Assembly: GCA_000091205.1 (NCBI GenBank)
Contig: AP006495.2
DNA from: Cyanidioschyzon merolae
Taxonomy: Eukaryota
DNA length: 64,000 nucleotides
Strand: one strand, 5' to 3'
The translations under genes were made by a program, and so were the position numbers. The notes under the pieces are model-generated. The model was not told the origin of the DNA, did not search any database, and saw only the letters and a list, made by a program, of their open reading frames with translations. Positions 1-64,000 of the stretch are shown piece after piece. How positions within the stretch are numbered: position 1 is the stretch's first letter; each line of letters starts with the position of its first letter.

Positions 1-1959
1 TTGGCGCTCTGAGGAACTGAGTTCATCTTTGAATTCTCCCCCTAGTGTCTTTTCATTCGGTGCTGTATGTTTGCTATTTTCACCGGAGCTAGATCGTCCA
101 AGTGAGCCCCCGCGGTGCCTCTCCTTTTGCCTTACAAGCTGCAGCGCGGCGAGCCCCCTTCGTCGCATAGTTCCCGGTACACGCCCAGAGGTGCACAGCG
201 TTCGCAAATTGCTTTTGTACGTCTGCGTCCATGTGAAGCATTTACAACCCACAGGCACGAAGCATTGACGTTCACCTGCTTGATAAGGCATTCACGAGTC
301 CGCACCGTGGAGACCGTATTAAACGTGCATCTTACGACGCCCATCGTGAATGAGACGCACGCCCTGAATTTGAAATGGGATATTCTGGACATGGTATGTG
401 TTGGATATCCCATGTGCGACTATAATGGAACTGTTTCCGCCAAGCTTGCTCGACATACAAAGTCAATGTTCGGGTCGTTTCCGACTATCATGACCACTAG
501 TCCTCGCATGATCTTGCAGCGACTGCTTGATTCTTTCTCTCTTCTTTACGCTCATAAGCACGTCCGTCCCTCAATGCCCTCATGTTTCGTTACCAGCAGC
601 TGAGGATGTTCGTCGCAGCTTGCAAGCCCCGATTCCGCTGCTCGCAGCGGTTGTCAACGTATTCCATGCACACGCTGAGGTTGCCATGGACGCTCCGCTT
701 GCCCCAAGGATCGTCTTGGCCCTCGGCCTCGGCGCACCTCTCGCAGCGGCGACACGTTACTATGGGTAGGTGTTCCCCAGCGTCCGCGATACCTCCTCCA
801 GCTCCGAACGCCGCACATTTGCGTACGGAGACTCGCCTCGTCGCGCGGCACACAACCATGACATGTACAGAAGGCTCTTCTCGATGCTATGCGACGTTTT
901 CGCACCCGGTGCCGTACTCCGTGATCAGGGACTTTGTCTGAACTTTCTCCTCGACATGTGCGTTGGCCGCTGCACGCGCAATCGCACGCTGCCTTGTTCG
1001 AGAACTCACCAGGTGATACGCGTCACGGCCTTGGTGACGTTCCAAATCGGTTTGCCCCGAGGAGAAGACGTTCGAATGTATCACAAGACTCCTCCACCGT
1101 TCTCCGCTGCTTCCGGCAAAGAGGCGGTTTTGTGCAACCGATGGTGTCCATGGAAGAAAACCAGTGCGGGAAGGAAGGGCCAGGCTGGCGATCGCGTCGA
1201 GCGATACCGACTCCGCTGCGCTGCGGTTGTTCAAAGCGCTGCCGGAGTCTCGGCTCTGACAGACCACTGCCACGACTCAGGTTCGAGTCCAAGACCGTTT
1301 TCCGTGCAAGCAGAAGAGATGGGAGCCTTGGCGGGCCCCCGCCCAGGGTGGCTGCACGCGGCTGCTATTGAATGCCGTTTCGTCGATGGCGCCAAAGCGA
1401 GGACGCTTTATCTGTTGGACGGGATCGACCTTGTAAGGTGACGAGTGCAGGGAGCTCTCGGCGCGAGCCCGTGGAGAGGCTGACAACAAGCGGCGTCGCA
1501 TTTCTCCTTGTCAACCCAGCTGTGCAGAACGCTGCGCCCTCCAGTCGTCCCGAAACACAAAGATGAGATATGTGAAGCACGCGTGATTTGAGCTTTCCAC
1601 ACGTAAGGACGGGGAAGAGCGGAGGCTGGTTCGTATGAGCTGGCTCGTGATGTCGGTTCCTATACGATGCCGTGCTCGAGGGCGTCGCGAACCATCGTCT
1701 TGATTCTCGTGATGCAACGAGCGCTAGCGACAAAAGGTTTGCGGAGCCGCTCCGAAGCGACAACCGAGCATCCAAAACCTGGTCATGAATCCATACGCGC
1801 CCATTGCTACATTTAGGATGTCGAGTCTGTACATGTAGAGAAAGTCCAGGGAGAATCGAAATGTAAACAGAGCAGGTAGGTCAGTGTTCTTTTTTGTTAT
1901 GATACGGATATTGACACATAAAAACTTTCTACGACTATGGAGGGGAAATGAATGCACTT

Positions 1960-2330
1960 GTGCAGACGCCTCCAAACCTTTTTAAGTGGCCCCTGCCATC
2001 GGCTTCAGCCTCTCCCCGTCTACTTTGACCCTCAGGGCGCTGCCTCAAGAAATTCTCTTGTGTCAGATCCTAGGGTCTCATCTTTAGCACCACACATCTC
2101 CTGATATTGATAGCAGCGTCAAAGTCTAGGTTCACCAACTCCATACTTTTCTTGCCGCTGGTTCAGCGCACCAGTGCCAGGAGTTGTCGAGCGCGCGCCC
2201 TCTGTGCGAACACCCGTATACCATCCGACCGTTTCGTCCGGAAGAAGTCCCACCGTCTGAGAAAAGAAACCGGTGTTCCTGTGCCTCAGACTGATTGCGA
2301 GGTTCCAGGAACGTTGTCGTTGCGATAACG
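1960..2330 (-). mobile_element. Solo 3'-terminal fragment of the TnpB/Fanzor-like repeat family. It is homologous to the 3' coding end plus downstream non-coding tail of the copies at 9.07-9.3 kb and 58.04-58.3 kb.
   Basis: Shared motifs gtgcagacgcctc (1961), gagGgcgctgcctca, and caccgcacatct...tattgatagc(a/g)gc...ggttcac(c/t)aa...ttcttgccg align with 9073-9300 and 58043-58270. No upstream ORF is present. Confidence 0.6.
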
Positions 2331-2938
2331 GTGGAAGATGGCCGTGTGTGGACTAGAACTCTTTTTTCGCGGCTGTATCCAGCTTTTTCAAGTTCAAACG
2401 AGTGAACTGGTGGGAAAAGAGACGCCCCTGGAGGCTGCTATCGCCGCTTTTGCTTCCCGTACGGTAATCAACGCGTCGTATCCTAAGATTTTCCTCAAGA
2501 AGTTTTTAAGAATATAGGTTTATGGCGCGGATTGCATGTTCTTGGTTTCTTTTGCGTTCCTCATCCATCAGAGTACTGTGGAATGACTGACCCGAAAAGG
2601 GGATGCAGCCCTCCTTGCACAGTTCAGTAAAGAATATATCCTACATTCAATTGGTCTACGATATATACAGTACATTCCATTCTGAAGTCCTTCTCCTAGT
2701 ATACACCGCTGCGGGATGGAACAGATGTGAGTTGGAAGAATACACCACAACGTTGGTGTAGTGCCCTTGGCGGCAGTGCGAACCCTCTGCGAATAACAAG
2801 GTGGCGTGGAAACGCGTCTGCCTGCGTTCAAAGATTCAAGTCTTTCTCAGGTGTTCTGGTTAGAGTCTGCAACTTGTTTCCAACACAGCTGTGATCCCTT
2901 TCGTGCACCGGTACAGGTGCTGCTGGCCTCCGGGTGGC

Positions 2939-3919
2939 ATGGCGGTGGACCGAACAGCAGAGCTTCGAGCACTTTGCCGCGAGCGAGACACTCGTTTTTC
3001 CAAAATTGGAGGTGCACAAGCTGACAAACAGCTCTCACCAAAGGTTCGCTTCAAGAGCGGGACTGGCGAGGCCTTCCGCTTGCTCTCTGAGCAGCTGCTC
3101 GAGAACCTGAGACACTTTGCGCTCTTGTTACACGCAAACACTGGCTGGCTTCTTGACGCTCGCAACTACGACTATTCGCCGAAGCAGCGTGTCGAGTTTG
3201 AGGCTTCCTGCACAAAACTACTCCAGGGACTTCTCGCGAACTTGGTTGCTCTACGAGATCTGGCCGAGTGGCCTCGGGGCAGCCATCATTCGGCGCAGCG
3301 CGTCCAGCACCGTCTCGTAGTGGTAGAGACTCTCTCTAGCCAGATCGAGACGCTCAACCAGTACCTGCGTACGCTCCTCAGCACGAGCAGCGAGCGCAAG
3401 TGCAGCGCCAAAAGCCACCCCTGCATTACGAAACACGCTCAACGTGGCACGAGCAGTGAAAGCGTCCACGCATGCAATCACGCATCCATTCCGTTAAGAG
3501 AAATCGCTGCCTCAAATGTTTCTCTCGAAAAGAAATTCCAGGAGGAGACACCACGTGAGCCCAGCGAGCCGGAAGGCATCCCAGCCGAGGCCCGTGGTGC
3601 ACAGGCGATGCTGTTAATGCAGCCTCCAATTTTCACGTGGGAGCAGGAACTCACCGAACGGGACCGAATCGTGCGAGATGTTGAACGGAATTTAATACAA
3701 GTCTCTGAGCTCTTGCATGACTTCAGCGTGCAGGTAGCCCAACAGGATCACGTCGTTGAAAGCCTACTCGAGGATGCGTTCCGCTCTACGGAGTTTGCGG
3801 AACGCGCGAATCGAGAGCTGGATCGGATGCGCGGCGCCGATCACTCGTGGCACATCGTCTTGACCGTCATCTTTCTAGTTATGGCGTTGAGCCTCTTAGC
3901 ATTGGACAGGCTTCGATAA
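2939..3919 (+). CDS. STX18: Syntaxin-18-like Qa-SNARE (ER t-SNARE, Ufe1 orthologue), tail-anchored
   Basis: N-terminus MAVDRTAELRAL resembles the syntaxin-18 N-terminus MAVDITLLFRA. C-terminal SNARE heptad region contains QQD followed by a single C-terminal TM segment HIVLTVIFLVMALSLLALD and a short tail. The ORF track starts at 2891, but the internal Met at 2939 matches the STX18 start. Confidence 0.55.
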   Translation: MAVDRTAELRALCRERDTRFSKIGGAQADKQLSPKVRFKSGTGEAFRLLSEQLLENLRHFALLLHANTGWLLDARNYDYSPKQRVEFEASCTKLLQGLLANLVALRDLAEWPRGSHHSAQRVQHRLVVVETLSSQIETLNQYLRTLLSTSSERKCSAKSHPCITKHAQRGTSSESVHACNHASIPLREIAASNVSLEKKFQEETPREPSEPEGIPAEARGAQAMLLMQPPIFTWEQELTERDRIVRDVERNLIQVSELLHDFSVQVAQQDHVVESLLEDAFRSTEFAERANRELDRMRGADHSWHIVLTVIFLVMALSLLALDRLR

Positions 3920-3932
3920 ACTTTTCTGGAAC

Positions 3933-5075
3933 ATGATTGGTCAGCGGCACTCGAGGACATTTTCCTTTGTTTATTTGACGTTACCGAGTTGGACCATGCT
4001 TAGCCATAGTAGAGAGCTCGTTGGGTCAGGTCGCTGTAGTTTGCGGTGTGTGCGAACTCGGCCTCTTCACGTCTTAGAGACGACGTGGGCGCGAAAACGA
4101 AAGCAAAAGGCTGGCACATCGGGACAGGGCGGAGATAATGAGGCAGGGGAAGATGCTTCCCCCAACCGCAGGTTTAGTCGTAAAATGTCTCTGAAGCAGC
4201 AGCTGCTGTTGCTGCGAGAACGAGCGGCCCAGGAAAAGCGAGCCGCTGGTGCTGCGGCGTCTGCAGCGCCCGCGCGAACCTCCTACCGCCGGCGTTTGGT
4301 CCGAACTCCGCCCGAAGAGGACAACCAGGAGGAAACTGAAACCGCTGAGTCGCTAGAAGCTCAGAAGCCTGAAGTCGCTGCAAGCGAAGGACTGCCCAAG
4401 GTGAACGCTACGAAAGAGCGGGCGCGACAAAAATGGTTTATCGTTGACGGCTATAACGTTATCGGCGCCGCGCCAGAGCTCAATGCATACGTTCGGGATG
4501 GTGACCTCGAGACTGCCCGCCGACTACTTATCGAAGACGTAACGAATTTGTCGGCAATTCGCGGATGGCACTTTAGCATCGTGTTCGATGCGACCACGAA
4601 TCCACAGGATGGTTACCCGCGTACGAAGGATACCACCGAAAAGATCACAACAGCCCTGATACATCCGGATGTGAACGCGAAGGCTGCATCTGGAACCCAG
4701 CATCAGTCTCGAGCGAGAAAGTCTGCCAAAGGCGAGGAGGCGTCAACAGAGTCGGTTGAAATAATCTATCCAGCCTGCAAGAGTGCTGACTCATATATTA
4801 TCTCACGCGTGCGCGGGGCTGCTCGAGACCACAACATGGAAGTTTGGGCAGCAACTGGTGATAGTATAGTGCAGAGTCTTGTTCGTGCGAGCGGAGCCTT
4901 TGTTATCAGCTCAGAACTGTTTCTGCGCGAGGTCGAGAACGCCAAAACTGAAATGCGAGTCATCCATCGTCTCGCTACCAACGAGCCAGGCCTGGCGCTG
5001 ATCGATTGTCTGGACCAGGAATCGCGCGATAGACTGCTTAGCTTGAAAGAGAGCAACGTTGAGAACACTTCCTGA
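3933..5075 (+). CDS. YacP-like NYN-domain protein (predicted PIN-like ribonuclease). The true start is possibly the Met at 4185.
   Basis: Motif KWFIVDGYNVIGA...ELNAY...IEDV is characteristic of the NYN/YacP family. There is an N-terminal Lys/Arg-rich, acidic low-complexity region. Confidence 0.45.
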   Translation: MIGQRHSRTFSFVYLTLPSWTMLSHSRELVGSGRCSLRCVRTRPLHVLETTWARKRKQKAGTSGQGGDNEAGEDASPNRRFSRKMSLKQQLLLLRERAAQEKRAAGAAASAAPARTSYRRRLVRTPPEEDNQEETETAESLEAQKPEVAASEGLPKVNATKERARQKWFIVDGYNVIGAAPELNAYVRDGDLETARRLLIEDVTNLSAIRGWHFSIVFDATTNPQDGYPRTKDTTEKITTALIHPDVNAKAASGTQHQSRARKSAKGEEASTESVEIIYPACKSADSYIISRVRGAARDHNMEVWAATGDSIVQSLVRASGAFVISSELFLREVENAKTEMRVIHRLATNEPGLALIDCLDQESRDRLLSLKESNVENTS

Positions 5076-6256
5076 TGCTGTCGATTGGGCCTCGTCGTCG
5101 AGCGGCCTTGTGCGCGTGGCCGCTTTTCGAAGATGCACTTCCCCAGTTAGCGGGCAGCGACTCGTCGTGCCGTCCCGTACACGTTGCCAACTCCCGGGGA
5201 CACTCGCAAATAGGACAGACACGAGCAGACCCAGCAGCAGGAAGATTGCACAGGGCAATAGACCATCCAATGGGCATCTTACTCGGCTGACGCCATCAGT
5301 TCTTTAATGGTTTAGGATTGTCGAATCGAATCGGCGATCCCAAAGTGTGGAATTTTGATCGGCATTTGGGCGACTCTGTCGTTGCCGCTTGCACGCAGAG
5401 CCGCCAAGCTGATGCTCCTCTCCGAGTGCACCGATGGTGTCGCACATATTCTGTGCGAGAGCGCGCCCAAGCGGGTAGATGCAGCTCGTCATTTTGTATG
5501 CAAACATCGCAGGGAGCGATTGCACCCCAAACACTTTTCGCTCAAGTTTCTTGATTTCGACTGTGCATCGTGTACGCGTCTTCGGGAAAGCCGCACCAGC
5601 GACGCATCTAGTCCAGTTGCATCTGCGCCATCGATGGGGCAAGGTGTAGGCTCTCTACATGAAAACTGCTAGGTCTCTGGATAACACACTGAACTGCATA
5701 GAGCATTCTCCCGTTATCGTACGCCAGGAAAGAGAGCTTGTAAAAGGCGGCGCTTCCGCCGTGAACGCTTGCTTACAGTTCGCACACGCACGTGCACGCC
5801 GGCACGTGCTGCGACGCCCTGAAACGACGGCGCTTCGGTCAAGCGCGACTCGAACGTTTCACACCAGTGAATAAGAGACATCACTGGTGATCTATATGAA
5901 CAGAGCCAGGCACCGCTTAAACCGTCAGAAACGAACGTTGCACTGTCGTGGGCAGCGCCAGCGTCTTGCGCCAAAAATCTTCTATGCACCTTGGCTCTTT
6001 TTTGAGGCAGAAGTCCTACAACCAAAAAGTGTTTTTGGAATAAGTCCGGAACCGATTCCGTCGCACTGGGTTTCAGTTGTCTCGCTGCACACCATTACTG
6101 TGGTGGTCGTAGGGACGCCGTGCGGGAGCAGGGCATCATGACGCAACGCGTTGCGGGGGACGCACTCGCATGCTTTGTTTTCGGGCGTAGTGGTCGATGC
6201 TGCTCTCGAATGGAGATTCAGGCGCTCGCCTTGCGCTCTCACGACGCATCAGCTCG

Positions 6257-7636
6257 TTAGGTGAGAAACAAATGCAACGTCTTGCAGGTTCGAGTGTCGG
6301 TATCTGTTACGGATAGCACGACTTGATCGGGAACTTTCGGATGACTGTCAGAAATGAAGATATCGCTCAACGGCCGCTCGAGATTCGGGCTTGTTGCTGC
6401 TTTGAGGCTTTGAGGTACGCTCATGTATACGGGTCGATAATCCCAGACAATTGTGGGACTGCGACAGTGGAGCACAGGATGCCTTTCTAGGAGTTCTATG
6501 AGCTCCTTGACAAGCATGTTTTTCGATACGCTTATGGCAACAGCGGAACCTGGACCACATACAGGACACGATAGTCGTCTCTCGATGAAAATCGAGTCGA
6601 TGTAGAGGCCATCGCTTCCATGAAAACTTGTCCAGGGGCACTGTGCATGAGAGCCGCCCCATACGAGCCTCGTCACTGCGAGTGCACAGGCGGCACCGGT
6701 AACTGCACTCGTTGTCGCCAATGCCGGCACACTGCGGTGCAGGACAGCTTTCACGAGAGCCGTGGTCACACCTTCGATACCGAACGCTGCAGCACGCTCC
6801 TGTGCTCTGGTATAAATCCATTCAAGATGCTCCGGGTTCTCCGGGTCTATGGACCGCACCGCCTGGTCGTCACGTGCAGGCCAAAGAACCGCCTGTGCGT
6901 AATGAATACAGTGCTCTGGCCGCAATGGTGTACCGGCGATCGTGCAAAGCGGTTGCCGACCTGCTTCATCTGGAAACAGATCAAGTATGCACTCGATGCA
7001 GGGCGTTTCATACGGGCGAATCGTTCGGACTTGGCCTGCGAGACCCTCCAGGCCCCCGTCGATGAGCACGGGCAAGTATTTCGACTGAACTGCACAGTTG
7101 GGAGAGGTAACAGGACGTACCACGTGGAACACGACTGTGTTTAACCAGCGGCGAGCCTCAACGGTATCCACACCCGACACGATGACATCAAACGCACGGT
7201 AGAAGGCAACAGGCATCTGTTCCGCGCTCGCCCAATATCCGCGTATTGTGCAGCCTGGAAAGCGCTCTTTAATTGCCTGGGCAGCTCTCAGCGCTTTGCT
7301 GGCACCAACGTCGGCGGAGCTGTAGAGCGTCTGGCGGTTGAGGTTGCTCTCGGCGACCGTGTCCCGGTCGAGCACCACCAGGTTTCGGAAACCACACAAG
7401 GCAAGCGCCCTCAGCGCTTCGCAACCGATCGCCCCCGCACCAACCACCAGAATTTGTAGGTTTGACTTGGCATGCTTCATTCGTACGTCAGTGGTGCATC
7501 GAGTCAGTGCTTCCGGTGCAAGAGCCGCTGGACCGGCGTCATCGGCGTGCGCCAAGAGCTCCGGGGCCGAGTGAGCTGAGCTTGCGTGCATGAAACGACA
7601 ACCCACGCTGGTGCATAGTTGGAAGTATAGGCGCAC
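6257..7636 (-). CDS. UBA3: NEDD8-activating enzyme E1 catalytic subunit (UBA3)
   Basis: ThiF/MoeB fold with ILVVGAGAIGCEALRALALCGFRNLVVLDRDTVAESNLNRQ. Catalytic-Cys region PLCTIAGTPLRPEHCIHYA matches UBA3 PMCTIASMPRLPEHCIEY. C-terminal E2-binding domain ends LHLFLT. Length is 459 aa. Confidence 0.85.
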   Translation of the reverse strand: MRLYFQLCTSVGCRFMHASSAHSAPELLAHADDAGPAALAPEALTRCTTDVRMKHAKSNLQILVVGAGAIGCEALRALALCGFRNLVVLDRDTVAESNLNRQTLYSSADVGASKALRAAQAIKERFPGCTIRGYWASAEQMPVAFYRAFDVIVSGVDTVEARRWLNTVVFHVVRPVTSPNCAVQSKYLPVLIDGGLEGLAGQVRTIRPYETPCIECILDLFPDEAGRQPLCTIAGTPLRPEHCIHYAQAVLWPARDDQAVRSIDPENPEHLEWIYTRAQERAAAFGIEGVTTALVKAVLHRSVPALATTSAVTGAACALAVTRLVWGGSHAQCPWTSFHGSDGLYIDSIFIERRLSCPVCGPGSAVAISVSKNMLVKELIELLERHPVLHCRSPTIVWDYRPVYMSVPQSLKAATSPNLERPLSDIFISDSHPKVPDQVVLSVTDTDTRTCKTLHLFLT

Positions 7637-8939
7637 TAGCCTAATACTTTCATATGCATATAACGGCCTGAACTTGGTATGAAGACGTCACTTGGTAAGC
7701 AACGCCAGGAAGAGAGCACTTGAGACTTTCTTGGACCGCGGTTCAGCCTCAGCGGTCAATGACTGGGCAATTACTCGAACGGCATACATCGCCCAGCGTT
7801 CTGTGCTGCAAGAGCGGTTAGGCCGGGCCCATCGCCGGTTGTTTTACAGAGAGCATGCGAATTTTTCATTCACAAGGGTCTCTTCTGCTTCGGTTTCGTA
7901 AGTTATATACGAGCATTCTCTGCTTGAATTTTGGACGGGTTGTTCTCCGTAAAACGACTGCCTTCGCTGCTCTTCGACCCGATCACGAAAAAGCCATCCA
8001 GAGTGCGAAGCAATCAGCGTTTGCGTTTGCTTCCATCGTGGACCGCCCTTACAAAGCACTTCTACGTCGGAACTGCTCACCGTCTCGATTCCCATTGAGC
8101 AATCGCATCCTTGAAGCATACTTCGCAGCGCGTTAGCACCGACGTGTTCCAGACATCGCAAAGGAATGGGGGAGACATTTTTCCGCCGTGAAGCACCAGT
8201 CGCTTGCTTGTCGGAAGTTTTCCCCGATCATGCTGGGAATGTCGCCATGCTGATTTCCGTCTGGACGGCAACTCGCCACCGGCGAGTCCAAAATCCCGCG
8301 TTTCAGCCAACCTGAGCCTCATGCGCAAAGAGCTGGAGGCGAATTCCGGCTAAATGCAGATGCGCCTCTCGAATTGGCCCAAGGCAAGAGGAGCCCAAAC
8401 CGACTGGCGAGCGTATGTCAAGCCCTGTTCAGCGGGTATTCTCCGTCGATCCCATGGCTGCGCATGAGGCGGTGTCGCCACAGTCGCTCTGTAGCAGAGC
8501 AGCGTAAATCGAATCGTACTAGTGTAAACTAGCGACAGCGCTGAAAGCATGCCGCACAATTTTGGATCCTTTTCCATATACCAATGCGTATTCGTCGAAA
8601 TCGATTGAAACGCTATCGTCTAAATGCCCCGTTCGAGACCGGATACCGGGGCCAGCGGCTTTACGCAACAATCGCATGGAACTGAGCACACGAGAATTGA
8701 ATCGCCAGCCCCAGCATACAGTCTGAGGCCTCGAGCCTCCTACCAGACAGACTGTCATGTTCGAGAGCCTCTATAAGGGCGTGCCTGTCAGCCTAAGCGC
8801 TAGACGCCAGCGGACAACATCTCAATGCAGCATGCACGCCATTTCGCATCACATCTGTGCTGGATGCGATCGCTTCGAAGCGGCATCTATCCGTGCACCG
8901 TATTTTATACACAATCCGTGGCCTCCATTTCCAGATTCC

Positions 8940-11050
8940 GCTCCCAGATCATACTCTGTTCGCGTATGTGTTCAAGCATGCACACACACAAAACGCCGTT
9001 CTAAAGTTGAGCGTCGCCGGCAGTGCACAGTCGTGGCGGTGAACACGCCCTAGACATAGCGTCTTCAACTGACGTGCAGACGCCTCGCAGCCGTTCTGGA
9101 CCGGCCATCTAGTACTGCCTTCAACTTTCTCTCATATAATTCCACCTTGAGAGGCTGCCCCAGTAAATGCGCTCTTGTAAACTCTTAAGGTCTTCTTTCC
9201 ATCACCGCACATCTTCTTATATTGATAGCGGCATTAAAGTTCGGTTCACTAATCCCATCCGTTTCTTGCCGTCGGTAGTTGTACTCACCAGCGCAAGTAG
9301 TCCTCGAACTTTCGCTCTCCTTTCCATTTGCTCTTCTGTCAACGCTCCGTACTTTGCTATATCCTCAGGGCTCCGCTGGCACTTTTCCATCTCGACCCTC
9401 TGAGGTGTGCCCCCCAACTCGTAAGGCGTATAGGACGTTCAGATCCCATCTATCGGTATCGTAACAAAACGCTTTGCACACTCCTTGTACGTTCTTGTCG
9501 TTGGAGCTGGCTTAGTCCCTTTTTTGGTCATCCAGCGACCTGCTCCGTATGCTACTACGAGCCTCTGAATCTCGTCCTCTTTGAGTGCGCTCAACTAATT
9601 GAAAATTTTCGCAAACGCGCGCTTTTTCCCACTGTACAAGTTCATACGCAGACGTGCCCACTGGGGCTTTGTATATTCTTTCTACAGCGCCTCCCAATGA
9701 GCAACGCGAACTTTCATGAATTTCAGAAAAGCTTGAAAGTCCGTTCCTCGGCTCGTCACCTCGCTCAAAGCTTCCACGTGCTCTTTCACTCCTGCATTCC
9801 ATCTCTCAATTTTCTTCCTTGCATTCATGATTCCCGATTCTCGGTAGTATCTCGCTCTCGAGAACCTCAACAGACGCATGTCTTTCTGACGTAATTTGCC
9901 GTCAGTACCATCTTCAGCACGCTTCGGTACAGCGATGATTATGATATTCGTGATTCCGGGGTCAGCGCTAACGATAAAGTCGTTCTCATGCACTTTCTGC
10001 GTCATAGGAACCGCCTTCTTCTTATCTTCATGCTCCGCTGAAGGCAATTTCGAAGATGAAACAGGACGATCTGCCTCCAACCGACGAGAATGAACACACT
10101 TGGGTACCCCATCGGTTTCGAACATCCACGCAAATACCTTTTGCTTGCTCACTCTCAGACGTTTGAAATCGAAGATATTCTTCCAGTGCGTCTCCCGGTT
10201 TTAACCGGTGAACTCCTCCCTGCTGACATTGAACTCAGGACTGATCTCCTTAATGATGCCATGAAGGACTCTGGAGTCGATAGTCACAGATGTGACTCAA
10301 TGTTGTACATTGCAACCGCTTTGAAGCGCTTCCCCATTAGGGCGGCCTTCCGTCTCTCCCAGTCTTCATTTTTTTCCTCACTCAGCCTCATGTCTGCTTT
10401 GCATTCGAGCTCTCGATCCAGGAATACGAAATACTGCAGGAGAAGCCGATAGTATCTTTCCTTATCTTTTTTCAACTCTGATTTCTTTTCTGCAGGATTC
10501 GCCAGCCCCAAGACTGCACGATGCTCTTGTATAGCTGCGCGGATGACGGAATCCTCATTTGTGCTCCTGCGTGACGCCTTCTTGTCGAAGAATTCGATCT
10601 CACCTTCATACTGTCGATTGTTCGTAATGGCATTGATAATCGTCCATATCCCTTTGCGAGAGAAGCCCCGATAGAGTGCAAAGACAGAGCGTATTATGGA
10701 GCGTTCGAGTTTCACGATCACGTGGTTCTTCAAGTTCGTCAGGTACATCTTCGCCCCGTCCAAATTTATTCTGAGACTAGAAGCGGGTGTGCTGTGTCCG
10801 GGCATAGCCCTGGTCGGGTTGGAATCCCAGTATATGGCTTCACGTTGCCGCAGGCAGTGCGTCTGTATGCACAGCTGGAGGCTCCCAGGTTGATTATGCG
10901 CTACGGCCCCGTGTTGAATGAACCACGGCTCGAAAAGACGCCCCCACTGGTATGGCAAAGCTTCTCTGTCTCCGTCCTGCATCCGCACCGGCGGTTTAGG
11001 CTCTATTGCGCATGCTCACTCCGGGCTCGGCGCACGATAGAACATATGAA
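8940..11050 (-). mobile_element. TnpB/Fanzor-like repeat family, copy C (diverged, frameshifted; element coding strand is minus)
   Basis: ORFs 10284..10988(-) and 9682..10152(-) are homologous to ORF1/ORF2 of the 58-60 kb copy. RuvC-I DFIVSADPGITNIIIIA is near 9962, the Arg-rich linker is RLLRFSRARYYRESGIMNARKKIERWNAG, and the RuvC-III-like KCQRSPEDIAKYGAL is near 9360. The 3' non-coding tail is 8940-9217. Confidence 0.6.
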
Positions 11051-11511
11051 ACGACCACTAGTCCCGAAAGAAAGTTTATGAAACGGAACTTGAAAGTAGG
11101 TGCATCGTGATGGACGCTTTTTCGTTTACCGTTACCCTTCCATCCCGAAATCCGGTATCGATGGTCCATGGAAACGTTTTCTCATCGGAAAAATCATCGG
11201 TGCCAAGTCCATTTGAAAAGTTTTGAATGGAGCCGCGGTTCCGCTGCATATCGAAGCGAAGGCCGCACGTGATCTGGAGGCGCTCATACTTTTCTCAACT
11301 TTTTCTTGTCGAGACAACGGACCAGAGAAGTGAAGGATCCACGTTTGTTCGTCCTTTGCTTCGCGGTCGTGGTTCTGAAAGGCACCTGTTGTTGCCTCGT
11401 TCCGAGTGCGCTGGGTAGGAGCCAAAGCTTGTGCACAGTTCGCTAGACTGAGGGAGCACGCTACTCGTTGTTCTCGGTTAAAAAGCGGATTGGATTCGGT
11501 TTCTAGGTGCA

Positions 11512-13062
11512 ATGGCAGCGGTTACCGATACTTTGGGCTCACGACTCGAACTTGAGCGGCGTATTGTGGTTCATATAGATATGGACTGCTTCTACGCTCA
11601 GGTCGAACGGAAACGCCTCGATTTAGCTGAGGACGTCCCGCTTTGTGTCGTCCAGTGGAACAGCATTCTTGCTGTGAGCTACGCAGCTCGAGCAGCAGGG
11701 ATCAAGCGAGGTGCAACACCGCAGGAGGCCAAATCCAAGTGCCCCGAGTGTGTGCTTGTACACGTAGAAACCGTTGATGCTGCCGGAAGGAAACCACAAG
11801 TCTCTGAACTTGACCTGTCTGAGGAAGCCTCTATAGTGCGAGCCGCGAACACCGTCTGCTTAGATCGATATCGGTTGGAGTCCGAGAAGATTTTTGGGAT
11901 TCTCTCCCGCTTTAGTGACGCCGTTGAGCGCTGCTCAATTGACGAAGCTTTCATAGAGCTTACGGACGTGGTCGATGATTTCGACGAGGCAGTCCGTTTG
12001 GTACAGCGCATGCGAGACGCTATCCTTGATGAGCTTAGATACACCTGCAGCGCTGGGGTTGCCTGCAACAAAATGCTCGCTAAGTTCGCTAGCTCTACGA
12101 ACAAACCGAACAAACTGACCGCCATACCTTGGAGCGAGACGAACTCCATTCTCGCCAGGATTCCGCTTTCACGGGTTCGCGGGCTTGGTGGCAAATTCGG
12201 AGCTGAGCTGCAGCGGAACTTTAAGGCCGAAACGCTCGCTGACTTGTCGCAGCTGTCGATGGCAGCGCTGCAGGCCGCATACGAGCCCTGCACAGCGGAA
12301 TGGCTCTTCTGGCTGGCTCGGGGTTATGATCCCAGTCGAGTGGAGCCACGTGATCGTCCGCGGAGTCTGCTAGCGGCGAAATCCTTTGCCCCGGTAGATA
12401 CCTGGCAGGATGCGCGCCGCATCCTCTTCCTGCTGGCAACTCGCCTAGAGCAGCGTATTGAACGCGATACCAGTATGCATCATCGTCGACCGAGAACATT
12501 GTGCGTATCTTTTACTTCTGCGCAAGCGGGACTCCAAGGTCAACGGCATCATCATGCAAGTCGTTCTGGGCCATTTCCAACCTGCGCGAAAGAGGACGCA
12601 GCCGCAAGCATTGCAGAAGGTGCTGAGAAGCTGCTGCGGTCGATACGGTCTGGTTTTCGATTCCCATGCAAGCGCTTTATGCTGGAAGCGACGAACTTTC
12701 AACCCATCGCAAGCGGCGCCTATTCCATACGTTCTTACATGGGCAAACCGGGTAAGCGCGCGCTCAAAGCTGACGTGCCCTCGGGCGGCATCGCAGAATG
12801 CGAGCGCGAGCAGAACCCCATATCTGGGTACGCACCGGCAGCGAGAAATGAATGCAGTTTCGCGGGTGCCACGCCGACACCCGAGCGCGAGCACCAAGGC
12901 ATCGCAAATGCGAAACTAGTTCTTCGGGCTGGCAGTAGCGTTAGCGGTAACGAGGCGCTCGTGAGTCACTGGAAGCGTCACTGCGGAGGTGCGACCAGAC
13001 GCATTCATGACGGCTGTATTACTTGCTACTTTTCGCAGCCGAAGCGCTCTGAAACTCGTTGA
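11512..13062 (+). CDS. POLH: Y-family DNA polymerase eta (RAD30/POLH-like)
   Basis: VVHIDMDCFYAQVERKR, then VVQWNSILAVSYAARAAGIKRG, then CPECVLVHV match the pol eta palm/fingers signature (VALVDMDCFFVQVEQR...VVQYKSWKGGGIIAVSYEARAFGVTR). Thumb/little-finger region follows. Confidence 0.75.
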   Translation: MAAVTDTLGSRLELERRIVVHIDMDCFYAQVERKRLDLAEDVPLCVVQWNSILAVSYAARAAGIKRGATPQEAKSKCPECVLVHVETVDAAGRKPQVSELDLSEEASIVRAANTVCLDRYRLESEKIFGILSRFSDAVERCSIDEAFIELTDVVDDFDEAVRLVQRMRDAILDELRYTCSAGVACNKMLAKFASSTNKPNKLTAIPWSETNSILARIPLSRVRGLGGKFGAELQRNFKAETLADLSQLSMAALQAAYEPCTAEWLFWLARGYDPSRVEPRDRPRSLLAAKSFAPVDTWQDARRILFLLATRLEQRIERDTSMHHRRPRTLCVSFTSAQAGLQGQRHHHASRSGPFPTCAKEDAAASIAEGAEKLLRSIRSGFRFPCKRFMLEATNFQPIASGAYSIRSYMGKPGKRALKADVPSGGIAECEREQNPISGYAPAARNECSFAGATPTPEREHQGIANAKLVLRAGSSVSGNEALVSHWKRHCGGATRRIHDGCITCYFSQPKRSETR

Positions 13063-13304
13063 ACATTCGCATAGATCTTGATTCTTGCAAATCTAAACTT
13101 TTTTGTATGTAGTTGAGTAGCGATACGAGATGCTGCATGGATCGCGCGGGGGCGAGCGTTTCAGTGAATTCCGTCGTGGGCATTGCCAAATGAGCAGCTA
13201 AAAACCAACGATATGGCGATAGGTGCAGACTTAGCGCCCATGATAGAGCCGGCGCCACAGAAACTAGACTGGAACGCTAGTGAAGCACGAGGTTGTCGGC
13301 GGGG

Positions 13305-14660
13305 CTACGGACGAAGAACGAACAGCGCTCCGCGCGGGTATAGCTCGGCATCTTGCAATGTCATCTGATCCAACTCGTGCTCCAGAAATTTCCGCCTAGG
13401 ATAGGTACGCATCAGCGAGATCCGCTCTCCCAAGCTCGGGTAATTGTTGAGTACGTAATTTGCCACATCACGAAGGCGTGTTTCATTGGTGAAGTCCGCT
13501 TCAACATTCGTACCGTCGGGCAACCGCAATTGCAGACGTGTGGGTCTGGTTTCCAATTCTGATTTTTCTACCGCCTTTGGTTGGTTTGTGTTCGGATCGG
13601 GTGGCTGTTCCACGAGGCGTACCGGAGTCGGACCCCGCTGGAGCTCGAGTCGACGCTGACGATCGTCTTCAAGCAGCCTCCGGAGCCGCTCTCGTTCCAT
13701 TTGCTGCTCTCGTTGTTCACGGAGACGTTCTCGAATGTCCCGCTTACGACGCTCTTCTTCCGCTTTGCGCTTGGCCTCCGCTATCTCCTTCCCACTTCGA
13801 ATCCGATTCTTTTCCTGTTCAATAGCGAGTTTCTTCTCTTCGGCCTCTCGCCGTTTCCGCGCTTCCTCTTGGAGCCGTTTCAACATAAGCTGCTTCTCCT
13901 CTTTGGATTTAGAAAGGAGATCTTCGGCGCCAGTGACTCGGACATCCAGCGCTGGGTCCAGCTTATCGATATTTGGATCCTCGTCGTGCGCGAAAATCCA
14001 CTCCATCGCCTTCTCCAAGGATTCATTGTCAGTTGCAATGCAAGCGTTCAAAGCGCGAGTGCGGGGAAATCCCATTGCTTGAAGCTCCTCAAGTATTTTT
14101 TCGGATACAAAGGTCGGCATCGTCTCGCTTGCTGATACAGGAAGCTGTCCCTCGCCCTGGCTCGCCCTGGCTCCAGCGGAACCAGCGGATCCCGTCGTGG
14201 TCTGCAAGCCGTCGGCAACTGCATTCGGACGCGCTATTGGTGTACCCGACGGCGTGCTGTTTGTCGTTGTGGCGGCTTTCGTGTCCTCACTCGTTGCTCT
14301 GGTGCCCAGCGTATGACCCGGCCCAGCAAACGCCACTGGCTGCGCCTGAGCGGCTACTGAACGCTCGAGCGCTGCAACATCCGCTCCCACAATTTCGTCC
14401 ACCTTGTTCCCGTTGAGAAAGAGCTGAAAAGTTGGCATAGCATGCACCCGGCAGAGCTGCGCAACATCTTGAACCTCATCAACGTTCACTTTCACAAAGA
14501 GAACCTGGTGAAACTTCGTTGCGAGCGAGTCTATGAACGGAGCCACCATTCGGCAGGGGCCACACCAGTCGGCGTAAAAGTCCACAACAACCAGTTGCTC
14601 TCTGGAACCATCAATGACGACGCGTCGAAATTCAGTCGCACTATAGATCTGTAACACCAT
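13305..14660 (-). CDS. Thioredoxin-UBA-UBX domain protein (p97/Cdc48 cofactor-like with an active thioredoxin motif)
   Basis: N-terminal thioredoxin fold with WCGPC. UBA-like helix bundle KILEELQAMGFPRTRALNACIATDNESLEKAMEWIF. Long Glu/Arg/Lys coiled coil. C-terminal UBX (LQLRLPDGTNVEADFTNETRLRDVANYV...RTYPRRKF...LYPRGALFV). Confidence 0.6.
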   Translation of the reverse strand: MVLQIYSATEFRRVVIDGSREQLVVVDFYADWCGPCRMVAPFIDSLATKFHQVLFVKVNVDEVQDVAQLCRVHAMPTFQLFLNGNKVDEIVGADVAALERSVAAQAQPVAFAGPGHTLGTRATSEDTKAATTTNSTPSGTPIARPNAVADGLQTTTGSAGSAGARASQGEGQLPVSASETMPTFVSEKILEELQAMGFPRTRALNACIATDNESLEKAMEWIFAHDEDPNIDKLDPALDVRVTGAEDLLSKSKEEKQLMLKRLQEEARKRREAEEKKLAIEQEKNRIRSGKEIAEAKRKAEEERRKRDIRERLREQREQQMERERLRRLLEDDRQRRLELQRGPTPVRLVEQPPDPNTNQPKAVEKSELETRPTRLQLRLPDGTNVEADFTNETRLRDVANYVLNNYPSLGERISLMRTYPRRKFLEHELDQMTLQDAELYPRGALFVLRP

Positions 14661-16619
14661 CCTCGGGGCAGCACGTCACAAGGCAGAGCACAGCGCACGA
14701 GGTAGAGGTCTTGCGTTCGATGAACGAACATCGTTCTTCGCTGCCATGCCCACGCTGGGATGATGCAGACGCGATACCGCCAGGCGGCACAAGCCCCGGT
14801 TTCTCGCCAGGCACCTCAGGTCTCTATCTTTATCCGAGTAAGATAGAACCCTGAACCGCTTGCTCTGTTTATGTATTTCTACTTCTTTTGGAACTTTTTT
14901 AGATATACAGCATCGAAACTGCGAGTGACGCATAGAGGGCTCGCGAGTTCATTCGCAGTTTTAAGATGATCTTGCGTGTTTTCGTCTTGCTTCCATCGAT
15001 TCTCTGCCGCTGGAATGTTTAACGTCACCCTCATCAAGAACATTCGCGACGTTCTCGAACACGAGTTCGTGAAATAGACGATATCATGATCCAATGTACA
15101 TGTGAAAGCCTCGGCGCTTTTCGTTTTCTTACGTGAAGAGTGCTCGGGTCATGCATGCTCAAAGTTTTCCGAATTTCTCTTTTGAGGCAACTCCTGGACG
15201 CTGCAAGTTGCGACACTGGATTGCTGACGATAAATACATAGCATCCTCTCATGATAACTTTTGCATAAGCTCATGCCGAAGTTTCACTGAACATTTCACG
15301 TCAAATAACCGTTTCTGATTGGAAGAAAAATTCTCCTCGCTTTGAGACCATCAGCGACACGGCATATAACCGTAGTATGCCACCTCACATGGTATATGCC
15401 CCAAGGGGCTCCCGTCTCTTCTGTTTCCATGGAAGAAGGCCTTGGACTCGGATTTCAGTTATCCAAGGAATCGTTTCCGGAGGGACGCGTGTCCCCGGCT
15501 CGCAAGCATGGAGCGTAGACGGATCGAAATTTCTCGCATTGTTCTCCGGCCAGGATTTTCCTTCCAGCACTTTTCCATCATGAAGAACATCGCAATCGAC
15601 AAATGCGCTACCGAGTGGTACAACATGTGCTTGCGGGTGGAGCAGACATATTACGCACCGAGAGATTCTCCCATTAGAACCTCCTGATCGCCGGGTACGG
15701 TACCAGGCACGAAAGCGGAGGATGGCATCGAGAGGTGCTTTCTGGATATGTCTAGGGCACGAACCGAACGATGAAGTAGGAGTGCACGCGTCACAGCGTG
15801 GAGCTCGGAAGAAAATGAGGAACTGTTGTAGTCGTGTGGCAATACGTGATCAAAGCCAATTGTTACCGCTGCAAAAGGCGCACCGAGCATAGACAAAGAG
15901 CAGATTCAAAAATTGCGACCTCCGCCTGTGCATGCAATGCGTAGAAAACAGCCGGAAGCAGCGGAATCGGGATTTGAACGCTGGCTTCAACCTCTATCGA
16001 CTGCGGACAACAGATCAGGAGGGAAAGGAGCGACTAGCGTTTTTAAAACCGGATATAAGAAAAAAAGAACGTTGTGGAAGAAATAACCCGCAAAGACTGA
16101 TATTGGTAATAGAGGGAAGCGACCCAAACGTGAGTATATATGCCCGTGTCAAAAAACCTGCTCCACATCAGTAGGAAACGCCCGTCCCATGCTGCCCAGC
16201 ACTGTTGTCTTTGAATCGCTCATCACCATCGTCAAGCTTCCTGGTGTTGCATAACTGAATCGAATCCAGTTTTTCGATCTAGAATCACAGCATCGAACTA
16301 CATGAACCCCCGTACGCAGGCGCTACATTGTGGCATCCAGGGGAGCTACCAAGGCTTCCGCCCAGATCCCCACAATCCCGTGTACCACAAACCAGATTCC
16401 CCTTCAATGCGAAGGGTTCGTTTAAAAGATCCCATACACGCCGAGCCAACTGCGGACCTCGTTCGTAGACAGAACAGGTTTGCTTCACCGATGCGGGGAG
16501 CAGGTTAAAGGCCGACTCTTCCACCCGAAGATGCGTCAGCGCTTCAGAGGACTAGACAATCGTCGACCACCGTAACTTTTTGGTCGCTTCCCTGGAAGTA
16601 GCTCCTGGGTCAGACTCGT

Positions 16620-18239
16620 GTGTGGCCTGAGCGCCCAAGCGTACGCCGCTGCGGCCTCTGCGCCCGCGGCGTCTTATCGACGACGCCGCATCGGCTGCAG
16701 GGACGGTTTCCCGCTTCCGAGTTCTGCTTCTTGCACGTCATCCAACGGGTAAAACATTCTGTGGAGATGTTTGCGGGCGCACCTGTTTACTCTGATATAA
16801 GTTCGAGCAGTTTCTTAGGAATCAGGGGCGCAGAGAAGAGACGTTTTCGCCTCGATGAAAAACCGTACGCGGCACCAGGTAGCGCCTCGGCGCGTCGGGT
16901 GCAGCGACTGTCTCCGCTGACAGTGCAACTGGCAATAGCCGCCGGCACCAAAGGCCTCTACCGAGACATGCCGGACAACACAAGCAGAAAGCGTGTTGTC
17001 GTAACTGGAGTAGGTATCGTGTCCTGTTTCGGCAGTGACGTGGACCTCTTTTACCAGAAGCTACTTAAAGGAGAAAGCGGCGTTCGTCCCATTGACAAGT
17101 TCGAGTGCTCGAACTGGGAGACGCGCATTGCTGCCTGGATCGCTCCGGAACAGTTCCAAACCGAGGGTTATATCGCACCGAAACTTGCTAGGAGACTGGA
17201 CAGCGTGCTGAAGTACACAATCGTTGCGGGAAAGAGGGCCTTGGAACACGCCGGCCTCGGCATCGGCTCCGATCCATACAATGCACTGCGGAAGGATCGC
17301 GTCGGGGTCATTGTCGGGAGTGGCATGGGCGGCCTCGAGACCTTCGCAGAAGGTTGTGAAAAGCTTTCCACGGGTGGTGTTCGGAGGATGTCCCCGTTTT
17401 TCATCCCGTATTCGATCACCAACATGGGCTCAGCTTTGCTTGCGATAGAAACTGACTTCCACGGACCGAACTACTCCTTGTCAACAGCTTGTGCGACCAG
17501 CAACTACGCGATTCATAACGCTTACATGCATATCGCACGGGGAGACGCCGACATGATGCTCTGTGGCGGTAGCGAGGCTGCAGTGCTTCCGATCGGGCTC
17601 GGTGGCTTCATTGCTTGTCGGGCGCTCAGCAAGCGCAACGATGAGCCGCACCGCGCCAGCCGCCCCTGGGACAAGCACCGTGATGGTTTTGTCATGGGCG
17701 AGGGATCTGGTGTTCTAGTTCTCGAGTCGCTCGAGCACGCCAGGGCACGCGGAGCGCCCATTCTCTGCGAATATCTCGGTGGTGCCTACACCAATGACGC
17801 TTTCAGTGTGACGGAGCCCGTTCCCGAAGGTACTGAAGTGGCGAGATGCATTCGACTGGCGCTGGCTGATGCCAGTGTCGAGCCTGCCCAGGTCAGTTAT
17901 GTCAACGCTCATGCAACGTCAACGCCCCTTGGTGATATTGCAGAGTATCGTGCCATGTCTTCTGTTCTGGATATGAAGCGGATAACGATGAATTCAACCA
18001 AGTCACTCATTGGACATGCGCTGGGAGCGGCTGGCGCTCTCGAAGCAACGGCAACCATCATGGCTATTCGCACCGGGGAGGTGCACCCTACCGCCAACGT
18101 CGAGGAACCGGAGCCCGAGATTGAAGCGGACCTCGTTCGTAACCAGAAGAAAAGCCTCAACATAGAGGTAGCGATTTCGACTAGTTTCGGTTTCGGGGGG
18201 CACAATAGTGTCTGTGTATTTGCTCCGTTCGTCGAGTAG
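16620..18239 (+). CDS. 3-oxoacyl-[acyl-carrier-protein] synthase (KAS I/II type, mitochondrial mtKAS-like) with N-terminal presequence
   Basis: VVVTGVGIVSCFGSDVDLFYQKLLKGESGV. Active-site Cys SLSTACATSNYAI. His motifs NAHATSTP and SLIGHALGAAGA. C-terminal SFGFGGHN. Confidence 0.85.
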   Translation: MWPERPSVRRCGLCARGVLSTTPHRLQGRFPASEFCFLHVIQRVKHSVEMFAGAPVYSDISSSSFLGIRGAEKRRFRLDEKPYAAPGSASARRVQRLSPLTVQLAIAAGTKGLYRDMPDNTSRKRVVVTGVGIVSCFGSDVDLFYQKLLKGESGVRPIDKFECSNWETRIAAWIAPEQFQTEGYIAPKLARRLDSVLKYTIVAGKRALEHAGLGIGSDPYNALRKDRVGVIVGSGMGGLETFAEGCEKLSTGGVRRMSPFFIPYSITNMGSALLAIETDFHGPNYSLSTACATSNYAIHNAYMHIARGDADMMLCGGSEAAVLPIGLGGFIACRALSKRNDEPHRASRPWDKHRDGFVMGEGSGVLVLESLEHARARGAPILCEYLGGAYTNDAFSVTEPVPEGTEVARCIRLALADASVEPAQVSYVNAHATSTPLGDIAEYRAMSSVLDMKRITMNSTKSLIGHALGAAGALEATATIMAIRTGEVHPTANVEEPEPEIEADLVRNQKKSLNIEVAISTSFGFGGHNSVCVFAPFVE

Positions 18240-19510
18240 GACTGGAGGATTGCGAGAGCGGGGTACTCTTGGGACGCCATTGGATCTCGCTCTGGGCAGC
18301 GATCTTTAAAAGCATAGGTTTCGTTTTGGAAGCACTTTGGTTGAGGTATCGAGTCAAAAATTGTGAAAAAGTCGTGGGGCGGGTAATCTGCCGCCTGAAA
18401 GCCTACATCGCCGAGCAACCACGACCCTTCTGCCCCGGCTCTGTTTTCCCGCAAAGTTTACGGCTTTTGCGCCCAGAGGCCCTGCAAGTCAAAGTGCAGC
18501 GCGCGCCTTCGACAGTCTCCAGGCGTTGCGGGTATATCGCCGATCGACTCAGAAAAGGTTCGTCTTGATCGTTCATAGCGTGGTCACCGGGGAAGCGCGA
18601 CGGACGCTAGCAGCGGCAATGAGGTACGCGGTTGAAGGTTGCGGACAACTTGTGACGCGAACCATACGGATTTGAGCCGATGCCTCAGTTTAGTGTATTC
18701 CTTGGGCCAGGCTGTGACACCATCCAAGGAGACCGGTTTGTCCTCGCCAGCGGGCAGTCCAGTTAGAATCTACCCGTGGATCAGAATCCACGCTTGCCGA
18801 GGGACCATACTCGCTGCTAATCGATCCGCACTGAGGAGGTATCCAGTGTCAGCGCCTCCATCGATTGCATGACGCGCTCTAGAGCCCGTACGCAAACGAT
18901 ACATAGAATCATCCAGGTCCTGCCTCAAGTCGCAGAGTTATGCAGCATCAGGCTTTCTGGATACGCTGAGAAACGCTCACATGGGATAGAAGAACCGCGC
19001 CAGTACCTGGGAATGCGGATATGAAGCATCGGCCCACCCCCCAGAATAAACAACGCGTGCTTGGTGTTCAGAAGACGCGCTGAGCAGGCATGGTGCATCC
19101 TGAGCATCCACGGAACGCAGCATGCGCTCGTGTGATGCATGCCGTGCATGTACGGCATGCATCTTACAAACGCACTTGGTCGAGAATTTTATGAAAATAT
19201 GCGGGTTCAGGCGATTTGCATCTTGAATGAGGACCTCTTTTGACTACGTTTGTTGATCGCGTCGACTTTCTCTCGACGACATAACCTGATCGAAGAGAAT
19301 ACGTACGCAAACTGGTGATACCTGCGATAACAATGTCTTTTCAGGAATGAGGCGATCGTCGAAGTGTACGCCCCGACTTGAACCTGCATGCCCCGATCAA
19401 TTGTCTACGACGCGAGGAAGAGCGTGATGCGTCCCTCGTTTCCAAGCTAATACGTGTGGCCAATGACGACCGTTGCATGGCTGAACTGAGGTGGACCTCG
19501 TGTGCTTTGC

Positions 19511-21235
19511 TCACGAATGGTTGGATGGATGCTTTGCGACCGGCCAAGAAGGCGCAGGTCGTTTTCTCCAGGAAAGTACTCCAAATAGGAGTCCCTTTCT
19601 CGAAAGAAAAATCACAAAACATCCAAGAAAGACCGTTGCCAGCGCCGTCGTGCCGAGAACAGTCCCCAGCCAAGGCGCCAACGAGTCTGTAATATTGTAC
19701 CAGGGACAATTCAGGTTCATGCCGAAGATATCTGCGATGAAGTTCATCGCAAAAAACATTGCTGTACACAAGTGCTGCAGTAAGTTGAATGCGAGCATGC
19801 GGTTCTGCACGGCGTCTAGCTTGATATCCATTGTTGCCTCCGAGTCGTTGACTTTTTCATCCAGAAGCTCAGCGCGATTTGAAAGCGCCTGAAACAGCTG
19901 GTAATAGCTTTCCAGTAGCGTTTCTACGTATTCATGATCTAGTGGATGGCGCGGTGTTTCCGGATGGTAGTACTTGTCAGTCAAATACATGTTGGACATA
20001 TCATCGTCTTCACCGAGGACGCGATCGAATAGCTGCGAGAGTCGTCTGATGCGCGACAAGAACAACGTCAAGTGGCGCATATGCAGACGCATGTTCTCGA
20101 TTCGGCTCGAGCTCAAGGTCCGATTCAAGTCACGCAAGTCTCGATCTATCTGCTGCTCGATCACGAAATAGAATTCCTCGAGTTCAAAGTAGGCTGCGAT
20201 GAACATGCTTTCTAGCACGATAAATTCGAATGCATTGTAGATGTCCAGGCTCGCACTCTGCAATCTTTCCGTGATAATACGGATAGCACGCTGCACCCTT
20301 TCGGCCTCGTGGTTAAAAAGCAACAAACGATGTGATTGGATGACTGCGCGGAGGTAATCATCAAGCACCAGGATTATGGCATTGTCGCGCACAAGTAGCA
20401 CCTGCTCTGAACGAAAAGTTGGATCCACAAGGCGAAGGTCACGCAGCTGTACCGGTTCGCATTTGCTTATGATTCCATCCCTCTCTCTGTGAGTCAATCC
20501 GGTGTTCACCGGGTGAATATCGAGGTCCAGCGCATCCGCCAGCGGAGTTTCCTGTTCAACCAGTACCTTCGAACGACGGCGCGGTGAGGATGCCTCTGCA
20601 GCCGGATATACGGGGCGTCGCAGCTCATCGATGAGATCCTCTTTGGACATCGCTCGCAAGACGCTTCGACCGAAAGTGTCGAATTCGAGGAACTGGATAA
20701 GACTATCCCGCCGCCACATTTTTTCTTTCACGTTTCTCGTGATTGATGTTCGTCGCGACGTCACCATCTCCAGATACTCATGCGCGACGGCAGCCGCAAA
20801 AGTAAGGCCATTCCGACGCAATGTCTGCTCATCGAGCCGAAGATCGGGGCCAAACTTTGCATCCGCTATTTTGTTGACTAGTCTATTACTTGCAAAGGCT
20901 GCAGCTGATGTCAGGACTTTGCCCAGGGTTCCCGGACGTTCCGGTCTCTTCCCTGCGAGCGGGGTGTTGCTGGTTAGCTTCGGTGTCCAGTCGCCAGCTG
21001 CGAGCGTGTCCGGGCCATCACGAGTAGTGCTGCCTCCCGAGAAGGTCCCAACCGCTGGCAACACCGGCAGCGTTCTTTGTCCAGACGCGATTCGTCTCGC
21101 TTGGTGAGAGACACTCTCAGGTGCGGCTGTAAGCGGCGGTGTCGCGCTCCTTGGGCGCTGAAGTTGTTCGAGTTCCGCTGCCGAGACCCTGTGAGGCGCG
21201 TTACGCCTTGTCGTGCTCAGACTGCCCCTACGCAT
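19511..21235 (-). CDS. MRS2: CorA/MRS2-family Mg2+ channel (canonical GMN motif)
   Basis: IFGMNL (GMN at 19716-19724, minus strand) followed by two C-terminal TM helices. Conserved MYLTD...PLDHEYVETLLESY helix region. N-terminal Ser/Pro/Arg-rich disordered region. Confidence 0.7.
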   Translation of the reverse strand: MRRGSLSTTRRNAPHRVSAAELEQLQRPRSATPPLTAAPESVSHQARRIASGQRTLPVLPAVGTFSGGSTTRDGPDTLAAGDWTPKLTSNTPLAGKRPERPGTLGKVLTSAAAFASNRLVNKIADAKFGPDLRLDEQTLRRNGLTFAAAVAHEYLEMVTSRRTSITRNVKEKMWRRDSLIQFLEFDTFGRSVLRAMSKEDLIDELRRPVYPAAEASSPRRRSKVLVEQETPLADALDLDIHPVNTGLTHRERDGIISKCEPVQLRDLRLVDPTFRSEQVLLVRDNAIILVLDDYLRAVIQSHRLLLFNHEAERVQRAIRIITERLQSASLDIYNAFEFIVLESMFIAAYFELEEFYFVIEQQIDRDLRDLNRTLSSSRIENMRLHMRHLTLFLSRIRRLSQLFDRVLGEDDDMSNMYLTDKYYHPETPRHPLDHEYVETLLESYYQLFQALSNRAELLDEKVNDSEATMDIKLDAVQNRMLAFNLLQHLCTAMFFAMNFIADIFGMNLNCPWYNITDSLAPWLGTVLGTTALATVFLGCFVIFLSRKGLLFGVLSWRKRPAPSWPVAKHPSNHS

Positions 21236-21720
21236 GGCGAGAGCCTGTCAAACAAAAAGCGGCCTGTAATCTTTGGAGAGCAACAGCACCAAATACCATT
21301 ACCTTTCACGAAGAATAAACCACGAAGCGTGTTGCAGGCCTCGTATACACAAGTATCCGAGTATACGCCAAGAAATGCACCTGACGATAAAATGAGCCAC
21401 GAGTTGACCCGATGCGCTTTTTCTTCTCTCTCCGTCAGTTTACCACGAGCAGCAGTCTGTTTTTCACTCGGTCCGCAAACGTTACCGTCAGAGGCCCACA
21501 AGTCAGTCACACACAAACACCGACACACCTATCCGCACCAACGTCACCGAATATTGTAATCTAAAATGTGTTCAGTGTCACGAGGCGCCGAAGCGACGAC
21601 GGCTCGGGTGGCGTTCAAGACGTCCGGTCCGGTGCCTTCAGGTCCGCCTCCGGGGCGTATCAAGCGAATCCGCGGCGGGCGCCTTGCGCGCAGCGAATCG
21701 CTGCAGGCGCAGATTAACCC

Positions 21721-22612
21721 GGATGCATGCTCGTCGATCGAGCGCTCTTCAGCGTGTACCCGGGATACTCCATTGCGTATGAATGAGATGCGCAAGCCCC
21801 GGATGCATGCTCGTCGATCGAGCGCTCTTCAGCGTGTACCCGGGATACTCCATTGCGTATGAATGAGATGCGCAAGCCCCGGATGCATGCTCGTCGATCG
21901 AGCGCTCTTCAGCGTGTACCCGGGATACTCCATTGCGTATGAATGAGATGCGCAAGCGTCGAATGCATGCTCGTCGATCGAGCGCTCTTCAGCGTGTACC
22001 CGGGATACTCCATTGCGTATGAATGAGATGCGCAAGCGTCGAATGCATGCTCGTCGATCGAGCGCTCTTCAGCGTGTACCCGGGATACTCCATTGCGTAT
22101 GAATGAGATGCGCAAGCCCCGGATGCATGCTCGTCGATCGAGCGCTCTTCAGCGTGTACCCGGGATACTCCATTGCGTATGAATGAGATGCGCAAGCCCC
22201 GGATGCATGCTCGTCGATCGAGCGCTCTTCAGCGTGTACCCGGGATACTCCATTGCGTATGAATGAGATGCGCAAGCGTCGAATGCATGCTCGTCGATCG
22301 AGCGCTCTTCAGCGTGTACCCGGGATACTCCATTGCGTATGAATGAGATGCGCAAGCGTCGAATGCATGCTCGTCGATCGAGCGCTCTTCAGCGTGTACC
22401 CGGGATACTCCATTGCGTATGAATGAGATGCGCAAGCGTCGAATGCATGCTCGTCGATCGAGCGCTCTTCAGCGTGTACCCGGGATACTCCATTGCGTAT
22501 GAATGAGATGCGCAAGCGTCGAATGCATGCTCGTCGATCGAGCGCTCTTCAGCGTGTACCCGGGATACTCCATTGCGTATGAATGAGATGCGCAAGCGTC
22601 GAATGCATGCCG
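21721..22612. repeat. 80-bp minisatellite, about 11.1 tandem copies, with two unit variants arranged in blocks
   Basis: Unit ggatgcatgctcgtcgatcgagcgctcttcagcgtgtacccgggatactccattgcgtatgaatgagatgcgcaagcccc. Unit junctions alternate ...gcaagcccc|ggatgc... (P) and ...gcaagcgtc|gaatgc... (S) in the order PP SS PP SSSSS. The run of identical 68-aa ORFs at 80-bp spacing in the ORF track is an artefact of this array. Confidence 0.95.
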
Positions 22613-23895
22613 CCCTGCCCAGCGTATGACGAGACGAATCATTCACGGTAGTGGTGCTGCATCCGCCGGAGATGCGTGGAATGTATGCACACCCCAATGC
22701 TAGGGTGGCTGACTATGCGCTGGTCTAGTGGGAACCCAACTTTGTCGATTGTGTGATCTCATCAGGCAAGGATCAACGTCCGGTAGCGAGATTCAGCCAA
22801 CTGTGTAGCAGACTGGCGACATTCGCACGCCGTGTGTTCGTTCCAGTGTGATGCATCCAAGGATTCCATGTCTATCCGAATTACTGGGCCGGATACGTGC
22901 AGGTCCCGGCGGAACGAAACTCGTAGTGAACTTGCCAACAGCGTCCAATATATTCTGGAACTAGCTCATGAAACGATTTTTCGAAACACCCCTTGGCGGT
23001 CGCAATCGCGCTCGTTTCATCGCCGATGTTCATAACAGCGCACGGTTGGTGCCCTGTATTTCGCTTGTCGGACATGCGATTTCGGGAAAAGATTCCGTTC
23101 GCTTTGCTGCACAATATTGCGATACCTTTGGCATTGGCGTCGAGCAAGCAGCTGTTGCGTCTCTCTCCCGAGAGCATTGTGGTACAAAAAAGTCCCAGCG
23201 GCACTTGTGAAACGTCCTATAGTAATCGAGGGAGCCTGGGCTCACTCGAAGCAGCAGCGACTGCGTTTGGGACTGCAGCGACGCGACGAGCGATCAACCA
23301 CAAACGCTGCAAAGCACATCATACGCCTTGCATTGTGTACGAGACTAGCCTCGTGCCGTAACAGACCACAAATGGGTGTATCGCTTTTTTATAACTGCAC
23401 ACTGGCATTTGTACTGAAGAACGATTTAGCGCTCATTCGTGTTTTCGCTGGAATCTTCTTCGACTTGTTGCGTATGGAACGCGTGCAATAAACTAGAATT
23501 GAAAACATACACGTACTTCAACGACCAGTCTGGCGAGAACGCTGGCGAGAGCAGCATGCCATGAACCCAGATGAACACGCTCGCAAACTGTCGCAGAATT
23601 ACCGGCGATACTGTTAGGTTTTATTGGTTCTCTCGTGCTGTCAATTCGAAGCGTCGGACCATGTGTCCACTAGTCCAGCAGCAAACATCGATAGCGTATC
23701 GCATCAGCGAGTCATCCAGATCGATACGTTAACGCATTCTGGATTGATTGCAGCAGCGCTGCGTACAACGCACTGCTAGTCTTTACGCTGTGCTGCGTAC
23801 TTCTCCGGTAGTCAGCACGATACCCTTGGGTGAAAGTTTACCTGTACTGCGGGACGTGAACGCTGTCCTAGCTTGGATTTTTCCTCTGGATTGCA

Positions 23896-25200
23896 ATGAG
23901 TGTGGCGGGAACGCCTCAGTTCAGCGAACTGAGCGAGGAGAACCAGAACAGCGGTGATGGTTTGGCAAAAAAGTCGCCGAATGGTCTAGAAATGACCAAA
24001 ACGAGCTTTGCGTCAGAGAAGGATACCGGAGCGAGTTGGATGAGCAGCACTGGCTCGCGGGCAACAACCCACCTTGAGTGTTTCGAGTTTTTCGTTGACG
24101 GAAATAGGAAACTTCGAAGCATAAGCCGCTTAGAGCTTCTCCGACGGGCGCGGGAGGCGAGCGCTGACCAACAAGTGGTCGCTGACGTCACTGGTCTATC
24201 CGGAATGTCTGAAGCAGCAGTGCTGGCTGCTGTCGGTATTGATGCTCAGCGGCCGGGCGAGGAGCCTCTCGGCAAGAAGGAGCGGAAGCGCATCCGCCGC
24301 TATTTGAAGGGGTTTCTACAACCACGCGACATCCGCCAGGTCGATCCCGCGTTTGATGCGAAACCAGCGATCTGGGTGCGGCGAAACGTCATCGTCTTTA
24401 GTTTGGAACATCTGCGGGCGTTGATATTTGCGGATGGGCTTCTCTTGTTCAATCCCTCGGAGCAGCGAGTTCAAGCAGCAGCGGAGTCACTGGAGAAGCG
24501 GCTGACTCTGAGCATCAGAAACGAGGACGCAGATCAGGAACCGTTCGAGTTCTGCGCTCTAGATGCGTTGTTGAGTCTCGTTCATGAATACATCGAGAGC
24601 GACCTGAGTGATTTCGAACCCAGCATGTACACGCTGCTGAACGAGCTCACCCATAAGCTGAGCGCGAAACGTCTCGAGCGCCTACGTGTCCTGAAACAGG
24701 ACCTCATGGCTCTTGTTACCCGAATGGATGGTGTGCGTGACGTGCTGCAGGCATTGCTTGAAGAAGACGAAGACATGTCCAGAATGTATCTGACGGATAT
24801 TGCCAGACATCCGAGCGTCACCCGATCACCACTTGATCACGAAGATGTCGAGCAACTGCTGGAATCCCATCTCTATCAGATCGAGGACGCACTGCGACGA
24901 ACGGATTTACTGGCTGCAGCGGTGGACCACACCGAGGATCTGGTGAATATCCAACTGGGGACTTTGCGAAACCGCTTACTCATGGTTGACGTGACACTAA
25001 ATATCATGGAGGCAGTGTTCACGGCAGTCGGTTTTCTGACCGGGCTCTTCACGATGAATCTACAGGCCCCATTTTTCAAGCTGGATAACGGAGGGACGCG
25101 CTGGTTTATCGTTGTGGTTGTGCTGAACTCCTCGTTTGCAATCGTAGCCGTGTTTCTGCTCATTCAATGGGCCCGCAGAGCGCGCTACCTAAATGGTTGA
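23896..25200 (+). CDS. CorA/MRS2-family paralogue with a variant signature motif (TMN instead of GMN)
   Basis: Homologous to the 19511..21235 gene (DMSRMYLTD...SPLDHEDVEQLLESH vs DMSNMYLTD...HPLDHEYVETLLESY). GLFTMNLQAPFF has TMN at 25051-25059. Two C-terminal TM helices are present. Confidence 0.6.
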   Translation: MSVAGTPQFSELSEENQNSGDGLAKKSPNGLEMTKTSFASEKDTGASWMSSTGSRATTHLECFEFFVDGNRKLRSISRLELLRRAREASADQQVVADVTGLSGMSEAAVLAAVGIDAQRPGEEPLGKKERKRIRRYLKGFLQPRDIRQVDPAFDAKPAIWVRRNVIVFSLEHLRALIFADGLLLFNPSEQRVQAAAESLEKRLTLSIRNEDADQEPFEFCALDALLSLVHEYIESDLSDFEPSMYTLLNELTHKLSAKRLERLRVLKQDLMALVTRMDGVRDVLQALLEEDEDMSRMYLTDIARHPSVTRSPLDHEDVEQLLESHLYQIEDALRRTDLLAAAVDHTEDLVNIQLGTLRNRLLMVDVTLNIMEAVFTAVGFLTGLFTMNLQAPFFKLDNGGTRWFIVVVVLNSSFAIVAVFLLIQWARRARYLNG

Positions 25201-27183
25201 AGCGGCTCGTTGGCTACCAACTGCACCTTGGATCTGTCCTTGCGTGCTCTTTCATGCGCCACCGAACGACGTGTCAACTGTTTTTCGTGGAACCAGTGCG
25301 GTTTCTGCATGGCTCGCCCATGTGTACTGCTGTGAACTCCGGAAGGCGGCGCGAACGCTCCTGCGTCGAGGCCAGGCCAGAACATAGCCATGCCAAAATA
25401 AAAATGAACGGATCCTCTAACCAGGGCGCACTTACTGAAGTTTACGTCTCTGCTGAAAATCATCAGAACCAGCATTTGCGGGCTTCTGCCGCACCTGCTT
25501 TCTTTTCCGTTCGCATATCTGGGGCTCTCAATATACCGATGTCGATGACTGCTCTCCGTATAGCTCGCTTGTTGGTAGGCAAAGAATGTGTGACGGTGGC
25601 AACGTGCAAGTCGAGATTCGGTAGCCTTCGGCTGTTGTTGACACATTACATGCGAAGACGGAAATTTTCTACAGCTACGCTTCTCGTTCCATTTTCAGCT
25701 TCTTTACATTCGGCCTCGGTGCGGCGTTCGCTGCGGTGAAACCTGACCTTGGTCAGAGGTTCCCATAAATGTCAAGGACATTCCCTCCACCGAGCGCCTC
25801 CATATCGCCTGTGAACGCGTGCTCTATCGCTCGACATATACCTCTTATGGAGACAGAAGGCTCCCGTTGGTGCCCATCTTCGTTTCTGGCTTCGGCAGCG
25901 TTTCCTTGGATCACGAGCTCGTTCCTGAGACTCCCTGGGCGAGTGCCCTTTCCGTTGCACACGAAAGCAGACGTTGTTCCCATTCATCTGCGGATTTCTA
26001 GAACGCGATATTCCCCATGATGAAGCGAGTACCGGAAAGAGAATCCAGGGTGGAATTCGATATGAGCAATTTCGCTCCGTCTACGTGCCGTTCGTGCAAA
26101 GCGCTACGTACGCATCAATGGAAGGTATCGGTGGGATTATTGGCGTGCGGGTCCAGGACCCTTTTACATGCACACATTAGAGAGAAAAGCCTCTCAGAGC
26201 AGATTGCGTAAGCGGTATCATGTTGCTGCCGAATGCAACTCCGTCGATTGCCACATGGAGGCGATGATTTTTCTTTCAGAGAGAAATGAATAGTGGACGT
26301 GACAACTTCAGTGAACTTCAAGCATGAGCTTTTCAACAAGTCGTCAAGGGACGATCTCGAGTTTCTTGCTTCTTCATCAATCCAGCGGTGCGTATTGCTG
26401 CGCCCACGGTTTGCCTTGAAACAGAAACATCGAAAGCTTGAATTATGCATGGACTAGGCTCGCCATGCCTAAGGCTCAGAGCAGAATGGATGCTGATACA
26501 TATGCATTGGATCATGATATCGGTTATTTTAGGAAATCTTGTTCGAGAATAGCAAGAATCATCATGATTCCCGTTCCCTAACGAATTCCAGCGCTAAGTA
26601 TTCGAAGGCGCCACACGGCAAACACCATCGAGAATCCTGATTTTTTTGTGGAATCATAAACCCTTATTGATACATTCCAATGCTAGATGCTGTACAATTA
26701 AAAAATTGTGAAAAACTCGAAAGACAGGAACAGAAAGAGCGGTTCAAGTTTCCATTTTTGTCTGTTGCAGTAGAGCACGGAACGCGCACCGCATGCTTCC
26801 ACGCGCAACACACGCCAGCTTCATGCAAAGAGCATTGCGCTTTATCAGCCGTTTATGATGTACGCGCTTCCAAATTACAAGGAAAATCCAGAGGTGTAGC
26901 TCAGAAGAGCGCTTGGCCGTCAGACTGGTATATTTCTGGATAGAAAGTTTCCGCAAGGCACCAAAATTTCCAGTATCCATGCGTCTATCCATGAGTATTC
27001 CTGGCACGCATACCAGCACCGTTGGTAACGGATCTCGTTTGATGGCACTCGAACAAGGCTTTCCACTGGGATCAGGTTTTCGATACCGATGACCCGCTTC
27101 TCCATGAGAGATCAGCAACACGGCGCGTCCACTAAACAGCTATCATCGGGGCGTTCGGCGCCGCTCTTCGAGACACTGGTCGG

Positions 27184-28803
27184 TTAGGTACTTCCGCCAG
27201 GAGGCTCACATTGGGCGAGCTGGGACGGCACTGCCGCATCACCTCGAGTCTGCGAGGTGACGTTCGCCCGGGAGCCGTCAGCGCTCTGCTGGAGCCGGAC
27301 AAGTGCCTCCATACCACCGGGAATATCTTCGACGTGCGTGTCAGGCCAGCTCAGGGCCTCGAGCATCCGCACCGCCCGGCGAGATTGAATACCCCTTCTG
27401 CAAACGATTCGAATCCGCTGACCCTGCAACTTCTCTCGTTGGTTCTCAATTGCTTCGGGCCATGAATGCATGGGAAAGTTCAGTGCACCGCGAATATGAC
27501 AGAGAGCGAACTGGTTAGCAGGACGAACGTCCACAACGACTGTTTCAGTCACGGACTGCTTGGACTGGGGTTCGCGTGCATCCCAACTCGGCCCCGAATG
27601 ATTGCTCGTTTCGTTTCTTTGATGCCGATGCCGGTACTCTAGTCTCGAATCAGCGGCTTCTCCAACGCTCTTTGTTCCTGTTTCGGCCGTCGCGCTGCGG
27701 CACAGCTCACATGCGCCTCGGTCGCCATGAAACGTATTGCGCTGCTGTGGAGTCGTTCGGCAAGCGTTTGACTCCAGCGTTTCGGATATGGAATGCGGCG
27801 CCGTGTTCAGCGGCGTCTCTGGCGAAACCATTTCGCTCTTCGTTCCGTGTTGCGCTAGCCATATTTCATCTCGCGTATGCGGGGAAGACTCGCTGGTGTC
27901 GTCTCCACGCAAGGCATCGATAGATGAAGAAGTTTTCGAGCGCATACCTGTATCATGCACCATTCGCGAGAGTTTCGGCGCAAATGTCGCACATACAGAA
28001 CATTTAGCAGTCTGCCTCGGACGAAGCTGCACAAGCCGAAAGCGGTAGCTCAGAGCGTCAAATAGCAGCATCCGACCAGCGAGCGGAAGACCTAGCGCGC
28101 CTATCTGTGACTGTACCAAAAGTACCCGAACGGCCTCTAGCGCTTGCAAGGTTCCGATCATCCCTGGCACCATGCCTAGCACGCCGTCTGTATCACAACT
28201 TCCCTGACACTCTGGTGGCGGGCATTCCGGAAAAATACAGCGGTAACACGGCCCATCGAGCCCGTAGTTTAATAGTGCAAGTTGTGCTTCGAGACCAACC
28301 GCTGCTGCACTGACCAAAGGTCGCTGTTCAGCAACGCAAGCATCGCTCACGGTATAACGCGTTTCGGCATTGTCTGAGCAGTCTAAGACAACGTCGTATT
28401 GTCTCACAACTTGCCTCGCGTTTTCGGTATCAATGCCGCAATCATGGAGCTGCACGTTCACGAGTGGATTCAGAGCTGCGATTGTCTTTGCCAGTGACGC
28501 TGTCTTTCGCTCCCCGACACGTTCTGTTGTATGCCCAATCTGACGGTGAAGGTTCGTGACATCCACAGTGTCTCGATCTGCAAGGCCAAGCGTGCCAATG
28601 CCGGCACCCGCGAGATAGAGCGCCGCTGGGCACCCGAGTCCTCCACAACCGACCACAAGCACCCTGGCGTCCTGCAACCGACGTTGTGCGAGCGGTCCAC
28701 CGAACTCGGGTAGGATGAGCTGCCTCGCGTACCGAGACACGGTTGCCTCGTCGGGATGAAAGACCAGAGGAGGCACCCCAAAAGATTCGATGAAGGCGTT
28801 CAT
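27184..28803 (-). CDS. MOCS3: Adenylyltransferase and sulfurtransferase MOCS3/UBA4 (MoeB/ThiF domain plus C-terminal rhodanese)
   Basis: ARQLILPEFGGPLAQRRLQDARVLVVGCGGLGCPAALYLAGAGIGTLGLADRDTVDVTNLHRQ. CxxC pairs CYRC...CSVC. C-terminal rhodanese VVVDVRPANQFALCHIRGALNFP with active-site CRRGIQS. There is an unusually long Ser/Thr-rich linker of about 150 aa between the domains. Confidence 0.8.
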   Translation of the reverse strand: MNAFIESFGVPPLVFHPDEATVSRYARQLILPEFGGPLAQRRLQDARVLVVGCGGLGCPAALYLAGAGIGTLGLADRDTVDVTNLHRQIGHTTERVGERKTASLAKTIAALNPLVNVQLHDCGIDTENARQVVRQYDVVLDCSDNAETRYTVSDACVAEQRPLVSAAAVGLEAQLALLNYGLDGPCYRCIFPECPPPECQGSCDTDGVLGMVPGMIGTLQALEAVRVLLVQSQIGALGLPLAGRMLLFDALSYRFRLVQLRPRQTAKCSVCATFAPKLSRMVHDTGMRSKTSSSIDALRGDDTSESSPHTRDEIWLAQHGTKSEMVSPETPLNTAPHSISETLESNACRTTPQQRNTFHGDRGACELCRSATAETGTKSVGEAADSRLEYRHRHQRNETSNHSGPSWDAREPQSKQSVTETVVVDVRPANQFALCHIRGALNFPMHSWPEAIENQREKLQGQRIRIVCRRGIQSRRAVRMLEALSWPDTHVEDIPGGMEALVRLQQSADGSRANVTSQTRGDAAVPSQLAQCEPPGGST

Positions 28804-31226
28804 TCCGCAAACCTCCCACCTATTCCGGACGTCTTCGTCTCAGAGCTCGTCCCTGTGCTTGAGCAATGGCAAGGTCGCGTTCCTGTAAGCGGTAGAGCGT
28901 CGGTGCGACTGGCGCCGTTTGCGCAGTTGCGGGCTCTGCAGGCGACAATGCGGTGCCTCGCACTGTATCGGTTTCTCTGGACCGCATCTATGTCTCGTGG
29001 CTCGCTAGGTTGCATGATTGACCGATACCCGAGTCTGACTTGAGCACCAACTATGTATAGAATACATAATTCAGCAACAGGATGTGCCGTACGGGCCACA
29101 TTTCATGGTACACGCGAACATTAAGTCGGCAGAGATCTGTGGATAAGCACCCGCGGCTACGCATAGAGCGATCGTCTCTTGAAGCGTGCATCGCTGGGGT
29201 CCGGAGTCAGCGCATAGCAAGTCGAGAGCGCACAGCGCAGCAGCTTCGACCGCCACGAAAGCCGGCAGGTACACGAAGCGACTCCATGGTGCACGGGCTC
29301 GATGGCAGGCTCCCAGGCTCAACCGGTTAGCTGCCCAACTCGGACCTCATGAGAGCAACGGATAGGTTGGGCGTAGGTTAGTTGTGAGCGCATGCGCAGA
29401 GTACGGTACCCGCAAGAGCAGGGGAAACCAGCACCACTTGTATCCGTTCTGCACCCGGTCGGGAGCGATGGACCGCTGCGGATAGCGCTCGCTCTGATGC
29501 CGACGCTCTGCAACGGAGCATATGCTTCGCAGCGAGCTGCGGAGTACAGACGGGTTTCGCTGCGGGTGCACTGTGGTGGCGGTTCAGTTGCGGATGCATG
29601 CATCCGGTAAGCAGGCGACATGTAGCCACTGGAGTATGCATTAATGGACTGGCTAGTCTTTAACCTGATTTTTGAGAGGACTGGTATGTTCTAGAAAGGT
29701 CTTCGAATGCTCACAGACACGCATTGATTGAATTCAGTTCATAAACCTGGTACCTCGAAAAAATTGACCCAAACAGAATACCGACATAGTGCGTGCGGGC
29801 GTGTTCCAAGAATGGTTATGGAATAGGCCGGCGCTCTTCCGTGAGATGACAATCACCACTGGGCCTAAGACAGGCTTCCGTTTCTTTCCGGTTGCAGAGG
29901 GACACGTGGCTGGATTCCCCTGGCTCCATACCGACATCCGCTCTCCGTCTGTTCTTTGGTGCACAGCGCGTGAGCCGCTACACAACGCGCGCCGTCGTTC
30001 ACTTGCGGTCGATGCATGCTTCGGCGCTGCTGCTGTGGATCCTCTGAGCTCTGGCCTGGACTCGTCATGCTGCGTAGAGCTGCCTTGAAGCATAAGCCTG
30101 ACGAATGAAGTCCATTGCGGTTGCAGACGCTTGCAGGCGCTTTTGCTGTGAAACTATCGGGTCTCGTTCACACGGAACATCGACGCAAGCTTGCCCGACT
30201 GTCACAGGCGTCCGGAATAGCGTCCATTATTCCGCACCGCACCACACCGCACCACACTGCATTGCACTTTGGAGATCCTCCTACTCACTAAAGCTGGCTG
30301 GACGCTTCTACATCCAGTCAGCGACTTGGGTGCAGATCACGCATGCTGATAGACGAGCACATCGTGCGCACGAGGTGTGGCTTCTCGGGATCCAAACCGC
30401 CAGACGATTGAAACATCTCCAAGTATCAGCGAAACACAGCACGACATCACGTTGCTTTACGTCATCATCTACGTCATAGCAATATACATGTCTGGAACAC
30501 AGGCGCTGGAAAGCGGCTGCTGATGCCGCCCGGTGCTGTGCAGAGGCGCTGCGGGCGCCTCTCAGGCACCTCAAGGTGCAGGCGGCGACACGGGACTGAC
30601 GCACAGCAACTCGCCACGCGTCAACGGTGCTCGTGCGCTCGGAGGCCGTTGCGGCTCGTATGGTATAGAGCAGCGTCTATGCCGCGGCCGGGTAGCAAGC
30701 GAACTCACGGTAGACACTTGACAGCTAAACAAGAGTCCTTGTCGCATGATTATGAGCCAGTTCAGGTTCAAGCACAGCTAGAGGAGCGATACCGGGAACT
30801 AGACGCTTACGAAGCCGCGGAGTCGACGAGCCACGGCCTGCTCGCGTCCGCGGTGGCGACGTGTACGCTTTCCGACGACAGTGACGACGTTGCCGAACAA
30901 CAGGAGTTTCGACTCACGGAGGATGAAGTTGTAGAACAAGGTTTGGAGGAGCCCTCTGTCCAGAACTTTGACTACTGGTGGTGGTTGGCGGGGCTGCTTC
31001 CCTTGTTGGCGGAGGCTGGGCACCAGCCCCAGACGCCCGGCAACGTAAACTTCCGGCACCTCGGCGAGCGAGCCTGTCATGTCCTCAGCACACTGGCCGC
31101 AGATGAAGAGATAGAGAACTGTACGCTTTCACGTATTCTCGCACAGAGAACTGCCCGCGGGGCTGAGGAATCCTCCTCGCTGGATGCGTGGCTCGGAATC
31201 TGACCAAAGCAACACACTGGGTACAC

Positions 31227-33698
31227 TCAGGGAATGTAGCGATAGACGGTGAGTTCGTCACTCTCTCGCGCAATGTACTCCCGTTCGAGAAGAGCTTCGA
31301 TCTCCCTCTTGACCTCGGCAACCGTCGGTACGAATCGGTTGTGCAACTCATCGATAACTTGGGCGACCAGCTGACTGTGCTCAAGTTCCTGTCGACGCTT
31401 GAGGATGCGCATGACGCATGCGGTGATCTCGGGACGGCGATCCCGCTCCAGCAGCTCCGATGAGCGCGCTGCTCGCTCGACGCCCGCATTCTCATCGACA
31501 TGGTCGGTGTCGGTGAGGTCTATGTCAAGCGTCGTACTTTGGAATGCTTTGTTCACTCGAAATACGTCGCGGTTGCAGATAACTGGACCGTTTGCAGCCC
31601 TTACCAAGATTGCATGTCTACTGTCGCAAAGTGCCCTCAAAGCTCGCATTAACTCTGGGGATAGGCCCGGGAACTGCAGCAGTCGGAGCATCTCTTGTAC
31701 AGTCAATGCCTCTGCATTGTTAAATAGGAGTAGAATGAGCATCTGCAACGAGGTCACTTTCAGTGAGAGCGCTGGACCCTCGTCGCTGAGCCGCATGCAG
31801 AGCTCGGCGCTCCCCTGATGGAGGAGCCACTGGAGCCGACGTTTCGCATGCCGCTCATGGTAGAATTTCTCGTATTCTTGCGTAATCTCGACCAACTCGG
31901 GATGACAAGCGGGTATCTGGGCAGTGGGTGCCTCAGCCACGGGCCAAATACCGTTCGTAATGACGCATACTTGGAGCATGGGTCGCGCGCGCGAACCATA
32001 GAGCTGGATCATCTCCTGGTGTCGGCGATATGCGGCATTCAGTTCGTCACTGGTGCGCATGTCTTGCAGGATCGCCTCGAGTTTTGCAGTGTACACGGCG
32101 CCGCACTCTTCCCGCAATTTGCTGATAAAATGCTGCTCTGCGTCATCGTTCGCCGACGGGGGCACCACGGTGTTGCTCGCGAATCGTCGCAAAAGACGCC
32201 GCGAGAGATGCACCTTGTAATGCTGCTCAAAAACGTCCTTATTCCGCAACAAACGAAACAGGCCTGAGGCATGCTCGAGTGCAGCGCGTGTTGCCTCCCG
32301 AGAAATCGACGGAGACTCCCGCAGCGCCTTATCGATATAGAGGGATAGAAACTCCTGGGCACAGGGACATTCGTTCAGAGCCTCTTCGAAACCCTCCTGA
32401 ACGGCGCGAACAAACTTTGGATCCATCTGGAGCGCGGCGAGCAGATTGTAGAACTCGTCCTTGAGATGCATTGCTCGCGCAACCCATTCAAGCGGCTGCT
32501 CCAATGCGCTCGCACCTCTGACCAAGTCAGCGCGTACTTTTTCACGAACGTAGGGTGCGAGTCGGCCACGCATCGCATCCACACCTTCGGGAATACGCAT
32601 CAAGAGATCGTACATCATTTGCAGGTCTTCTAAGCGCTGAGATTGCAGGAGTTGAAGAAACCCCGTATCCGTCGTGTCGAGAATTTCATTCAGGTGCTCG
32701 CTGAGCAAGATTTCACCCAAAAGCGTCTGTAATGCAGTTCGAGTCGTGCGTACTGCTAGACATTCGTTCGCTAATTTTTCCTCGAAGAGGAACCACTCTC
32801 GAACATGTTGTAAATACGACCGGCCAGAACAGGTCTGGAGCACGCGGGCCGCTGCGAGGGTGTAGAACTCACGCGAGACTCGCAAGAAGCGTCCTTCGAA
32901 AGCTTCAGCATACATGTCAAGCTCTATATACATATCAAGTGTATCACGGAGCAGTGTCAGAGGCGGTTGCTCCCCGAGGCGGCTGCGCGTGACCACGTCC
33001 AGCATCGCGTCGACGAGCTGGGTCGCAAACGTTTGGTCGCGGAGAACGTCGTCCCTAAACGCGCTCATTCCGAGTTCGTACACAGGTGTCCTGCCAGTAG
33101 AGCGGATGAAACTACGATCAGCGTACATGAAAACGTCCCGAACGGTGCGCACCGCGTTCTTATACAGTTGCCAGCGCGTTCGCAGCGACTCGAGCAGCAC
33201 TTCGCTTCTGTGGGCTCGCGACTGCACCGTGCTGCGTACCAGCTGCGCCTGATAGTGAAACCCTCGCTCAAGTCCTTCATACAGCAGCTCTCCATAGCGG
33301 TGTAGCACGAGGTTGTACGCGGTTCGGTAGAGCTCCTCGAAAGAGAGGTCCTGGTGGTCACGAGCGAAGATGCGCACGAGAGCTTTCTCCAGTTTCTCCC
33401 AGCTTTTTTGAGCCTGCTCCAAAGTAACCTCCGACATGGACACGTACTTGAACGGTTGAATAGTCAGGCGAGTCTTCCGGGAAGTCATTTGAGCTGGAAA
33501 CGCTTTCCAATGTCCAAAAGACGCAGCCCAAGTCCCTTTATCGAGCAGTCGTGTTCCTGGAGCAGGTCTGCGATGCAGGCGAGTCGAGTCGACACCAGCG
33601 CACGACGCCCTAGCATCGACCACGTCAACGACAACGGTAGCGCTGCAGAAGCGCTGCGCTTGGAAAGCGGAGGCGTCCAGGTGCCGGCACTTGCACAC
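31227..33698 (-). CDS. CUL3: Cullin-3
   Basis: N-terminal [26 protein letters not shown] matches CUL3 [26 protein letters not shown]. The cullin-homology and neddylation/winged-helix C-terminus [21 protein letters not shown]...REYIARES resembles IVRIMKMRK...DRDYMERD. 823 aa in a single ORF. Confidence 0.8.
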   Translation of the reverse strand: [823 protein letters not shown]

Positions 33699-33791
33699 GT
33701 ATTGGGCGCTCGTCCAGGCGCTAGGTCAGTGACTTGTGTCGAGCAAGTACGACACGAACGCTCGGAAGTTTGAGGGAACCTGCCCTGCCTC

Positions 33792-34445
33792 GTGCTAAGT
33801 ATGATCGGTTCAGTTACCTCGGAGCAGTCGTTGAGCACGGGTTGGGTGCTCTGGCTACTCAGCTGGGCATCCGTCTTGGCAGGTCGCCTGCTGGGAGCCC
33901 TGATACAGAACCCAGTTGCAGGTGTCGGGCACGGTTTTGAGCGGAATCCGGAGGTAGCTGCCCTCACAGCCGAGATCGGACGCCTCGAACGAGAAGCCAA
34001 AGCGCTCTGTCGACCGGACTCTTTCGTGGCATATGCGAAGCTCGAGCGCGAGCTCGATGATAAAAAGCAACGTCTCCAAGAACTTCAGCTACGGGAGCAG
34101 CAACGATTGCTCGCTGAAAGAGCGGTCGGGCTCCGGCACTGGAGACGTCGGCTCAGTGGCTGGGTGGCCCTGCTGTCGACACTGTCCTGGCTTGTTGTTC
34201 CGAGCGCGCTCTGGTTCATTTACCGCAATCACATCGTACTATACTTCCCTTGCTCAAGTCGGCTCTGGCGTCTGTTTCGCATCTTGCATATCGACTCTCC
34301 GACGGACCAAAATGGGAAGGCACCGAGTCTGTGTGCACTTCGCGGCGGGCCGTGGCTCTGGTTGTCGACCTTGGCAGCGCGCTACTTTCTGGGTCGCGGT
34401 GCACGCAACCTTGTGCAGACTCGAGGTATTGCGAGCAGATCGTGA
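33792..34445 (+). CDS. GET1/WRB-like tail-anchored protein insertion receptor (three TM helices with cytosolic coiled coil)
   Basis: TM1 WVLWLLSWASVLAGRLLGALI. Coiled coil with PDSFVAYAKLERELDDK matches WRB MDEFARYARLERKINK. TM2 and TM3 follow (WVALLSTLSWLVVPSALWFIY, LWLWLSTLAARYFL). Confidence 0.5.
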   Translation: MLSMIGSVTSEQSLSTGWVLWLLSWASVLAGRLLGALIQNPVAGVGHGFERNPEVAALTAEIGRLEREAKALCRPDSFVAYAKLERELDDKKQRLQELQLREQQRLLAERAVGLRHWRRRLSGWVALLSTLSWLVVPSALWFIYRNHIVLYFPCSSRLWRLFRILHIDSPTDQNGKAPSLCALRGGPWLWLSTLAARYFLGRGARNLVQTRGIASRS

Positions 34446-34970
34446 CCATGGCAGCGAGTTTACGCGAGCTGCTTCCACTTGAGCAGAGTGCATAGTCTCC
34501 GTGGCACTGGAGCTCGGGATGATCGGGCAAACGCTGAGAATGCCGTGAACGCAGGCTACGTCTGAGAGCGGCATTCATGAGGGCGCACTCCTGCAAGCTG
34601 CAGTTTGGTGCTTAGTGAACACTGACCCAATGAGCGCTGACTCGAGTTGTATACGGTCGCACGCATCTGCGACGACACTGTCGCCGACAGAATTTCGCAG
34701 TCGATAAAGACTGACCAGTGGACCTATCTCTAGCGGAGAAGTCGCTCTTGCGTGCATGTTTCTCACGCGGATTACCGTCGTTGGTGCAAGTGGCGTACGT
34801 ATCCCGCCCTAGGCGCTTTGCGCCGTTGGTGCTATACTATGATCTAGGTGCTCGCTGTGCTTCTGCAGTTATCGCTGAGTTTGCGATGGCGAGTCGTTGC
34901 ACGTCTGGTACTGGAATTCAGTTTCTATTTTTGTGTGGAGAAAGTGCTACACAAATAGGACTCTCTAGAT

Positions 34971-35012
34971 GTTGTTGTTGCTGCTGCTGCTGCTGGTGGT
35001 GGTGATGGTGTT
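34971..35012. repeat. Compound microsatellite (GTT)n(GCT)n(GGT)n
   Basis: gttgttgttgctgctgctgctgctggtggtggtgatggtgttg seen directly. A near-identical GTT/GCT compound tract recurs at 47362-47388. Confidence 0.85.
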
Positions 35013-35424
35013 GCCTCCAAACGCACGGAACCGGACACGTCAACTGCTGCCTTTTATCGTATGCGACGGAGCAACATTCACGAACTTGACACTATTTGAC
35101 GAGATTGTGGCTGCGGCTTCGACCATGACGTCATGAAAGGTCATACGCCCGTGTACTCGAATAGATGGACGATGGGAATTCCTCGTTACCATCACGCATA
35201 GGTCTGAGCTCTCACACGGTTTCCGAATGCCATGGCACGGTTTTCGCTGCACCAGCGCTGTGCTGCATATCGGCGACGAGAGGCGTAAATATCCCCTGGA
35301 AACCAACTTGCCACAGCAAATTCGACTGCACTCACCACAAAGCAATAAAATAGCTCTGCCGCAGTGTACTCAACCTGCATTTGAGGTCGCTTGCGTTGCG
35401 TGTTCAGTGACGGGATTGGATGCT

Positions 35425-37290
35425 TTACGGTTCATCGGTGACGTGGCGGAGCCCAGTGCGCCGGCCGCGACGAGGTGCCCGTCGCGAGGGCGAGCGGCCC
35501 TCTGCTTCCGCCTCTTCCGTTGGCTCTTCTTTCGTCTGGTCTGACTGCTTCGCTTTGGATGACACATCGGCAGCAGCAGAGGCCTCAGCGCGTTCGCTCT
35601 GTTCAGCGAGGCGGCGCACTTCGGCCATGGAAATCTGATCGACCTCGGAAACCTCCTCTTCACACCGAATCGATCGATCCGAGGGAATACAATGCTGCGT
35701 CAAGATCTCCGCTGTGCATCGCCGGGAAGTCTCGGTCTCAACAACGACTAATTCTTCGTAGTCCAGGTGAAAGCGCATGAAAACGCCCTCAAATTTGCTG
35801 ACAAGTTCCGCCAAATGGGCGAGATTGCGAACCTCGATATCGTTAAAGCGTAAGAGCTGCAGATTGTTCAGGGACTGATAACCGGTCGTTATTTCATGAT
35901 GGATGACATGTGACAGGATAACGACCTGCTCGTTCGGGAATTTTTTCTCACCGTGCATGAGTTTGTTCAAAAGTTTCACCGGCGCCTCAAACTCAAATCG
36001 CTCACCGTACTCGCTGCGGAGGTACGGCTCGGTGAGCACCACGAACACCAAGCCCGCGACGACAAGGTACTCCGGCTGACGCCGTTTTTCATGCACGGGC
36101 ACAAGCTGGGAAGAAGAGCTCTCATCCAATTTGTATCGCACGTCGAGACGTGTTTTGCCTCGCAAAATGCGCAGATCGCACTCGTCTCCGACATATTTCT
36201 CTTTCACGAGAAAGTTGAAGTTGATCCGCTCATTCTTTCGAAACTGCACCGTGCCGTCATTCCCGATCCGATTTCCTTCGAATTCGAGCAAGACATCGTT
36301 CTTCTGTAAAACTGCCGTAGCACCTGATAACGGATGAATGCGACGCAGGAGAACCCCGGTTTCAGAGGCGTCCATGCCGAGAAATCGACGCAGTGCTGAG
36401 TTCTCCAATGCCTGCCAATCGATGCCGGCTGAGCAGAATCCGGTGTACCGGCCGTTCCGCTGCACGTCCGTTAGAAAGTGATTCACCACCGGCGTCGGTA
36501 TGACGTAGCCAACGTTTTCGGCCTCACGAGCGCTGAGGCTCTGAAACGCTATCCCGATGCACTCGAGGCGAGCGTTAAGAGCGGGCCCGCCGCTATTCCC
36601 CGGGTTAATGGCCGCATCGATCTGGACGCTCAGAAGTTCAGTAGCGCCGTGCGCATACTGCTGTATTTCGATACGCGAGACGACCCCCTCGGTCACTGAG
36701 ATCGATTCACCCCCTATCGGGTATCCGACAACGGTAACACGGTCCTGCAACTGAGGCAAACTTCCTAACGATAACGGGCATGTATCTTCGAAGAACGTGG
36801 GGTCGTCCACGGTAAGCAGCGCGATATCGCACTCGTCGCCGATAGCGACGACACGCGCAGTGACCTTTTCCGCAGAGCCGCGCTTCTTTACGCGAACTAC
36901 CGTAAAGTTCTCCACAGAGTGCGCGTTGGTTAGAATGCGATTTCCGTCGATGATGAACCCAGACGATGTCGAATATTCCTGCTTCCGCATCTGCCACGGT
37001 AGGGAGTAGTTTGGAGTGCAGTGCGTCGAAAATACCTTCAAGATAGAGTCTAGCACAAACGACGGGAGGTGCGAGTTCTCTTCGTCGCTCTCCTGGGGTC
37101 GGACGATCGGCGTCGCCGCGTCTGCATCGCTGCTCTCATCGTACCCAGGTGAGCGCAGCGCACCAGTTGAGCCTCGTTTTTTGGATCCGACCTCGCCTCT
37201 TCGTCTCTTTTTCATAAGCCGAGACCGTTGCTCACCCTTGTGGGATTGATCTCCGTACTGCGCACTGAAGACTCGACGCTGCAGTTGCAA
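35425..37290 (-). CDS. Deg/HtrA-family trypsin-like serine protease with C-terminal PDZ domains (plant DEG2/DEG9-like)
   Basis: Catalytic triad context NAHSV...DIALL...GNSGGPAL. FIIDGNRILTNAHSVENFTVVRVKKRG. Disordered, acidic and basic N-terminal region of about 130 aa. Confidence 0.8.
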   Translation of the reverse strand: MQLQRRVFSAQYGDQSHKGEQRSRLMKKRRRGEVGSKKRGSTGALRSPGYDESSDADAATPIVRPQESDEENSHLPSFVLDSILKVFSTHCTPNYSLPWQMRKQEYSTSSGFIIDGNRILTNAHSVENFTVVRVKKRGSAEKVTARVVAIGDECDIALLTVDDPTFFEDTCPLSLGSLPQLQDRVTVVGYPIGGESISVTEGVVSRIEIQQYAHGATELLSVQIDAAINPGNSGGPALNARLECIGIAFQSLSAREAENVGYVIPTPVVNHFLTDVQRNGRYTGFCSAGIDWQALENSALRRFLGMDASETGVLLRRIHPLSGATAVLQKNDVLLEFEGNRIGNDGTVQFRKNERINFNFLVKEKYVGDECDLRILRGKTRLDVRYKLDESSSSQLVPVHEKRRQPEYLVVAGLVFVVLTEPYLRSEYGERFEFEAPVKLLNKLMHGEKKFPNEQVVILSHVIHHEITTGYQSLNNLQLLRFNDIEVRNLAHLAELVSKFEGVFMRFHLDYEELVVVETETSRRCTAEILTQHCIPSDRSIRCEEEVSEVDQISMAEVRRLAEQSERAEASAAADVSSKAKQSDQTKEEPTEEAEAEGRSPSRRAPRRGRRTGLRHVTDEP

Positions 37291-37394
37291 CCTGCAGTCC
37301 AGTTGACGAGACTTCGAATGGCGACGACTCGGCTATGGCGGATCAATGCGCCGATGGGCGCGGCGCTCGACGGCCGCGCTAGACCGCCTCTTCT

Positions 37395-37735
37395 TCCAGG
37401 TGCTGCAGCAGCAGTGAAGATGCCCTGAGAGCGATCAAGCAGAACTCGGCACACGAGGGCATCGAGGTCGATGCACTGGTCCCTCTACGCAGTAACATTC
37501 AATCATGAAGCTCCTGCAGCAGCAGTGAAGATGCCTGGAGAGCGATCAAGCAGAATTCGGCGCACGAGGGCATCGGGGTCGATGCACTGGTCCCTCTACG
37601 CAGTAACATTGAACCATGAAGCTCCTGCAGCAGCAGTGAAGATGCCTGGAGAGCGATCAAGCAGAACTCGGCACACGAGGGCATCGAGGTCGATGCACTG
37701 GTCCCTCTACGCAGTAACATTGAATCATGAAGCTC
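37395..37735. repeat. 111-bp tandem repeat, 3 copies, immediately upstream of the Deg protease start
   Basis: ctgcagcagcagtgaagatgcc recurs at 37403, 37514 and 37625 with near-identical 111-bp units. The repeated 37-aa peptide in ORF 37471..37959 is an artefact of the array. Confidence 0.9.
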
Positions 37736-39364
37736 TGGCATCGCTGGCCGACTGCGGCGGATGCAGGTTGCCAGTGGTATGGGTGGCGCTCGAGCCTTTT
37801 TGGAATGCGGACCGCTCTACATATCAGTGGATTGTACAGGGGTGGGGAGTTTTTTGCGCCCTCATTGCGCTGGCCACTGGTTTTTTCATCGCTTGTTTTC
37901 AGCGTTTCAAAAAAATGCCGATACTGAGTACGAGATATTTCACGCGAAAGCGTGTTTGACACAGCGTCGATCGACGTTTCGTAGGTACGATCCGTTTCCG
38001 GGTATTGCTCGAGGCGGGCGAGTCTCTGTAAAGAAAGCTCTTGCGTGTACTGGTGGCTGTCAGATCAGACCATGGCGAGCCTGACGCCTTCGATTGTCCC
38101 GACGTATGACGTTTGGTCAACTTAACTTATACCATGTCGTGTGTCCGGCTGTGGATCGCGCTCTCCTATTCAACCGGTTTCAACGCGCATCCGCGCCCGT
38201 AATTCATGCACGATATACAGAGCGCATCAATAGAAAGCGCGACGATTTGATTCCTGCATTCGTGATAAGGTCCTGGTCTGATCAGGAACACCGCCTGTGT
38301 GCGCTGCAGCATTTGCATTTCTGTCTGGGTATCATCAAACGGTGCGAATCATTGGTGATCCGCTTTTCTACAACACATCCAATTCTTTTGCGAATGCTCG
38401 CTAGTTACTACAGGATAATCGGAAACGTTTGCCAACTCAGCGCGCTCTCACGTACGCTTGGCCAATATCATTCGTACAAATGTCACCGCTGCGAAAGGCA
38501 CACCGAGGCTGTCCAGAAACACGATGGAGATCACAAGCAAAGCGCAGATTGCAGTTTTTTCCTCGGCATGAATGGTTCAGATTGTAGCTGGAAGCAGCGA
38601 ATTGGCGACATGAACGCTACCATCGACATCCGTCGTCTGCCTACGACGGCGGTGGATGGAAAGCAGAGACCAGCATACTCAACGCCGGATGTAAGAGAGT
38701 GTGGACAGGGAAGCAGCCGCGAAGGATGCATATAAATTCTGATGTTGAAACATGCTGGGAACGGATGCGAGCATCGGTGTGTTTACGGACGTCTACGATA
38801 AGTGGACCGTTTCCATTTCACGCTGACATGGGTCTCGAGACACCTCTCCGCGAGTCCGTGGAACGTCTGGCATGGTTGTTTCCACGCTTGTGGCTGATAT
38901 GCAGCGGCAATTATCGTGGACAAAATGGTACTTTCATGCGAAAGCCGGTGGATCAGGTTTCTTTTCTCTGACAGAGCGTTTTACACAGACCAGCGATCCC
39001 CGAACGCACGTTCGTTCTTAGCGCCCGGCAAAGCATCCAGCGTTCCAACTAGTTCTAAGTTCAACTACGCGTACCTATCCTCAAAGCTGCTTTTTATTTC
39101 TCTCCTTCTGTCGTGTGCCGAGTGCATATCATGAGCGTCCCCAATGGCGCCTATAGCGCAGGTGCGGTCCGAGCACAGAGACCGAACTGCTTCGCCATAC
39201 CAATACGGGCGTCGGCTCGAAGCATGATTCGGTTCTGCACGCGTTGGAAAACGAAACCGCGCTCGCTCGCATACCGTCATCCAACGTACGCTGGAGGTCT
39301 GTCGCTCCCACTGTCCGCGTGTTCCATGTCCTCAGGTAACTAGCTGCCCGCCCGGTTGCACCGT

Positions 39365-40492
39365 CTATGTACTAGAGCAGCGATGGCGGATCTTAAGGCT
39401 TGCTTCAAAGAAGCGCTGGATGCCCTTCCCCATGAACCAAGGAATGCACCATAAATCGTTTCCGTGAAAGTTAAATGCACGCCAGTAGTCTGCTTCTGTC
39501 GCTGGCTTGCTCTTAAAGTAAGGAAGCAGGCTTCGCGCGTCGTGAGTTTTATCGATCGGCAGCGACTGTAACTCTACGCATTGATACCCGAGCGAGTACA
39601 AAAGCTGTACAGCTTTGCTGTAGAGCGGCTCAGGTTGCAGCTCCATGACCAAGTTGAGAACCTTTCGCCGCTTCAGGAGACCCAGCATTCCAAGGAGCGT
39701 CTCATACTCGCTACCTTCGACGTCCAATTTCATAAACCGAATCGTACTTTGTAGCGGTACGCAGTCGGCGATACGAACCGTCCGCAGCTGCACCGCATGA
39801 TCCAAGGCTGCGTCCGGCGACAACGGGATCGCGTGCGTCCCGCCCATATTGTCCGTTCGAGGGTAATACATCAGCGTGTGGTTGCTTTCGCTCCAGACCG
39901 GATGTGGCACAATCTGCAGACGTTCGGAGAATCCGTTCAAATGCGAAGCGAGCAGCACGGCTACTGCCACATTCGGCTGCATCTCGAATGCGATGACGTG
40001 GCAACCTCGATTTACTGCATAGAGGGCAAAGGCGCCAAAGTTCATGCCGACGTCCAGCACGAGCTCTCTACCTTGTCTGCAGCGCTCTAGCACACCTTTC
40101 TCTCGAAACAATAATAAATCAAACAGACGATGAATGTGCGCATCAAACAGTCCGCCGTTCGCCCGCATTGCCGGCGACACGAGGCCATCCCAGTCGCTGT
40201 GGAAAGTTACATAAAAGTATGGCGGAGTGGTTTGAGTTCTGTTCAGCACCATTTTGGAGAACTCTGTTTCCAGAGGTAAGTTATAACGCGAGAGATCTTC
40301 GACAGCAGCAGCCAGTGTAGTTGCACAGCCACTTGTACTGGCACGTTGTTCCCGAAGCCAACCTCTGCTTTTGCTGCCGATCAAAGCCCATACAGTGAAA
40401 ATGAAACAAAGCAATGTGAGAAGCAAAAGAAGCAACCGAGAGCTTTCTCGAACCAGCCGAGTACGGTCTCCGCGCTGCAACGCAAATACCAT
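39365..40492 (-). CDS. FkbM-family SAM-dependent methyltransferase-like, type II membrane anchor
   Basis: N-terminal signal-anchor LLLLLTLLCFIFTVWALIG. VLDVGMNFGAFALYAVNRGCHVIAFE resembles the Methyltransf_21/FkbM glycine-rich SAM-binding region. Confidence 0.4.
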   Translation of the reverse strand: MVFALQRGDRTRLVRESSRLLLLLLTLLCFIFTVWALIGSKSRGWLREQRASTSGCATTLAAAVEDLSRYNLPLETEFSKMVLNRTQTTPPYFYVTFHSDWDGLVSPAMRANGGLFDAHIHRLFDLLLFREKGVLERCRQGRELVLDVGMNFGAFALYAVNRGCHVIAFEMQPNVAVAVLLASHLNGFSERLQIVPHPVWSESNHTLMYYPRTDNMGGTHAIPLSPDAALDHAVQLRTVRIADCVPLQSTIRFMKLDVEGSEYETLLGMLGLLKRRKVLNLVMELQPEPLYSKAVQLLYSLGYQCVELQSLPIDKTHDARSLLPYFKSKPATEADYWRAFNFHGNDLWCIPWFMGKGIQRFFEASLKIRHRCSST

Positions 40493-40902
40493 GAGCTTCC
40501 GCCAGGTCTCTTGTCGACGTAGATTAACCTAGATGGACCCCTTCGGAACCGGATAATTCGCACGCTACTGGGGATTTCCGGTGCTTCGGTAACCGAAACT
40601 GTACCCCCAACAACAATGCAAACCTAGGAAGCGGTTTCGTAGAGCGGCGGTGCAGCGTTTTGCCGCCAACGCCGGACAGCAAGTTTGGGATCGGATCACG
40701 AGCGACGCACTTTACGGGAGAAATTCCAGTGCCTGGCGAAAAGCGTTCGAGCACCGGGACGGTGTGGTCCACGGTGGTGGCACTCTCTATGTGCAGGCTA
40801 TTTACTGGGAAGCAGCTGGTGTCCAAGAAGAGGTGAAAACCCTGGTCCGACCTATACCAGAGGCAGGACCTCTTCACTGTTTCTGGTTTTAACCGCGGAC
40901 AC

Positions 40903-42450
40903 TTGGACGCGATGCGTGTGGGTGTCGTTGGCGCGGGACCTGCCGGCTTCTATACTGTCCAGTCTCTGTTGCGACACGCGGAACTTCAGCATAGGTTGCG
41001 ACGTATAGACGTGTTTGAATCACTACCGGTACCGTTTGGACTCGTGCGGTACGGGGTTGCACCTGATCACCCCGAGGTTAAGCGTGTCACCAACTCTTGG
41101 ACCCAGCTCATGGATCGCTACCGAGCGATCGTCCGCTTTTACGGAAACGTTCACGTCAATGGAAGGCTCTCACTCGACCTTCTAAAGAAGCGATACGCCG
41201 ACGGGGTCCAAGGCGCTGGCTTATTTCTCTGCATGGGTGCTCAGGGTGGCGATCGGAAACTCGGTATTCCTGGCGAGACACCATGTATAGAGAGTGCACG
41301 GGCATTTGTCGCTTGGTATAATGGTCACCCGGACTATGCTGACCGGGTATTTCTGTCCCAACGCGACGGTTGTGTTGCTGGCGGTGGCGAGGCAGTCATC
41401 ATTGGGAACGGGAACGTTGCCCTGGATGTTGCGCGAATGCTGCTGCAAGCACCTGCGCGGCTGCACGTGACGGACTGCAATCCAGTCGCTGTTGACGCAC
41501 TGGCTGCCTTTGGCGCGCAAACGCTTCACATTATCGGACGCCGCGATGCATCCAATGCCAGCTGGACAGCGAGGGAGCTTCGCGAGTTGATGACACTCGC
41601 GCCTGATCTCAAGTTCATCGTCCACGAGGCGATGCGTTGGGCACCGACGCCACCGGGCCTGCAGCCTGCGCAACCTTCGCGCACACAACGGCGCGCGCTG
41701 GAAGTCCTGCGGCGGTATGCCGGCTCGGCTGTGATCGACGAGGTTGGAACGCGTGCGCAGGTGACCCCAAGAACGATCCATTTTTGGTTCGGATTGAGTC
41801 CGGTTCGGGCTTTGCTGGGCGACGACCAGAGGGTGCATCTCATTTGCGCCCCGAATGAGCTTTTCTACGACTCGCTTGGCCAAGTTCAGTGCCGCACGAT
41901 ACAGGATGCAGAGCCGGTGCGGATTACAGCGTCTGCTGGGGCAGTCTTTCGCAGTATTGGGTACGTTGTGAGTGCGCCTTGGGGCTTGCCTCTGGATTCG
42001 AATCAGAACTGTATCCGGAATAATGCTGGGCGAGTTGTTGGCCTCGAGGATGCAGTTTACGTTGCGGGCTGGCTGAAGCACGGTCCACGCGGAGTCATTG
42101 CGAACACGCTGGTCGATGCGCAAGAGACTGTCGCGCAGTTCGTCTCTGATCTACGTCAAGCTGAGCGAGCCACGCAAGCGAGAGCGGATGGCTCACGCAC
42201 CCATGAGCCTGAGGTCGAGGATCTTTTGAAGCAGGCCGGTCACTCGTTCGTCGACTGGGACGGTTGGTTACGCATTGACGCCGAGGAGCAACATCGCGGT
42301 CGCCTCTGCGGTGCTGATCGCCGAAAAATTCTAACGCGCTCCGATATGCTGCGTCTGGCTGGCGGGGCCAGCGTCGCGGATTACCAGCAAAACTCCGGGG
42401 AAGGGTTAGGGAACCGTTCTCATCGCACTCCGGCTGATGTTGCATTCTAG
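40903..42450 (+). CDS. FDXR: NADPH:adrenodoxin oxidoreductase (mitochondrial ferredoxin reductase ARH1/FDXR)
   Basis: VGVVGAGPAGFYT...VDVFESLPVPFGLVRYGVAPDHPEVKRV matches FDXR VCVVGSGPAGFYTAQHLLK...FGLVRFGVAPDHPEVKNV. Second NADP-binding GNGNVALDVARML. Confidence 0.85.
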   Translation: MDAMRVGVVGAGPAGFYTVQSLLRHAELQHRLRRIDVFESLPVPFGLVRYGVAPDHPEVKRVTNSWTQLMDRYRAIVRFYGNVHVNGRLSLDLLKKRYADGVQGAGLFLCMGAQGGDRKLGIPGETPCIESARAFVAWYNGHPDYADRVFLSQRDGCVAGGGEAVIIGNGNVALDVARMLLQAPARLHVTDCNPVAVDALAAFGAQTLHIIGRRDASNASWTARELRELMTLAPDLKFIVHEAMRWAPTPPGLQPAQPSRTQRRALEVLRRYAGSAVIDEVGTRAQVTPRTIHFWFGLSPVRALLGDDQRVHLICAPNELFYDSLGQVQCRTIQDAEPVRITASAGAVFRSIGYVVSAPWGLPLDSNQNCIRNNAGRVVGLEDAVYVAGWLKHGPRGVIANTLVDAQETVAQFVSDLRQAERATQARADGSRTHEPEVEDLLKQAGHSFVDWDGWLRIDAEEQHRGRLCGADRRKILTRSDMLRLAGGASVADYQQNSGEGLGNRSHRTPADVAF

Positions 42451-43140
42451 AAAAGTCTTTATCATGTAAGGTACGAGCGCTTGTAATTGAGGATTCCAGC
42501 CCGACGCAAGTGCCTCCCGTACGCAGCTCAGTTAGCGCGCGCTACGGCAGAATGTCGCGAGAAGAGCGTCTTATGTGCAGAACGAATTTGAGACAGGGCT
42601 TGCAGGCGTCTTTCACTGGTCTGAAATCGTCTGACGGGAGGCGATCAGCATCGGGACCGGCGGCAGCATCGTATCCGCTTTCATCGACGTATCCGCAACG
42701 GCCTGCGTCTTTGAGAAAGCATGCCTGAAGTGCGCATCGGTTGAGCGTCGCAGCTGCGACACCGCACCATTTCCCGCCTATCTGCTGCTTCCACTGGTGA
42801 TGCTTGCGTGGCGAGTGCGTTTTCCGCGAGCTCCGATGCGCGTTCTGCGTCCTGCGCGACTCTCGTTACTAGTGTTTGCGTTACAGGCGAGTTAGAGAAC
42901 CGAAACGATTGCTCGATCTTCCAAATAAAGAAGAATGCAATACTACCTACAATTCCTGCCGATCTATCGCAGAAAAACGCGGACACGTTTATGATAACGT
43001 CGAACTGACTATTGCGGCTTTGCGCTGTTGAGCGAGGAGCGCATGCAGCGACTAAAGTGCTCGCCACATCGATGAACTGGAGACAGCTCTATCGTCCATA
43101 CACCCCGGATGCGCTCTGCGCTCAATATGGTCAATGCGGT

Positions 43141-43440
43141 CGACAGGATACCTGCTAGACTCGTCTTGACTCGATATGCCAATAACTGCGAGACAGGTAT
43201 CCTATCTAAAAAATACGATATTCGCGGTGGAGGTCCACGCTTGCCAGGATACCTGCTAGATTCGTCTTGACTCGATATGCCAGTGACTGCGAGACAGGTA
43301 TCCTATCTAAAAAATACGATATTCGCGGTGGAGGTCCACGCTTGCCAGGATACCTGCTAGATTCGTCTTGACTCGATATGCCAGTGACTGCGAGACAGGT
43401 ATTCAATCTAAAGAATACGATGTTCGCGACGGGGCTCTGC
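43141..43440. repeat. 101-bp tandem repeat, about 3 copies, each unit containing an 8-9 bp inverted repeat (hairpin) with a roughly 39-nt loop
   Basis: caggatacctgctag recurs at 43144, 43245 and 43346. Within each unit ggatacctg...caggtatcc are reverse complements. Confidence 0.9.
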
Positions 43441-44303
43441 CCTTGAAATCTCCTCAGACTCAGCATCTTCTCCACGCACGGAGACTGGGCCAAAGCCAGC
43501 ATAGCGCTGAAACGCCAGTCTATAGTGTGGAATCCCTGATTTGATGACCCGTAGCGTTCAAGTATTCCGGGAAACCGAATCGATGCATCAACCCTGCGTC
43601 TTCCAAGAGGCTTGGCGACCGCTTCATCTTGCCAATGACGCTTTGATGCTGCTGCCTGCATGCGCCTGTTGACGTTGCGTACACGCGTGATGCACCCAGG
43701 CCGTCTACAACCGCTGACAGACGAACAGGGAACCCGAATCGCGCAACGCGTACGGGTATCACGCGAGTCACCCACCGTGCCGCACCCTGTGCCGAAGCTC
43801 CGCCAGTCACCACTAGTGCGCTCCATCGGGGGTTTCGGATCGTTCGTTTCAGCACCCTGACGCCGATCGCCAGCCACGGCGCCTGTAGCGCCGCGACGGA
43901 CGCCACCCGGAGACAAGGATCCGCTTTCCCGTAGCCAAGTGAGCATCCTCAGCGATACCGTAAGCAGGTGCACTCCATCTGTTCAATCAATACATCATGG
44001 GTACGATCCAAGGAGTCCCCGCCAGCCCGCGCCTCGTCAGTGTTCGCAGAGGCGTCCGGCATACCCGGGATGTTTTTCATGGACAAAACGTTTACCCAGG
44101 CCAGCGTTCTCCGATTATGCGCATTTTGCTTCTCTTACTTTTTTGTGAGTGTTTTTTCAGTGCGAGGTGAAGTATCTATCAAACCCCCTACCTCCATGTT
44201 ACATTACCTATACGGCATACCAGGGATACCCATCGCATGCAACGCGTTCGACGGGAAGTGCGCTGAGATTGCAGCGCCAGACGCTGGGCGACAATGAAGG
44301 AAC

Positions 44304-45362
44304 GTGTGGCTCCGCGCTGCTGCGCTTTACGGGGCTCTACGAGCAGCGCTCGCAAACCAAACACCCATGACGCAGGCCAGTCACCAACCGTTGTTCTATG
44401 GACTCTCCGATGGGAATAGGATCCCATCTCTTGGACTCGGTACGTGGAAAGCAGAACCTGGCCAGATTGGGGAAGTCGTGCAGAAAGCGATCGAGCTTGG
44501 TTATCGTCATATTGACTGCGCCGCGGTTTACATGAACGAGAAGGAGATCGGCGGAGCCTTTCGTCGTGTATTCTCCAGTGGATACGTCAAAAGGGAGGAG
44601 CTATTCGTAACATCGAAACTGTGGAACACGTGTCACCGTCCAGAACACGTCGTTGAGGCCTGTAAACAGACGTTGGCAGACTTGCAGCTGGAATATCTCG
44701 ACCTGTACTTGATTCACTGGCCATTTGCATGGGAGTTCTGCGGCTCACCGCTGAATGAGAATACATGGAAAGGTGTCGACGGTGCTGGGAATATTCGTTT
44801 TGACCACGGTGTGACCTTGCAGCAGACCTGGGCTGCGATGGAATCACTTGTGGAGCAGGGGCTCGTTCGGAGTATCGGCGTCAGCAACTATGGCCTGGCG
44901 GAGCTGCATGATCTGCTGTCCTATGCGCGCATCAAGCCCGTGGTGAATCAGATTGAAGCACATCCATACAACTCCCGAGCCGAGCACGTCCAGGAGGCGA
45001 AAAGGATGGGGCTTCTCGTCGAAGCGTACGCACCGCTCGGATCCGGAACGCTCGGGATGTTGCGGGATCCAGCAATCCAGAACCTGGCGAAGAAGTATCA
45101 GGCAACGCCAGCTCAGATATGCTTGGCATGGAACATACAGCGTGGGTGTGTTGTCCTGCCCAAGTCTGTCTCTCCGGATCGCTTGCGGGAGAATCTGGAT
45201 GCCGTTCGCATTCTACTCGACGCTGCCGACATGGACACGTTGAACGGAATGGATCGGGCCCTGTTGGCCTGCGATATGCGCGTCTACTGGCCGTATCCGG
45301 TTCCAGAAGAGGCTGTTCGCCCGGAGCGCTTCCAAAACACATCTTCGAATGGACACTCGTGA
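44304..45362 (+). CDS. Aldo-keto reductase (AKR1/aldose reductase-like). Possible alternative start at 44367.
   Basis: IPSLGLGTWKAEPGQ...AIELGYRHIDCAAVYMNEKEIG...LFVTSKLWNT...LDLYLIHWP...SIGVSNY are AKR superfamily signatures, including the catalytic D/Y/K/H tetrad context. Confidence 0.8.
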   Translation: MWLRAAALYGALRAALANQTPMTQASHQPLFYGLSDGNRIPSLGLGTWKAEPGQIGEVVQKAIELGYRHIDCAAVYMNEKEIGGAFRRVFSSGYVKREELFVTSKLWNTCHRPEHVVEACKQTLADLQLEYLDLYLIHWPFAWEFCGSPLNENTWKGVDGAGNIRFDHGVTLQQTWAAMESLVEQGLVRSIGVSNYGLAELHDLLSYARIKPVVNQIEAHPYNSRAEHVQEAKRMGLLVEAYAPLGSGTLGMLRDPAIQNLAKKYQATPAQICLAWNIQRGCVVLPKSVSPDRLRENLDAVRILLDAADMDTLNGMDRALLACDMRVYWPYPVPEEAVRPERFQNTSSNGHS

Positions 45363-47361
45363 GGTGGCTGGTTCGCTTCTGGAGCAAGTTGTACGTCTAC
45401 ATAAAGTACGGGATCGAAGACTGGTTGCGGATTCGTGGAGGGTCTGGTGTGACGGCCCCGGGAGCCGCCTCAGCCGGATGCAGGACGCAGTGCAAAGCAC
45501 TCGGGAACACTGCATGTTGACGGCTTCGATCTTGAGCATCTCTCGTGCCAGGCATTGACCGCTGATCACTGCAGGCCTTTGGACGTCCAGCGTTGCTGCA
45601 TTCATCGGGGAGAACGTAGAACGAGAGTTACAGTGATGTGGATCATGTGTAAATGTGTGGCCCGGGCGCCAACGAGCTACGTCATGATGCTCCGCGAACT
45701 TGCTCGACGTGCAGCAACCGGCATACGAGAACCGTGTCGTCGCTCTGCCGCAGCTGGCAGCGCTGAGTTTGGCGAATGACGTTCCGATACAGAATGCCAC
45801 CGGAGGCAGTCAAGCAGAGCGCTGCATCCTCCAATTGTCATCGGCATACGCTGCGGAGAACGTACCGTCCTTTTCCTTGGAGCACAGAACAAACCGGCAA
45901 GAACGTGGTGAGCGCTGAGGTGCAGCCGCTGTTTACTCAGCACCGTACACGAATCTGCTTCAAACAGAACACTAAACTGGTTGCGCTGTGCTTGCCTGTC
46001 GAGTCTTTTTTTCGGAACATGCTTCAGGTGTGCAGTTTCGACGTTCTTCATGCAGCTATGAGGGCGTAGGTAGTCGAGAATAGTTTTGAGAGTCTTTGTC
46101 GTCGTTTGGCAGTGGCCTCGTCGACGCTTCTTCTGTGGTGATTCGTCAGCTCACCGGAGTCAAGATGTTTCACGACGCCATGGAACAAGGGTTTGATACA
46201 TAAACGGTATCATGAACCTATTCATGCGCAGAGGAGTCCATGCTTCTGGATTCCTTACTTGTAGCATGCGCAAATCACCCTTTTTTTAAAATCGTGATCT
46301 TTATGGTTCACGGCAACTCGTGGATGCAACAGGTCATACCGCCGGACAGACGCGAAAAAATAATCGACATCATCACTTGTCGCCTATTGCACAGGTCCAT
46401 CGCAAGCGTTTCCCGGACATGTCATGGTGAATCATCGATTGCGTACGAAAGACGGAATCGCCCCTCTTTGTTGACATGGACAAAACGGCATTCCACGGAA
46501 GCAAGAACCGTCTCATGGGATACGAGCCCAGAGGGTCCCTTCTCTTCCGTTTGCAAGCAAAAAAAAAGTCCTGGAATCGGACTTGAGTCATCAAAGTCGT
46601 GAATGCCCGCTGCGCGTGCATCTACGTTTGGTAACGAGGGAGCGGAAAACGACCGATATTTCATGACCTGATCTGCAGACTGGATTCTACTCCCAGTACA
46701 TGTTTCGCGGTGGTGGACAAGTTCGCATTCCACAAATCCTCTATCGAATGGGAAGCGTATGCTTGCGCGTACAGCAGACAGCATCTCCTAGAGCAGGCCT
46801 GTGATCCTGGGATGCCGCACTAGACGCGGAATCGGAGATGTGCATCGACGGCAGCCTTCTGGATGCGTCAACAGGACGTACTGAGCGATGAACCAGGCGT
46901 TCACGTGCCATAGAGCGGCACCGGTACGAGGAAGCTCGGCAGACATACAGGAACTCCTGACAATATGCAAGTGTGGTCGATTCAACGGACGCATCGAGTC
47001 TATGTCCAATTAGATGAAAGCGGCCAGCGAAACGTAGACCACAACTGTCGTCTGTGCATGGAGTGCGTAGACAACTGCTGACAGCGTTCAAGTCGGGAAT
47101 TCGCTGCTGTCGTCACCCTCCTTCGACCGCTCATAATGAATCGAGAGAGACAGGGGAAATCGGCGTATTAAAACCCGGATTTCCGTGATAGAAAAAGGAA
47201 GAATCTACAGAGAAAGCTCGCAAAGCCTGGTGGTGAACCATACCGAGTAGACACCCTAACAGAACCGTGTATGTTTGTTGTAGTGAGTTTGTCGCATTTG
47301 ATACGAATATGGGTGTGCCTTGGCGTCGACTTTTCCCGACCACAGTCTGCGCTTGATCCGA

Positions 47362-47388
47362 TGTTGTTGTTGTTGCTGCTGCTGCGGG
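47362..47388. repeat. Compound microsatellite (GTT)n(GCT)n
   Basis: gttgttgttgttgctgctgctgcgg seen directly. Same composition as the tract at 34971-35012. Confidence 0.8.
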
Positions 47389-47619
47389 GCTTTCTCTATA
47401 TCCGCTTGGTTCTGGGAACACAAGTCGCTTAGCGTTTAGACACGTCGAGAAACTTGGAACACCAGTTGCATAGGCACTAGGTGCTGGTCTCACGCAGCGC
47501 GTCGTTTGCCAAGAGCGGGACGCCCTGGTGCAGAGGCCTCGCCTTGCACGCCAGTCCTGTTGGATATGGTAAGCGTGCGCACCAAGACGCTGCTCCGAAC
47601 CGTACGTAGGTAGACTGCA

Positions 47620-48786
47620 GTGATGTTCGCGCGAAGACACAGCCGTCGCTTGCGACGCTTCAGACGGCGAGCACTGTCGCGGAAAAAACACAGATACCGG
47701 TTGCGGGCACGAATCCTTTCCGGGTGCCAAGTCGTCGACAGGACGGCGTATGCGCAGGAGCTCTTCTATCGTGGCCTTCCAGGGAGTGCGCTGATGCACC
47801 CAGTTACCAGGTTCAGTTGCACAAGCGGCGACCGACACCGCACAGGTCAACAGTGCCGGCACGATGCGCGGTTCCCGCTCAAGCAGCGTCCGGAAAAGTC
47901 GCTGCGTCGCGAATATTGCGCCTTCGCCCTAGACATACGGCAGCAGAGAGCCCACCGGGAACCGCAGGCGGCACATCCCGCTGTGACTCGCGCTACGCGG
48001 CATGTCCATGGACAGAACTTGGTACAATGGGCTTGGTCACCTTCGAATCGGGACCGGGTTCTCACGTACATCACTGACGCTCGTATCGGTTTGCGTGGCA
48101 ACGACCTGCAGCGGTTGCAGCATCCGAACTGGCTTAACGATGAGGTCATCAACGCGTATTTGGGTCTCCTCAATCGAGAGTATCGCCAGCACGGCGTCTA
48201 TTGCTTTCATTCCTTTTTCTATACGCGTTTGACGAGTCCCAGCTACTGCTTTGCGTACGTTCGGCGCTGGACGACTCGAGCTCGCTTCACGATCCATCGA
48301 GACGCTTTACTGCTCATTCCAGTGAATATTGCTCAACGCCATTGGGTTCTGGTCGCCATCGACGCGAACCGGCGCGAGCTGCGCTGCTACGACTCCATGC
48401 ACAGCCAAGACGGATGGTGTGTGCTTCCGAACCTCCGCCATTGGCTGACTGACGAATGCATCGACAAGGGCGTCGAGGATCCTTGGCTGCTTTCCGATTC
48501 GTGGACGTTATCGCTTGCCCACGAGCATGAACGGATTCCTCGCCAGACGGACGGTGGCTCGTGTGGGGTCTTTTCTCTGCTCTTCGCCGAGGCACTGGCC
48601 AAGAACTGGAGCCCTGCGCGTGTTCCGTCGCCAGGCAAGCCGGCACCGCTGCCGTTGACGAGTCTTCGGTTCCAGTTTGCGCAACGAGACATCCCGGAGC
48701 TGCGCAAGCGCCTAGTGATGGCACTCCTTCGCCAGCAGAGCAGCCTGGATGCCCCTGAAGCCTCCGTGGATCGCATATCCCGATAG
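47620..48786 (+). CDS. Ulp1/SENP-family C48 cysteine peptidase (SUMO or NEDD8-specific protease). N-terminal boundary uncertain.
   Basis: LQRLQHPNWLNDEVINAYLGLL. Catalytic His context RHWVLVAID. Asp context YDSM. Catalytic Cys and oxyanion Q in QTDGGSCGVFSLLFAE. Confidence 0.7.
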   Translation: MMFARRHSRRLRRFRRRALSRKKHRYRLRARILSGCQVVDRTAYAQELFYRGLPGSALMHPVTRFSCTSGDRHRTGQQCRHDARFPLKQRPEKSLRREYCAFALDIRQQRAHREPQAAHPAVTRATRHVHGQNLVQWAWSPSNRDRVLTYITDARIGLRGNDLQRLQHPNWLNDEVINAYLGLLNREYRQHGVYCFHSFFYTRLTSPSYCFAYVRRWTTRARFTIHRDALLLIPVNIAQRHWVLVAIDANRRELRCYDSMHSQDGWCVLPNLRHWLTDECIDKGVEDPWLLSDSWTLSLAHEHERIPRQTDGGSCGVFSLLFAEALAKNWSPARVPSPGKPAPLPLTSLRFQFAQRDIPELRKRLVMALLRQQSSLDAPEASVDRISR

Positions 48787-49110
48787 AGGAGCGCGCCGTG
48801 CGTCTAGGACTGCACTGCGTCCCAGGGGATGTCAGCTTGGAGACGGTGACACAGCTCCAGGTCCAACCGAGAAGAAACGCGTCGACTACATGAAGTACGC
48901 GCACGAGCGGCATGCTCGCTTGCACGCGGGCGTTCGGCGTAAAACGTGACACAGCAATGCGCTCGTTTACGAGACTAGACCATGAAAGCGTGTGGTGTTT
49001 CCGCCTGACATGCTGATGAAGCAATGCGTTCATTTACGAGACTAGACCATCAAAGTGCGGTGCATCGTGCGGCACCTACCTGTTTCATCAGACCAGTGAA
49101 ACCGGGCTCA

Positions 49111-51456
49111 TCATCGTTCTGGTGACGTGTCACTGTTCGGTGCACTGCGGCTTTCTTTCGGGTTCTCCATAAAATTGCGAATTTGTGCAAAAGCGTCGAA
49201 CATGGACTGACGAACAGCGTCGGCGCCTTGCGATCCCTCCTTCGCAGGCAAAGATGCTTTTTCGCCCTGGGATTGGGCTGCTGCGGCTTCCGCTTGGGTG
49301 TCCATCTGTACCTGCGTTTCCTGGCCTATCTCATCGTCAGTGATATCCAGTTTCCAGTCCTGTTCGTATTCACGCAGTGCAGCAGCGATGCCTTCTCGCA
49401 TGCGCTGAAACAGTTCTTCGCGAGACGTCGCTGCCGATGCCGTCGCTGGATGCGTTCCTGTGGCATTTGCTGCGGGGCGTGATGCCTCACTCGTCGTACC
49501 GTTCTTTCCAGCAATGGAGATGTCATCGTATGCGTTCAGGCTGGCAGCTGATTTCGCGTTTTGGTACGCGTCAGGACTCGTACTTGGTGCAGGCGCTGGC
49601 GTAGAGCGTTTGCTAGAGCTGGCGTCTTCAGAGGTTCCATTTTGCGGTTTTGGAGACGTTCGCGGGACGCGCGTTTCCTCGAGCACCTGTTTGAGGCGTT
49701 CCTCGTCCAAAGCGTCCAGCACTGCCCACGGCCATTGGACGGCTGCTCCGGAGCTCTTGCCCGCTTTCATTGGGTCCGGTGGCGCAGGGATGCCTGAACC
49801 AGGCGCAACAGGCTCCAACGACCCGTCCTCTGCAATTTTCCATATTAAAACCTCCGATTCGTCCTCAGGTGATGAAGGCGCTGCGTCCGCTGCAAGCGTT
49901 CCTGGTCCCGCTTGAGCGGCTGGTGCCGGTGCGCTGCTTTCGTTCGGGTTGGCGCTCTTGTCACTGCCCAGTGAGACGCCAGCGACTGCATCCGGTGATC
50001 CTGGCGATGATGCTGTAGTTGGAGCAGGTGATTCGGCAGCACGTCCACCGATGCTTGCATCAGCGGGGTATGCCGCCCTCCTAGGCGAATGAGGCGGGCT
50101 CGTCGACCTCGCTTTCTCAGCCCCATCTGTGAAGCGCTCAAAACGACAAGCACGAAGGAGCTGTGTGTCGAGCGTCGGAGACGTTCCGAGTACTTGATCG
50201 GCAACGACTTGCGCAACGAGCGGTGCCAGCAAGATGCCATTACGCCAGTGTCCCAGTGCGTAGTACATGTTCGAGTATTCCATTGATGGACCCAGAATCG
50301 GTAGAAGATCAGGCGTCAGCGGGCGAAAACCGCTCCAGGTTCGATCGAGCGTCCAGTCGGCGAGCGCTGGACAGAGCTTCTCTAGACGCTGCAAGAGGCC
50401 ACTGATACCTCTGGCCGTACAACGGTTGTCGAAGCCGGCATCCTCAACCGTGCTTCCGATCACGATTTTTCCAGAGAGCCGCTTCGGTGCCATGTAGAGA
50501 TCGGCTCCGTACAGAACTCGCCTCACGAGTAAGTCCATAGCCGTGGCGGCTCCAGGGGCGCTGATGCTCAGCATCTGGCCTTTTTGGGGCTTTACCGGCA
50601 CCGGCACGAGCTGCCGGGCCCATGCCCCACTTGCCAATATGAAAGCATTTCCGTAGAGCAGGTTGCCCGACGCGAGGCGCACTGCCTCGATTCGCTGGGT
50701 CTTGCCATGTCTCGCTGCGACAAGGCACGAGGCCTCGTTGCCCTCCATGAGCCGTACACCAAGGTTTCCGCACGCCAGCGTGAGTGCTTCCATGAGCGCA
50801 ACGTTGTCTACTTGGCCGTCCTGCGGAAAAAGCCAGGCCCCTGCGAGTTGGGCGTCGCTGGTGAGCCCAGGTTCCAGCTGACGCGCTTCATCAGCGCTGA
50901 GAAAGTAGGCCTCGCCGGCGTCCGCCGGTGGCCTCCAGCCGTGCACCGCGTCACCTGGAAAAGCCGGAGCGAGGAGGCCACACGGATCGTAGCCAGTGCT
51001 TACACCACCGGCGGCCTGTTCCACCCGGCGCACGAACTGAGCGTAGCGCTCTCGTGCAGCGAGGCAGAGCTCAAGCAGTGGCCCAGGGGGCAAGCGCTCG
51101 CCCTGTGGGGCCAGCATCCCGCCAGCTGCCACCGCTGCAGACTCGCTGCGACGTCGTGAAACCACGATCACCTGGGGCGCCGCCGGACGCTGAGCCAGCT
51201 CTACAGCTGTAGATAGACCAGTGATGCCGCCCCCAATGATCACGATCGTTTCTCTGGGGTTTCCTCGGGGAACATGCTGCATGCGCAGCCTACTGACCGT
51301 TCGAGTACGAGGTCGCCGCCTCCAGCGAGCACTCCAAGCCGCAAGCGCCCTGTGTTCCTCACTGCAGCGCCCCTCGGTGCTACTTGGCACCCCAAGTGCA
51401 AATGATCTGTTCTCCCTATGTACATTGATGGGAATGCTTATGAACGCTGGGCTCAT
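49111..51456 (-). CDS. ThiO-like FAD-dependent glycine oxidase (DAO family) fused to a C-terminal Ser/Ala/Pro/Thr-rich disordered tail of about 350 aa
   Basis: IVIIGGGITGLSTAVELAQR is the FAD dinucleotide-binding motif. AAGGMLAP and SGFRPLTPDLLPILG are ThiO/glycine-oxidase signatures. The 3' half of the ORF (49111-50150 on the minus strand) is low-complexity. Confidence 0.6.
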   Translation of the reverse strand: MSPAFISIPINVHRENRSFALGVPSSTEGRCSEEHRALAAWSARWRRRPRTRTVSRLRMQHVPRGNPRETIVIIGGGITGLSTAVELAQRPAAPQVIVVSRRRSESAAVAAGGMLAPQGERLPPGPLLELCLAARERYAQFVRRVEQAAGGVSTGYDPCGLLAPAFPGDAVHGWRPPADAGEAYFLSADEARQLEPGLTSDAQLAGAWLFPQDGQVDNVALMEALTLACGNLGVRLMEGNEASCLVAARHGKTQRIEAVRLASGNLLYGNAFILASGAWARQLVPVPVKPQKGQMLSISAPGAATAMDLLVRRVLYGADLYMAPKRLSGKIVIGSTVEDAGFDNRCTARGISGLLQRLEKLCPALADWTLDRTWSGFRPLTPDLLPILGPSMEYSNMYYALGHWRNGILLAPLVAQVVADQVLGTSPTLDTQLLRACRFERFTDGAEKARSTSPPHSPRRAAYPADASIGGRAAESPAPTTASSPGSPDAVAGVSLGSDKSANPNESSAPAPAAQAGPGTLAADAAPSSPEDESEVLIWKIAEDGSLEPVAPGSGIPAPPDPMKAGKSSGAAVQWPWAVLDALDEERLKQVLEETRVPRTSPKPQNGTSEDASSSKRSTPAPAPSTSPDAYQNAKSAASLNAYDDISIAGKNGTTSEASRPAANATGTHPATASAATSREELFQRMREGIAAALREYEQDWKLDITDDEIGQETQVQMDTQAEAAAAQSQGEKASLPAKEGSQGADAVRQSMFDAFAQIRNFMENPKESRSAPNSDTSPER

Positions 51457-51459
51457 TCT

Positions 51460-51780
51460 TCTTCACAAAGGAACAACAACAACAACGACAACAACAAGAA
51501 TGAGCAGCACTGAACGAATCACTGCGTTCCGGCAGCGAGCCAGCGGTGCGTCGTTGCGTCAACGCGCCCATCGGCCTGCTTCGATGCCGCGGACGGGCCG
51601 GCTGTAGCGGGCGGCGTTATCCTATGTACCTTATCAGGTGTGCACGTACGGGGCGGGGCCCATCATCACTATCACTATCACTATCAACATCAACAACAAA
51701 AACATCATCAAGAACAAAATCAACGACAACAACATTAAGAACAAAAACAACAACAACATCATCAACAAGTACGGCGATCC
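51460..51780. repeat. Low-complexity AAC/ATC-rich tracts in the intergenic region
   Basis: caacaacaacaacgacaacaacaaga at 51470-51500. catcactatcactatcactatcaacatcaacaacaaaaacatcatcaagaacaaaatcaacgacaacaac... at 51659-51770. A (GA)n run occurs near 51885-51905. Confidence 0.8.
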
Positions 51781-53088
51781 TAGTGTTCGTATTCATACTG
51801 CACCAGTGCTCGACTGCGCGCAGTTGTAGCGGGATCGTTGTCCATGCTCGTGCGAACCATAAACAAAAGAGCATTCGTGTGCGTGCCAGAGAGAGAGAGA
51901 GATAGAGGAACATCCTGGAGAGCGTTCTTGCGGGTAATATCGTCTGGACGTTTGTTGGAAAGTGCAGGAAGAGCTCTGGGAGCAATTGATCCTGCATGGA
52001 CGGTGCGATCGTGAGCGGCTATGAACGTGCATCCCGGGCGGCGAATGCACTCTACATCCAGCGGTTCCGCGTGCTGGTTCCAGATGCACAGCCATGCCCT
52101 TCGATGCACACATGTTCATAGAGGCGTGGATCTGCCGTGTGAGTGCTCCGGTTCTAGCGGTGAATGCGGGCGATCGGGTCGATAGGTCACCAATCCCGTG
52201 TCAGGTGCTCATAGGTATGCGATTCCGGAGGCGTCCTGCAGCGCACGGCGGTGCAACTTCACCGACCGAGCCGCAGATGAACCGGCACCGTGTCCAGCGT
52301 CGCCTCCGCAACGCGTCCGGTATGGTGTCAAACGAGCGCCACGCGATTCACTGAGCCAGCGACTCCACGAAGCGGTTCGCCTCGGCGAGACTGCCTCCGT
52401 ACGACAGGTACGCCGTCCGTGAGCCGCTCTTCGGATGTAGGGTACGGTGACGCCTTCCAGTCGTCTGGCGGTGCATGCGTGCTGCCGTCGCCGCGGAGCT
52501 CATCGCGGGCACAATGATGAACTTGCGGACCTGCAGGCGCTGAAATTGCATCAGACACATTTACGTATGATATCCGATGCATGAATTGAACCGGAGACTC
52601 TATGGGAACGCAGATTTCACCAATGACCTGGAAAGAGGTCACAGCTTCGCTTCTCCGCGGTCCTTTCGTTGTCGTATCAGCGCGCGTGCGGCTGCATGAG
52701 CGACTTTTCTGGTCGACGCGGCGGCAGCCTACCGGATCGTGGCACACACCAGGGATCTGCGATGGCGTGCGCGGGTTATCGGAGTCACGGGGGCAGCAGC
52801 CGGAATCCCGCACGAAAAGCATTCGAGTGCGGAGGCATGCGTTTCTGAGGACCTCTAGAATACATGCGACAACAACTAGGCTTCTCTGTTGACACATTCG
52901 ATGTACTATGAGAGACAGGCCGTGCATAAACGCCGCTTCCCAGTGATGCTGCAGCAACCGGACACAGGTCAGAGGCGCCGGGGGCCGGCCATCGATGATT
53001 CGTTGCGAAGGCTGAGCGTTTTGTTGTGCGATCGTCGGGCAGCGCTGGCATAGACAGTGTAAACTGGTAGACTTATCTTTCGGTTGGG

Positions 53089-54744
53089 ATGCTGTCCAAT
53101 TCATCGTTTTGTCAAAGAGCTTCAGTCACACGTCTAGTTCAAAGTGTGCAGCTGCTTGCTCCGAACGCAAGAACCTGGCTCGGGCGGGCGTCGTACGACC
53201 AGCCCCTGTACGGAGCGGCGAGCGGCGGTGCGCTGGTGCGAGGCCAGCGCGTACCAGCAGTTAGCTCCAGCGCGCAGCGACACAGGTACAGCACTGTAGC
53301 TGGCGGATCGCTCGGTGAATTTGACGTAGTTGTCATCGGTGGTGGACCTGGTGGCTACGTTGCTGCGATCAAGGCTGCGCAACTTGGCCTGAAAACCGCC
53401 TGTGTAGAAAAACGCGGGAGTCTTGGCGGTACCTGCTTGAACGTCGGTTGCATCCCGTCCAAGGCGTTACTACACTCGTCTCACCTCTATGAGGAGGCGA
53501 AACATGCTTTCCCAACCCATGGAATTCGCATCGAGGGCAAAGTCACGTTAGAACTTCCTGCGATGATGAAGCAGAAGATGAACTCTGTTCGGGGCCTCAC
53601 GAAAGGCATTGAGGCGCTATTCAAAAAGAATCAGGTGACGTATGTGAAAGGCACGGGAAAGCTAGCGAGCGCGACGCAGATAAAGGTGCGCCCTCCAGAT
53701 AGCGACGAGTTTGCCCAGGAGATACATGCCAAGAACATTATTATTGCAACTGGCTCGGAACCTGTAGCCCTGCCCATGCTTCCCTTCGATGAGAAACGGG
53801 TCGTATCGTCGACAGGAGCGCTCTCTCTTCCAACGATACCCCAGCGGATGGCGGTCATTGGCGGCGGCTATATTGGCCTCGAAATGGGCTCCGTCTGGCG
53901 ACGTCTCGGGGCCGAAGTAACCGTCATAGAGTTCACCGATCGGATCGTGCCGGCCATGGATCACGAAATCGGTGATCGTTTTCTGCAAATCCTGAAAAAG
54001 CAGGGACTCAAGTTCAAGCTGGGAACCAAAGTCACGGGAGCCAAGATTCCCGCGGAGCCATCACCCGTCACGTTGGAGCTGGAGTCCGCCAAAGACAGCA
54101 GCAAGAAAGAGACGTTCGATGCGGACGTGGTGCTGGTAGCAACCGGTCGCCGCCCCTACACCGCGGAACTCGGCCTCGAGGCACTCGGTATCGAACTAGA
54201 CGATCGGGGGCGGATCCCCATCGATGATGCATTTCGGACGCGTGTTCCCAACATCTACGCTATTGGCGACGTGGTGCGCGGGGCGATGCTCGCGCACAAA
54301 GCCGAAGATGAGGGCATTGCCTGCGCTGAGACCATCGCCGGACACAAGGCACACCTGAATTACGATTGCATCCCAGGTGTTGTGTACACGCATCCAGAAG
54401 TCGCTTCTGTTGGCAAGACCGAGGAGGAACTGAAAGCAGCGGGCATTGCCTACAACAAGGGTACGTTCCCGTTCATGGCGAACAGTCGGGCCCGTACCAA
54501 CGACGCAGGCGGCGATTTTACCCAGGGCCTCGTGAAGGTGCTCGCGGAGAAGCAGACCGACCGGATCCTAGGACTTCACATCATTGGACCTGGTGCCGGT
54601 GAGATGATCGCTGAAGGTGTGCTGGCGATGGAGTACGGAGCATCCAGCGAAGATATCGCTCGAACCTGTCACGCGCACCCGACGCTAAGCGAGGCGCTTC
54701 GCGAAGCCGCCATGGCAACCTTTGATCGACCTATCCATTTCTGA
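53089..54744 (+). CDS. DLD: Dihydrolipoamide dehydrogenase (E3 component of 2-oxoacid dehydrogenase complexes), mitochondrial, with N-terminal presequence
   Basis: FAD/NAD binding VVVIGGGPGGYVAAIKAAQLG. Redox-active disulfide GGTCLNVGCIPSK. Second Rossmann VIGGGYIGLEMGSV. C-terminal HAHPTLSEA with active-site His. Confidence 0.9.
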   Translation: MLSNSSFCQRASVTRLVQSVQLLAPNARTWLGRASYDQPLYGAASGGALVRGQRVPAVSSSAQRHRYSTVAGGSLGEFDVVVIGGGPGGYVAAIKAAQLGLKTACVEKRGSLGGTCLNVGCIPSKALLHSSHLYEEAKHAFPTHGIRIEGKVTLELPAMMKQKMNSVRGLTKGIEALFKKNQVTYVKGTGKLASATQIKVRPPDSDEFAQEIHAKNIIIATGSEPVALPMLPFDEKRVVSSTGALSLPTIPQRMAVIGGGYIGLEMGSVWRRLGAEVTVIEFTDRIVPAMDHEIGDRFLQILKKQGLKFKLGTKVTGAKIPAEPSPVTLELESAKDSSKKETFDADVVLVATGRRPYTAELGLEALGIELDDRGRIPIDDAFRTRVPNIYAIGDVVRGAMLAHKAEDEGIACAETIAGHKAHLNYDCIPGVVYTHPEVASVGKTEEELKAAGIAYNKGTFPFMANSRARTNDAGGDFTQGLVKVLAEKQTDRILGLHIIGPGAGEMIAEGVLAMEYGASSEDIARTCHAHPTLSEALREAAMATFDRPIHF

Positions 54745-57138
54745 GCGACGCTTCGGGTGAAGTGAGTACCAGAGCGGCTGCGCTGGGTGACCCTGGGCTG
54801 CGGCCTTCGTTGCGCACAGCCTCACCGACGCATGCATCAATGGCAGGTTCTTCACATACGAAGAAAGATAGGTGGCTCAAGAATAAACTTTGCCGCACTT
54901 GGAGTGCCTTTCGAAGGGCTTTTGCGCTACAGGGCGGCGGCTGGCGTACCGAGCTCCGGATGCTAAGGGGCGCACGCGCTCGTCCAGCCTGTCGTGCATC
55001 TTGCGCTGCTGCGTGTTCCGGAACCGAGTCCTCCAGTGCAACGCAGACTCGCTCCTCGAAAGCGAGCGCCGGTGCCTCCTCAAGATTGTATTCGATATGA
55101 CCGTACGTTTCACATGAAGACTCATTATAGCATAGTAGCTGCTTGTGTATTCTTGGAGGAGGCCTTGTCAGGGAGCGACGGGTAGTCTCTGCAAGCTCAC
55201 AAGAGAGGTTCGAAGGCTTTGCGAAAAGCGTTGGCCGAGCTTGTTCCCGGATTATCGTTTCCAGGGTGGAGCTCGAAACAAGCTCCTGTGATGATGGCGA
55301 CCGACGGAATGTCCACGCGATTGTTCTTTACGTCAATTTTCCCTGAGTCAAACAAGATGACTTGTTTGCACCCTTCTAGGTAGATGTAGGAAAAGACCTC
55401 ATGGTGGACGTCGACCCCAGGTCCATGAACATGATCGCCGGCGCCGTATCTCTAAATCGAGAGAACGCAGCCAAGGACCTCGAAGGGAACGCAGATGACG
55501 GTGCTCAGCTTTATCAGGGCTCGTTCGTATTCGGAATCGGGCATGAATCGCATCGGGAGGCATACCATCAAGTGGAATGGCTGCATTGGGACCCAGATCA
55601 ACGCTTTGATCACCGTATCGAGGAGACAGAGGTGCTTTGGACGCTTCATGCAGCGCGTACGCATGTGTCCGAATCGCTCAAGCGGCGGAGCCTGTACAGG
55701 AGTACATCGGCCCAAGTCAGGATCATCAAAGGTTTCCGCTTGATGGATGCAAAAACCGTGCATTCGTCAACTCGCTCAATGAGTTGGCTAACGAATGTCG
55801 AACGCGTTGTTTGATGCTCGCCTGTGGCGCTGGACATGCTGCCGCGTGCCACGGCTGTGCTCTTGGTGCTCCAACGAGAGGATACAGCGGGTGCAGCAAT
55901 TGATTCTTTATGAATCTCATGGATATGTTCTGGGCTGTGTAATCGCATCACGAGCACGGATGCGCACTGAAAAGGTAGAGAAAACGAAAGTGAACAAATC
56001 GGATGTGCGAGATGCTGTACGGTGAGCCGAACAACCTGCAGATGACGAGGGCATCCAGTGCGAGAGGCGTGCTGTGGTGTCATGCCGCCAGCGATGCTGT
56101 GCGCAAGCACTTGCTGCCCCAAGGCTTCAACAACTCGATCGACAATAGGCATTGTCTCGTGCATCAGTAGCGTCCAATAGTTCGGTGTCCAGCGAGGCCT
56201 CGAAAGAGTCGTTTGGTACTCTCTCTCTGGGCACCGTGCTGAACTGCGGCTGACTTGGCATGAAAAATCAGTGTTTACGACTGAGGCCATGCGACACTTG
56301 CTTGCCAGGATCAACGCAGTGACATGGCACGTTTCAGGTATGTGGAGAGGCTGGAGCGCCTTGTTCACAAAGTGGGAACGAGATTTTTAGGCTATTGGCG
56401 AACGATCATGGGGCTCCCTTATTCGATACGTCTGCGTACAGCGAGTTGCGCACGACACGCGGAAAGTGGTTTGCAGATGCGACATTCGTACGTTTTCTTG
56501 AACTGACAGGGTTTTGGTAGGACGGTAAGCACCTGGCCACCTCGTAGCGGACCGGTCAGTCGTCTGAAGCTGATCTTCCCGCTCCATACGGCGCCTGCGG
56601 GAAATTAAAGGCAAATCGGTATCCCTCCCATCAGTCTCAGTCAGTAGACGCACCTCAGGTAGAAGCGATGATCATTTGCGGGCACGGACGCCTCAGCGCA
56701 TCGGACCCTAGCGAGTGCGCTCCGGACGGCGTATTGAATGGTGCGCGTCGTGGCGCTGGGCCTCCTAGCTTCGATGCAAGCTCATGGTGCCGAGCGTCGT
56801 GAATGCACAACGAATATCCAACAGGAGCGCCTTGGCCAGCGGATGTTTTACCAGTTTGTGCCCAATGACGCTGCGCATGCCGTCAGCGTCGAGCTGGCGA
56901 CGAATGCCCCCCTCAGCGATAGGCCTAATCAACCTCAGCTTCTGATGCAGGCTTCCCCGGTAAGCGCACAGTCACGAGCGCCGATAGCGTCTGCGAATGC
57001 CCGCCTATGCCTGATGGACGCTGTTCCATTCGAATACGTGTTGCGGCCAGAGACAACCTCCAAAGCAGAGCCACGCTTCTGTATAAATACCCTGCTTTGC
57101 GTGCATTTGAACTCGAAAATGTTTCGGAGCACGCTTTC

Positions 57139-58077
57139 CTAGGTCCCCGGGATTGTTTCCCTTTTCTCGTCGTTCCAGCGCTGCTCGGCGCGGGCAGCAA
57201 ACGCGCGAAGCACACCAGGAACTTCTTTCATGATCTTGCGCTCAACCAGCGCTATCGGGAAGAGGATCATCGGAACCACGTCCAGCGCATACTCCAAACG
57301 AGTCTCTGTCTCGCTGCGCGGCACGATTCTATACACCCCTTTCCAAGATGCAAAGTCCCTGCTCTCTCGTTTCGAGAACAGGAGCTCGCCCTGCTCTGGT
57401 AGCATCTCAACTTCCATAACGAGTCGCGATTGCAGTCTCAGACGACGGCTGACCCAGGCGACTTGCTCGAGCAGTCGTGACTCCGTGTCAAAGCGCGACG
57501 AGAGCATATGCGGTACAAACTCGATCATTTCATCGAATGCCGTCAGCACCGTCCAGACGTGTGCCTTAGGTGCGAAAACGTTTAGCGATCCAGTGATCAA
57601 TCGCCGACGCGAGTCCAGCGAACGCAGTTCGACTCGCAGCTCCTCAGGCGGATCTGTCCGAAGCTCCCGCACAAGCGTACCGACTTGTTCGGCATCAGCG
57701 CTTGCTTTTGCCGACAGTGCTGTTCCATGAGCGCGCGGGCTGCGCGGGCTGCGCGGACTCGGAGGCGAGCTCCGCAACCAGCTGCGCGGCGAAAGAACAA
57801 AACCCATGCTCTGGCGGGTATAGCAAGGACTGGCGTCTATCGGTGGTACCCCCTGTTTACTCACGAGCATATTGCCGGGAACTGGTGTTGAACAGAAACC
57901 GACTGCTCGGTCACTGCAAACGTCGGCACGCCGTCCCACCACCATCAACACGAACAGCAAACGCTTTTCAAAAGAAAAACGTTGCTGCCAGTGGTACAGT
58001 AGTGGCGAGTGTCCCGCCCTAGACAAGACGACGCCAACTGATGTGCAGACGCCTCGGAGGATTTCTCGGCGGGCCAT
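57139..58077 (-). CDS. SRPBCC/START-like (polyketide cyclase/dehydrase-type) domain protein. The N-terminal part of the ORF overlaps TE-derived sequence, so the true start is probably an internal Met.
   Basis: Weak pattern match only, with alternating beta-strand/helix character around VWTVLTAFDEMIEFVPHML...WKGVYRIVP...LEYALDVVP. No catalytic motif identified. Confidence 0.3.
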   Translation of the reverse strand: MARREILRGVCTSVGVVLSRAGHSPLLYHWQQRFSFEKRLLFVLMVVGRRADVCSDRAVGFCSTPVPGNMLVSKQGVPPIDASPCYTRQSMGFVLSPRSWLRSSPPSPRSPRSPRAHGTALSAKASADAEQVGTLVRELRTDPPEELRVELRSLDSRRRLITGSLNVFAPKAHVWTVLTAFDEMIEFVPHMLSSRFDTESRLLEQVAWVSRRLRLQSRLVMEVEMLPEQGELLFSKRESRDFASWKGVYRIVPRSETETRLEYALDVVPMILFPIALVERKIMKEVPGVLRAFAARAEQRWNDEKRETIPGT

Positions 58078-58209
58078 GTACGAATGCTTTCAATCTTGTC
58101 TCATATAGTTCCACATTGAGAGGGTGTCCCACAAAGTTCTCTCCTGTCCACGATGGGGGCTTCTTTCCATCACCGCACATTTCCTTCCACTGCATGCGGC
58201 GTTCAAGTC

Positions 58210-59244
58210 TCAATGCACAAACGCTATGCGTTTCTCGCCATTCGTAGTTGTACTTTCTAATGCGAGCAATCCTCGAACTTTCGCCCTTCTTTCCATTTGC
58301 TCTTGCGTCAGCGCTCCGTACGTTTGTATATTACCAGGGCTCCGCTGGCACTTTTCTTTCTCGACGCTCTGAAGTGTACACCCCAGCTCGTGGCGTGTAT
58401 ACGATGTTCGGAACTTATCTACAGGTATCGTGACGAAACAGTGTGCGCACTCCTTGTACGTTCTTGTCGTCGGGGCTGGCGTCGTTCCTTTTTGGGTCAT
58501 CCAGCGCCCTGCCCAATAAGCTACTATGAGCCTCTGACTTTCATTCTCCTTCAGGGCGCTCAGCCGATTGAAAAAGTTCGCGAACGCGCGCCGCTTCCCA
58601 CAGTGTAGATTCATTCGCAATCGAGCCCACCGGGGCTTTGGAAATTCTTTTCGCAGCGCCTCCCAATGAGCAACGCGAACTTGCATGAATTTCATAAAAG
58701 CTTGAAAGTCCGCTCATCGGATCGTCAGTGCGCTCAAAGCTGCCAGGTGATCCTTCATTCCTGCGTTCCATGTCTCAATTTTCTTCCTCGCATTCATTAT
58801 ACCGGATTCTCGAGAATATCTAGTTCTTGAGAACCTCAACAGACGCAAGTCGCTCTCACGTAAGTTGCCGTCAATGCCATCTACCGCACGCTTCGGTGCT
58901 GCGATGGTCATGATATTCGTATTCCCAGGGTCCGTGCCAACGACGAAGTCGTTATCCTGCACTTTCTATGTCGCAGGATCCGCCACCTTCTCATCTTCAT
59001 GCTTCGCCGCGTCAACGACGAGGCCCTTGTCATGCACCTCCTGTGTCGCGGGATCCGCCTCCTTCTCATCTTCATGCTTCACCGCCTCAACGACGAGGCC
59101 CTTCTCATGCACCTCCTGCGTCGCAGGATCCGCCTCTTTGATTTCTTCATCCTTCGTGACGGGCGCGGCCGAGGGCGGAACTGGACGATTTATCTTCAAC
59201 CGCCGATAGTGTACACACAAAGCTACTCCATCGGTTTCGATCAT
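58210..59244 (-). pseudogene. TnpB/Fanzor-like RuvC nuclease ORF (OMEGA-type), disrupted by in-frame TAG at 58966-58968 and a stop at 58714-58716
   Basis: Ruv[19 protein letters not shown] (D near 58931). Arg-rich linker RLLRFSRTRYSRESGIMNARKKIETWNAG. RuvC-II-like VRVAHWEALRKEF (E near 58661). Zinc-ribbon TTRTYKECAHC (near 58445). Degenerate RuvC-III region KCQRSPGNIQTYGAL. Spacing is about 90 aa from D to E and about 70 aa from E to CxxC, as in ISDra2 TnpB. Confidence 0.55.
58970..59165. repeat. 75-bp (25-aa) intragenic tandem repeat, about 2.6 copies, inside ORF2 of copy A (single copy in copy C)
   Basis: gtcgcaggatccgcc... recurs at 58970, 59045 and 59120, encoding ADPATQEVH(E/D)KGLVV(E/D)A(V/A)KHEDEKE repeats. 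Confidence 0.85.
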
Positions 59245-61479
59245 CCCCGTGGATACATTTCGCTTTCTGACTTTGAGACTTTTGAAATCGAAGATATTCT
59301 TTCAGTGCGTCTCATGGTTTTCGCCAGTGAAGTCCTCTCTGCTAACATTGAACTCGGGACTGATCTCCCTCATGATGCCGTAAAGGACGCCGGAATCGAT
59401 ACTCACAAAATGTGACTTGATGTTGCGCATTGGAACGACGTTGAAGCGCTTACCCATTAGGATAGACTTCCATCTCTCTCACTCTTCATTTCCACCTTGC
59501 GTTCGAGCTCTCGGTCCAGAAACACGAAATATCGCAGGACAAGGCGATAGGATCTTTTCTTATCTTTTTTCAACTGTGATATCTTTTCTGCTGGATTCAC
59601 CAGCGCCAGCGCCGCACGGTGCTCTTGTATAACCGCACGGATGACAAAGACCTCATTCGTGCTCTGGTTTGACGCCTTCTCGTCGACGAATTCGATCTCA
59701 TGTTCATGCTTGCGATCGTTCCTTATGCCGTTGAGAATCGCCCGTATCCCTTTGCGAGACATGCCCTGGTAAAGTGCAAACACGGCGCGTATCATGAAAC
59801 GTTCGACGTTCATTGTCAAATGATTCTTCAGGTTCGTGACGCACTTCATCGCCCCGTATGCGTAGATATCCCAGTCACCCTTGTATCGAGTACCGTTGAT
59901 GCTGTAAAGGGTATTTCTCGTGGAGGGCGTGATTCCGCTCATTTTCCCTCCGCGCTTCCCGCTGTACCATGCATCAGGTATCGAAAAAACGTCTTGTCGA
60001 AGGATTCGCCCGGAATCTCGACCGTTTCCATGTGCGCCACATCGCGATACATCTCCCTCGCCAAATGCATCCGTCCTGACGACGCCTTGAGAATACTCTT
60101 GGAGTACGAGTCGACACGGTTCCTAATGGCCTCTCGCAACTTTTCCCTGTACGGATCCTTGACATGTCCAACAAGACAGGCTTTCACCGCCATCTCGGAG
60201 TACAGTTGTCTTTCTTGCCGCCTTCGACGTAGGGCCTCCCTCTTTTGCTTCATTTTTTCTTCTTGTTCTTCTGAACTCGGCACTGTTTCTTGTTTTTTTT
60301 TCTGGCAGCCAGCGACACTGAGCCTCAGGATCGTCGACTTGCTTTTTCATAACTTTCCTTTTTTAGGTTTTGTAAAAAGAACGCTTTTGAACGCTTCTGT
60401 TATAATCCGCAAAAAATCAATCGAACATTTTTACTTGAGGTTTGAAACACAAATGAAACCGAAAAACTGTACTTGGCTATGAACTCAACGAGAATACAAC
60501 TTTTACATCAGAGCTACACGCTAGAAATCACGATCACGTTTCCCGTCAACGGAGGCATACGCGTCGTGTCAGTTTACTGCCTGATCTCCCAGTTGCGCTC
60601 ACTGAGCGCGATGCGTGCACCTCGCCAGACGCCTCACCGATCGATGAAGGACACGTGTCCGACGCCGCATTGGCATATGCGTGTTCGCATCGCGTTGCAG
60701 CGGAAATAAAGTATCGTAGATCGGAAATTCACGCAGAGTAGTCTCTCGCTATAGGCTATGTCGCTGGTGCCGACGCTGCTACCCATCGCAGTACCGCCTT
60801 GACAGACATGTAGATGTTGGGGCCTTGCAAGAAACCCCTCGACGCTTCTATCAAAAGCGTAGCCATCGTAGTATCCTACGATCGTGCGGGTGAGGTATGC
60901 ATCACTCTACTCAATAGGAGTTTCGTTAGTTTTATTGATCGTAAACAAACAAGGCATAGTAGTGTTCCCGAACACGGATATGCGTTTAATCCCTGTGCTT
61001 GTTATGCAGGCTGCACGGACGCTGGGATGAGAAACTGGTTTGAGTTGTGCTTCTATCCTGCGTCATGGGCAGGTACTGATGGCAGGTCAAGTCATTGCCA
61101 TGCTGCCGTCGTTGTCCAAGTTATGATATCCGCTACTCTCTCGGATCCGGTGATCTCGGCAGAGGAATAGCGCACATGTAGCGTGCAGATGTATCACGGC
61201 GTTTGACTGACGCATCTCGCCTGGCACGTTCGAAGCATCCGCTAAAAGCGCATACTGTATTCTGGTCTATTCTCACCGTTTACTGGCAAGAGCCTAAAAT
61301 GTAGATAGCGGTGCAATCGTCAAACCGTGAACTTTTCCGTACCCCCGCCGCTCCATATGCTCCCGGATGCTCGGTGGCTGCCTGCTGGTTTCCCACTCTC
61401 ACCAGCAAAACTGCAGAACGGAAGGATTTTCTTTCTATCTTTTACCGTTCAATGACTGGAAACCGTTTCACGACCATGT

Positions 61480-61600
61480 AGGGTAAATTCATATCCACTC
61501 ACAGACGCCTCCCGGTCTTTTTGGACTGGCCAACAACTACTGTTTCCAACTTGTCCTTGGACAAGTTGGCAGTAGGAGGCTGTCCCACAAAGTCGGATCG
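61480..61600 (-). mobile_element. Short isolated fragment of the repeat-family 3' tail containing a perfect 11-bp palindromic hairpin
   Basis: cagacgcctc...(about 75 nt)...gaggctgtcccacaaagt mirrors 58046...58128 (gtgcagacgcctc...gagggtgtcccacaaagt). Includes ccaacttgtcc ttggacaagttgg. Confidence 0.5.
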
Positions 61601-62959
61601 CGTCAGCTCCGCCGGTCGCGCCTCCATCGTCATTCATCCGTTGATACTGATCGTGTTTTGTCTAAAACGCTTGTGATAGAGCTGAGGTCAAGAGGCGATC
61701 AATTTTGACCGACGCTATCACACGATCGGTACCAGAAGCTAAGGGCTGCAGCCGGCACCAGGTGCTCTTGTGACGGCATGCTGGCCGTGAAGAGTGCGTG
61801 ACGAAGCCGCATGGCACGCGAGGGTGTCCTAGTACATAAAACGAGGACGTGCCCGAGACGTTCAGATTCAGGGTAATGACGAGTCGCCGCTACGGTATTC
61901 TGGGAAAATAATCCGAGTGAGCTTTTGTTGCTCGAACATCGAGCACTATCACGAGTGTGGGTGCGTTTCACTGCACGGTTTGTAACGATCATAGAATCCA
62001 CCATCATCCAAAAGCGACGAAATGTCATACGCGCACCGGCCTCGTAAATCCAGGTCAGGACGTGCCCAGCAGCACGGAAACAAATTACGTGAACTGCTGT
62101 GCTTGCACCGAACGAAAGGAAGCATGCGTTTCCTCGACCGAAGATAGAGGCTTCCGAATTCATTCAGATACTGCCGATGTTTCGCCCGAACCCAGACCAC
62201 CATCTGCAATGTGCCCAAGACCATACACAGGATGCCTACGATTGTTTGCATCATCAAGTTAAGTCCTACTCACGCCAGTACCTCAGATATATAGTTCGGA
62301 CACGACACATGCTCGAAATGGAAGCCGTATGGGGTTTGCCGCAGGCGCCAACGGCACACCAGGTTGCCCGGCTCACCCGTGCCATTGCACACCACGCTTA
62401 TCCAAAACTCGGCTGCAACTGTAGCAGCGGCATCGCCAGCGTGTATGCATCGGCGCCATAGGATTTTTCATTGAGAAAACGTTTCCATTGACCATGGATC
62501 CCAGATTGCCGGATGGGCGCAGACATACGGGAAATCACTCTTTATGTTGTACCCTTATTTCTAGTTCCATTCGCGATTGTTCCTCTCGGATATACTGGTC
62601 ATTTTGCAGGTTATATCGTGCGCCTAGTGCGTGCCGTGCCTAATCCGCCTTGGCGCCTGAACCGCTGGAGCAGATATTTTTGGTAAAGACTGAACTGCTT
62701 TTCCGTACCGCTGAGGGTGTCGGATCAAGGAACGCTTCGTCTGATGTGGAGTAGGAGCACGTGATCATTCCGGGAGCCTGAAAACTGGGAGACATACGAT
62801 CTTTCTGCGACAGCGCGAAGCGATATACTAGGAGTGATCAACGACCAGGGTGATGCCCCGTCGCAGCATACCCGCTCCTAGTCCCAGAATAAAGTGCATT
62901 GCGAACGAGTTGCTCAGATTTAACCAAAGTACCTGTCACTGGGGCGGACATGAAGCGCA

Positions 62960-64000
62960 AGCTTGGGAACCTGTCTTCTTAAATATATCAAGGATCCGTA
63001 CAGGGAAAAGTTGCGAGAGGCCATTAGGAACCGTGTTTACTCGTACTCCAAGAGTATTCTCAAGGCGTCGTCAGGACTGATGCATTTGGCGAGGGAGATG
63101 TACCGCGACGTGGTGCACATGGAAACGGTCGAGATTCCTGGCGAGTTCGTCGACAAGACGTTTTTTCGATACCTGAAGCATGGTAGAGCGGGAAGCGCGG
63201 AGGGAAAATTGAGCGGGATCACGCCCTCCACGAAAAATATCCCTTTTACAGCTTCAAAGGTACTCGATACAAGGGTGACTGGGATATTCGCAGCTACGGG
63301 GCGATGAAGTGCGTCACGAACCTGAAGAATCATTTGACAATGAACGTCGAACGTTTCATGATACGCGCCGTGTTTGCACTTTACCAGGGCATGTCTCGCA
63401 AAGGGATACGGGCGATTCTCAACGGCATAAGGAACGATCGCAAGCATGAACATGAGATCGAATTCGTCGACGAGAAGGCGTCAAACCAGAGCACGAATGA
63501 GGTCTTTGTCATCCGTGCGGTTATACAAGAGCACCGTGCGGCGCTGGCGCTGGTGAATCCAGCAGAAAAGATATCACAGTTGAAAAAAGATAAGGAAAGA
63601 TCCTATCGCCTTGTCCTGCGCTATTTTCTGTTTCTGGACCGAGAGCTCGAACGCAAGGTGGAAATGAAGAGTGAGAGAGATGGAAGTCTATCCTAATGGG
63701 TAAGCGCTTCAACGTCGTTCCAATGCGCAACATCAAGTCACATTTTGTGAGTATCGATTCCGGCGTCCTTTACGGCATCATGAGGGAGATCAGTCCCGAG
63801 TTCAATGTTAGCAGAGAGGACTTCACTGGCGAAAACCATGAGACGCACTGAAAGAATATCTTCGATTTCAAAAGTCTCAAAGTCAGAAAGCGAAATGTAT
63901 CCACGGGGATGATCGAAACCGATGGAGTAGCTTTGTGTGTACACTATCGGCGGTTGAAGATAAATCGTCCAGTTCCGCCCTCGGCCGCGCCCGTCACGAA
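62960..64000 (+). mobile_element. TnpB/Fanzor-like repeat family, copy B, inverted relative to copy A. It is 5'-truncated near 62985 and cut by the window end inside ORF2.
   Basis: ORFs 62963..63307(+) and 63304..63696(+) match ORF1 of copy A at about 93% nucleotide identity, with a different frameshift (+1 t at ccctttTacag). 63870-64000 encodes [30 protein letters not shown] as in copy A. Confidence 0.65.

Follow-up and report, generated by a model that had tools for sequence, protein, structure and literature searches.

A conserved Thr-Met-Asn motif in place of Gly-Met-Asn in a cyanidialean subfamily of MRS2-like proteins

Gly-Met-Asn (GMN) counts as the universal hallmark of CorA/Mrs2/Alr1 proteins, and in the systems where this was tested, a single change within the motif stops Mg2+ transport. 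What, then, is an MRS2-like gene that encodes Thr-Met-Asn (TMN) at this position? Such a gene is present in a 64-kb stretch of DNA from Cyanidioschyzon merolae 10D, which is called the window here. A preliminary description of the window had claimed two homologous MRS2/CorA-type genes placed head-to-head, one with GMN and the other with TMN. The ORF translations and an alignment of the two proteins confirmed both points; 2,660 bp separate the two start codons. The features are as follows.

19511..21235, minus strand: gene A, MRS2-like, 574 aa, GMN, ATG start (ORF, Pfam PF22099)
19716..19724, minus strand: GMN codons ggc atg aac of gene A, within ...ADIFGMNLNCPWY... (FGMNL)
21236..23895, no strand: spacer of 2,660 bp between the divergent start codons, presumably with both promoters inside
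23896..25200, plus strand: gene B, MRS2-like, 434 aa, TMN, ATG start (ORF, Pfam, PDB, AF2/Foldseek)
25051..25059, plus strand: TMN codons acg atg aat of gene B, within ...TGLFTMNLQAPFF... (FTMNL; T386 opposite the Gly of GMN)

The gene A protein (P0048) is BAM81114.1/XP_005537150.1 (100% identity by tblastn), and the gene B protein is exactly BAM81115.1/XP_005537151.1 (UniProt M1V5R2), a sequence that was found on 23 contigs from several sources. Both are annotated in GenBank as "similar to mitochondrial magnesium transporter Mrs2p". An in-frame stop 10 codons 5' of the ATG at 23896 fixes the N-terminus of gene B, barring an intron. Aligned to each other (E 1e-44), the two proteins share 32% identity across 370 residues, and T386 of B faces the Gly of A. 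The neighbours represent different old subfamilies: GMN proteins of other organisms share 35-38% identity with B, but A shares only 32%. The paralogy proposed for them thus stands as homology, but not as a simple recent pair.

Family membership and pore residues of gene B

Both proteins matched the Pfam MRS2-like profile PF22099, which has a curated cut-off of 27 bits, with 148.1 bits for gene B (E 3.3e-43) and 101.5 bits for gene A (E 5.6e-29). Gene B also aligned with the PDB Mrs2 structures 8q8p/8q8q (E 4e-28), TMN falling on GMN. The AF2 model of B (mean pLDDT 73) has strands at residues 59-77 and 158-185, a helix at 316-387, a loop and a second helix at 400-428, and thereby shows the MRS2-like fold, in which an alpha/beta domain at the N-terminus is followed by a long helix that continues as TM1, a short loop and a C-terminal TM2. 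Foldseek searches with this model gave CtMrs2, yeast Mrs2 and human MRS2 as top matches (TM 0.74-0.83, normalised to the target; 0.80 for CtMrs2), followed by CorA. The model is a monomer with pLDDT below 50 in the 387-396 loop, and is therefore silent on filter geometry. Alignment with CtMrs2 and the AF2 helices located the following elements.

24325..24336, plus strand: RDxR motif, R144-D145-I146-R147 (HMMER alignment to 8q8p, prdirqvd versus prdlrkid), equal to RDLR of CtMrs2
24958..25056, plus strand: pore helix TM1, about residues 355-387 (AF2 helix end; register to CtMrs2)
25009..25011, plus strand: Glu372 codon gag, -14 from the motif, at the position of the CtMrs2 T427 'P1' ring
25093..25179, plus strand: TM2, about residues 400-428 (AF2 helix)

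RDLR is the gating motif of CtMrs2 (PMC11919701). In a 22-sequence family alignment, R144, D145, R147, N359 and N388 of B were invariant. R358, N359 and D365 correspond to R413, N414 and D420 of CtMrs2, so that B keeps the Arg at -28, the Asn at -27 and the Asp at -21 along with the filter Asn. Few parts of B are conserved as well as its transmembrane pore region, and R358, N359, D365, E372, T386 and N388 are all invariant within its lineage. With the Mrs2 channels of known structure (CtMrs2, 8Q8P/8Q8Q; yeast Mrs2, 3RKG; human MRS2, 8IP3), B shares the Pfam family and the fold, including a C-terminal pair of TM helices of which the first ends in the motif, and it keeps their RDxR motif, filter Asn and Arg/Asn/Asp pore positions. 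CtMrs2 differs in having G441 and the T427 ring where B has Thr and Glu, and an acidic pair in the TM1-TM2 loop, E449/E450, where B has Phe-Lys at those offsets. The Gly-x-Asn signature of the 2-TM-GxN family, present in gene A as GMN, is replaced by Thr-Met-Asn in gene B. Judged by homology and predicted fold, B is a member of the family, and is an exception under a definition based on the motif.

Conservation of the motif and the gene family A-E

Could TMN be an artefact? The preliminary description had called a sequencing error less likely on the grounds that no one-base error would produce it, and had named a pseudogene as the other way in which the motif could lose its meaning. The codon argument holds, as GGC or GGT to ACG takes three changes and GGG to ACG takes two, never one. 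FTMNL was found in all 11 members of the C. merolae-like cluster that span the motif. Both Cyanidiococcus yangmingshanensis and another Cyanidiococcus-like lineage have TMN, and the Cyanidium-like B orthologue has TVN; the alignment of orthologues that had been suggested as a check thus finds Thr kept at the motif position across genera. The identical ACG codon occurs in 10D, in several independent metagenome/SRA assemblies and in other genera. The B ORFs are intact and full-length in four lineages, with no disabling changes. The dN/dS comparison, also suggested, gave a dN of 0.12-0.24 between genera against saturated synonymous sites (pS above ~0.74), in A and B alike. Nothing in the cluster members, the orthologues or the dN/dS comparison supported a sequencing or assembly error at TMN or a decaying pseudogene, and we regard both explanations as excluded. 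By these comparisons, TMN is a conserved, selected trait of a cyanidialean subfamily without the filter Gly.

The MRS2-like family of C. merolae comprises at least five genes, A to E. With orthologues included, the motif is GMN in A and E, T[M/V]N in B, H[M/S]N in C and SMN in D, with GGC (A), GGA (E), ACG (B), CAC or CAT (C) and AGC (D) as codons of the first filter residue. The C. merolae HMN protein (C) is BAM81010 and the SMN protein (D) is BAM80058, whose gene is adjoined by the GMN gene E. In neighbour-joining trees (about 414 columns; not maximum likelihood), B, C and D grouped together in 99-100 of 100 bootstraps, and A, E and P0161 in 99 of 100. Cyanidioschyzon, Cyanidiococcus and Cyanidium members are present in each of B, C and D, orthologues of gene A are present in Cyanidiococcus and Cyanidium, and the closest relatives outside the cyanidialean algae retain GMN. 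As these trees place them, the non-Gly genes B, C and D form one monophyletic cyanidialean clade of old paralogues, and A and E are a separate subfamily in which GMN is kept.

The two groups also differ at their N-termini. The first 40 residues contain 3 basic and 5 acidic residues in B, versus 7 basic and 3 acidic in A, by composition only. A and E begin with a basic, Ser/Thr-rich segment, whereas in Cyanidioschyzon and Cyanidiococcus the N-termini of B, C and D are acidic; that of the Cyanidium-like B orthologue is longer, basic and rich in Ala and Ser. By this composition B, unlike mitochondrial Mrs2 channels, appears to lack a presequence-like N-terminus, and its acidic character suggests that it probably resides in a non-mitochondrial membrane. 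The organellar GMN channels would then be A and E, whose basic N-termini resemble presequences. Taken together, the findings would correct the blanket "mitochondrial Mrs2p-like" annotation of four C. merolae proteins.

Each non-Gly lineage carries a further change in the pore. With redundant sequences from 90% clusters counted in the A-D groups, Glu occupies position -14 in 15 of 15 B sequences, Asp position -7 in 20 of 20 C sequences and Arg position -3 in 19 of 19 D sequences, versus none of 183 other relatives in each case; no acidic residue occurs at -14 in the 183. Position -21 is Ser or Gly in D, and Asp or Glu in most others. The loop after the motif has a net charge (acidic minus basic) of 0 in B and D, compared with a mean of +1.0 in other relatives. 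In these counts, every non-Gly lineage has its own unique charged residue at a pore-lining position.

Interpretation of the pore without the filter Gly

We consider it reasonably probable that B functions as a subunit of a pentameric channel of the CorA/Mrs2 type, is maintained by selection and has Thr in place of the filter Gly. The Gly had been described beforehand as contacting Mg2+ at the pore mouth, in agreement with published work: its backbone carbonyl ring contacts Mg2+ (PMC3629940, PMC11919701), and a G-to-A change in the motif of yeast Mrs2p abolishes Mg2+ transport (PMC4613352). Because engineered Gly changes abolish transport, a homomeric TMN pore passing Mg2+ is not the default expectation. 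The Mg2+ site would take only the backbone carbonyl of Gly, so Thr could replace it, still supplying the carbonyl and adding a hydroxyl. Together with Thr, the new Glu ring two helical turns below would leave the permeation path remodelled, not destroyed, from which we infer that B may still pass Mg2+ or a similar divalent cation, its selectivity or conductance being altered. Thr as the first filter residue of B would predate the split of Cyanidioschyzon, Cyanidiococcus and Cyanidium. A single loss of the Gly is probable: GGC (Gly) would have become AGC (Ser), the codon that D retains, and later B would have acquired ACN (Thr) and C would have acquired CAY (His). Thr-Met-Asn is also found at B's motif position in proteins of two Aphanomyces (oomycete) species, KAF0686148.1 and RHY59213.1, and is conserved between them. 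They grouped with B, C and D in 0 of 100 bootstraps and differ from B in the surrounding pore residues; their independent origin is separate support for the viability of TMN. No reports on transport, localisation or expression of the cyanidialean proteins were found in the searched literature.

Cyanidiophycean red algae live in metal-rich hot springs at pH 0.5-3. More tentatively, B, C and D could constitute a dedicated cyanidiophycean subfamily in which the filter was rebuilt and a new charged ring was added in each paralogue, giving different selectivity or acid-resistant gating. Such channels may, for example, admit Mg2+ and exclude Al3+, Ni2+, Co2+ or protons at acid-facing membranes, and their subunits may work with the GMN partners encoded next door (A-B, E-D).

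As a less probable alternative to the conducting channel, B may serve as a regulatory or modulatory subunit, joining its GMN neighbour A in heteropentamers and tuning or lowering conductance; the non-Gly residue would be tolerated since the filter is still shaped by one to four subunits with GMN. Yeast Mrs2/Lpe10 and Alr1/Alr2 form heteromers in which Lpe10 modulates Mrs2 and Alr2 modulates Alr1, and the 32% identity of A and B is about that of Mrs2 and Lpe10. The CorA family has been described as homo- or hetero-pentamers (PMC6972854). A and B are neighbours in all four cyanidialean lineages examined, despite belonging to different old subfamilies, and D (SMN) and E (GMN, of the A/E subfamily) are directly adjacent, tail-to-tail, in a C. 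merolae-like contig, so that a GMN gene accompanies two of the three non-Gly genes. However, the entire surrounding region (ketoacyl synthase, ThiF/rhodanese, cullin and other genes) is collinear across these genomes, and A-B adjacency may therefore be mere general synteny. Orientation is not kept either: three lineages have A and B head-to-head, and the Cyanidium-like genome (L004) has them in tandem with 96 bp between them. No MRS2-like gene lies beside D in the Cyanidium-like genome, nor beside C in any genome examined. The basic N-termini of A and E and the acidic ones of Cyanidioschyzon and Cyanidiococcus B, C and D suggest different compartments, it would be unusual for two channels to have three regulators, and the lineage-specific charged pore residues resemble pore engineering more than passive tolerance. 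We regard it as unlikely that B does not conduct at all and is an MRS2-fold protein kept for another role, such as a Mg2+ sensor or scaffold acting through its N-terminal domain. The inactivity of engineered GMN mutants (PMC4613352, PMC11919701) and the lost net acidic charge of the post-motif loop would fit such a role, but the strong conservation of the pore region and of its six invariant residues would not, because neither the retention of polar and charged pore rings nor the gain of an invariant Glu is expected without conduction.

Comparison with known systems and the A-B spacer

Natural members of the superfamily with departures from GMN are already known, in rice and in ZntB. Rice OsMRS2-4 and OsMRS2-5 have AMN as their motif, and OsMRS2-8 has GIN, natural plant MRS2/MGT members without GMN (PMC4613352). 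They resemble the cyanidialean clade as conserved departures in eukaryotic MRS2-type proteins, loss of the Gly included, but belong to a monocot lineage in which the replacing Ala is small and apolar, whereas the cyanidialean residues (Thr, His, Ser) are polar or ionisable and come with three old paralogues and lineage-specific charged pore substitutions. ZntB, a Zn2+ transporter in the CorA superfamily, has GxN with Val or Ile in the middle position. Its motif change goes with a different substrate (PMC4613352, PMC6972854); it differs from B in keeping the Gly and in being a bacterial, distant relative. Some ZntB proteins have Val in the middle motif position, as in TVN of the Cyanidium-like B. 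Mrs2/Lpe10, Alr1/Alr2 and Leishmania MGT1/MGT2 are, as A and B are by sequence, two CorA-type paralogues in one cell; in those pairs, one modulates the other or is needed alongside it. To our knowledge, yeast Mrs2, Lpe10, Alr1 and Alr2 all keep GMN. Both Leishmania proteins reside in the ER; MGT1 is a transporter of Mg2+, and MGT2 seems to be essential (PMC12998195).

Sequences that lack GMN were dropped from at least one survey (PMC13022745). The cyanidialean proteins contrast with the general view of this motif as old paralogues under purifying selection with Thr, His or Ser for Gly. With a charged change deeper in each pore and a separate oomycete TMN, they offer a natural series for asking what the filter Gly does, and a possible link of filter remodelling to acidic, metal-rich water could be tested in them. 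As C. merolae is genetically tractable, the question is directly accessible to experiment.

The A-B spacer varies in length, being 993 bp in Cyanidiococcus (L001) and 1,079 bp in L002. Within the longer spacer of the window lies a repeat.

21723..22610, no strand: minisatellite with an 80-bp unit, 11.1 copies and 98% matches, inside the A-B spacer

Its copy number varies among C. merolae-like strains, from 11.1 in the window to 4.1 in L005 and about 1 in L011, and the flank to its left is about 99% identical in the three (525 bp compared).

A divergent pair of MRS2-like genes

Two long open reading frames, A and B, lie in divergent orientation with 2,660 bp between their start codons.

19511-21235, minus strand: gene A, ORF of 574 aa, MRS2-like
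19724-19716, minus strand: GMN codons of gene A, ggc-atg-aac, within ...ADIFGMNLNCPWY...
23896-25200, plus strand: gene B, ORF of 434 aa, MRS2-like
25009-25011, plus strand: E372 codon of gene B, pore position −14
25051-25059, plus strand: TMN codons of gene B, acg-atg-aat, within ...TGLFTMNLQAPFF...

Both products matched PF22099 (MRS2-like) above the curated Pfam threshold, with E values of 5.6e-29 for A and 3.3e-43 for B, and aligned with each other over 370 residues at 32% identity (E 1e-44), with Thr386 of B opposite the Gly of A. The reading frames, codons, Pfam matches and mutual alignment thus confirm the preliminary description of a head-to-head MRS2-like pair, one member with GMN and the other with TMN. 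A stop codon is located 10 codons 5′ of the B ATG, and therefore the N-terminus of B is as read. B matches BAM81115.1/XP_005537151.1 (UniProt M1V5R2) exactly, and A is 100% identical to the retrieved protein P0048 (BAM81114.1/XP_005537150.1), both of C. merolae 10D. The two genes lie on an 866,983-bp chromosome of that strain and are labelled in GenBank only as "similar to mitochondrial magnesium transporter Mrs2p". A trypanosomatid origin, to which the long reading frames without introns, a GC content of about 54% and the divergent gene arrangement had pointed, was rejected when the homologues proved to be from Cyanidiococcus and C. merolae.

A sequence identical to B occurs on 23 contigs, drawn from assemblies of NCBI, JGI, ENA and Logan. 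FTMNL was present in all 11 motif-covering members of the 90% cluster of B and in two further metagenome loci, and ACG encoded the Thr in every C. merolae-like copy. Sequencing error, considered less likely at the outset, is excluded by this constancy of FTMNL and ACG across independent assemblies. The orthologues of B in Cyanidiococcus yangmingshanensis (70% identity) and in a second Cyanidiococcus-like lineage (67%) carry TMN, and that of a Cyanidium-like genome (ENA ERZ1300892; 52-54%) carries TVN; the proposed comparison of orthologues revealed none with GMN. The remaining relatives from the first search (P0005-P0025) all have GMN. A metagenome scan for additional orthologues of B, for instance from Galdieria, returned only the two further metagenome loci above, which are identical and C. 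merolae-like, and GMN relatives of at most 41% identity.

Substitution rates were estimated for both genes by Nei-Gojobori analysis. Synonymous sites of A and B are saturated between genera: pS exceeds about 0.74, and dS is either undefined or greater than 2. For both genes, dN is only 0.12-0.24 when Cyanidioschyzon is compared with either Cyanidiococcus lineage, and 0.42-0.53 when it is compared with Cyanidium. Because of this saturation, the dN/dS ratio suggested as a check on the paralogue is not computable between genera. C. merolae-like strains differ from one another by just 5-8 changes per gene, which is not enough to inform dN/dS. Our claim is therefore limited to dN being far below the saturated dS, which does hold. 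All reading frames are intact, and B has none of the disabling changes expected of a pseudogene. Since the orthologues are without GMN and no sign of decay is seen, the natural TMN paralogue stands, and it is extremely improbable that TMN is an error or B a pseudogene.

An old cyanidialean clade without the motif glycine

A profile search over 1.84 billion representative proteins was carried out for relatives of B. The three nearest relatives of B, P0060 (HMN) and P0061 and P0062 (both SMN), are likewise without the Gly. In contrast, of the 137 representatives new to this search, 122 had GMN, and most of the others were truncated sequences. According to cluster look-ups, the three nearest relatives belong to cyanidialean algae, and C. 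merolae 10D encodes two further genes of this kind: C (BAM81010.1, 470 aa, FHMNL), on the same chromosome outside the window, and D (BAM80058.1, 611 aa, FSMNL), on another chromosome. A fifth gene, E (536 aa, FGMNL), adjoins D tail-to-tail in L016, a C. merolae-like contig.

In a bootstrapped, distance-based neighbour-joining tree of 76 sequences, B, C and D were monophyletic in 99-100 of 100 bootstraps, as were A, E and P0161, an ENA protein of 541 aa, in 99 of 100. B, C and D each hold Cyanidioschyzon, Cyanidiococcus and Cyanidium members. The pair is therefore not a recent tandem duplicate; A and B represent two old subfamilies. Gly is absent throughout the B/C/D subfamily: the motif of B is TMN in three of its four lineages and TVN in the other, that of C is HMN in three lineages and HSN in Cyanidium, and that of D is SMN in three lineages. 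GMN is kept in the closest non-cyanidialean relatives, from Porphyridium and among red-algal-origin cryptophyte nucleomorph-type proteins. The first codon of the motif is GGC in A, GGA in E, AGC in D, ACG in B and CAC or CAT in C. These codons are compatible with loss of the Gly by a single GGC-to-AGC change in the ancestor of B, C and D, which would have been followed by Ser-to-Thr in B and, in C, by two steps leading to His.

Departures from GMN were also seen elsewhere. P0161 reads YIGMTLWLPIF (Gly-Met-Thr), the filter Asn being replaced and the Gly kept. A cluster of 22 plant-type MRS2-like members from NCBI, JGI, ENA and Logan (P0177), abundant in metagenome and SRA assemblies, reads LFAMNVQL (AMN). 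MRS2-like proteins of the oomycetes Aphanomyces stellatus (KAF0686148.1, P0110) and A. astaci (RHY59213.1, P0114) carry FTMNL/FTMNV. They grouped with the cyanidialean non-Gly clade in 0 of 100 bootstraps, and TMN therefore arose at least twice.

Genes for a ketoacyl-ACP synthase, A, B, a ThiF/rhodanese protein and a cullin form a collinear block shared by C. merolae, the two Cyanidiococcus-like genomes and the Cyanidium-like genome. The head-to-head arrangement of A and B is common to C. merolae (spacer of 2,660 bp) and the Cyanidiococcus-like genomes (993 and 1,079 bp). In the Cyanidium-like locus L004 (8001-11300), B (TVN) is inverted and lies in tandem 96 bp upstream of A within collinear surroundings. 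A and B have thus stayed adjacent while their relative orientation has changed. We rejected adjacency by itself as proof of functional coupling, given the collinearity of the whole neighbourhood and the changed orientation in Cyanidium. A second pair of a GMN and a non-Gly gene is found in L016 (5001-8885; JGI 3300050356), where D (SMN; called at 704 aa) lies 159 bp from E. C had no MRS2-like neighbour in the loci examined. The pairing could reflect an old duplication of a gene pair. That an ancestral pair was duplicated as a unit to give A-B and E-D found weak support and was not adopted: B and D grouped in 65 and A and E in 54 of 100 bootstraps, and E is not at the D-adjacent position in the Cyanidium-like genome (L017).

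Pore residues and possible roles of B

B matched CtMrs2 (8q8p/8q8q, E 4e-28), the N-terminal domain of yeast Mrs2 (3rkg, 9e-21) and human MRS2 (9e-12), with "fltglfTMNlqa" aligned on "flaglyGMNlen". An AlphaFold2 model of B (mean pLDDT 73) showed the architecture expected for the family, with a long helix (316-387) that stops at the motif, a short loop and a second transmembrane helix (400-428). Among PDB structures, the model was closest to CtMrs2 (target-normalised TM 0.80), yeast Mrs2 and human MRS2, and then to bacterial CorA. The filter geometry in the model is uninformative because the 387-396 loop is of low confidence and the model is monomeric. In B, the RDxR gating motif is conserved as R144-D145-I146-R147, and so are the Arg and Asn of the pore (R358 and N359, equivalent to R413 and N414 of CtMrs2), the Asp ring (D365, equivalent to D420) and the filter Asn (N388).

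The pore of CtMrs2 is lined by G441, T434, T427, D420 and R413, seven residues apart (PMC11919701). With this register, equivalent positions were tabulated in 258 family sequences and numbered relative to the first motif residue.

Table. Pore substitutions in the non-Gly genes. The counts for groups A-D contain redundant cluster members; the 183 other relatives are mostly 50%-identity representatives.
Gene B, position −14: Glu (E372) in 15/15; no acidic residue in other relatives, mostly Thr, Ser or Ala
Gene C, position −7: Asp in 20/20; 0/183 other relatives
Gene D, position −3: Arg in 19/19; 0/183 other relatives
Gene D, position −21: Ser or Gly; Asp or Glu in 148/183 other relatives

The net acidic charge of the post-motif loop is lost in B and D (acidic minus basic, mean about 0 versus +1.0 in other relatives). 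B, C and D thus each have a fixed charged change of their own near the filter. Charged changes of this kind would be expected of a re-tuned permeation pathway, and not of a tolerated defect or of lost conduction.

Engineered changes of the motif, including G-to-A in Mrs2p, abolish Mg2+ transport (PMC4613352). B is nevertheless probably a working pore subunit of altered selectivity or conductance, because it has been under long purifying selection, keeps all other pore and gating elements, and shares in the lineage-specific charged substitutions. In such a pore, the carbonyl and hydroxyl of Thr together with the Asn ring would serve the ion, and the Glu ring at −14 would compensate. The preliminary description had also named regulation by heteropentamer formation, in which B would be a modulatory partner of A. 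The family is known to form heteromers (PMC6972854), and two of the three non-Gly genes have a GMN gene of the A/E subfamily beside them, which suggests a partnership. However, A and B lie in a collinear block in which their relative orientation varies, and the fixed charged changes in B, C and D are not those expected from mere tolerance of a defect; a modulatory role is the main rival and distinctly the less likely. It is not exclusive of a working pore. A non-conducting role for B is improbable, since a protein that had stopped conducting would hardly acquire a fixed charged residue near the filter.

Natural non-GMN members have been documented in rice, with AMN in OsMRS2-4 and OsMRS2-5 and GIN in OsMRS2-8, and in ZntB, where the middle residue is changed (PMC4613352); the natural occurrence of a member without GMN is therefore not new in kind. 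In the searchable literature, we found no description of Gly replaced by Thr, His or Ser, of an old Gly-less subfamily in cyanidialean algae, of the accompanying charged pore substitutions, or of convergent TMN in Aphanomyces oomycetes. At least one survey discarded non-GMN sequences outright (PMC13022745). B, C and D form a natural series for experiments, and C. merolae, which encodes them, is genetically tractable.

N-termini, spacer and neighbouring sequences

The N-termini of A and E are basic, rich in Ser/Thr and poor in acidic residues, resembling presequences. Those of B, C and D are acidic in Cyanidioschyzon and Cyanidiococcus; the first 40 residues contain 3 basic and 5-8 acidic residues in B, and 0-1 basic and 10-11 acidic residues in D. 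These compositional features suggest that A and E may be organellar GMN channels, with B, C and D in other membranes, a distinction weakened by the longer, basic N-terminus of the Cyanidium-like B orthologue.

The A orthologue in L004 (9660-11300) reads FGSNL (GGG TCG AAC), with two base changes from ATG to TCG, and both members of the pair would be non-canonical in this strain (TVN and GSN). A 93% identical protein of Cyanidium caldarium in NCBI (P0031, CDCA07G2082) reads FGMNL.

The A-B spacer contains a minisatellite at 21723-22610, with 11.1 copies of an 80-bp unit (98% matches). C. merolae-like metagenome contigs have 4.1 copies (L005) and about 1 (L011), numbers that collapse of repeats in short-read assemblies may have lowered, and the left flank is about 99% identical over 525 bp despite the difference in copy number. 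The spacer showed no enrichment when scanned for sigma-70 promoters and terminators with a tool not designed for eukaryotes. Other tandem repeats in the window are at 37403-37735 (111 bp × 3.0), 43144-43428 (101 bp × 2.8) and 58938-59136 (75 bp × 2.7). Upstream of A, the plus-strand reading frame at 16620-18239 encodes a beta-ketoacyl-ACP synthase, with ketoacyl-synt domains present at the syntenic loci; if it begins at the listed GTG, about 130 N-terminal residues precede its conserved domain.

Follow-up and report, generated by a model that had tools for sequence, protein, structure and literature searches.

A stretch of 64,000 nucleotides of the Cyanidioschyzon merolae genome (contig AP006495.2 of assembly GCA_000091205.1; hereafter the window) contains a repeated, protein-coding sequence, and the question it raises is what this repeat encodes, whether it is already known and whether any copy could still act. 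The first-pass annotation, made from the letters alone, described decayed copies of a family encoding a TnpB/Fanzor-type RuvC nuclease, preceded by a separate upstream reading frame ("ORF1"). The core of this proposal holds. The family is real: three long copies (A and C on the minus strand, B on the plus strand) and two short fragments of its 3' part make it a multi-copy mobile element. The nuclease is supported by a profile match at E=1.4e-20, by Foldseek and by 83-86% identity to the known element CMe-1A, and the copies found here are dead. We are nearly certain that they derive from CMe-1A, the C. merolae transposable element that encodes Fanzor1, and have become pseudogenes.

CMe-1A (Fanzor1 "CMe-1") was described by Bao and Jurka (Mobile DNA 2013; PMC3627910) as a family of some 150 copies, with identities of about 80% to their consensus, that encodes a 734-aa Fanzor1, lacks inverted repeats, has its 5' part in common with TE-N2_CMe and includes some intact copies. 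The identity given above was obtained by aligning the published consensus (3169 nt) to A, B and C; it amounts to 83-84% in the core of A, 83% in that of B and 86% in that of C, and to 76-77% in the heads of B and C. All three copies thus show approximately 80% or more nucleotide identity to the consensus along the element. By inspection, the consensus protein rebuilt here agrees with the 734-aa protein of that paper. Both the consensus DNA and the protein of this very family have been public since 2013, and the biochemistry and structures of Fanzors have been available since 2023-2024. Because the family was published in 2013, our finding is an ordinary one, and the novelty implied by the first reading does not stand. 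The window is nuclear DNA of C. merolae 10D, and four of its proteins match entries of that strain exactly. The window copies come from the same organism and belong to the same family as the published element. They differ from it in that a different 5' head stands in copy A where the consensus has nt 1-670 and that B and C are internal-deletion derivatives; in addition, the 3' end mapped here is two bases longer (...GGCGTT).

Copy A occupies positions 57960-61297 of the minus strand. Its core (57960..60612, consensus nt 671-3169) comprises a leader of about 260 nt, the Fanzor1 frame and the 3' tail; the 3' end was set by alignment of 59 copies and the core start by alignment of 39. The head of copy A (60613..61297, minus) has no match in consensus nt 1-670, and it is common to other loci, being shared at 77-81% with L035, L057, L069, L004, L026, L005 and L072. 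TE-N2_CMe was considered as the source of this head and rejected, since the published consensus places the TE-N2_CMe head in B and C. In copy C (8992..11187, minus), consensus nt 1-420 are joined to 1399-3145, whereas copy B (62472..64000, plus), which is cut by the window end, joins its TE-N2_CMe-like head (nt 4-494) to nt 1075-2125. Both short fragments derive from the 3' coding part and lie on the minus strand, one at 2046..2202 (nt 2840-3000) and the other at 61496..61651 (nt ~2959-3083), the latter about 200 nt upstream of the copy A head and in the same orientation. The window also holds an older Fanzor1-like relic at 54989-56197.

The homology to Fanzor1 could be reached through relatives only: searches with ORF fragments and with the stitched proteins of A and C gave no match in Pfam or among PDB sequences. 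A profile of 32 close relatives gave no match either, and only one of distant relatives succeeded. This profile, built from 40 full-length relatives, matches the Fanzor1 proteins of Parasitella (PpFz1, E=1.4e-20), Spizellomyces (SpuFz1, 1.7e-9) and Guillardia (GtFz1, 0.0027), and it also matches the translations of A, B and C. The window proteins reached none of the Pfam TnpB models. The best Pfam match among the relatives was a sub-threshold one to Cas12f1-like_TNB (E=0.0023, one relative). A match to an unrelated family of transposable-element proteins, which had been named as a possible refutation, did not appear, as no unrelated transposase family was matched.

The structural comparison, also suggested beforehand, was made with P0001, the best-preserved relative, which comes from a metagenome and is 66% identical to copy A, rather than with a broken window copy. 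Its AlphaFold model (pLDDT 79.9, pTM 0.77) contains a disordered linker, with pLDDT below 50 for residues 373-470. In Foldseek the model superposes over full length on the Fanzor1 proteins of the PDB, with E of 6e-17 to 1e-13 and about 760 aligned columns; SpuFz gives E=6e-17 and a target TM of 0.71-0.73, PpFz and GtFz E=1e-13 to 1e-16. As judged from this predicted model, the family possesses the full-length Fanzor1 fold, with a REC/WED half and a RuvC half.

As the family consensus shows, an intact element has four parts: a 5' head, a leader (about 260 nt), a single frame and a hairpin-ended tail of about 60 nt. The frame is intron-less and some 735-780 aa long. In the protein, a basic N-terminus is followed by a helical REC/WED half, which corresponds to "ORF1", by a linker made of 25-aa repeats and disordered, and by the RuvC nuclease. 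In copy A the conceptual frame runs on the minus strand from ATG (60350) to TAG (58021-58019), that is 58019..60350. The first-pass annotation divided it into two ORFs, which invites a reading as an IS200/IS605- or IS607-type element with an upstream transposase (ORF1) and TnpB (ORF2). Copy A indeed seems to speak for it, as its upstream 275 aa and its RuvC part lie in different frames with stops between them, and ORF1 has no Pfam match. However, the frame passes unbroken through "ORF1" and "ORF2" in copy C, in a consensus of 14 sequences and in the 734-aa protein of Bao and Jurka, so that ORF1 forms the nuclease's N-terminal half. The ORF1 region aligns to the N-terminal part of Parasitella Fanzor1 (profile positions 148-457) and lies within the full-length structural match to SpuFz, whereas TnpB is only a weak structural match, and the family has an invariant Gly at the site of the canonical RuvC-II Glu. 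The two-gene reading has practically no probability left and is already refuted for the CMe-1A family. No transposase family was matched, and no separate Y1 HUH or serine-recombinase gene stands beside the nuclease.

The peptide strings quoted in the first-pass annotation are all present in the sequence; of its five motif assignments, RuvC-I was right, and those of RuvC-II, the zinc ribbon and RuvC-III were wrong. The D-P-G of RuvC-I is invariant in 40 relatives; it reads GTDPGNTN in A (within the motif at 58915..58950, minus, with the catalytic Asp codon 58932-58930 kept) and SADPGITN in C (motif at 9981-9955). In P0001 numbering, the invariant positions in these relatives are D484, G623, E656, R724, N727, A729 and N731, and D725 is found in 39 of them. 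VRVAHWEAL had been taken for RuvC-II, but the family-invariant Glu sits in VDEFRTS: the canonical site is occupied by the invariant G623 (AYG), and E656 (DEFRT) follows 33 residues later. At the family level, an inert canonical residue is thus combined with a conserved Glu downstream, the rearrangement of RuvC-II described in PMC10530073. As to RuvC-III, the proposed KCQRSPEDI gives way to the true motif FVNRDFNAAINIR. The RuvC nuclease of the family thus carries an Asp in DPG, the rearranged Glu in VDEFRTS and an Asp in NRDFNAA.

TTRTYKECAHC, proposed as the start of a zinc ribbon, corresponds to KECARRF in the consensus, and its second Cys arose by a mutation that only A carries. In the 40 relatives, the segment from E656 to D725 holds no conserved Cys pairs; a single Cys occurs at position 708 in 28 of them, where the C. 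merolae family has Leu. The C-terminal CxxC...CxxC zinc ribbon typical of TnpB and solved Fanzor1 is therefore missing from the C. merolae clade. Upstream of RuvC-I, in the linker that the model shows as disordered, copy A carries three tandem repeats of 75 nt, or 25 aa (58932..59156, minus; repeat family D6). Their number varies among copies, and column identity drops there to 0.32-0.5.

Could any window copy still work? The lesion list of the first-pass annotation named existing damage, including the stops TAG (58966-58968) and TGA (58714-58716) and frameshifts near the places indicated, but it was incomplete for both A and C. Within its aligned frame, copy A has four frameshifts (59961, 59911, 59491, 58165) and five stops (59481-59479, 59304-59302, 58968-58966, 58716-58714, 58212-58210), and a further 1-nt deletion lies just after the ATG. 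Copy C has four frameshifts, five stops and a 150-nt in-frame deletion. The catalytic Glu of RuvC-II is replaced by Lys in A (58416-58414, within IPVDKFRTSY at 58399..58428, minus; VDKFRTS for VDEFRTS) and by Gly in C (IDGI*, 9462-9442, minus). RuvC-III, NRDFNAAINIR in the consensus, has become FVH*DLNAACSG in A (58186..58224, minus), where a TGA replaces the Arg codon (58212-58210) and puts a stop ahead of the motif; in C it is frameshifted at about 9241. Moreover, about 980 nt of the element are missing from C and about 580 nt from B. Because of these frameshifts, stops and substitutions of the catalytic Glu, the window copies are incapable of RNA-guided cutting.

One might still imagine that some copy functions through introns, editing, recoding, separate subunits or RNA genes. 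The 3' tail of copy A with its terminal hairpin is well kept, the family was under purifying selection while it spread, and a nearly intact relative is present in related strains. Nevertheless, A and C bear four frameshifts and five stops each, at unrelated positions and without a splice-like pattern, both have lost the invariant Glu and have RuvC-III broken, and the deletions in C and B remove large parts of the element. We regard such residual function as extremely improbable, and the window copies remain for us dead CMe-1A elements. Their number should also be read with caution, as the three long copies exist but their independence was overstated. Over 59153-60180, copies A and B agree at 96.7%, and four lesions of A are found in B as well; B must therefore have arisen, by duplication or gene conversion, from A when A was already broken.

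Outside the window, 71-72 related loci were found, picked by peptide patterns and represented by short metagenome contigs. The expectation that intact members exist elsewhere is weakly borne out by them: while Bao and Jurka report some intact copies, only one of the 72 loci examined here is nearly intact (it appears twice, as L001 and L002), and even this one has a frameshift in its N-terminal part and a stop that comes 30 codons too soon. Ka/Ks equals 0.39 in the frame, compared with 0.93 and 1.15 in shifted frames; the Fanzor1 frame was under purifying selection during the family's spread. Contigs of related strains that were checked for an empty insertion site are 99% identical to the window and contain the same copies.

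By homology with Fanzor1 enzymes that have been solved and tested, the element's 3' end would be transcribed into an omega-RNA with a guide extending into flanking DNA; the protein would bind this RNA and cut matching DNA beside a short adjacent motif. The 3' part of such an omega-RNA scaffold would be expected in the non-coding 3' tail of copy A (57960..58018, minus). The tail is conserved and ends in the hairpin AACGTTTTTC-TTTT-GAAAAGCGTT, a terminal hairpin that is kept in two sequence variants. RNAalifold gave no structure for 42 3' ends, four hand-drawn helices in the tail showed no more covariation than a shuffled control, the conservation of the 3' end was not higher than that of coding DNA, and an Rfam search of the tail gave no match. 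The combination of a sharp hairpin 3' end with interchangeable 5' heads was observed as well. A Helitron was also considered, as the core starts with TC after A and a hairpin stands at the 3' end; it was rejected on the 3' end, which is GGCGTT rather than CTRR, and on the first flanking base, which varies.

How did the family spread? Instead of being a classical DNA-transposon passenger, CMe-1A might have multiplied by 3'-anchored replication, rolling-circle-like or RNA-mediated, served by Fanzor and its RNA. Such a process would agree with the sharp 3' end and its hairpin in two variants, with the joining of four or more unrelated 5' heads to a single core start, and with the 5' truncation at varied points of 12 of the 42 copies that have a 3' end. 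Tail-to-head adjacencies 40-50 nt apart (L032 among them), A-poor 3' flanks that are often simple repeats, and the lack of terminal inverted repeats, none being seen here or by Bao and Jurka (PMC3627910), point the same way. Yet the locus sample was chosen by peptide patterns from short metagenome contigs, and the internal-deletion derivatives (B, C, L054) keep head and tail, a pattern equally compatible with a DNA element that has two ends. We therefore consider 3'-anchored spread a rather unlikely mode. Slightly less likely still is the joint reading, in which the CMe-1A core is a mobile unit with 3'-anchored replicative spread, its repaired protein and 3' RNA are active without a zinc ribbon, and the relic at 54989-56197 belongs to a second, much older Fanzor1 lineage. 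If it were true, the core would pick up different 5' heads and often insert immediately after the tail of a previous element, an RNA-guided nuclease without zinc ribbon would come from a hot-acid alga, and the older lineage would mean repeated colonisation of a very small genome.

Taken together, the near-certain assignment to CMe-1A has little weight as a discovery, the family being public since 2013. A reading of bare sequence nevertheless recognised the TnpB/Fanzor nuclease correctly, and our analysis corrects its gene anatomy and catalytic motifs and finds these particular copies dead. The features of the ends bear on a question left by the 2013 paper, namely how the element moves without inverted repeats.

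Among known systems, the closest counterparts are the solved Fanzor1 proteins SpuFz of Spizellomyces punctatus (8gkh, 9ceu), PpFz of Parasitella parasitica (9cf0) and GtFz of Guillardia theta (9cer). The C. merolae protein has the same full-length fold, the DPG of RuvC-I, the RD.NA of RuvC-III and the same rearranged RuvC-II Glu in (D/I)DE(F/Y)(R/K)TS, although identity in the structural alignment is only 12-15%. Unlike them, its clade has the 25-aa-repeat linker before RuvC-I, and it carries THHELGC and RGLLALV where SpuFz has CPRC and GCTNPNC. Membership in Fanzor2 was rejected, as the match to the Mimivirus protein (9b0l; E=0.026 over 277 columns) is far weaker than those to Fanzor1. With TnpB (ISDra2, 8h1j) and Cas12f the similarity is one of the RuvC core (Foldseek probability 1.0, about 270 columns), and the match to 8h1j is weak (E=0.024, 272 columns). 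Compared with TnpB, the C. merolae protein is about twice as long, has Gly in place of the canonical RuvC-II Glu and is accompanied by no TnpA. The two systems would nonetheless be expected to share their basic logic, in which an RNA from the right end of the transposon guides the nuclease.

The repeat that the first-pass annotation had placed at 57940-60420 lies on the minus strand. A repeat finder and a BLASTN comparison of this region with the window recovered three long copies; two short pieces of the 3' part lie at 2046-2202 and 61496-61651, and all peptide strings quoted for the repeat were located in the sequence. Copy A occupies about 57960-60600 on the minus strand. Copy B, inverted relative to A, begins at 62970, extends to the end of the window and shares 96.7% identity with A 59153-60180. 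Copy C lies at 8991-10759 (76-79% identity). This family is already known. Bao and Jurka (2013, PMC3627910) gave CMe-1A as the single Fanzor1 family of C. merolae, with about 150 copies whose identity to a consensus of 3169 nt is about 80% each. This consensus is without inverted repeats, encodes a protein (CMe-1) of 734 aa and has as its 5' 635 nt the element TE-N2_CMe. When the published consensus was aligned to the window, copy A (60586-57962) corresponded to consensus nt 671-3169 (83-84% identical), copy B to nt 4-494 and 1075-2125, copy C to nt 1-420 and 1399-3145 (core 86% identical), and the two short fragments to nt 2840-3000 and 2959-3083. The consensus protein rebuilt here agrees, by inspection, with published CMe-1. 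A solo fragment at 38969-39230 (+) is 68% identical to consensus nt 4-264, the TE-N2_CMe head.

The reading of this repeat as coding for a TnpB/Fanzor-type nuclease is right and the observation behind it largely real; corrections concern the anatomy and three of five motifs. Of the proposed HMM and structure checks, direct searches of the stitched pseudogene protein against Pfam and PDB sequences gave no match, and AlphaFold with Foldseek, applied to a relative and not to a window copy, succeeded. All 32 proteins returned by a homologue search come from JGI metagenomes, and P0001 is the best of them (752 aa, 66% identical, 92% of the query covered). Exhaustive searching with P0001 yielded 1232 relatives (E<=1e-3), most of which measure 600-700 aa and show 30-42% identity. 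A profile of 40 relatives, which also matches the window's own translations, finds the solved Fanzor1 proteins of Parasitella parasitica (E=1.4e-20), Spizellomyces punctatus (1.7e-9) and Guillardia theta (0.0027). The AlphaFold model of P0001, built from the relatives' alignment (pLDDT 79.9, pTM 0.77), matches SpuFz, PpFz and GtFz in the PDB across about 760 columns (E=6e-17 to 1e-13; target TM 0.71-0.73 for SpuFz); Cas12 and TnpB rank far below (E>=0.006).

Two separate ORFs had been described, but three-frame translation shows the "ORF1" of copy C passing straight into "ORF2", and a 14-copy consensus is open from end to end. The profile alignment to Parasitella Fanzor1 extends over the "ORF1" region too. 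In copy A the two parts are divided by a 22-nt deletion and stops; its conceptual frame starts with ATG at 60350 (MKKQVDDP...) and ends with TAG at 58021-58019. Differences among copies show that this frame was under selection in the past (Ka/Ks 0.39 vs 0.93 and 1.15 in shifted frames). Directly upstream of RuvC-I there are 75-nt (25-aa) tandem repeats (58932-59156; P0001 residues 373-470), one in C, three in A and four in the related locus L001, which occupy a linker predicted as disordered in the P0001 model.

The copies in the window are dead; the first-pass annotation had taken A and B for likely inactive relics. Copy A has frameshifts at 59961, 59911, 59491 and 58165, another 1-nt deletion right behind the ATG, stops at 59481-59479, 59304-59302, 58968-58966, 58716-58714 and 58212-58210, and Lys in place of the catalytic Glu (58416-58414). 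Copy C, which has lost 150 nt in frame, carries four frameshifts and five stops; Gly stands in place of the catalytic Glu, and a frameshift disrupts the RuvC-III motif. Copy B has four of A's lesions, namely the codon-108 insertion, the deletion of 22 nt and two stops, at codons 276 and 335. A (59153-60180) and B (62970-64000) form an inverted pair with 96.7% identity and four disabling lesions in common, but with unlike 5' parts; this indicates, in place of two separate insertions, a segmental duplication or gene conversion that produced B after A had decayed. Intact members elsewhere in the genome had been considered possible. Of 72 related loci, in strains that share about 99% identity with 10D, only L001 (same copy as L002) keeps a long frame and is nearly intact, its N-terminus being shifted and a TAA coming 30 codons early. 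JGI metagenome contigs L073-L078, from several samples and compared with window 44002-63242, are ~99% identical to 10D across stretches of up to 17 kb; they contain the same element copies.

The common core of the copies begins near consensus nt 650-670; across the related loci, this one core start is preceded by at least four 5' heads that are unrelated to each other. The head of copy A (60613-61297, ~690 nt) differs from, and is missing in, the published consensus; it occurs also in L035, L057, L069, L004, L026, L005 and L072. Truncation at the 5' side affects 12 of the 42 copies that have a 3' end. Several tails are followed by the head of another element in the same orientation 40-50 nt later (~200 nt in the window), at window 61496-61651, L032 1805-1852 and in L035, L004 and L057. 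The sequence beyond the 3' end is poor in A and in many cases a simple repeat, and neither inverted repeats nor target duplications were seen in the copies. Together these observations suggest, short of proof, that the element may have spread by a 3'-anchored replicative route. Another repeat of ~1.27 kb, containing a 272-aa stop-free reading frame, adjoins the 5' end of the core in either orientation (L001 8401-9667; L013, L019, L022, L030).

Going by the Fanzor1 enzymes that have been tested, the nuclease of an intact element would be made together with an RNA transcribed from the element's 3' end. The guide of that RNA would run on into adjoining DNA and would target a double-strand cut. 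The copies have a sharp 3' end (...GAAAGGCGTT; 57960 in A, 8992 in C). Its terminal hairpin of 9-10 bp (57960-57995) comes in two sequence variants that differ in pairing register, and reaches z<-2 against shuffles in 40% of 45 related 3' ends. Since these ends gave no covariation in the hairpin or helices, no conservation beyond that of coding DNA and no Rfam match, the 3'-end RNA is something we infer from the tested enzymes.

A further Fanzor1-like relic at 54989-56197 (+) is much more decayed (31% aa identity to the CMe-1 consensus; tblastn with the relative P0034 E=9e-19, family HMM E=6.7e-13), with RuvC-I VDVDPRSMNMI and RuvC-III PQGFNNSIDNRHC. It has a weak DNA relative at L039 8450-9169; for C. 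merolae the 2013 paper (PMC3627910) gives a single Fanzor1 family. The window genes are intron-free and eukaryotic (cullin, NEDD8-E1-like ThiF protein, UBX protein, DNA polymerase eta), and four proteins are identical to C. merolae 10D entries BAM81111, BAM81116, BAM81125 and BAM81126. The gene downstream of copy A, whose equivalent in contig L073 belongs to the Polyketide_cyc family, has its longest ORF at 57139-58077 (-), beginning within the 3' end of A; as this exact protein is not on record, annotation probably places the start further downstream. Tandem arrays at 21638-22737 (80 nt, at least 11 units), 37398-37740 (111 nt x 3) and 43137-43439 (101 nt x 3) are unrelated to the Fanzor element.

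Invariant catalytic positions were read from the 40-sequence alignment in P0001 numbering. RuvC-I is D484-P-G486, in agreement with the first-pass assignment. VRVAHWEAL, TTRTYKECAHC and KCQRSPEDI had been taken for RuvC-II, the start of a zinc ribbon and RuvC-III, and all three are wrong. The alignment shows a rearranged Fanzor RuvC site. The canonical RuvC-II site is an invariant, inert residue, G623 in VVAYG; 33 residues later comes invariant E656 in VDEFRT. RuvC-III is NRD(F/L)NAAxNI, with R724, N727, A729 and N731 invariant and D725 in 39 of 40 relatives. From E656 to D725 the alignment is devoid of CxxC pairs, whereas SpuFz and PpFz have a CxxC...CxxC zinc ribbon. All of the clade lacks this ribbon (1232 relatives, for the most part environmental proteins; alignment A4, positions 656-725). 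A rearranged RuvC site has been described as a feature of Fanzors (PMC10530073), and the P0001 clade has the same rearrangement, with inert G623 and downstream E656.

Follow-up and report, generated by a model that had tools for sequence, protein, structure and literature searches.

The 64,000 nt of Cyanidioschyzon merolae DNA analyzed here, which we call the window, contain two decayed copies of a Fanzor1 transposon (A and C) and two remnants of divergent copies (fragments D and E), all on the minus strand (Table 1). Copy A runs into a host gene for a COQ10/START-domain protein, whose annotated ATG (57945-57943) falls within the terminal 7 nt of the element. The window also holds a Pol eta ORF identical to C. 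merolae XP_005537147.1.

Table 1. Coordinates of the elements, their parts and the adjoining host gene
Feature	Position	Strand	Basis
Copy A, CMe-1A pseudogene	57939-61264	-	tblastn of family protein covers 58022-60283
Copy A, core	57939 to about 60614	-	Limits of between-copy similarity
Copy A, TE-N2-like 5′ module	about 60615 to 61264	-	5′ limits of similarity
Copy A, premature TGA (the "ORF2 stop" of the first-pass annotation)	58210-58212	-	CGA>TGA, Arg codon of RuvC-III motif RDxNAAxNI
Copy A, decayed coding sequence: RuvC-III motif and C-terminal tail of Fanzor1, one frameshift	58022-58209	-	Codon-guided translation, tblastn
Copy A, ancestral Fanzor1 stop TAG	58019-58021	-	Inside the gccctagaca block
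Copy A, small hairpin H1	58004-58018	-	RNAalifold
Copy A, long terminal hairpin H2	57939-58002	-	MFE folding
Host gene, COQ10/START-domain protein XP_005537163.1	57142-57945	-	Exact protein match; Pfam PF03364
Copy C, decayed C-terminal coding sequence	9053-9241	-	tblastn, residues 725-787 to 9241-9053
Copy C, non-coding tail with ancestral TAG (9050-9052)	8975-9052	-	Covariance model, 50.8 bits, E = 2.4e-12
Fragment D, C-terminal coding remnant of a divergent Fanzor1 copy	1989-2201	-	tblastn, residues 699-772, E = 9e-14
Fragment E, C-terminal coding remnant of a divergent copy	61502-61651	-	tblastn, residues 730-779, E = 2e-10

By sequence comparison, copies A and C are assigned to CMe-1A, a Fanzor1 (eukaryotic TnpB) transposon of C. 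merolae 10D already described in that genome (Bao and Jurka 2013, Mob DNA 4:12, PMC3627910). The passages of that paper on CMe-1A put the copy number at about 150 and the identity of each copy to the consensus at ~80%, for an element of ~3 kb with no terminal inverted repeats (TIRs) and with a 635-bp 5′ module. As far as those passages go, we see no element-level difference from the window element and take the two to be the same family: both have a single Fanzor1 ORF, a length of about 3 kb and no TIRs, copies about 75-80% alike, and a separate 5′ module of ~635-650 bp (TE-N2_CMe). The 5′ similarity of copy A ends at 60612-60616 for most copies and at 61264 for L028 and L071, and these limits support the assignment since they match the ~3-kb element with its 635-bp module. 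The 3′ tail has no inverted counterpart at either of the candidate 5′ ends, in agreement with the same passages, and the element thus lacks the TIRs of TIR-bounded Fanzor1 carriers (Mariner, Sola, MuDR, IS4-like); a Helitron-type end was also rejected, for although a hairpin is present, the 25 aligned ends share no conserved CTRR-like terminus. Copies A and C are both present, with 97.6-99.5% identity, at every orthologous locus from other strains (L081-L090), and none of these offers an empty site by which the element ends could be fixed.

The conceptual protein of copy A retrieved 38 close relatives. A 40-sequence family profile matches the solved Fanzor1 structures PpFz1 (9cf0, E = 7.7e-19), SpuFz1 (8gkh, E = 3e-11) and GtFz1 (9cer, E = 2e-4), which bears out the earlier description of the ORF as a TnpB relative. 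Distant representatives had to be included in the profile to obtain these matches; a Pfam search with single ORF pieces and close homologs gave none, nor did a shallow profile searched against the PDB. The RuvC triad residues D232, E404, R472 and D473 are invariant in the 40-protein alignment and follow the TnpB order D...E...RD; the catalytic residues of the family motif RD..NA, including the Arg and Asp of RuvC-III, are invariant across it. Between RuvC-II and RuvC-III, where a C4 zinc finger would be expected, the sequence of the C. merolae proteins is TSYTHHELGCTLQRVEMEKCQR... and shows no obvious CxxC...CxxC; only 6 of the 40 family members match PF07282 (OrfB_Zn_ribbon/TNB). The triad is destroyed in both window copies, which marks them as pseudogenes: in copy A the Glu has become Lys (E>K, VDKFRTS) and the Arg a stop, and in copy C an E>G change is joined by a stop and by a frameshift within the D codon.

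The first-pass annotation took the TGA of copy A for the end of the ORF and the ~270 nt beyond it for a conserved non-coding tail, a candidate omega-RNA scaffold. For about 190 nt this description does not hold. The segment 58022-58212 is in-frame Fanzor1 coding sequence broken by a CGA>TGA change, and it looks non-coding in copy A because the Arg codon has mutated to TGA; a CpG mutation would account for the change. At RuvC-III copy A reads ...KRIAFVH, then the stop, then DLNAA, where its paralogs read ...FVNRDFNAAINI. About 30 paralogous copies and the predicted protein P0005 continue for about 63-64 codons past the position of this TGA, P0005 carrying the whole stretch that corresponds to 58022-58212, and codon-guided translation of 30 non-redundant copies remains in frame to ...RRLHxSWRRxV, followed by a common TAG. 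The family pattern over 58022-58209 is DLNAA...RPP..TRENFVGxPLNVELYE..L.A...RRLHISWRRLV; residues 740-787 of a family protein align by tblastn to 58165-58022, and distant homologs retain RPxxLxR and about 20 residues. The codon at the ancestral stop is TAG or TAA in most of 25 well-aligned copies. Defects occur in the terminal 135 codons of all copies examined except L001, whose stop codon is lost.

Copies A and C are indeed alignable below both ORF stops (57959-58399 of A against 8991-9432 of C, 75.5% identity), and both contain the 21-mer caactgaYgtgcagacgcctc (at 58035 and 9066; 0 expected by chance). However, the three shared blocks that had been read as non-coding conservation are all codons or the stop codon, and over about 190 of the ~270 nt the conserved segment proves to be coding sequence of a longer ORF, namely the RuvC-III motif and C-terminal tail of other copies, an outcome that the first-pass annotation had itself named as a refutation. 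An argument from the conservation of non-coding sequence fails for these 190 nt because they encode protein; the similarity between copies would reflect common descent from coding sequence. We see the main value of the analysis as corrective: a stop codon in a decayed copy had disguised catalytic coding sequence as a conserved non-coding element.

In copy C, which reads NFNAAINIRRCAV at RuvC-III, the loss of 1 nt from the RD motif's Asp codon gives rise to the "stop at 9217." The same tail had also been reported, without any ORF, at 1961-2330, and a short internal block of it at 61480-61600. Similarity at these sites is weak but real (about 1960-2160, score 87 against a shuffle maximum of 26; about 61500-61553, weaker, 42 against 26), yet what is similar is protein remnant (Table 1) and not tail. 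The 21-mer is absent from both intervals even with three mismatches allowed, and the covariance model finds the true non-coding tail in the window only in A (57941-58021) and C (8975-9052). Fragment D lacks a tail of the A/C type and has no covariance-model match. Beyond about 1960 in fragment D and beyond 61502 in fragment E, the only copy with similarity is L079 (down to 1912 and 61465, respectively); the tail of the D/E subfamily, shared by L079 only, is represented by too few copies to serve as an independent test of hairpin conservation. The palindrome described within 61480-61600 exists, at 61540-61565, but it lies inside the coding remnant and is private to copy E.

What stands of the proposed tail is its last ~80 nt. 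The true non-coding terminus of copy A is 58018-57939, on the gene strand between the ancestral TAG and the end of between-copy similarity. BLAST alignments of copy A to other copies stop between 57996 and 57940; the 3′ limit of similarity is at about 57940-57960, with background reached at about 57950-57940, and the right end of the element thus falls within the interval first proposed for it. Conservation is lower in the tail than in the coding part, column values dropping from 0.86-0.9 in the coding sequence to 0.6-0.75 across the tail; at positions below about 57950 the value is 0.43. Orthologous copies in five other strains show 1 change over 83 nt of tail and 14 over 309 nt of coding remnant, a difference that is not significant.

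This tail folds into hairpins that are more stable on the gene strand and have modest covariation support. The small hairpin H1 (GGCGGG-ACA-CTCGCC) lies directly 3′ of the stop codon, has about 88% of its cells paired, and shows changes on both sides in 3 of 7 pairs. The long hairpin H2 comprises 34 bp, including 6 G-U pairs; its 3′ arm is G/T-rich and its base is the 3′ end of the element. On the sense strand H2 has a minimum free energy of -37.1 kcal/mol (z = -6.1); the antisense strand reaches -23.3 kcal/mol (z = -2.6). A 101-nt fold of copy A reaches -45.1 kcal/mol (z = -4.63), and over 25 copies the mean z is -1.55 sense versus -0.65 antisense, about half of the copies folding no better than shuffled sequence. 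The inner stem of H2 covaries between two subfamilies. In a model-based alignment 87% of cells are paired, with 18 both-side changes against 8.8 +/- 2.2 in shuffles, values obtained on an alignment that was itself fitted to the structure of the model and drawing their signal mainly from those two inner-stem subfamilies. When arms were swapped between copies, native pairs (-23.1 kcal/mol) were more stable than chimeric ones (-19.8 kcal/mol; 1/10000 permutations); within each of the two subfamilies the native-arm advantage is weak (p = 0.036 and 0.11). RNAalifold recovers only a 3-bp stem from a plain sequence alignment of the tail and only short stems from MAFFT tail alignments, since sequence alignment fails for the G/T-rich 3′ arm. 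A search of Rfam gave no family match in 57700-58400. The covariation that had been proposed as a check on the whole interval has modest support in the ~80-nt tail and is not seen in hand-picked hairpins of the coding part.

As an overall account we consider it probable that the locus is the 3′ end of a dead CMe-1A element, consisting of a coding remnant and a hairpin tail of ~80 nt that is likely to have been an omega-RNA scaffold in active copies. Guide RNAs of other Fanzor proteins come from the 3′ non-coding region adjoining the right end (PMC10530073), and Fanzor1 omega-RNAs are encoded at the corresponding 3′ position (PMC10432273). The original placement of an omega-RNA at the 3′ end of the gene may accordingly be kept for the last ~80 nt, which fold, are biased toward the gene strand and occupy that position; the rest of the interval is coding, and it is only for the ~80-nt tail that we infer a guide-RNA role. 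Judging from characterized Fanzor1 loci, the terminal module most likely encoded the scaffold in active copies, and we infer by the same analogy that the tail was transcribed, was bound by Fanzor1 and had guide function. It would have been transcribed on the gene strand, with the guide read from ~15-20 nt of flanking DNA (about 57938-57920), and the same sequence was probably also a right-end cis-signal for mobilization. The flank beyond the tail varies between copies as a guide would, although any flank would do so too. Neither window copy need be functional in any part, both being pseudogenes.

A more specific version, which we advance tentatively, holds that a red-algal Fanzor1, whose element has neither inverted repeats nor a transposase of its own, has the ~80-nt module as its omega-RNA scaffold, that this scaffold may reach into the C-terminal codons, where codon periodicity is lost, and that the RNA hairpin doubles as the right-end signal. 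If true, a hairpin acting in this way would explain head-to-tail neighbors and 3′-only fragments.

Three other explanations start from the same hairpin or its surroundings. The hairpin might act at the DNA level instead of as an RNA scaffold, for example as a subterminal hairpin that a transposase provided in trans recognizes on single-stranded DNA, in the manner of IS200/IS605, Helitrons or Replitrons. Such a right-end signal would suit an element without TIRs (also so described in the CMe-1A passages of PMC3627910), a hairpin placed exactly at the element boundary, and the head-to-tail neighbors (L028:2-84, then a 5′ end at 136), which fit end-directed insertion. We nevertheless think it unlikely: the element encodes no transposase, it shows neither a matching hairpin at its 5′ end nor a CTRR-type terminus, and the stability of the hairpin depends on G-U pairs, the sense and antisense strands differing little with DNA parameters (-17.1 versus -14.7 kcal/mol). 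A DNA signal is, moreover, compatible with an omega-RNA, both functions overlapping in IS200/IS605.

Alternatively, the scaffold could reach upstream into the last ~50-60 codons, 58022 to about 58180 being both coding and scaffold, in which case the interval first proposed would be essentially right. Codon periodicity is gone over the final ~180 nt of the ORF, where the ratio of third- to first- and second-position variability is about 1.0 (2-3.6 in the RuvC core) and all positions are less variable than the tail (0.12-0.18 versus 0.33); a TAG right after RPPE is common to 5 of 25 copies, fragments D and E keep exactly the C-terminal coding part, and ISDra2 TnpB and GtFz1 provide a precedent for overlap with the coding region. 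Yet four hand-picked hairpins of the coding part show no covariation, their score being 0.102 versus 0.098 in shuffles, a value reached by 138 of 500 shuffles and resting mainly on three of the hairpins, since P3 was badly registered (47% of cells paired); and a coding control taken upstream has an RNAalifold consensus energy (-6.5 kcal/mol) close to that of this part (-9 kcal/mol across 213 nt). The third positions are not clearly less variable than those of the core, and relaxed protein constraint on the C-terminal tail explains the periodicity pattern. On balance, dual use of these codons seems to us quite doubtful.

It is improbable, in our judgment, that the hairpin has no function of its own and is an inherited palindrome or 3′-UTR feature of the ancestral element, now decaying. 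The copies that fold no better than shuffles and the nearly universal defects of the terminal 135 codons (L001, with its lost stop codon, excepted) would be expected of such a relic, but the inner stem is maintained by different sequences in two subfamilies, native arms pair better than chimeric ones, and the sense strand is favored. Finally, we give almost no credence to the whole ~270 nt below the 58210 stop being a non-coding omega-RNA scaffold found also as solo RNA modules, for although A and C can be aligned there and a location beside a TnpB-type gene is fitting, about 30 paralogs and P0005 carry the stretch as in-frame coding sequence, the "stop" is a CGA>TGA change in an invariant catalytic motif, and the solo fragments match protein and not the non-coding tail.

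The omega-RNA reading of the ~80-nt tail predicts that the gene-strand hairpin at the CMe-1A end is the guide-RNA scaffold of the C. merolae Fanzor1. The description of CMe-1A is older than the discovery of omega-RNA. C. merolae itself combines a very small genome with genetic tractability. The passages on CMe-1A in PMC3627910 describe neither a 3′ terminal hairpin nor a guide RNA, and we found no report of a guide RNA for this family in open-access PubMed Central papers or bioRxiv preprints. A TIR-less Fanzor1 with ~150 copies could help relate these nucleases to element mobility; the current picture of Fanzor biology would stay unchanged.

Among characterized systems, SpuFz1 of Spizellomyces punctatus (Saito et al. 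2023, PMC10432273; PDB 8gkh) belongs to a homologous protein family, and its omega-RNA, like the CMe-1A tail, lies on the gene strand and is a predicted stem-loop. The SpuFz1 scaffold spans a 30-nt inverted repeat, whereas CMe-1A has no inverted repeats, and SpuFz1 has ghost loci with the RNA module and no gene, whereas the window contains no solo tails of CMe-1A. Expression and protein binding have been demonstrated for the SpuFz1 omega-RNA; for the CMe-1A tail both are predicted. The omega-RNAs of ISDra2 TnpB and GtFz1 overlap the 3′ end of the nuclease ORF. Unlike that overlap, the coding tail of CMe-1A has no covariation support for a structure, although its last ~55 codons no longer show codon periodicity, as a coding overlap of this kind might entail. 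In position and in same-strand orientation, the omega-RNAs of both systems match the CMe-1A tail.

R-D-x-N-A-A-x-N-I is the RuvC-III motif of TnpB and Fanzor nucleases, so the "ORF2 stop" of copy A, a dead copy of the Fanzor1 transposon CMe-1A, is the Arg codon of that catalytic motif, altered by a CGA>TGA change; across the TGA at 58212-58210 the minus strand reads ...GEKRIAFVH*DLNAA. At the equivalent site copy C reads ...VNR and then NFNAAINIRRCAV, with a 1-nt deletion preceding, and its stop at 9217 comes after the reading frame has shifted in the adjacent Asp codon. From A, C and 28 further loci we built an alignment of 30 non-redundant 3′ ends and translated them guided by the frame of an intact reference. 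All 30 read ...FVNRDFNAAINIRRCAVLEKRPPExTRENFxGQPLKVELYEKKLEAVVGGRSKKTGRRLHxSWRRxV*, most with TAG or TAA at the position equivalent to 58019-58021. The entire C-terminal stretch is present in the predicted family protein P0005, and distant family members have about 25 further residues beyond the RP motif, with RETFIGQPL in P0042. What the first-pass annotation took for a conserved non-coding tail 3′ of ORF2 is indeed alignable between copies, but it is mostly coding, part of a longer ORF whose frame runs to a shared stop. The three shared blocks listed there are codons or a stop codon: gccctagaca comprises ...V-stop and the opening bases of a hairpin, and the other two, caactgaYgtgcagacgcctc and gagRgStgYccca, are reverse complements of the codons for RRLH(V/I)SW and VGQPL, respectively. 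In five of 25 non-redundant copies (loci L052, L056, L005, L039 and L014) the codon immediately following RPPE, at about 58140 in copy A, is TAG; many Fanzor1 proteins are near their C-terminus at this point.

The solo tail copies reported at 1961-2330 and 61480-61600 turn out to be protein remnants by tblastn (fragments D and E in the table), and a covariance model built on the genuinely non-coding tail misses both, its only matches in the 64-kb window being A and C. After the RRL codons, D and E have a common sequence that differs from the A/C tail and is otherwise found only in locus L079. The perfect palindrome noted earlier occurs in E alone, within its coding remnant.

Fanzor1 remnants and predicted hairpins in the window
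Feature	Position (strand)	Residues	Details
Fragment D	1989-2201 (-)	699-772	tblastn with family protein, E = 9e-14
Fragment E	61502-61651 (-)	730-779	tblastn with family protein, E = 2e-10
More divergent Fanzor1-like remnant	55492-56176 (+)	511-742	tblastn, 31-33% identity
H1	in tail 58018-57939 (-)		GGCGGG-ACA-CTCGCC
H2	58002-57939 (-)		34-bp hairpin, six G-U pairs, base = element boundary

The predicted fold of 58018-57939 consists of two hairpins, H1 and H2. A 101-nt RNA folds at -45.1 kcal/mol (z = -4.63, equalled by 0 of 200 shuffles), and the 83-nt tail reaches -37.1 kcal/mol (z = -6.1) in the sense orientation versus -23.3 kcal/mol (z = -2.6) in the antisense; averaged over 25 copies, z is -1.55 sense versus -0.65 antisense, with nine copies below -2.7. 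On plain alignments RNAalifold finds only short stems, because the G/T-rich 3′ arm is unalignable by sequence. When arms were swapped between copies, native 5′ and 3′ arms averaged -23.1 kcal/mol versus -19.8 for chimeras, and the native figure was reached by only 1 of 10000 permutations; the effect is weak inside each of the two loop subfamilies (p = 0.036 and 0.11). In a model-based alignment of 26 tails, which is fitted to the structure and whose copies share descent, so that its covariation is supportive rather than decisive, 87% of cells are paired (slid-partner controls, 32-66%), double-sided changes occupy 18 cells versus 8.8 ± 2.2 in shuffles, and the covariation score, 0.225 versus 0.161, was matched by none of 500 shuffles. 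These two tests, alignment-independent or structure-aware, lend the fold moderate support.

An omega-RNA element extending into the coding tail seems to us unlikely. Third- relative to first/second-position variability drops from 2-3.6 in the RuvC core to about 1.0 over the final ~180 nt of the ORF; the stretch without third-position excess is 58022-58180 (-), the last ~55 codons. This lost codon periodicity is compatible both with an overlapping nucleotide-level constraint and with a weakly constrained C-terminal peptide. Four hand-picked hairpins in the coding tail, of which one (P3) was poorly registered with 47% of cells paired, are without covariation (0.102 versus 0.098, with 138 of 500 shuffles doing as well), and the consensus folding energy there is close to the value for a coding control taken upstream. 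Only the last ~80 nt are, we suggest, a plausible omega-RNA module of CMe-1A. The earlier interpretation keeps its Fanzor right end and plausible omega-RNA module and loses its argument from conservation outside that segment.

Stitching copy A into one conceptual protein, we found 38 close relatives; a search of 1.84 billion representative proteins gave 1475 relatives. Neither a Pfam search with single ORF pieces and close homologues nor a shallow profile against the PDB gave a match. A profile of 40 sequences, distant relatives included, matched Parasitella 9cf0 (E = 7.7e-19), Spizellomyces 8gkh (E = 3e-11) and Guillardia 9cer (E = 2e-4), all of them solved Fanzor1 structures; D232, E404, R472, D473, N475 and A477 are invariant in the family alignment. 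Pfam PF07282 is matched by only 6 of the 40 members. The C. merolae Fanzor1 (predicted proteins P0001-P0005; window 58400-58330, -) has no obvious CxxC...CxxC zinc finger from RuvC-II to RuvC-III (TSYTHHELGCTLQRVEMEKCQR). Upstream of the RuvC-I motif lie three tandem 75-nt coding repeats (58932-59156, -), 77-85% alike, whose number varies among copies (P0001 versus P0003).

The element itself is already known. Bao and Jurka (PMC3627910) describe it as CMe-1A, a TIR-less element about 3 kb long with a Fanzor1 ORF and a 5′ module of 635 bp, which is found on its own as well, as TE-N2_CMe; they put the family at about 150 copies, each sharing about 80% identity with the consensus. In agreement, copies A and C are 76-79% identical, copy A spans 57939-61264 with the core common to most copies beginning near 60614, and no TIR was found. 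At 11512-13059 lies a Pol eta ORF identical to C. merolae 10D XP_005537147.1, and metagenome contigs match window 1511-14000 at 99.5% identity; the 78 related loci are thus paralogues belonging to this strain or a sister strain. Column conservation falls from 0.86-0.90 in coding sequence to about 0.75 near the stop, stays at 0.6-0.7 as far as 57951, and below that position is at background (0.43); where copy A is aligned to other copies by BLAST, similarity stops at points from 57996 to 57940. We sought an empty site in five other strains and found none, the insertion being present at all the orthologous loci.

Several junctions deserve mention. The annotated ATG (57945-57943, -) of a host COQ10/START-domain gene, XP_005537163.1, lies inside the last 7 nt (57939-57945) of the terminal hairpin (GATGGTGGTGG), and metagenome gene callers extend this ORF to 58077, within the Fanzor remnant (312-aa calls). 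In locus L028 one copy's 3′ tail (2-84) is followed after about 50 nt by the 5′ end of the next copy (136), and in the window remnant E (61465-61651) is followed after about 200 nt by copy A, whose 5′ end is at 61264; such head-to-tail neighbours may have arisen by end-directed insertion. At ~60614 the common core meets one or another of at least three unrelated 5′ modules (loci L001-L074), one of which is TE-N2-like; the point of joining is the same for all, and the palindrome GCGCTCGGTGAGCGC adjoins it. Copies A (59153-60180) and B (62970-64000) are mutually inverted and 96.7% identical over 1 kb, similarity breaking off sharply at 60180/62970, and other copy pairs are 75-80% identical, a pattern that points to gene conversion or to an inverted duplication of recent date.

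With the element already described, the part that would be new is the predicted guide-RNA module. No Rfam family matches the tail, and in open-access papers and preprints on Fanzor and Cyanidioschyzon we found nothing relevant beyond the 2013 description (PMC3627910). The omega-RNA of GtFz1 overlaps its ORF by 17 codons (PMC10432273), and RNAs bound by other Fanzors originate in 3′ non-coding sequence that directly adjoins the right end (PMC10530073). Although the CMe-1A tail is without an inverted repeat, unlike the SpuFz1 locus, it matches characterised Fanzor omega-RNAs in position, strand and size.
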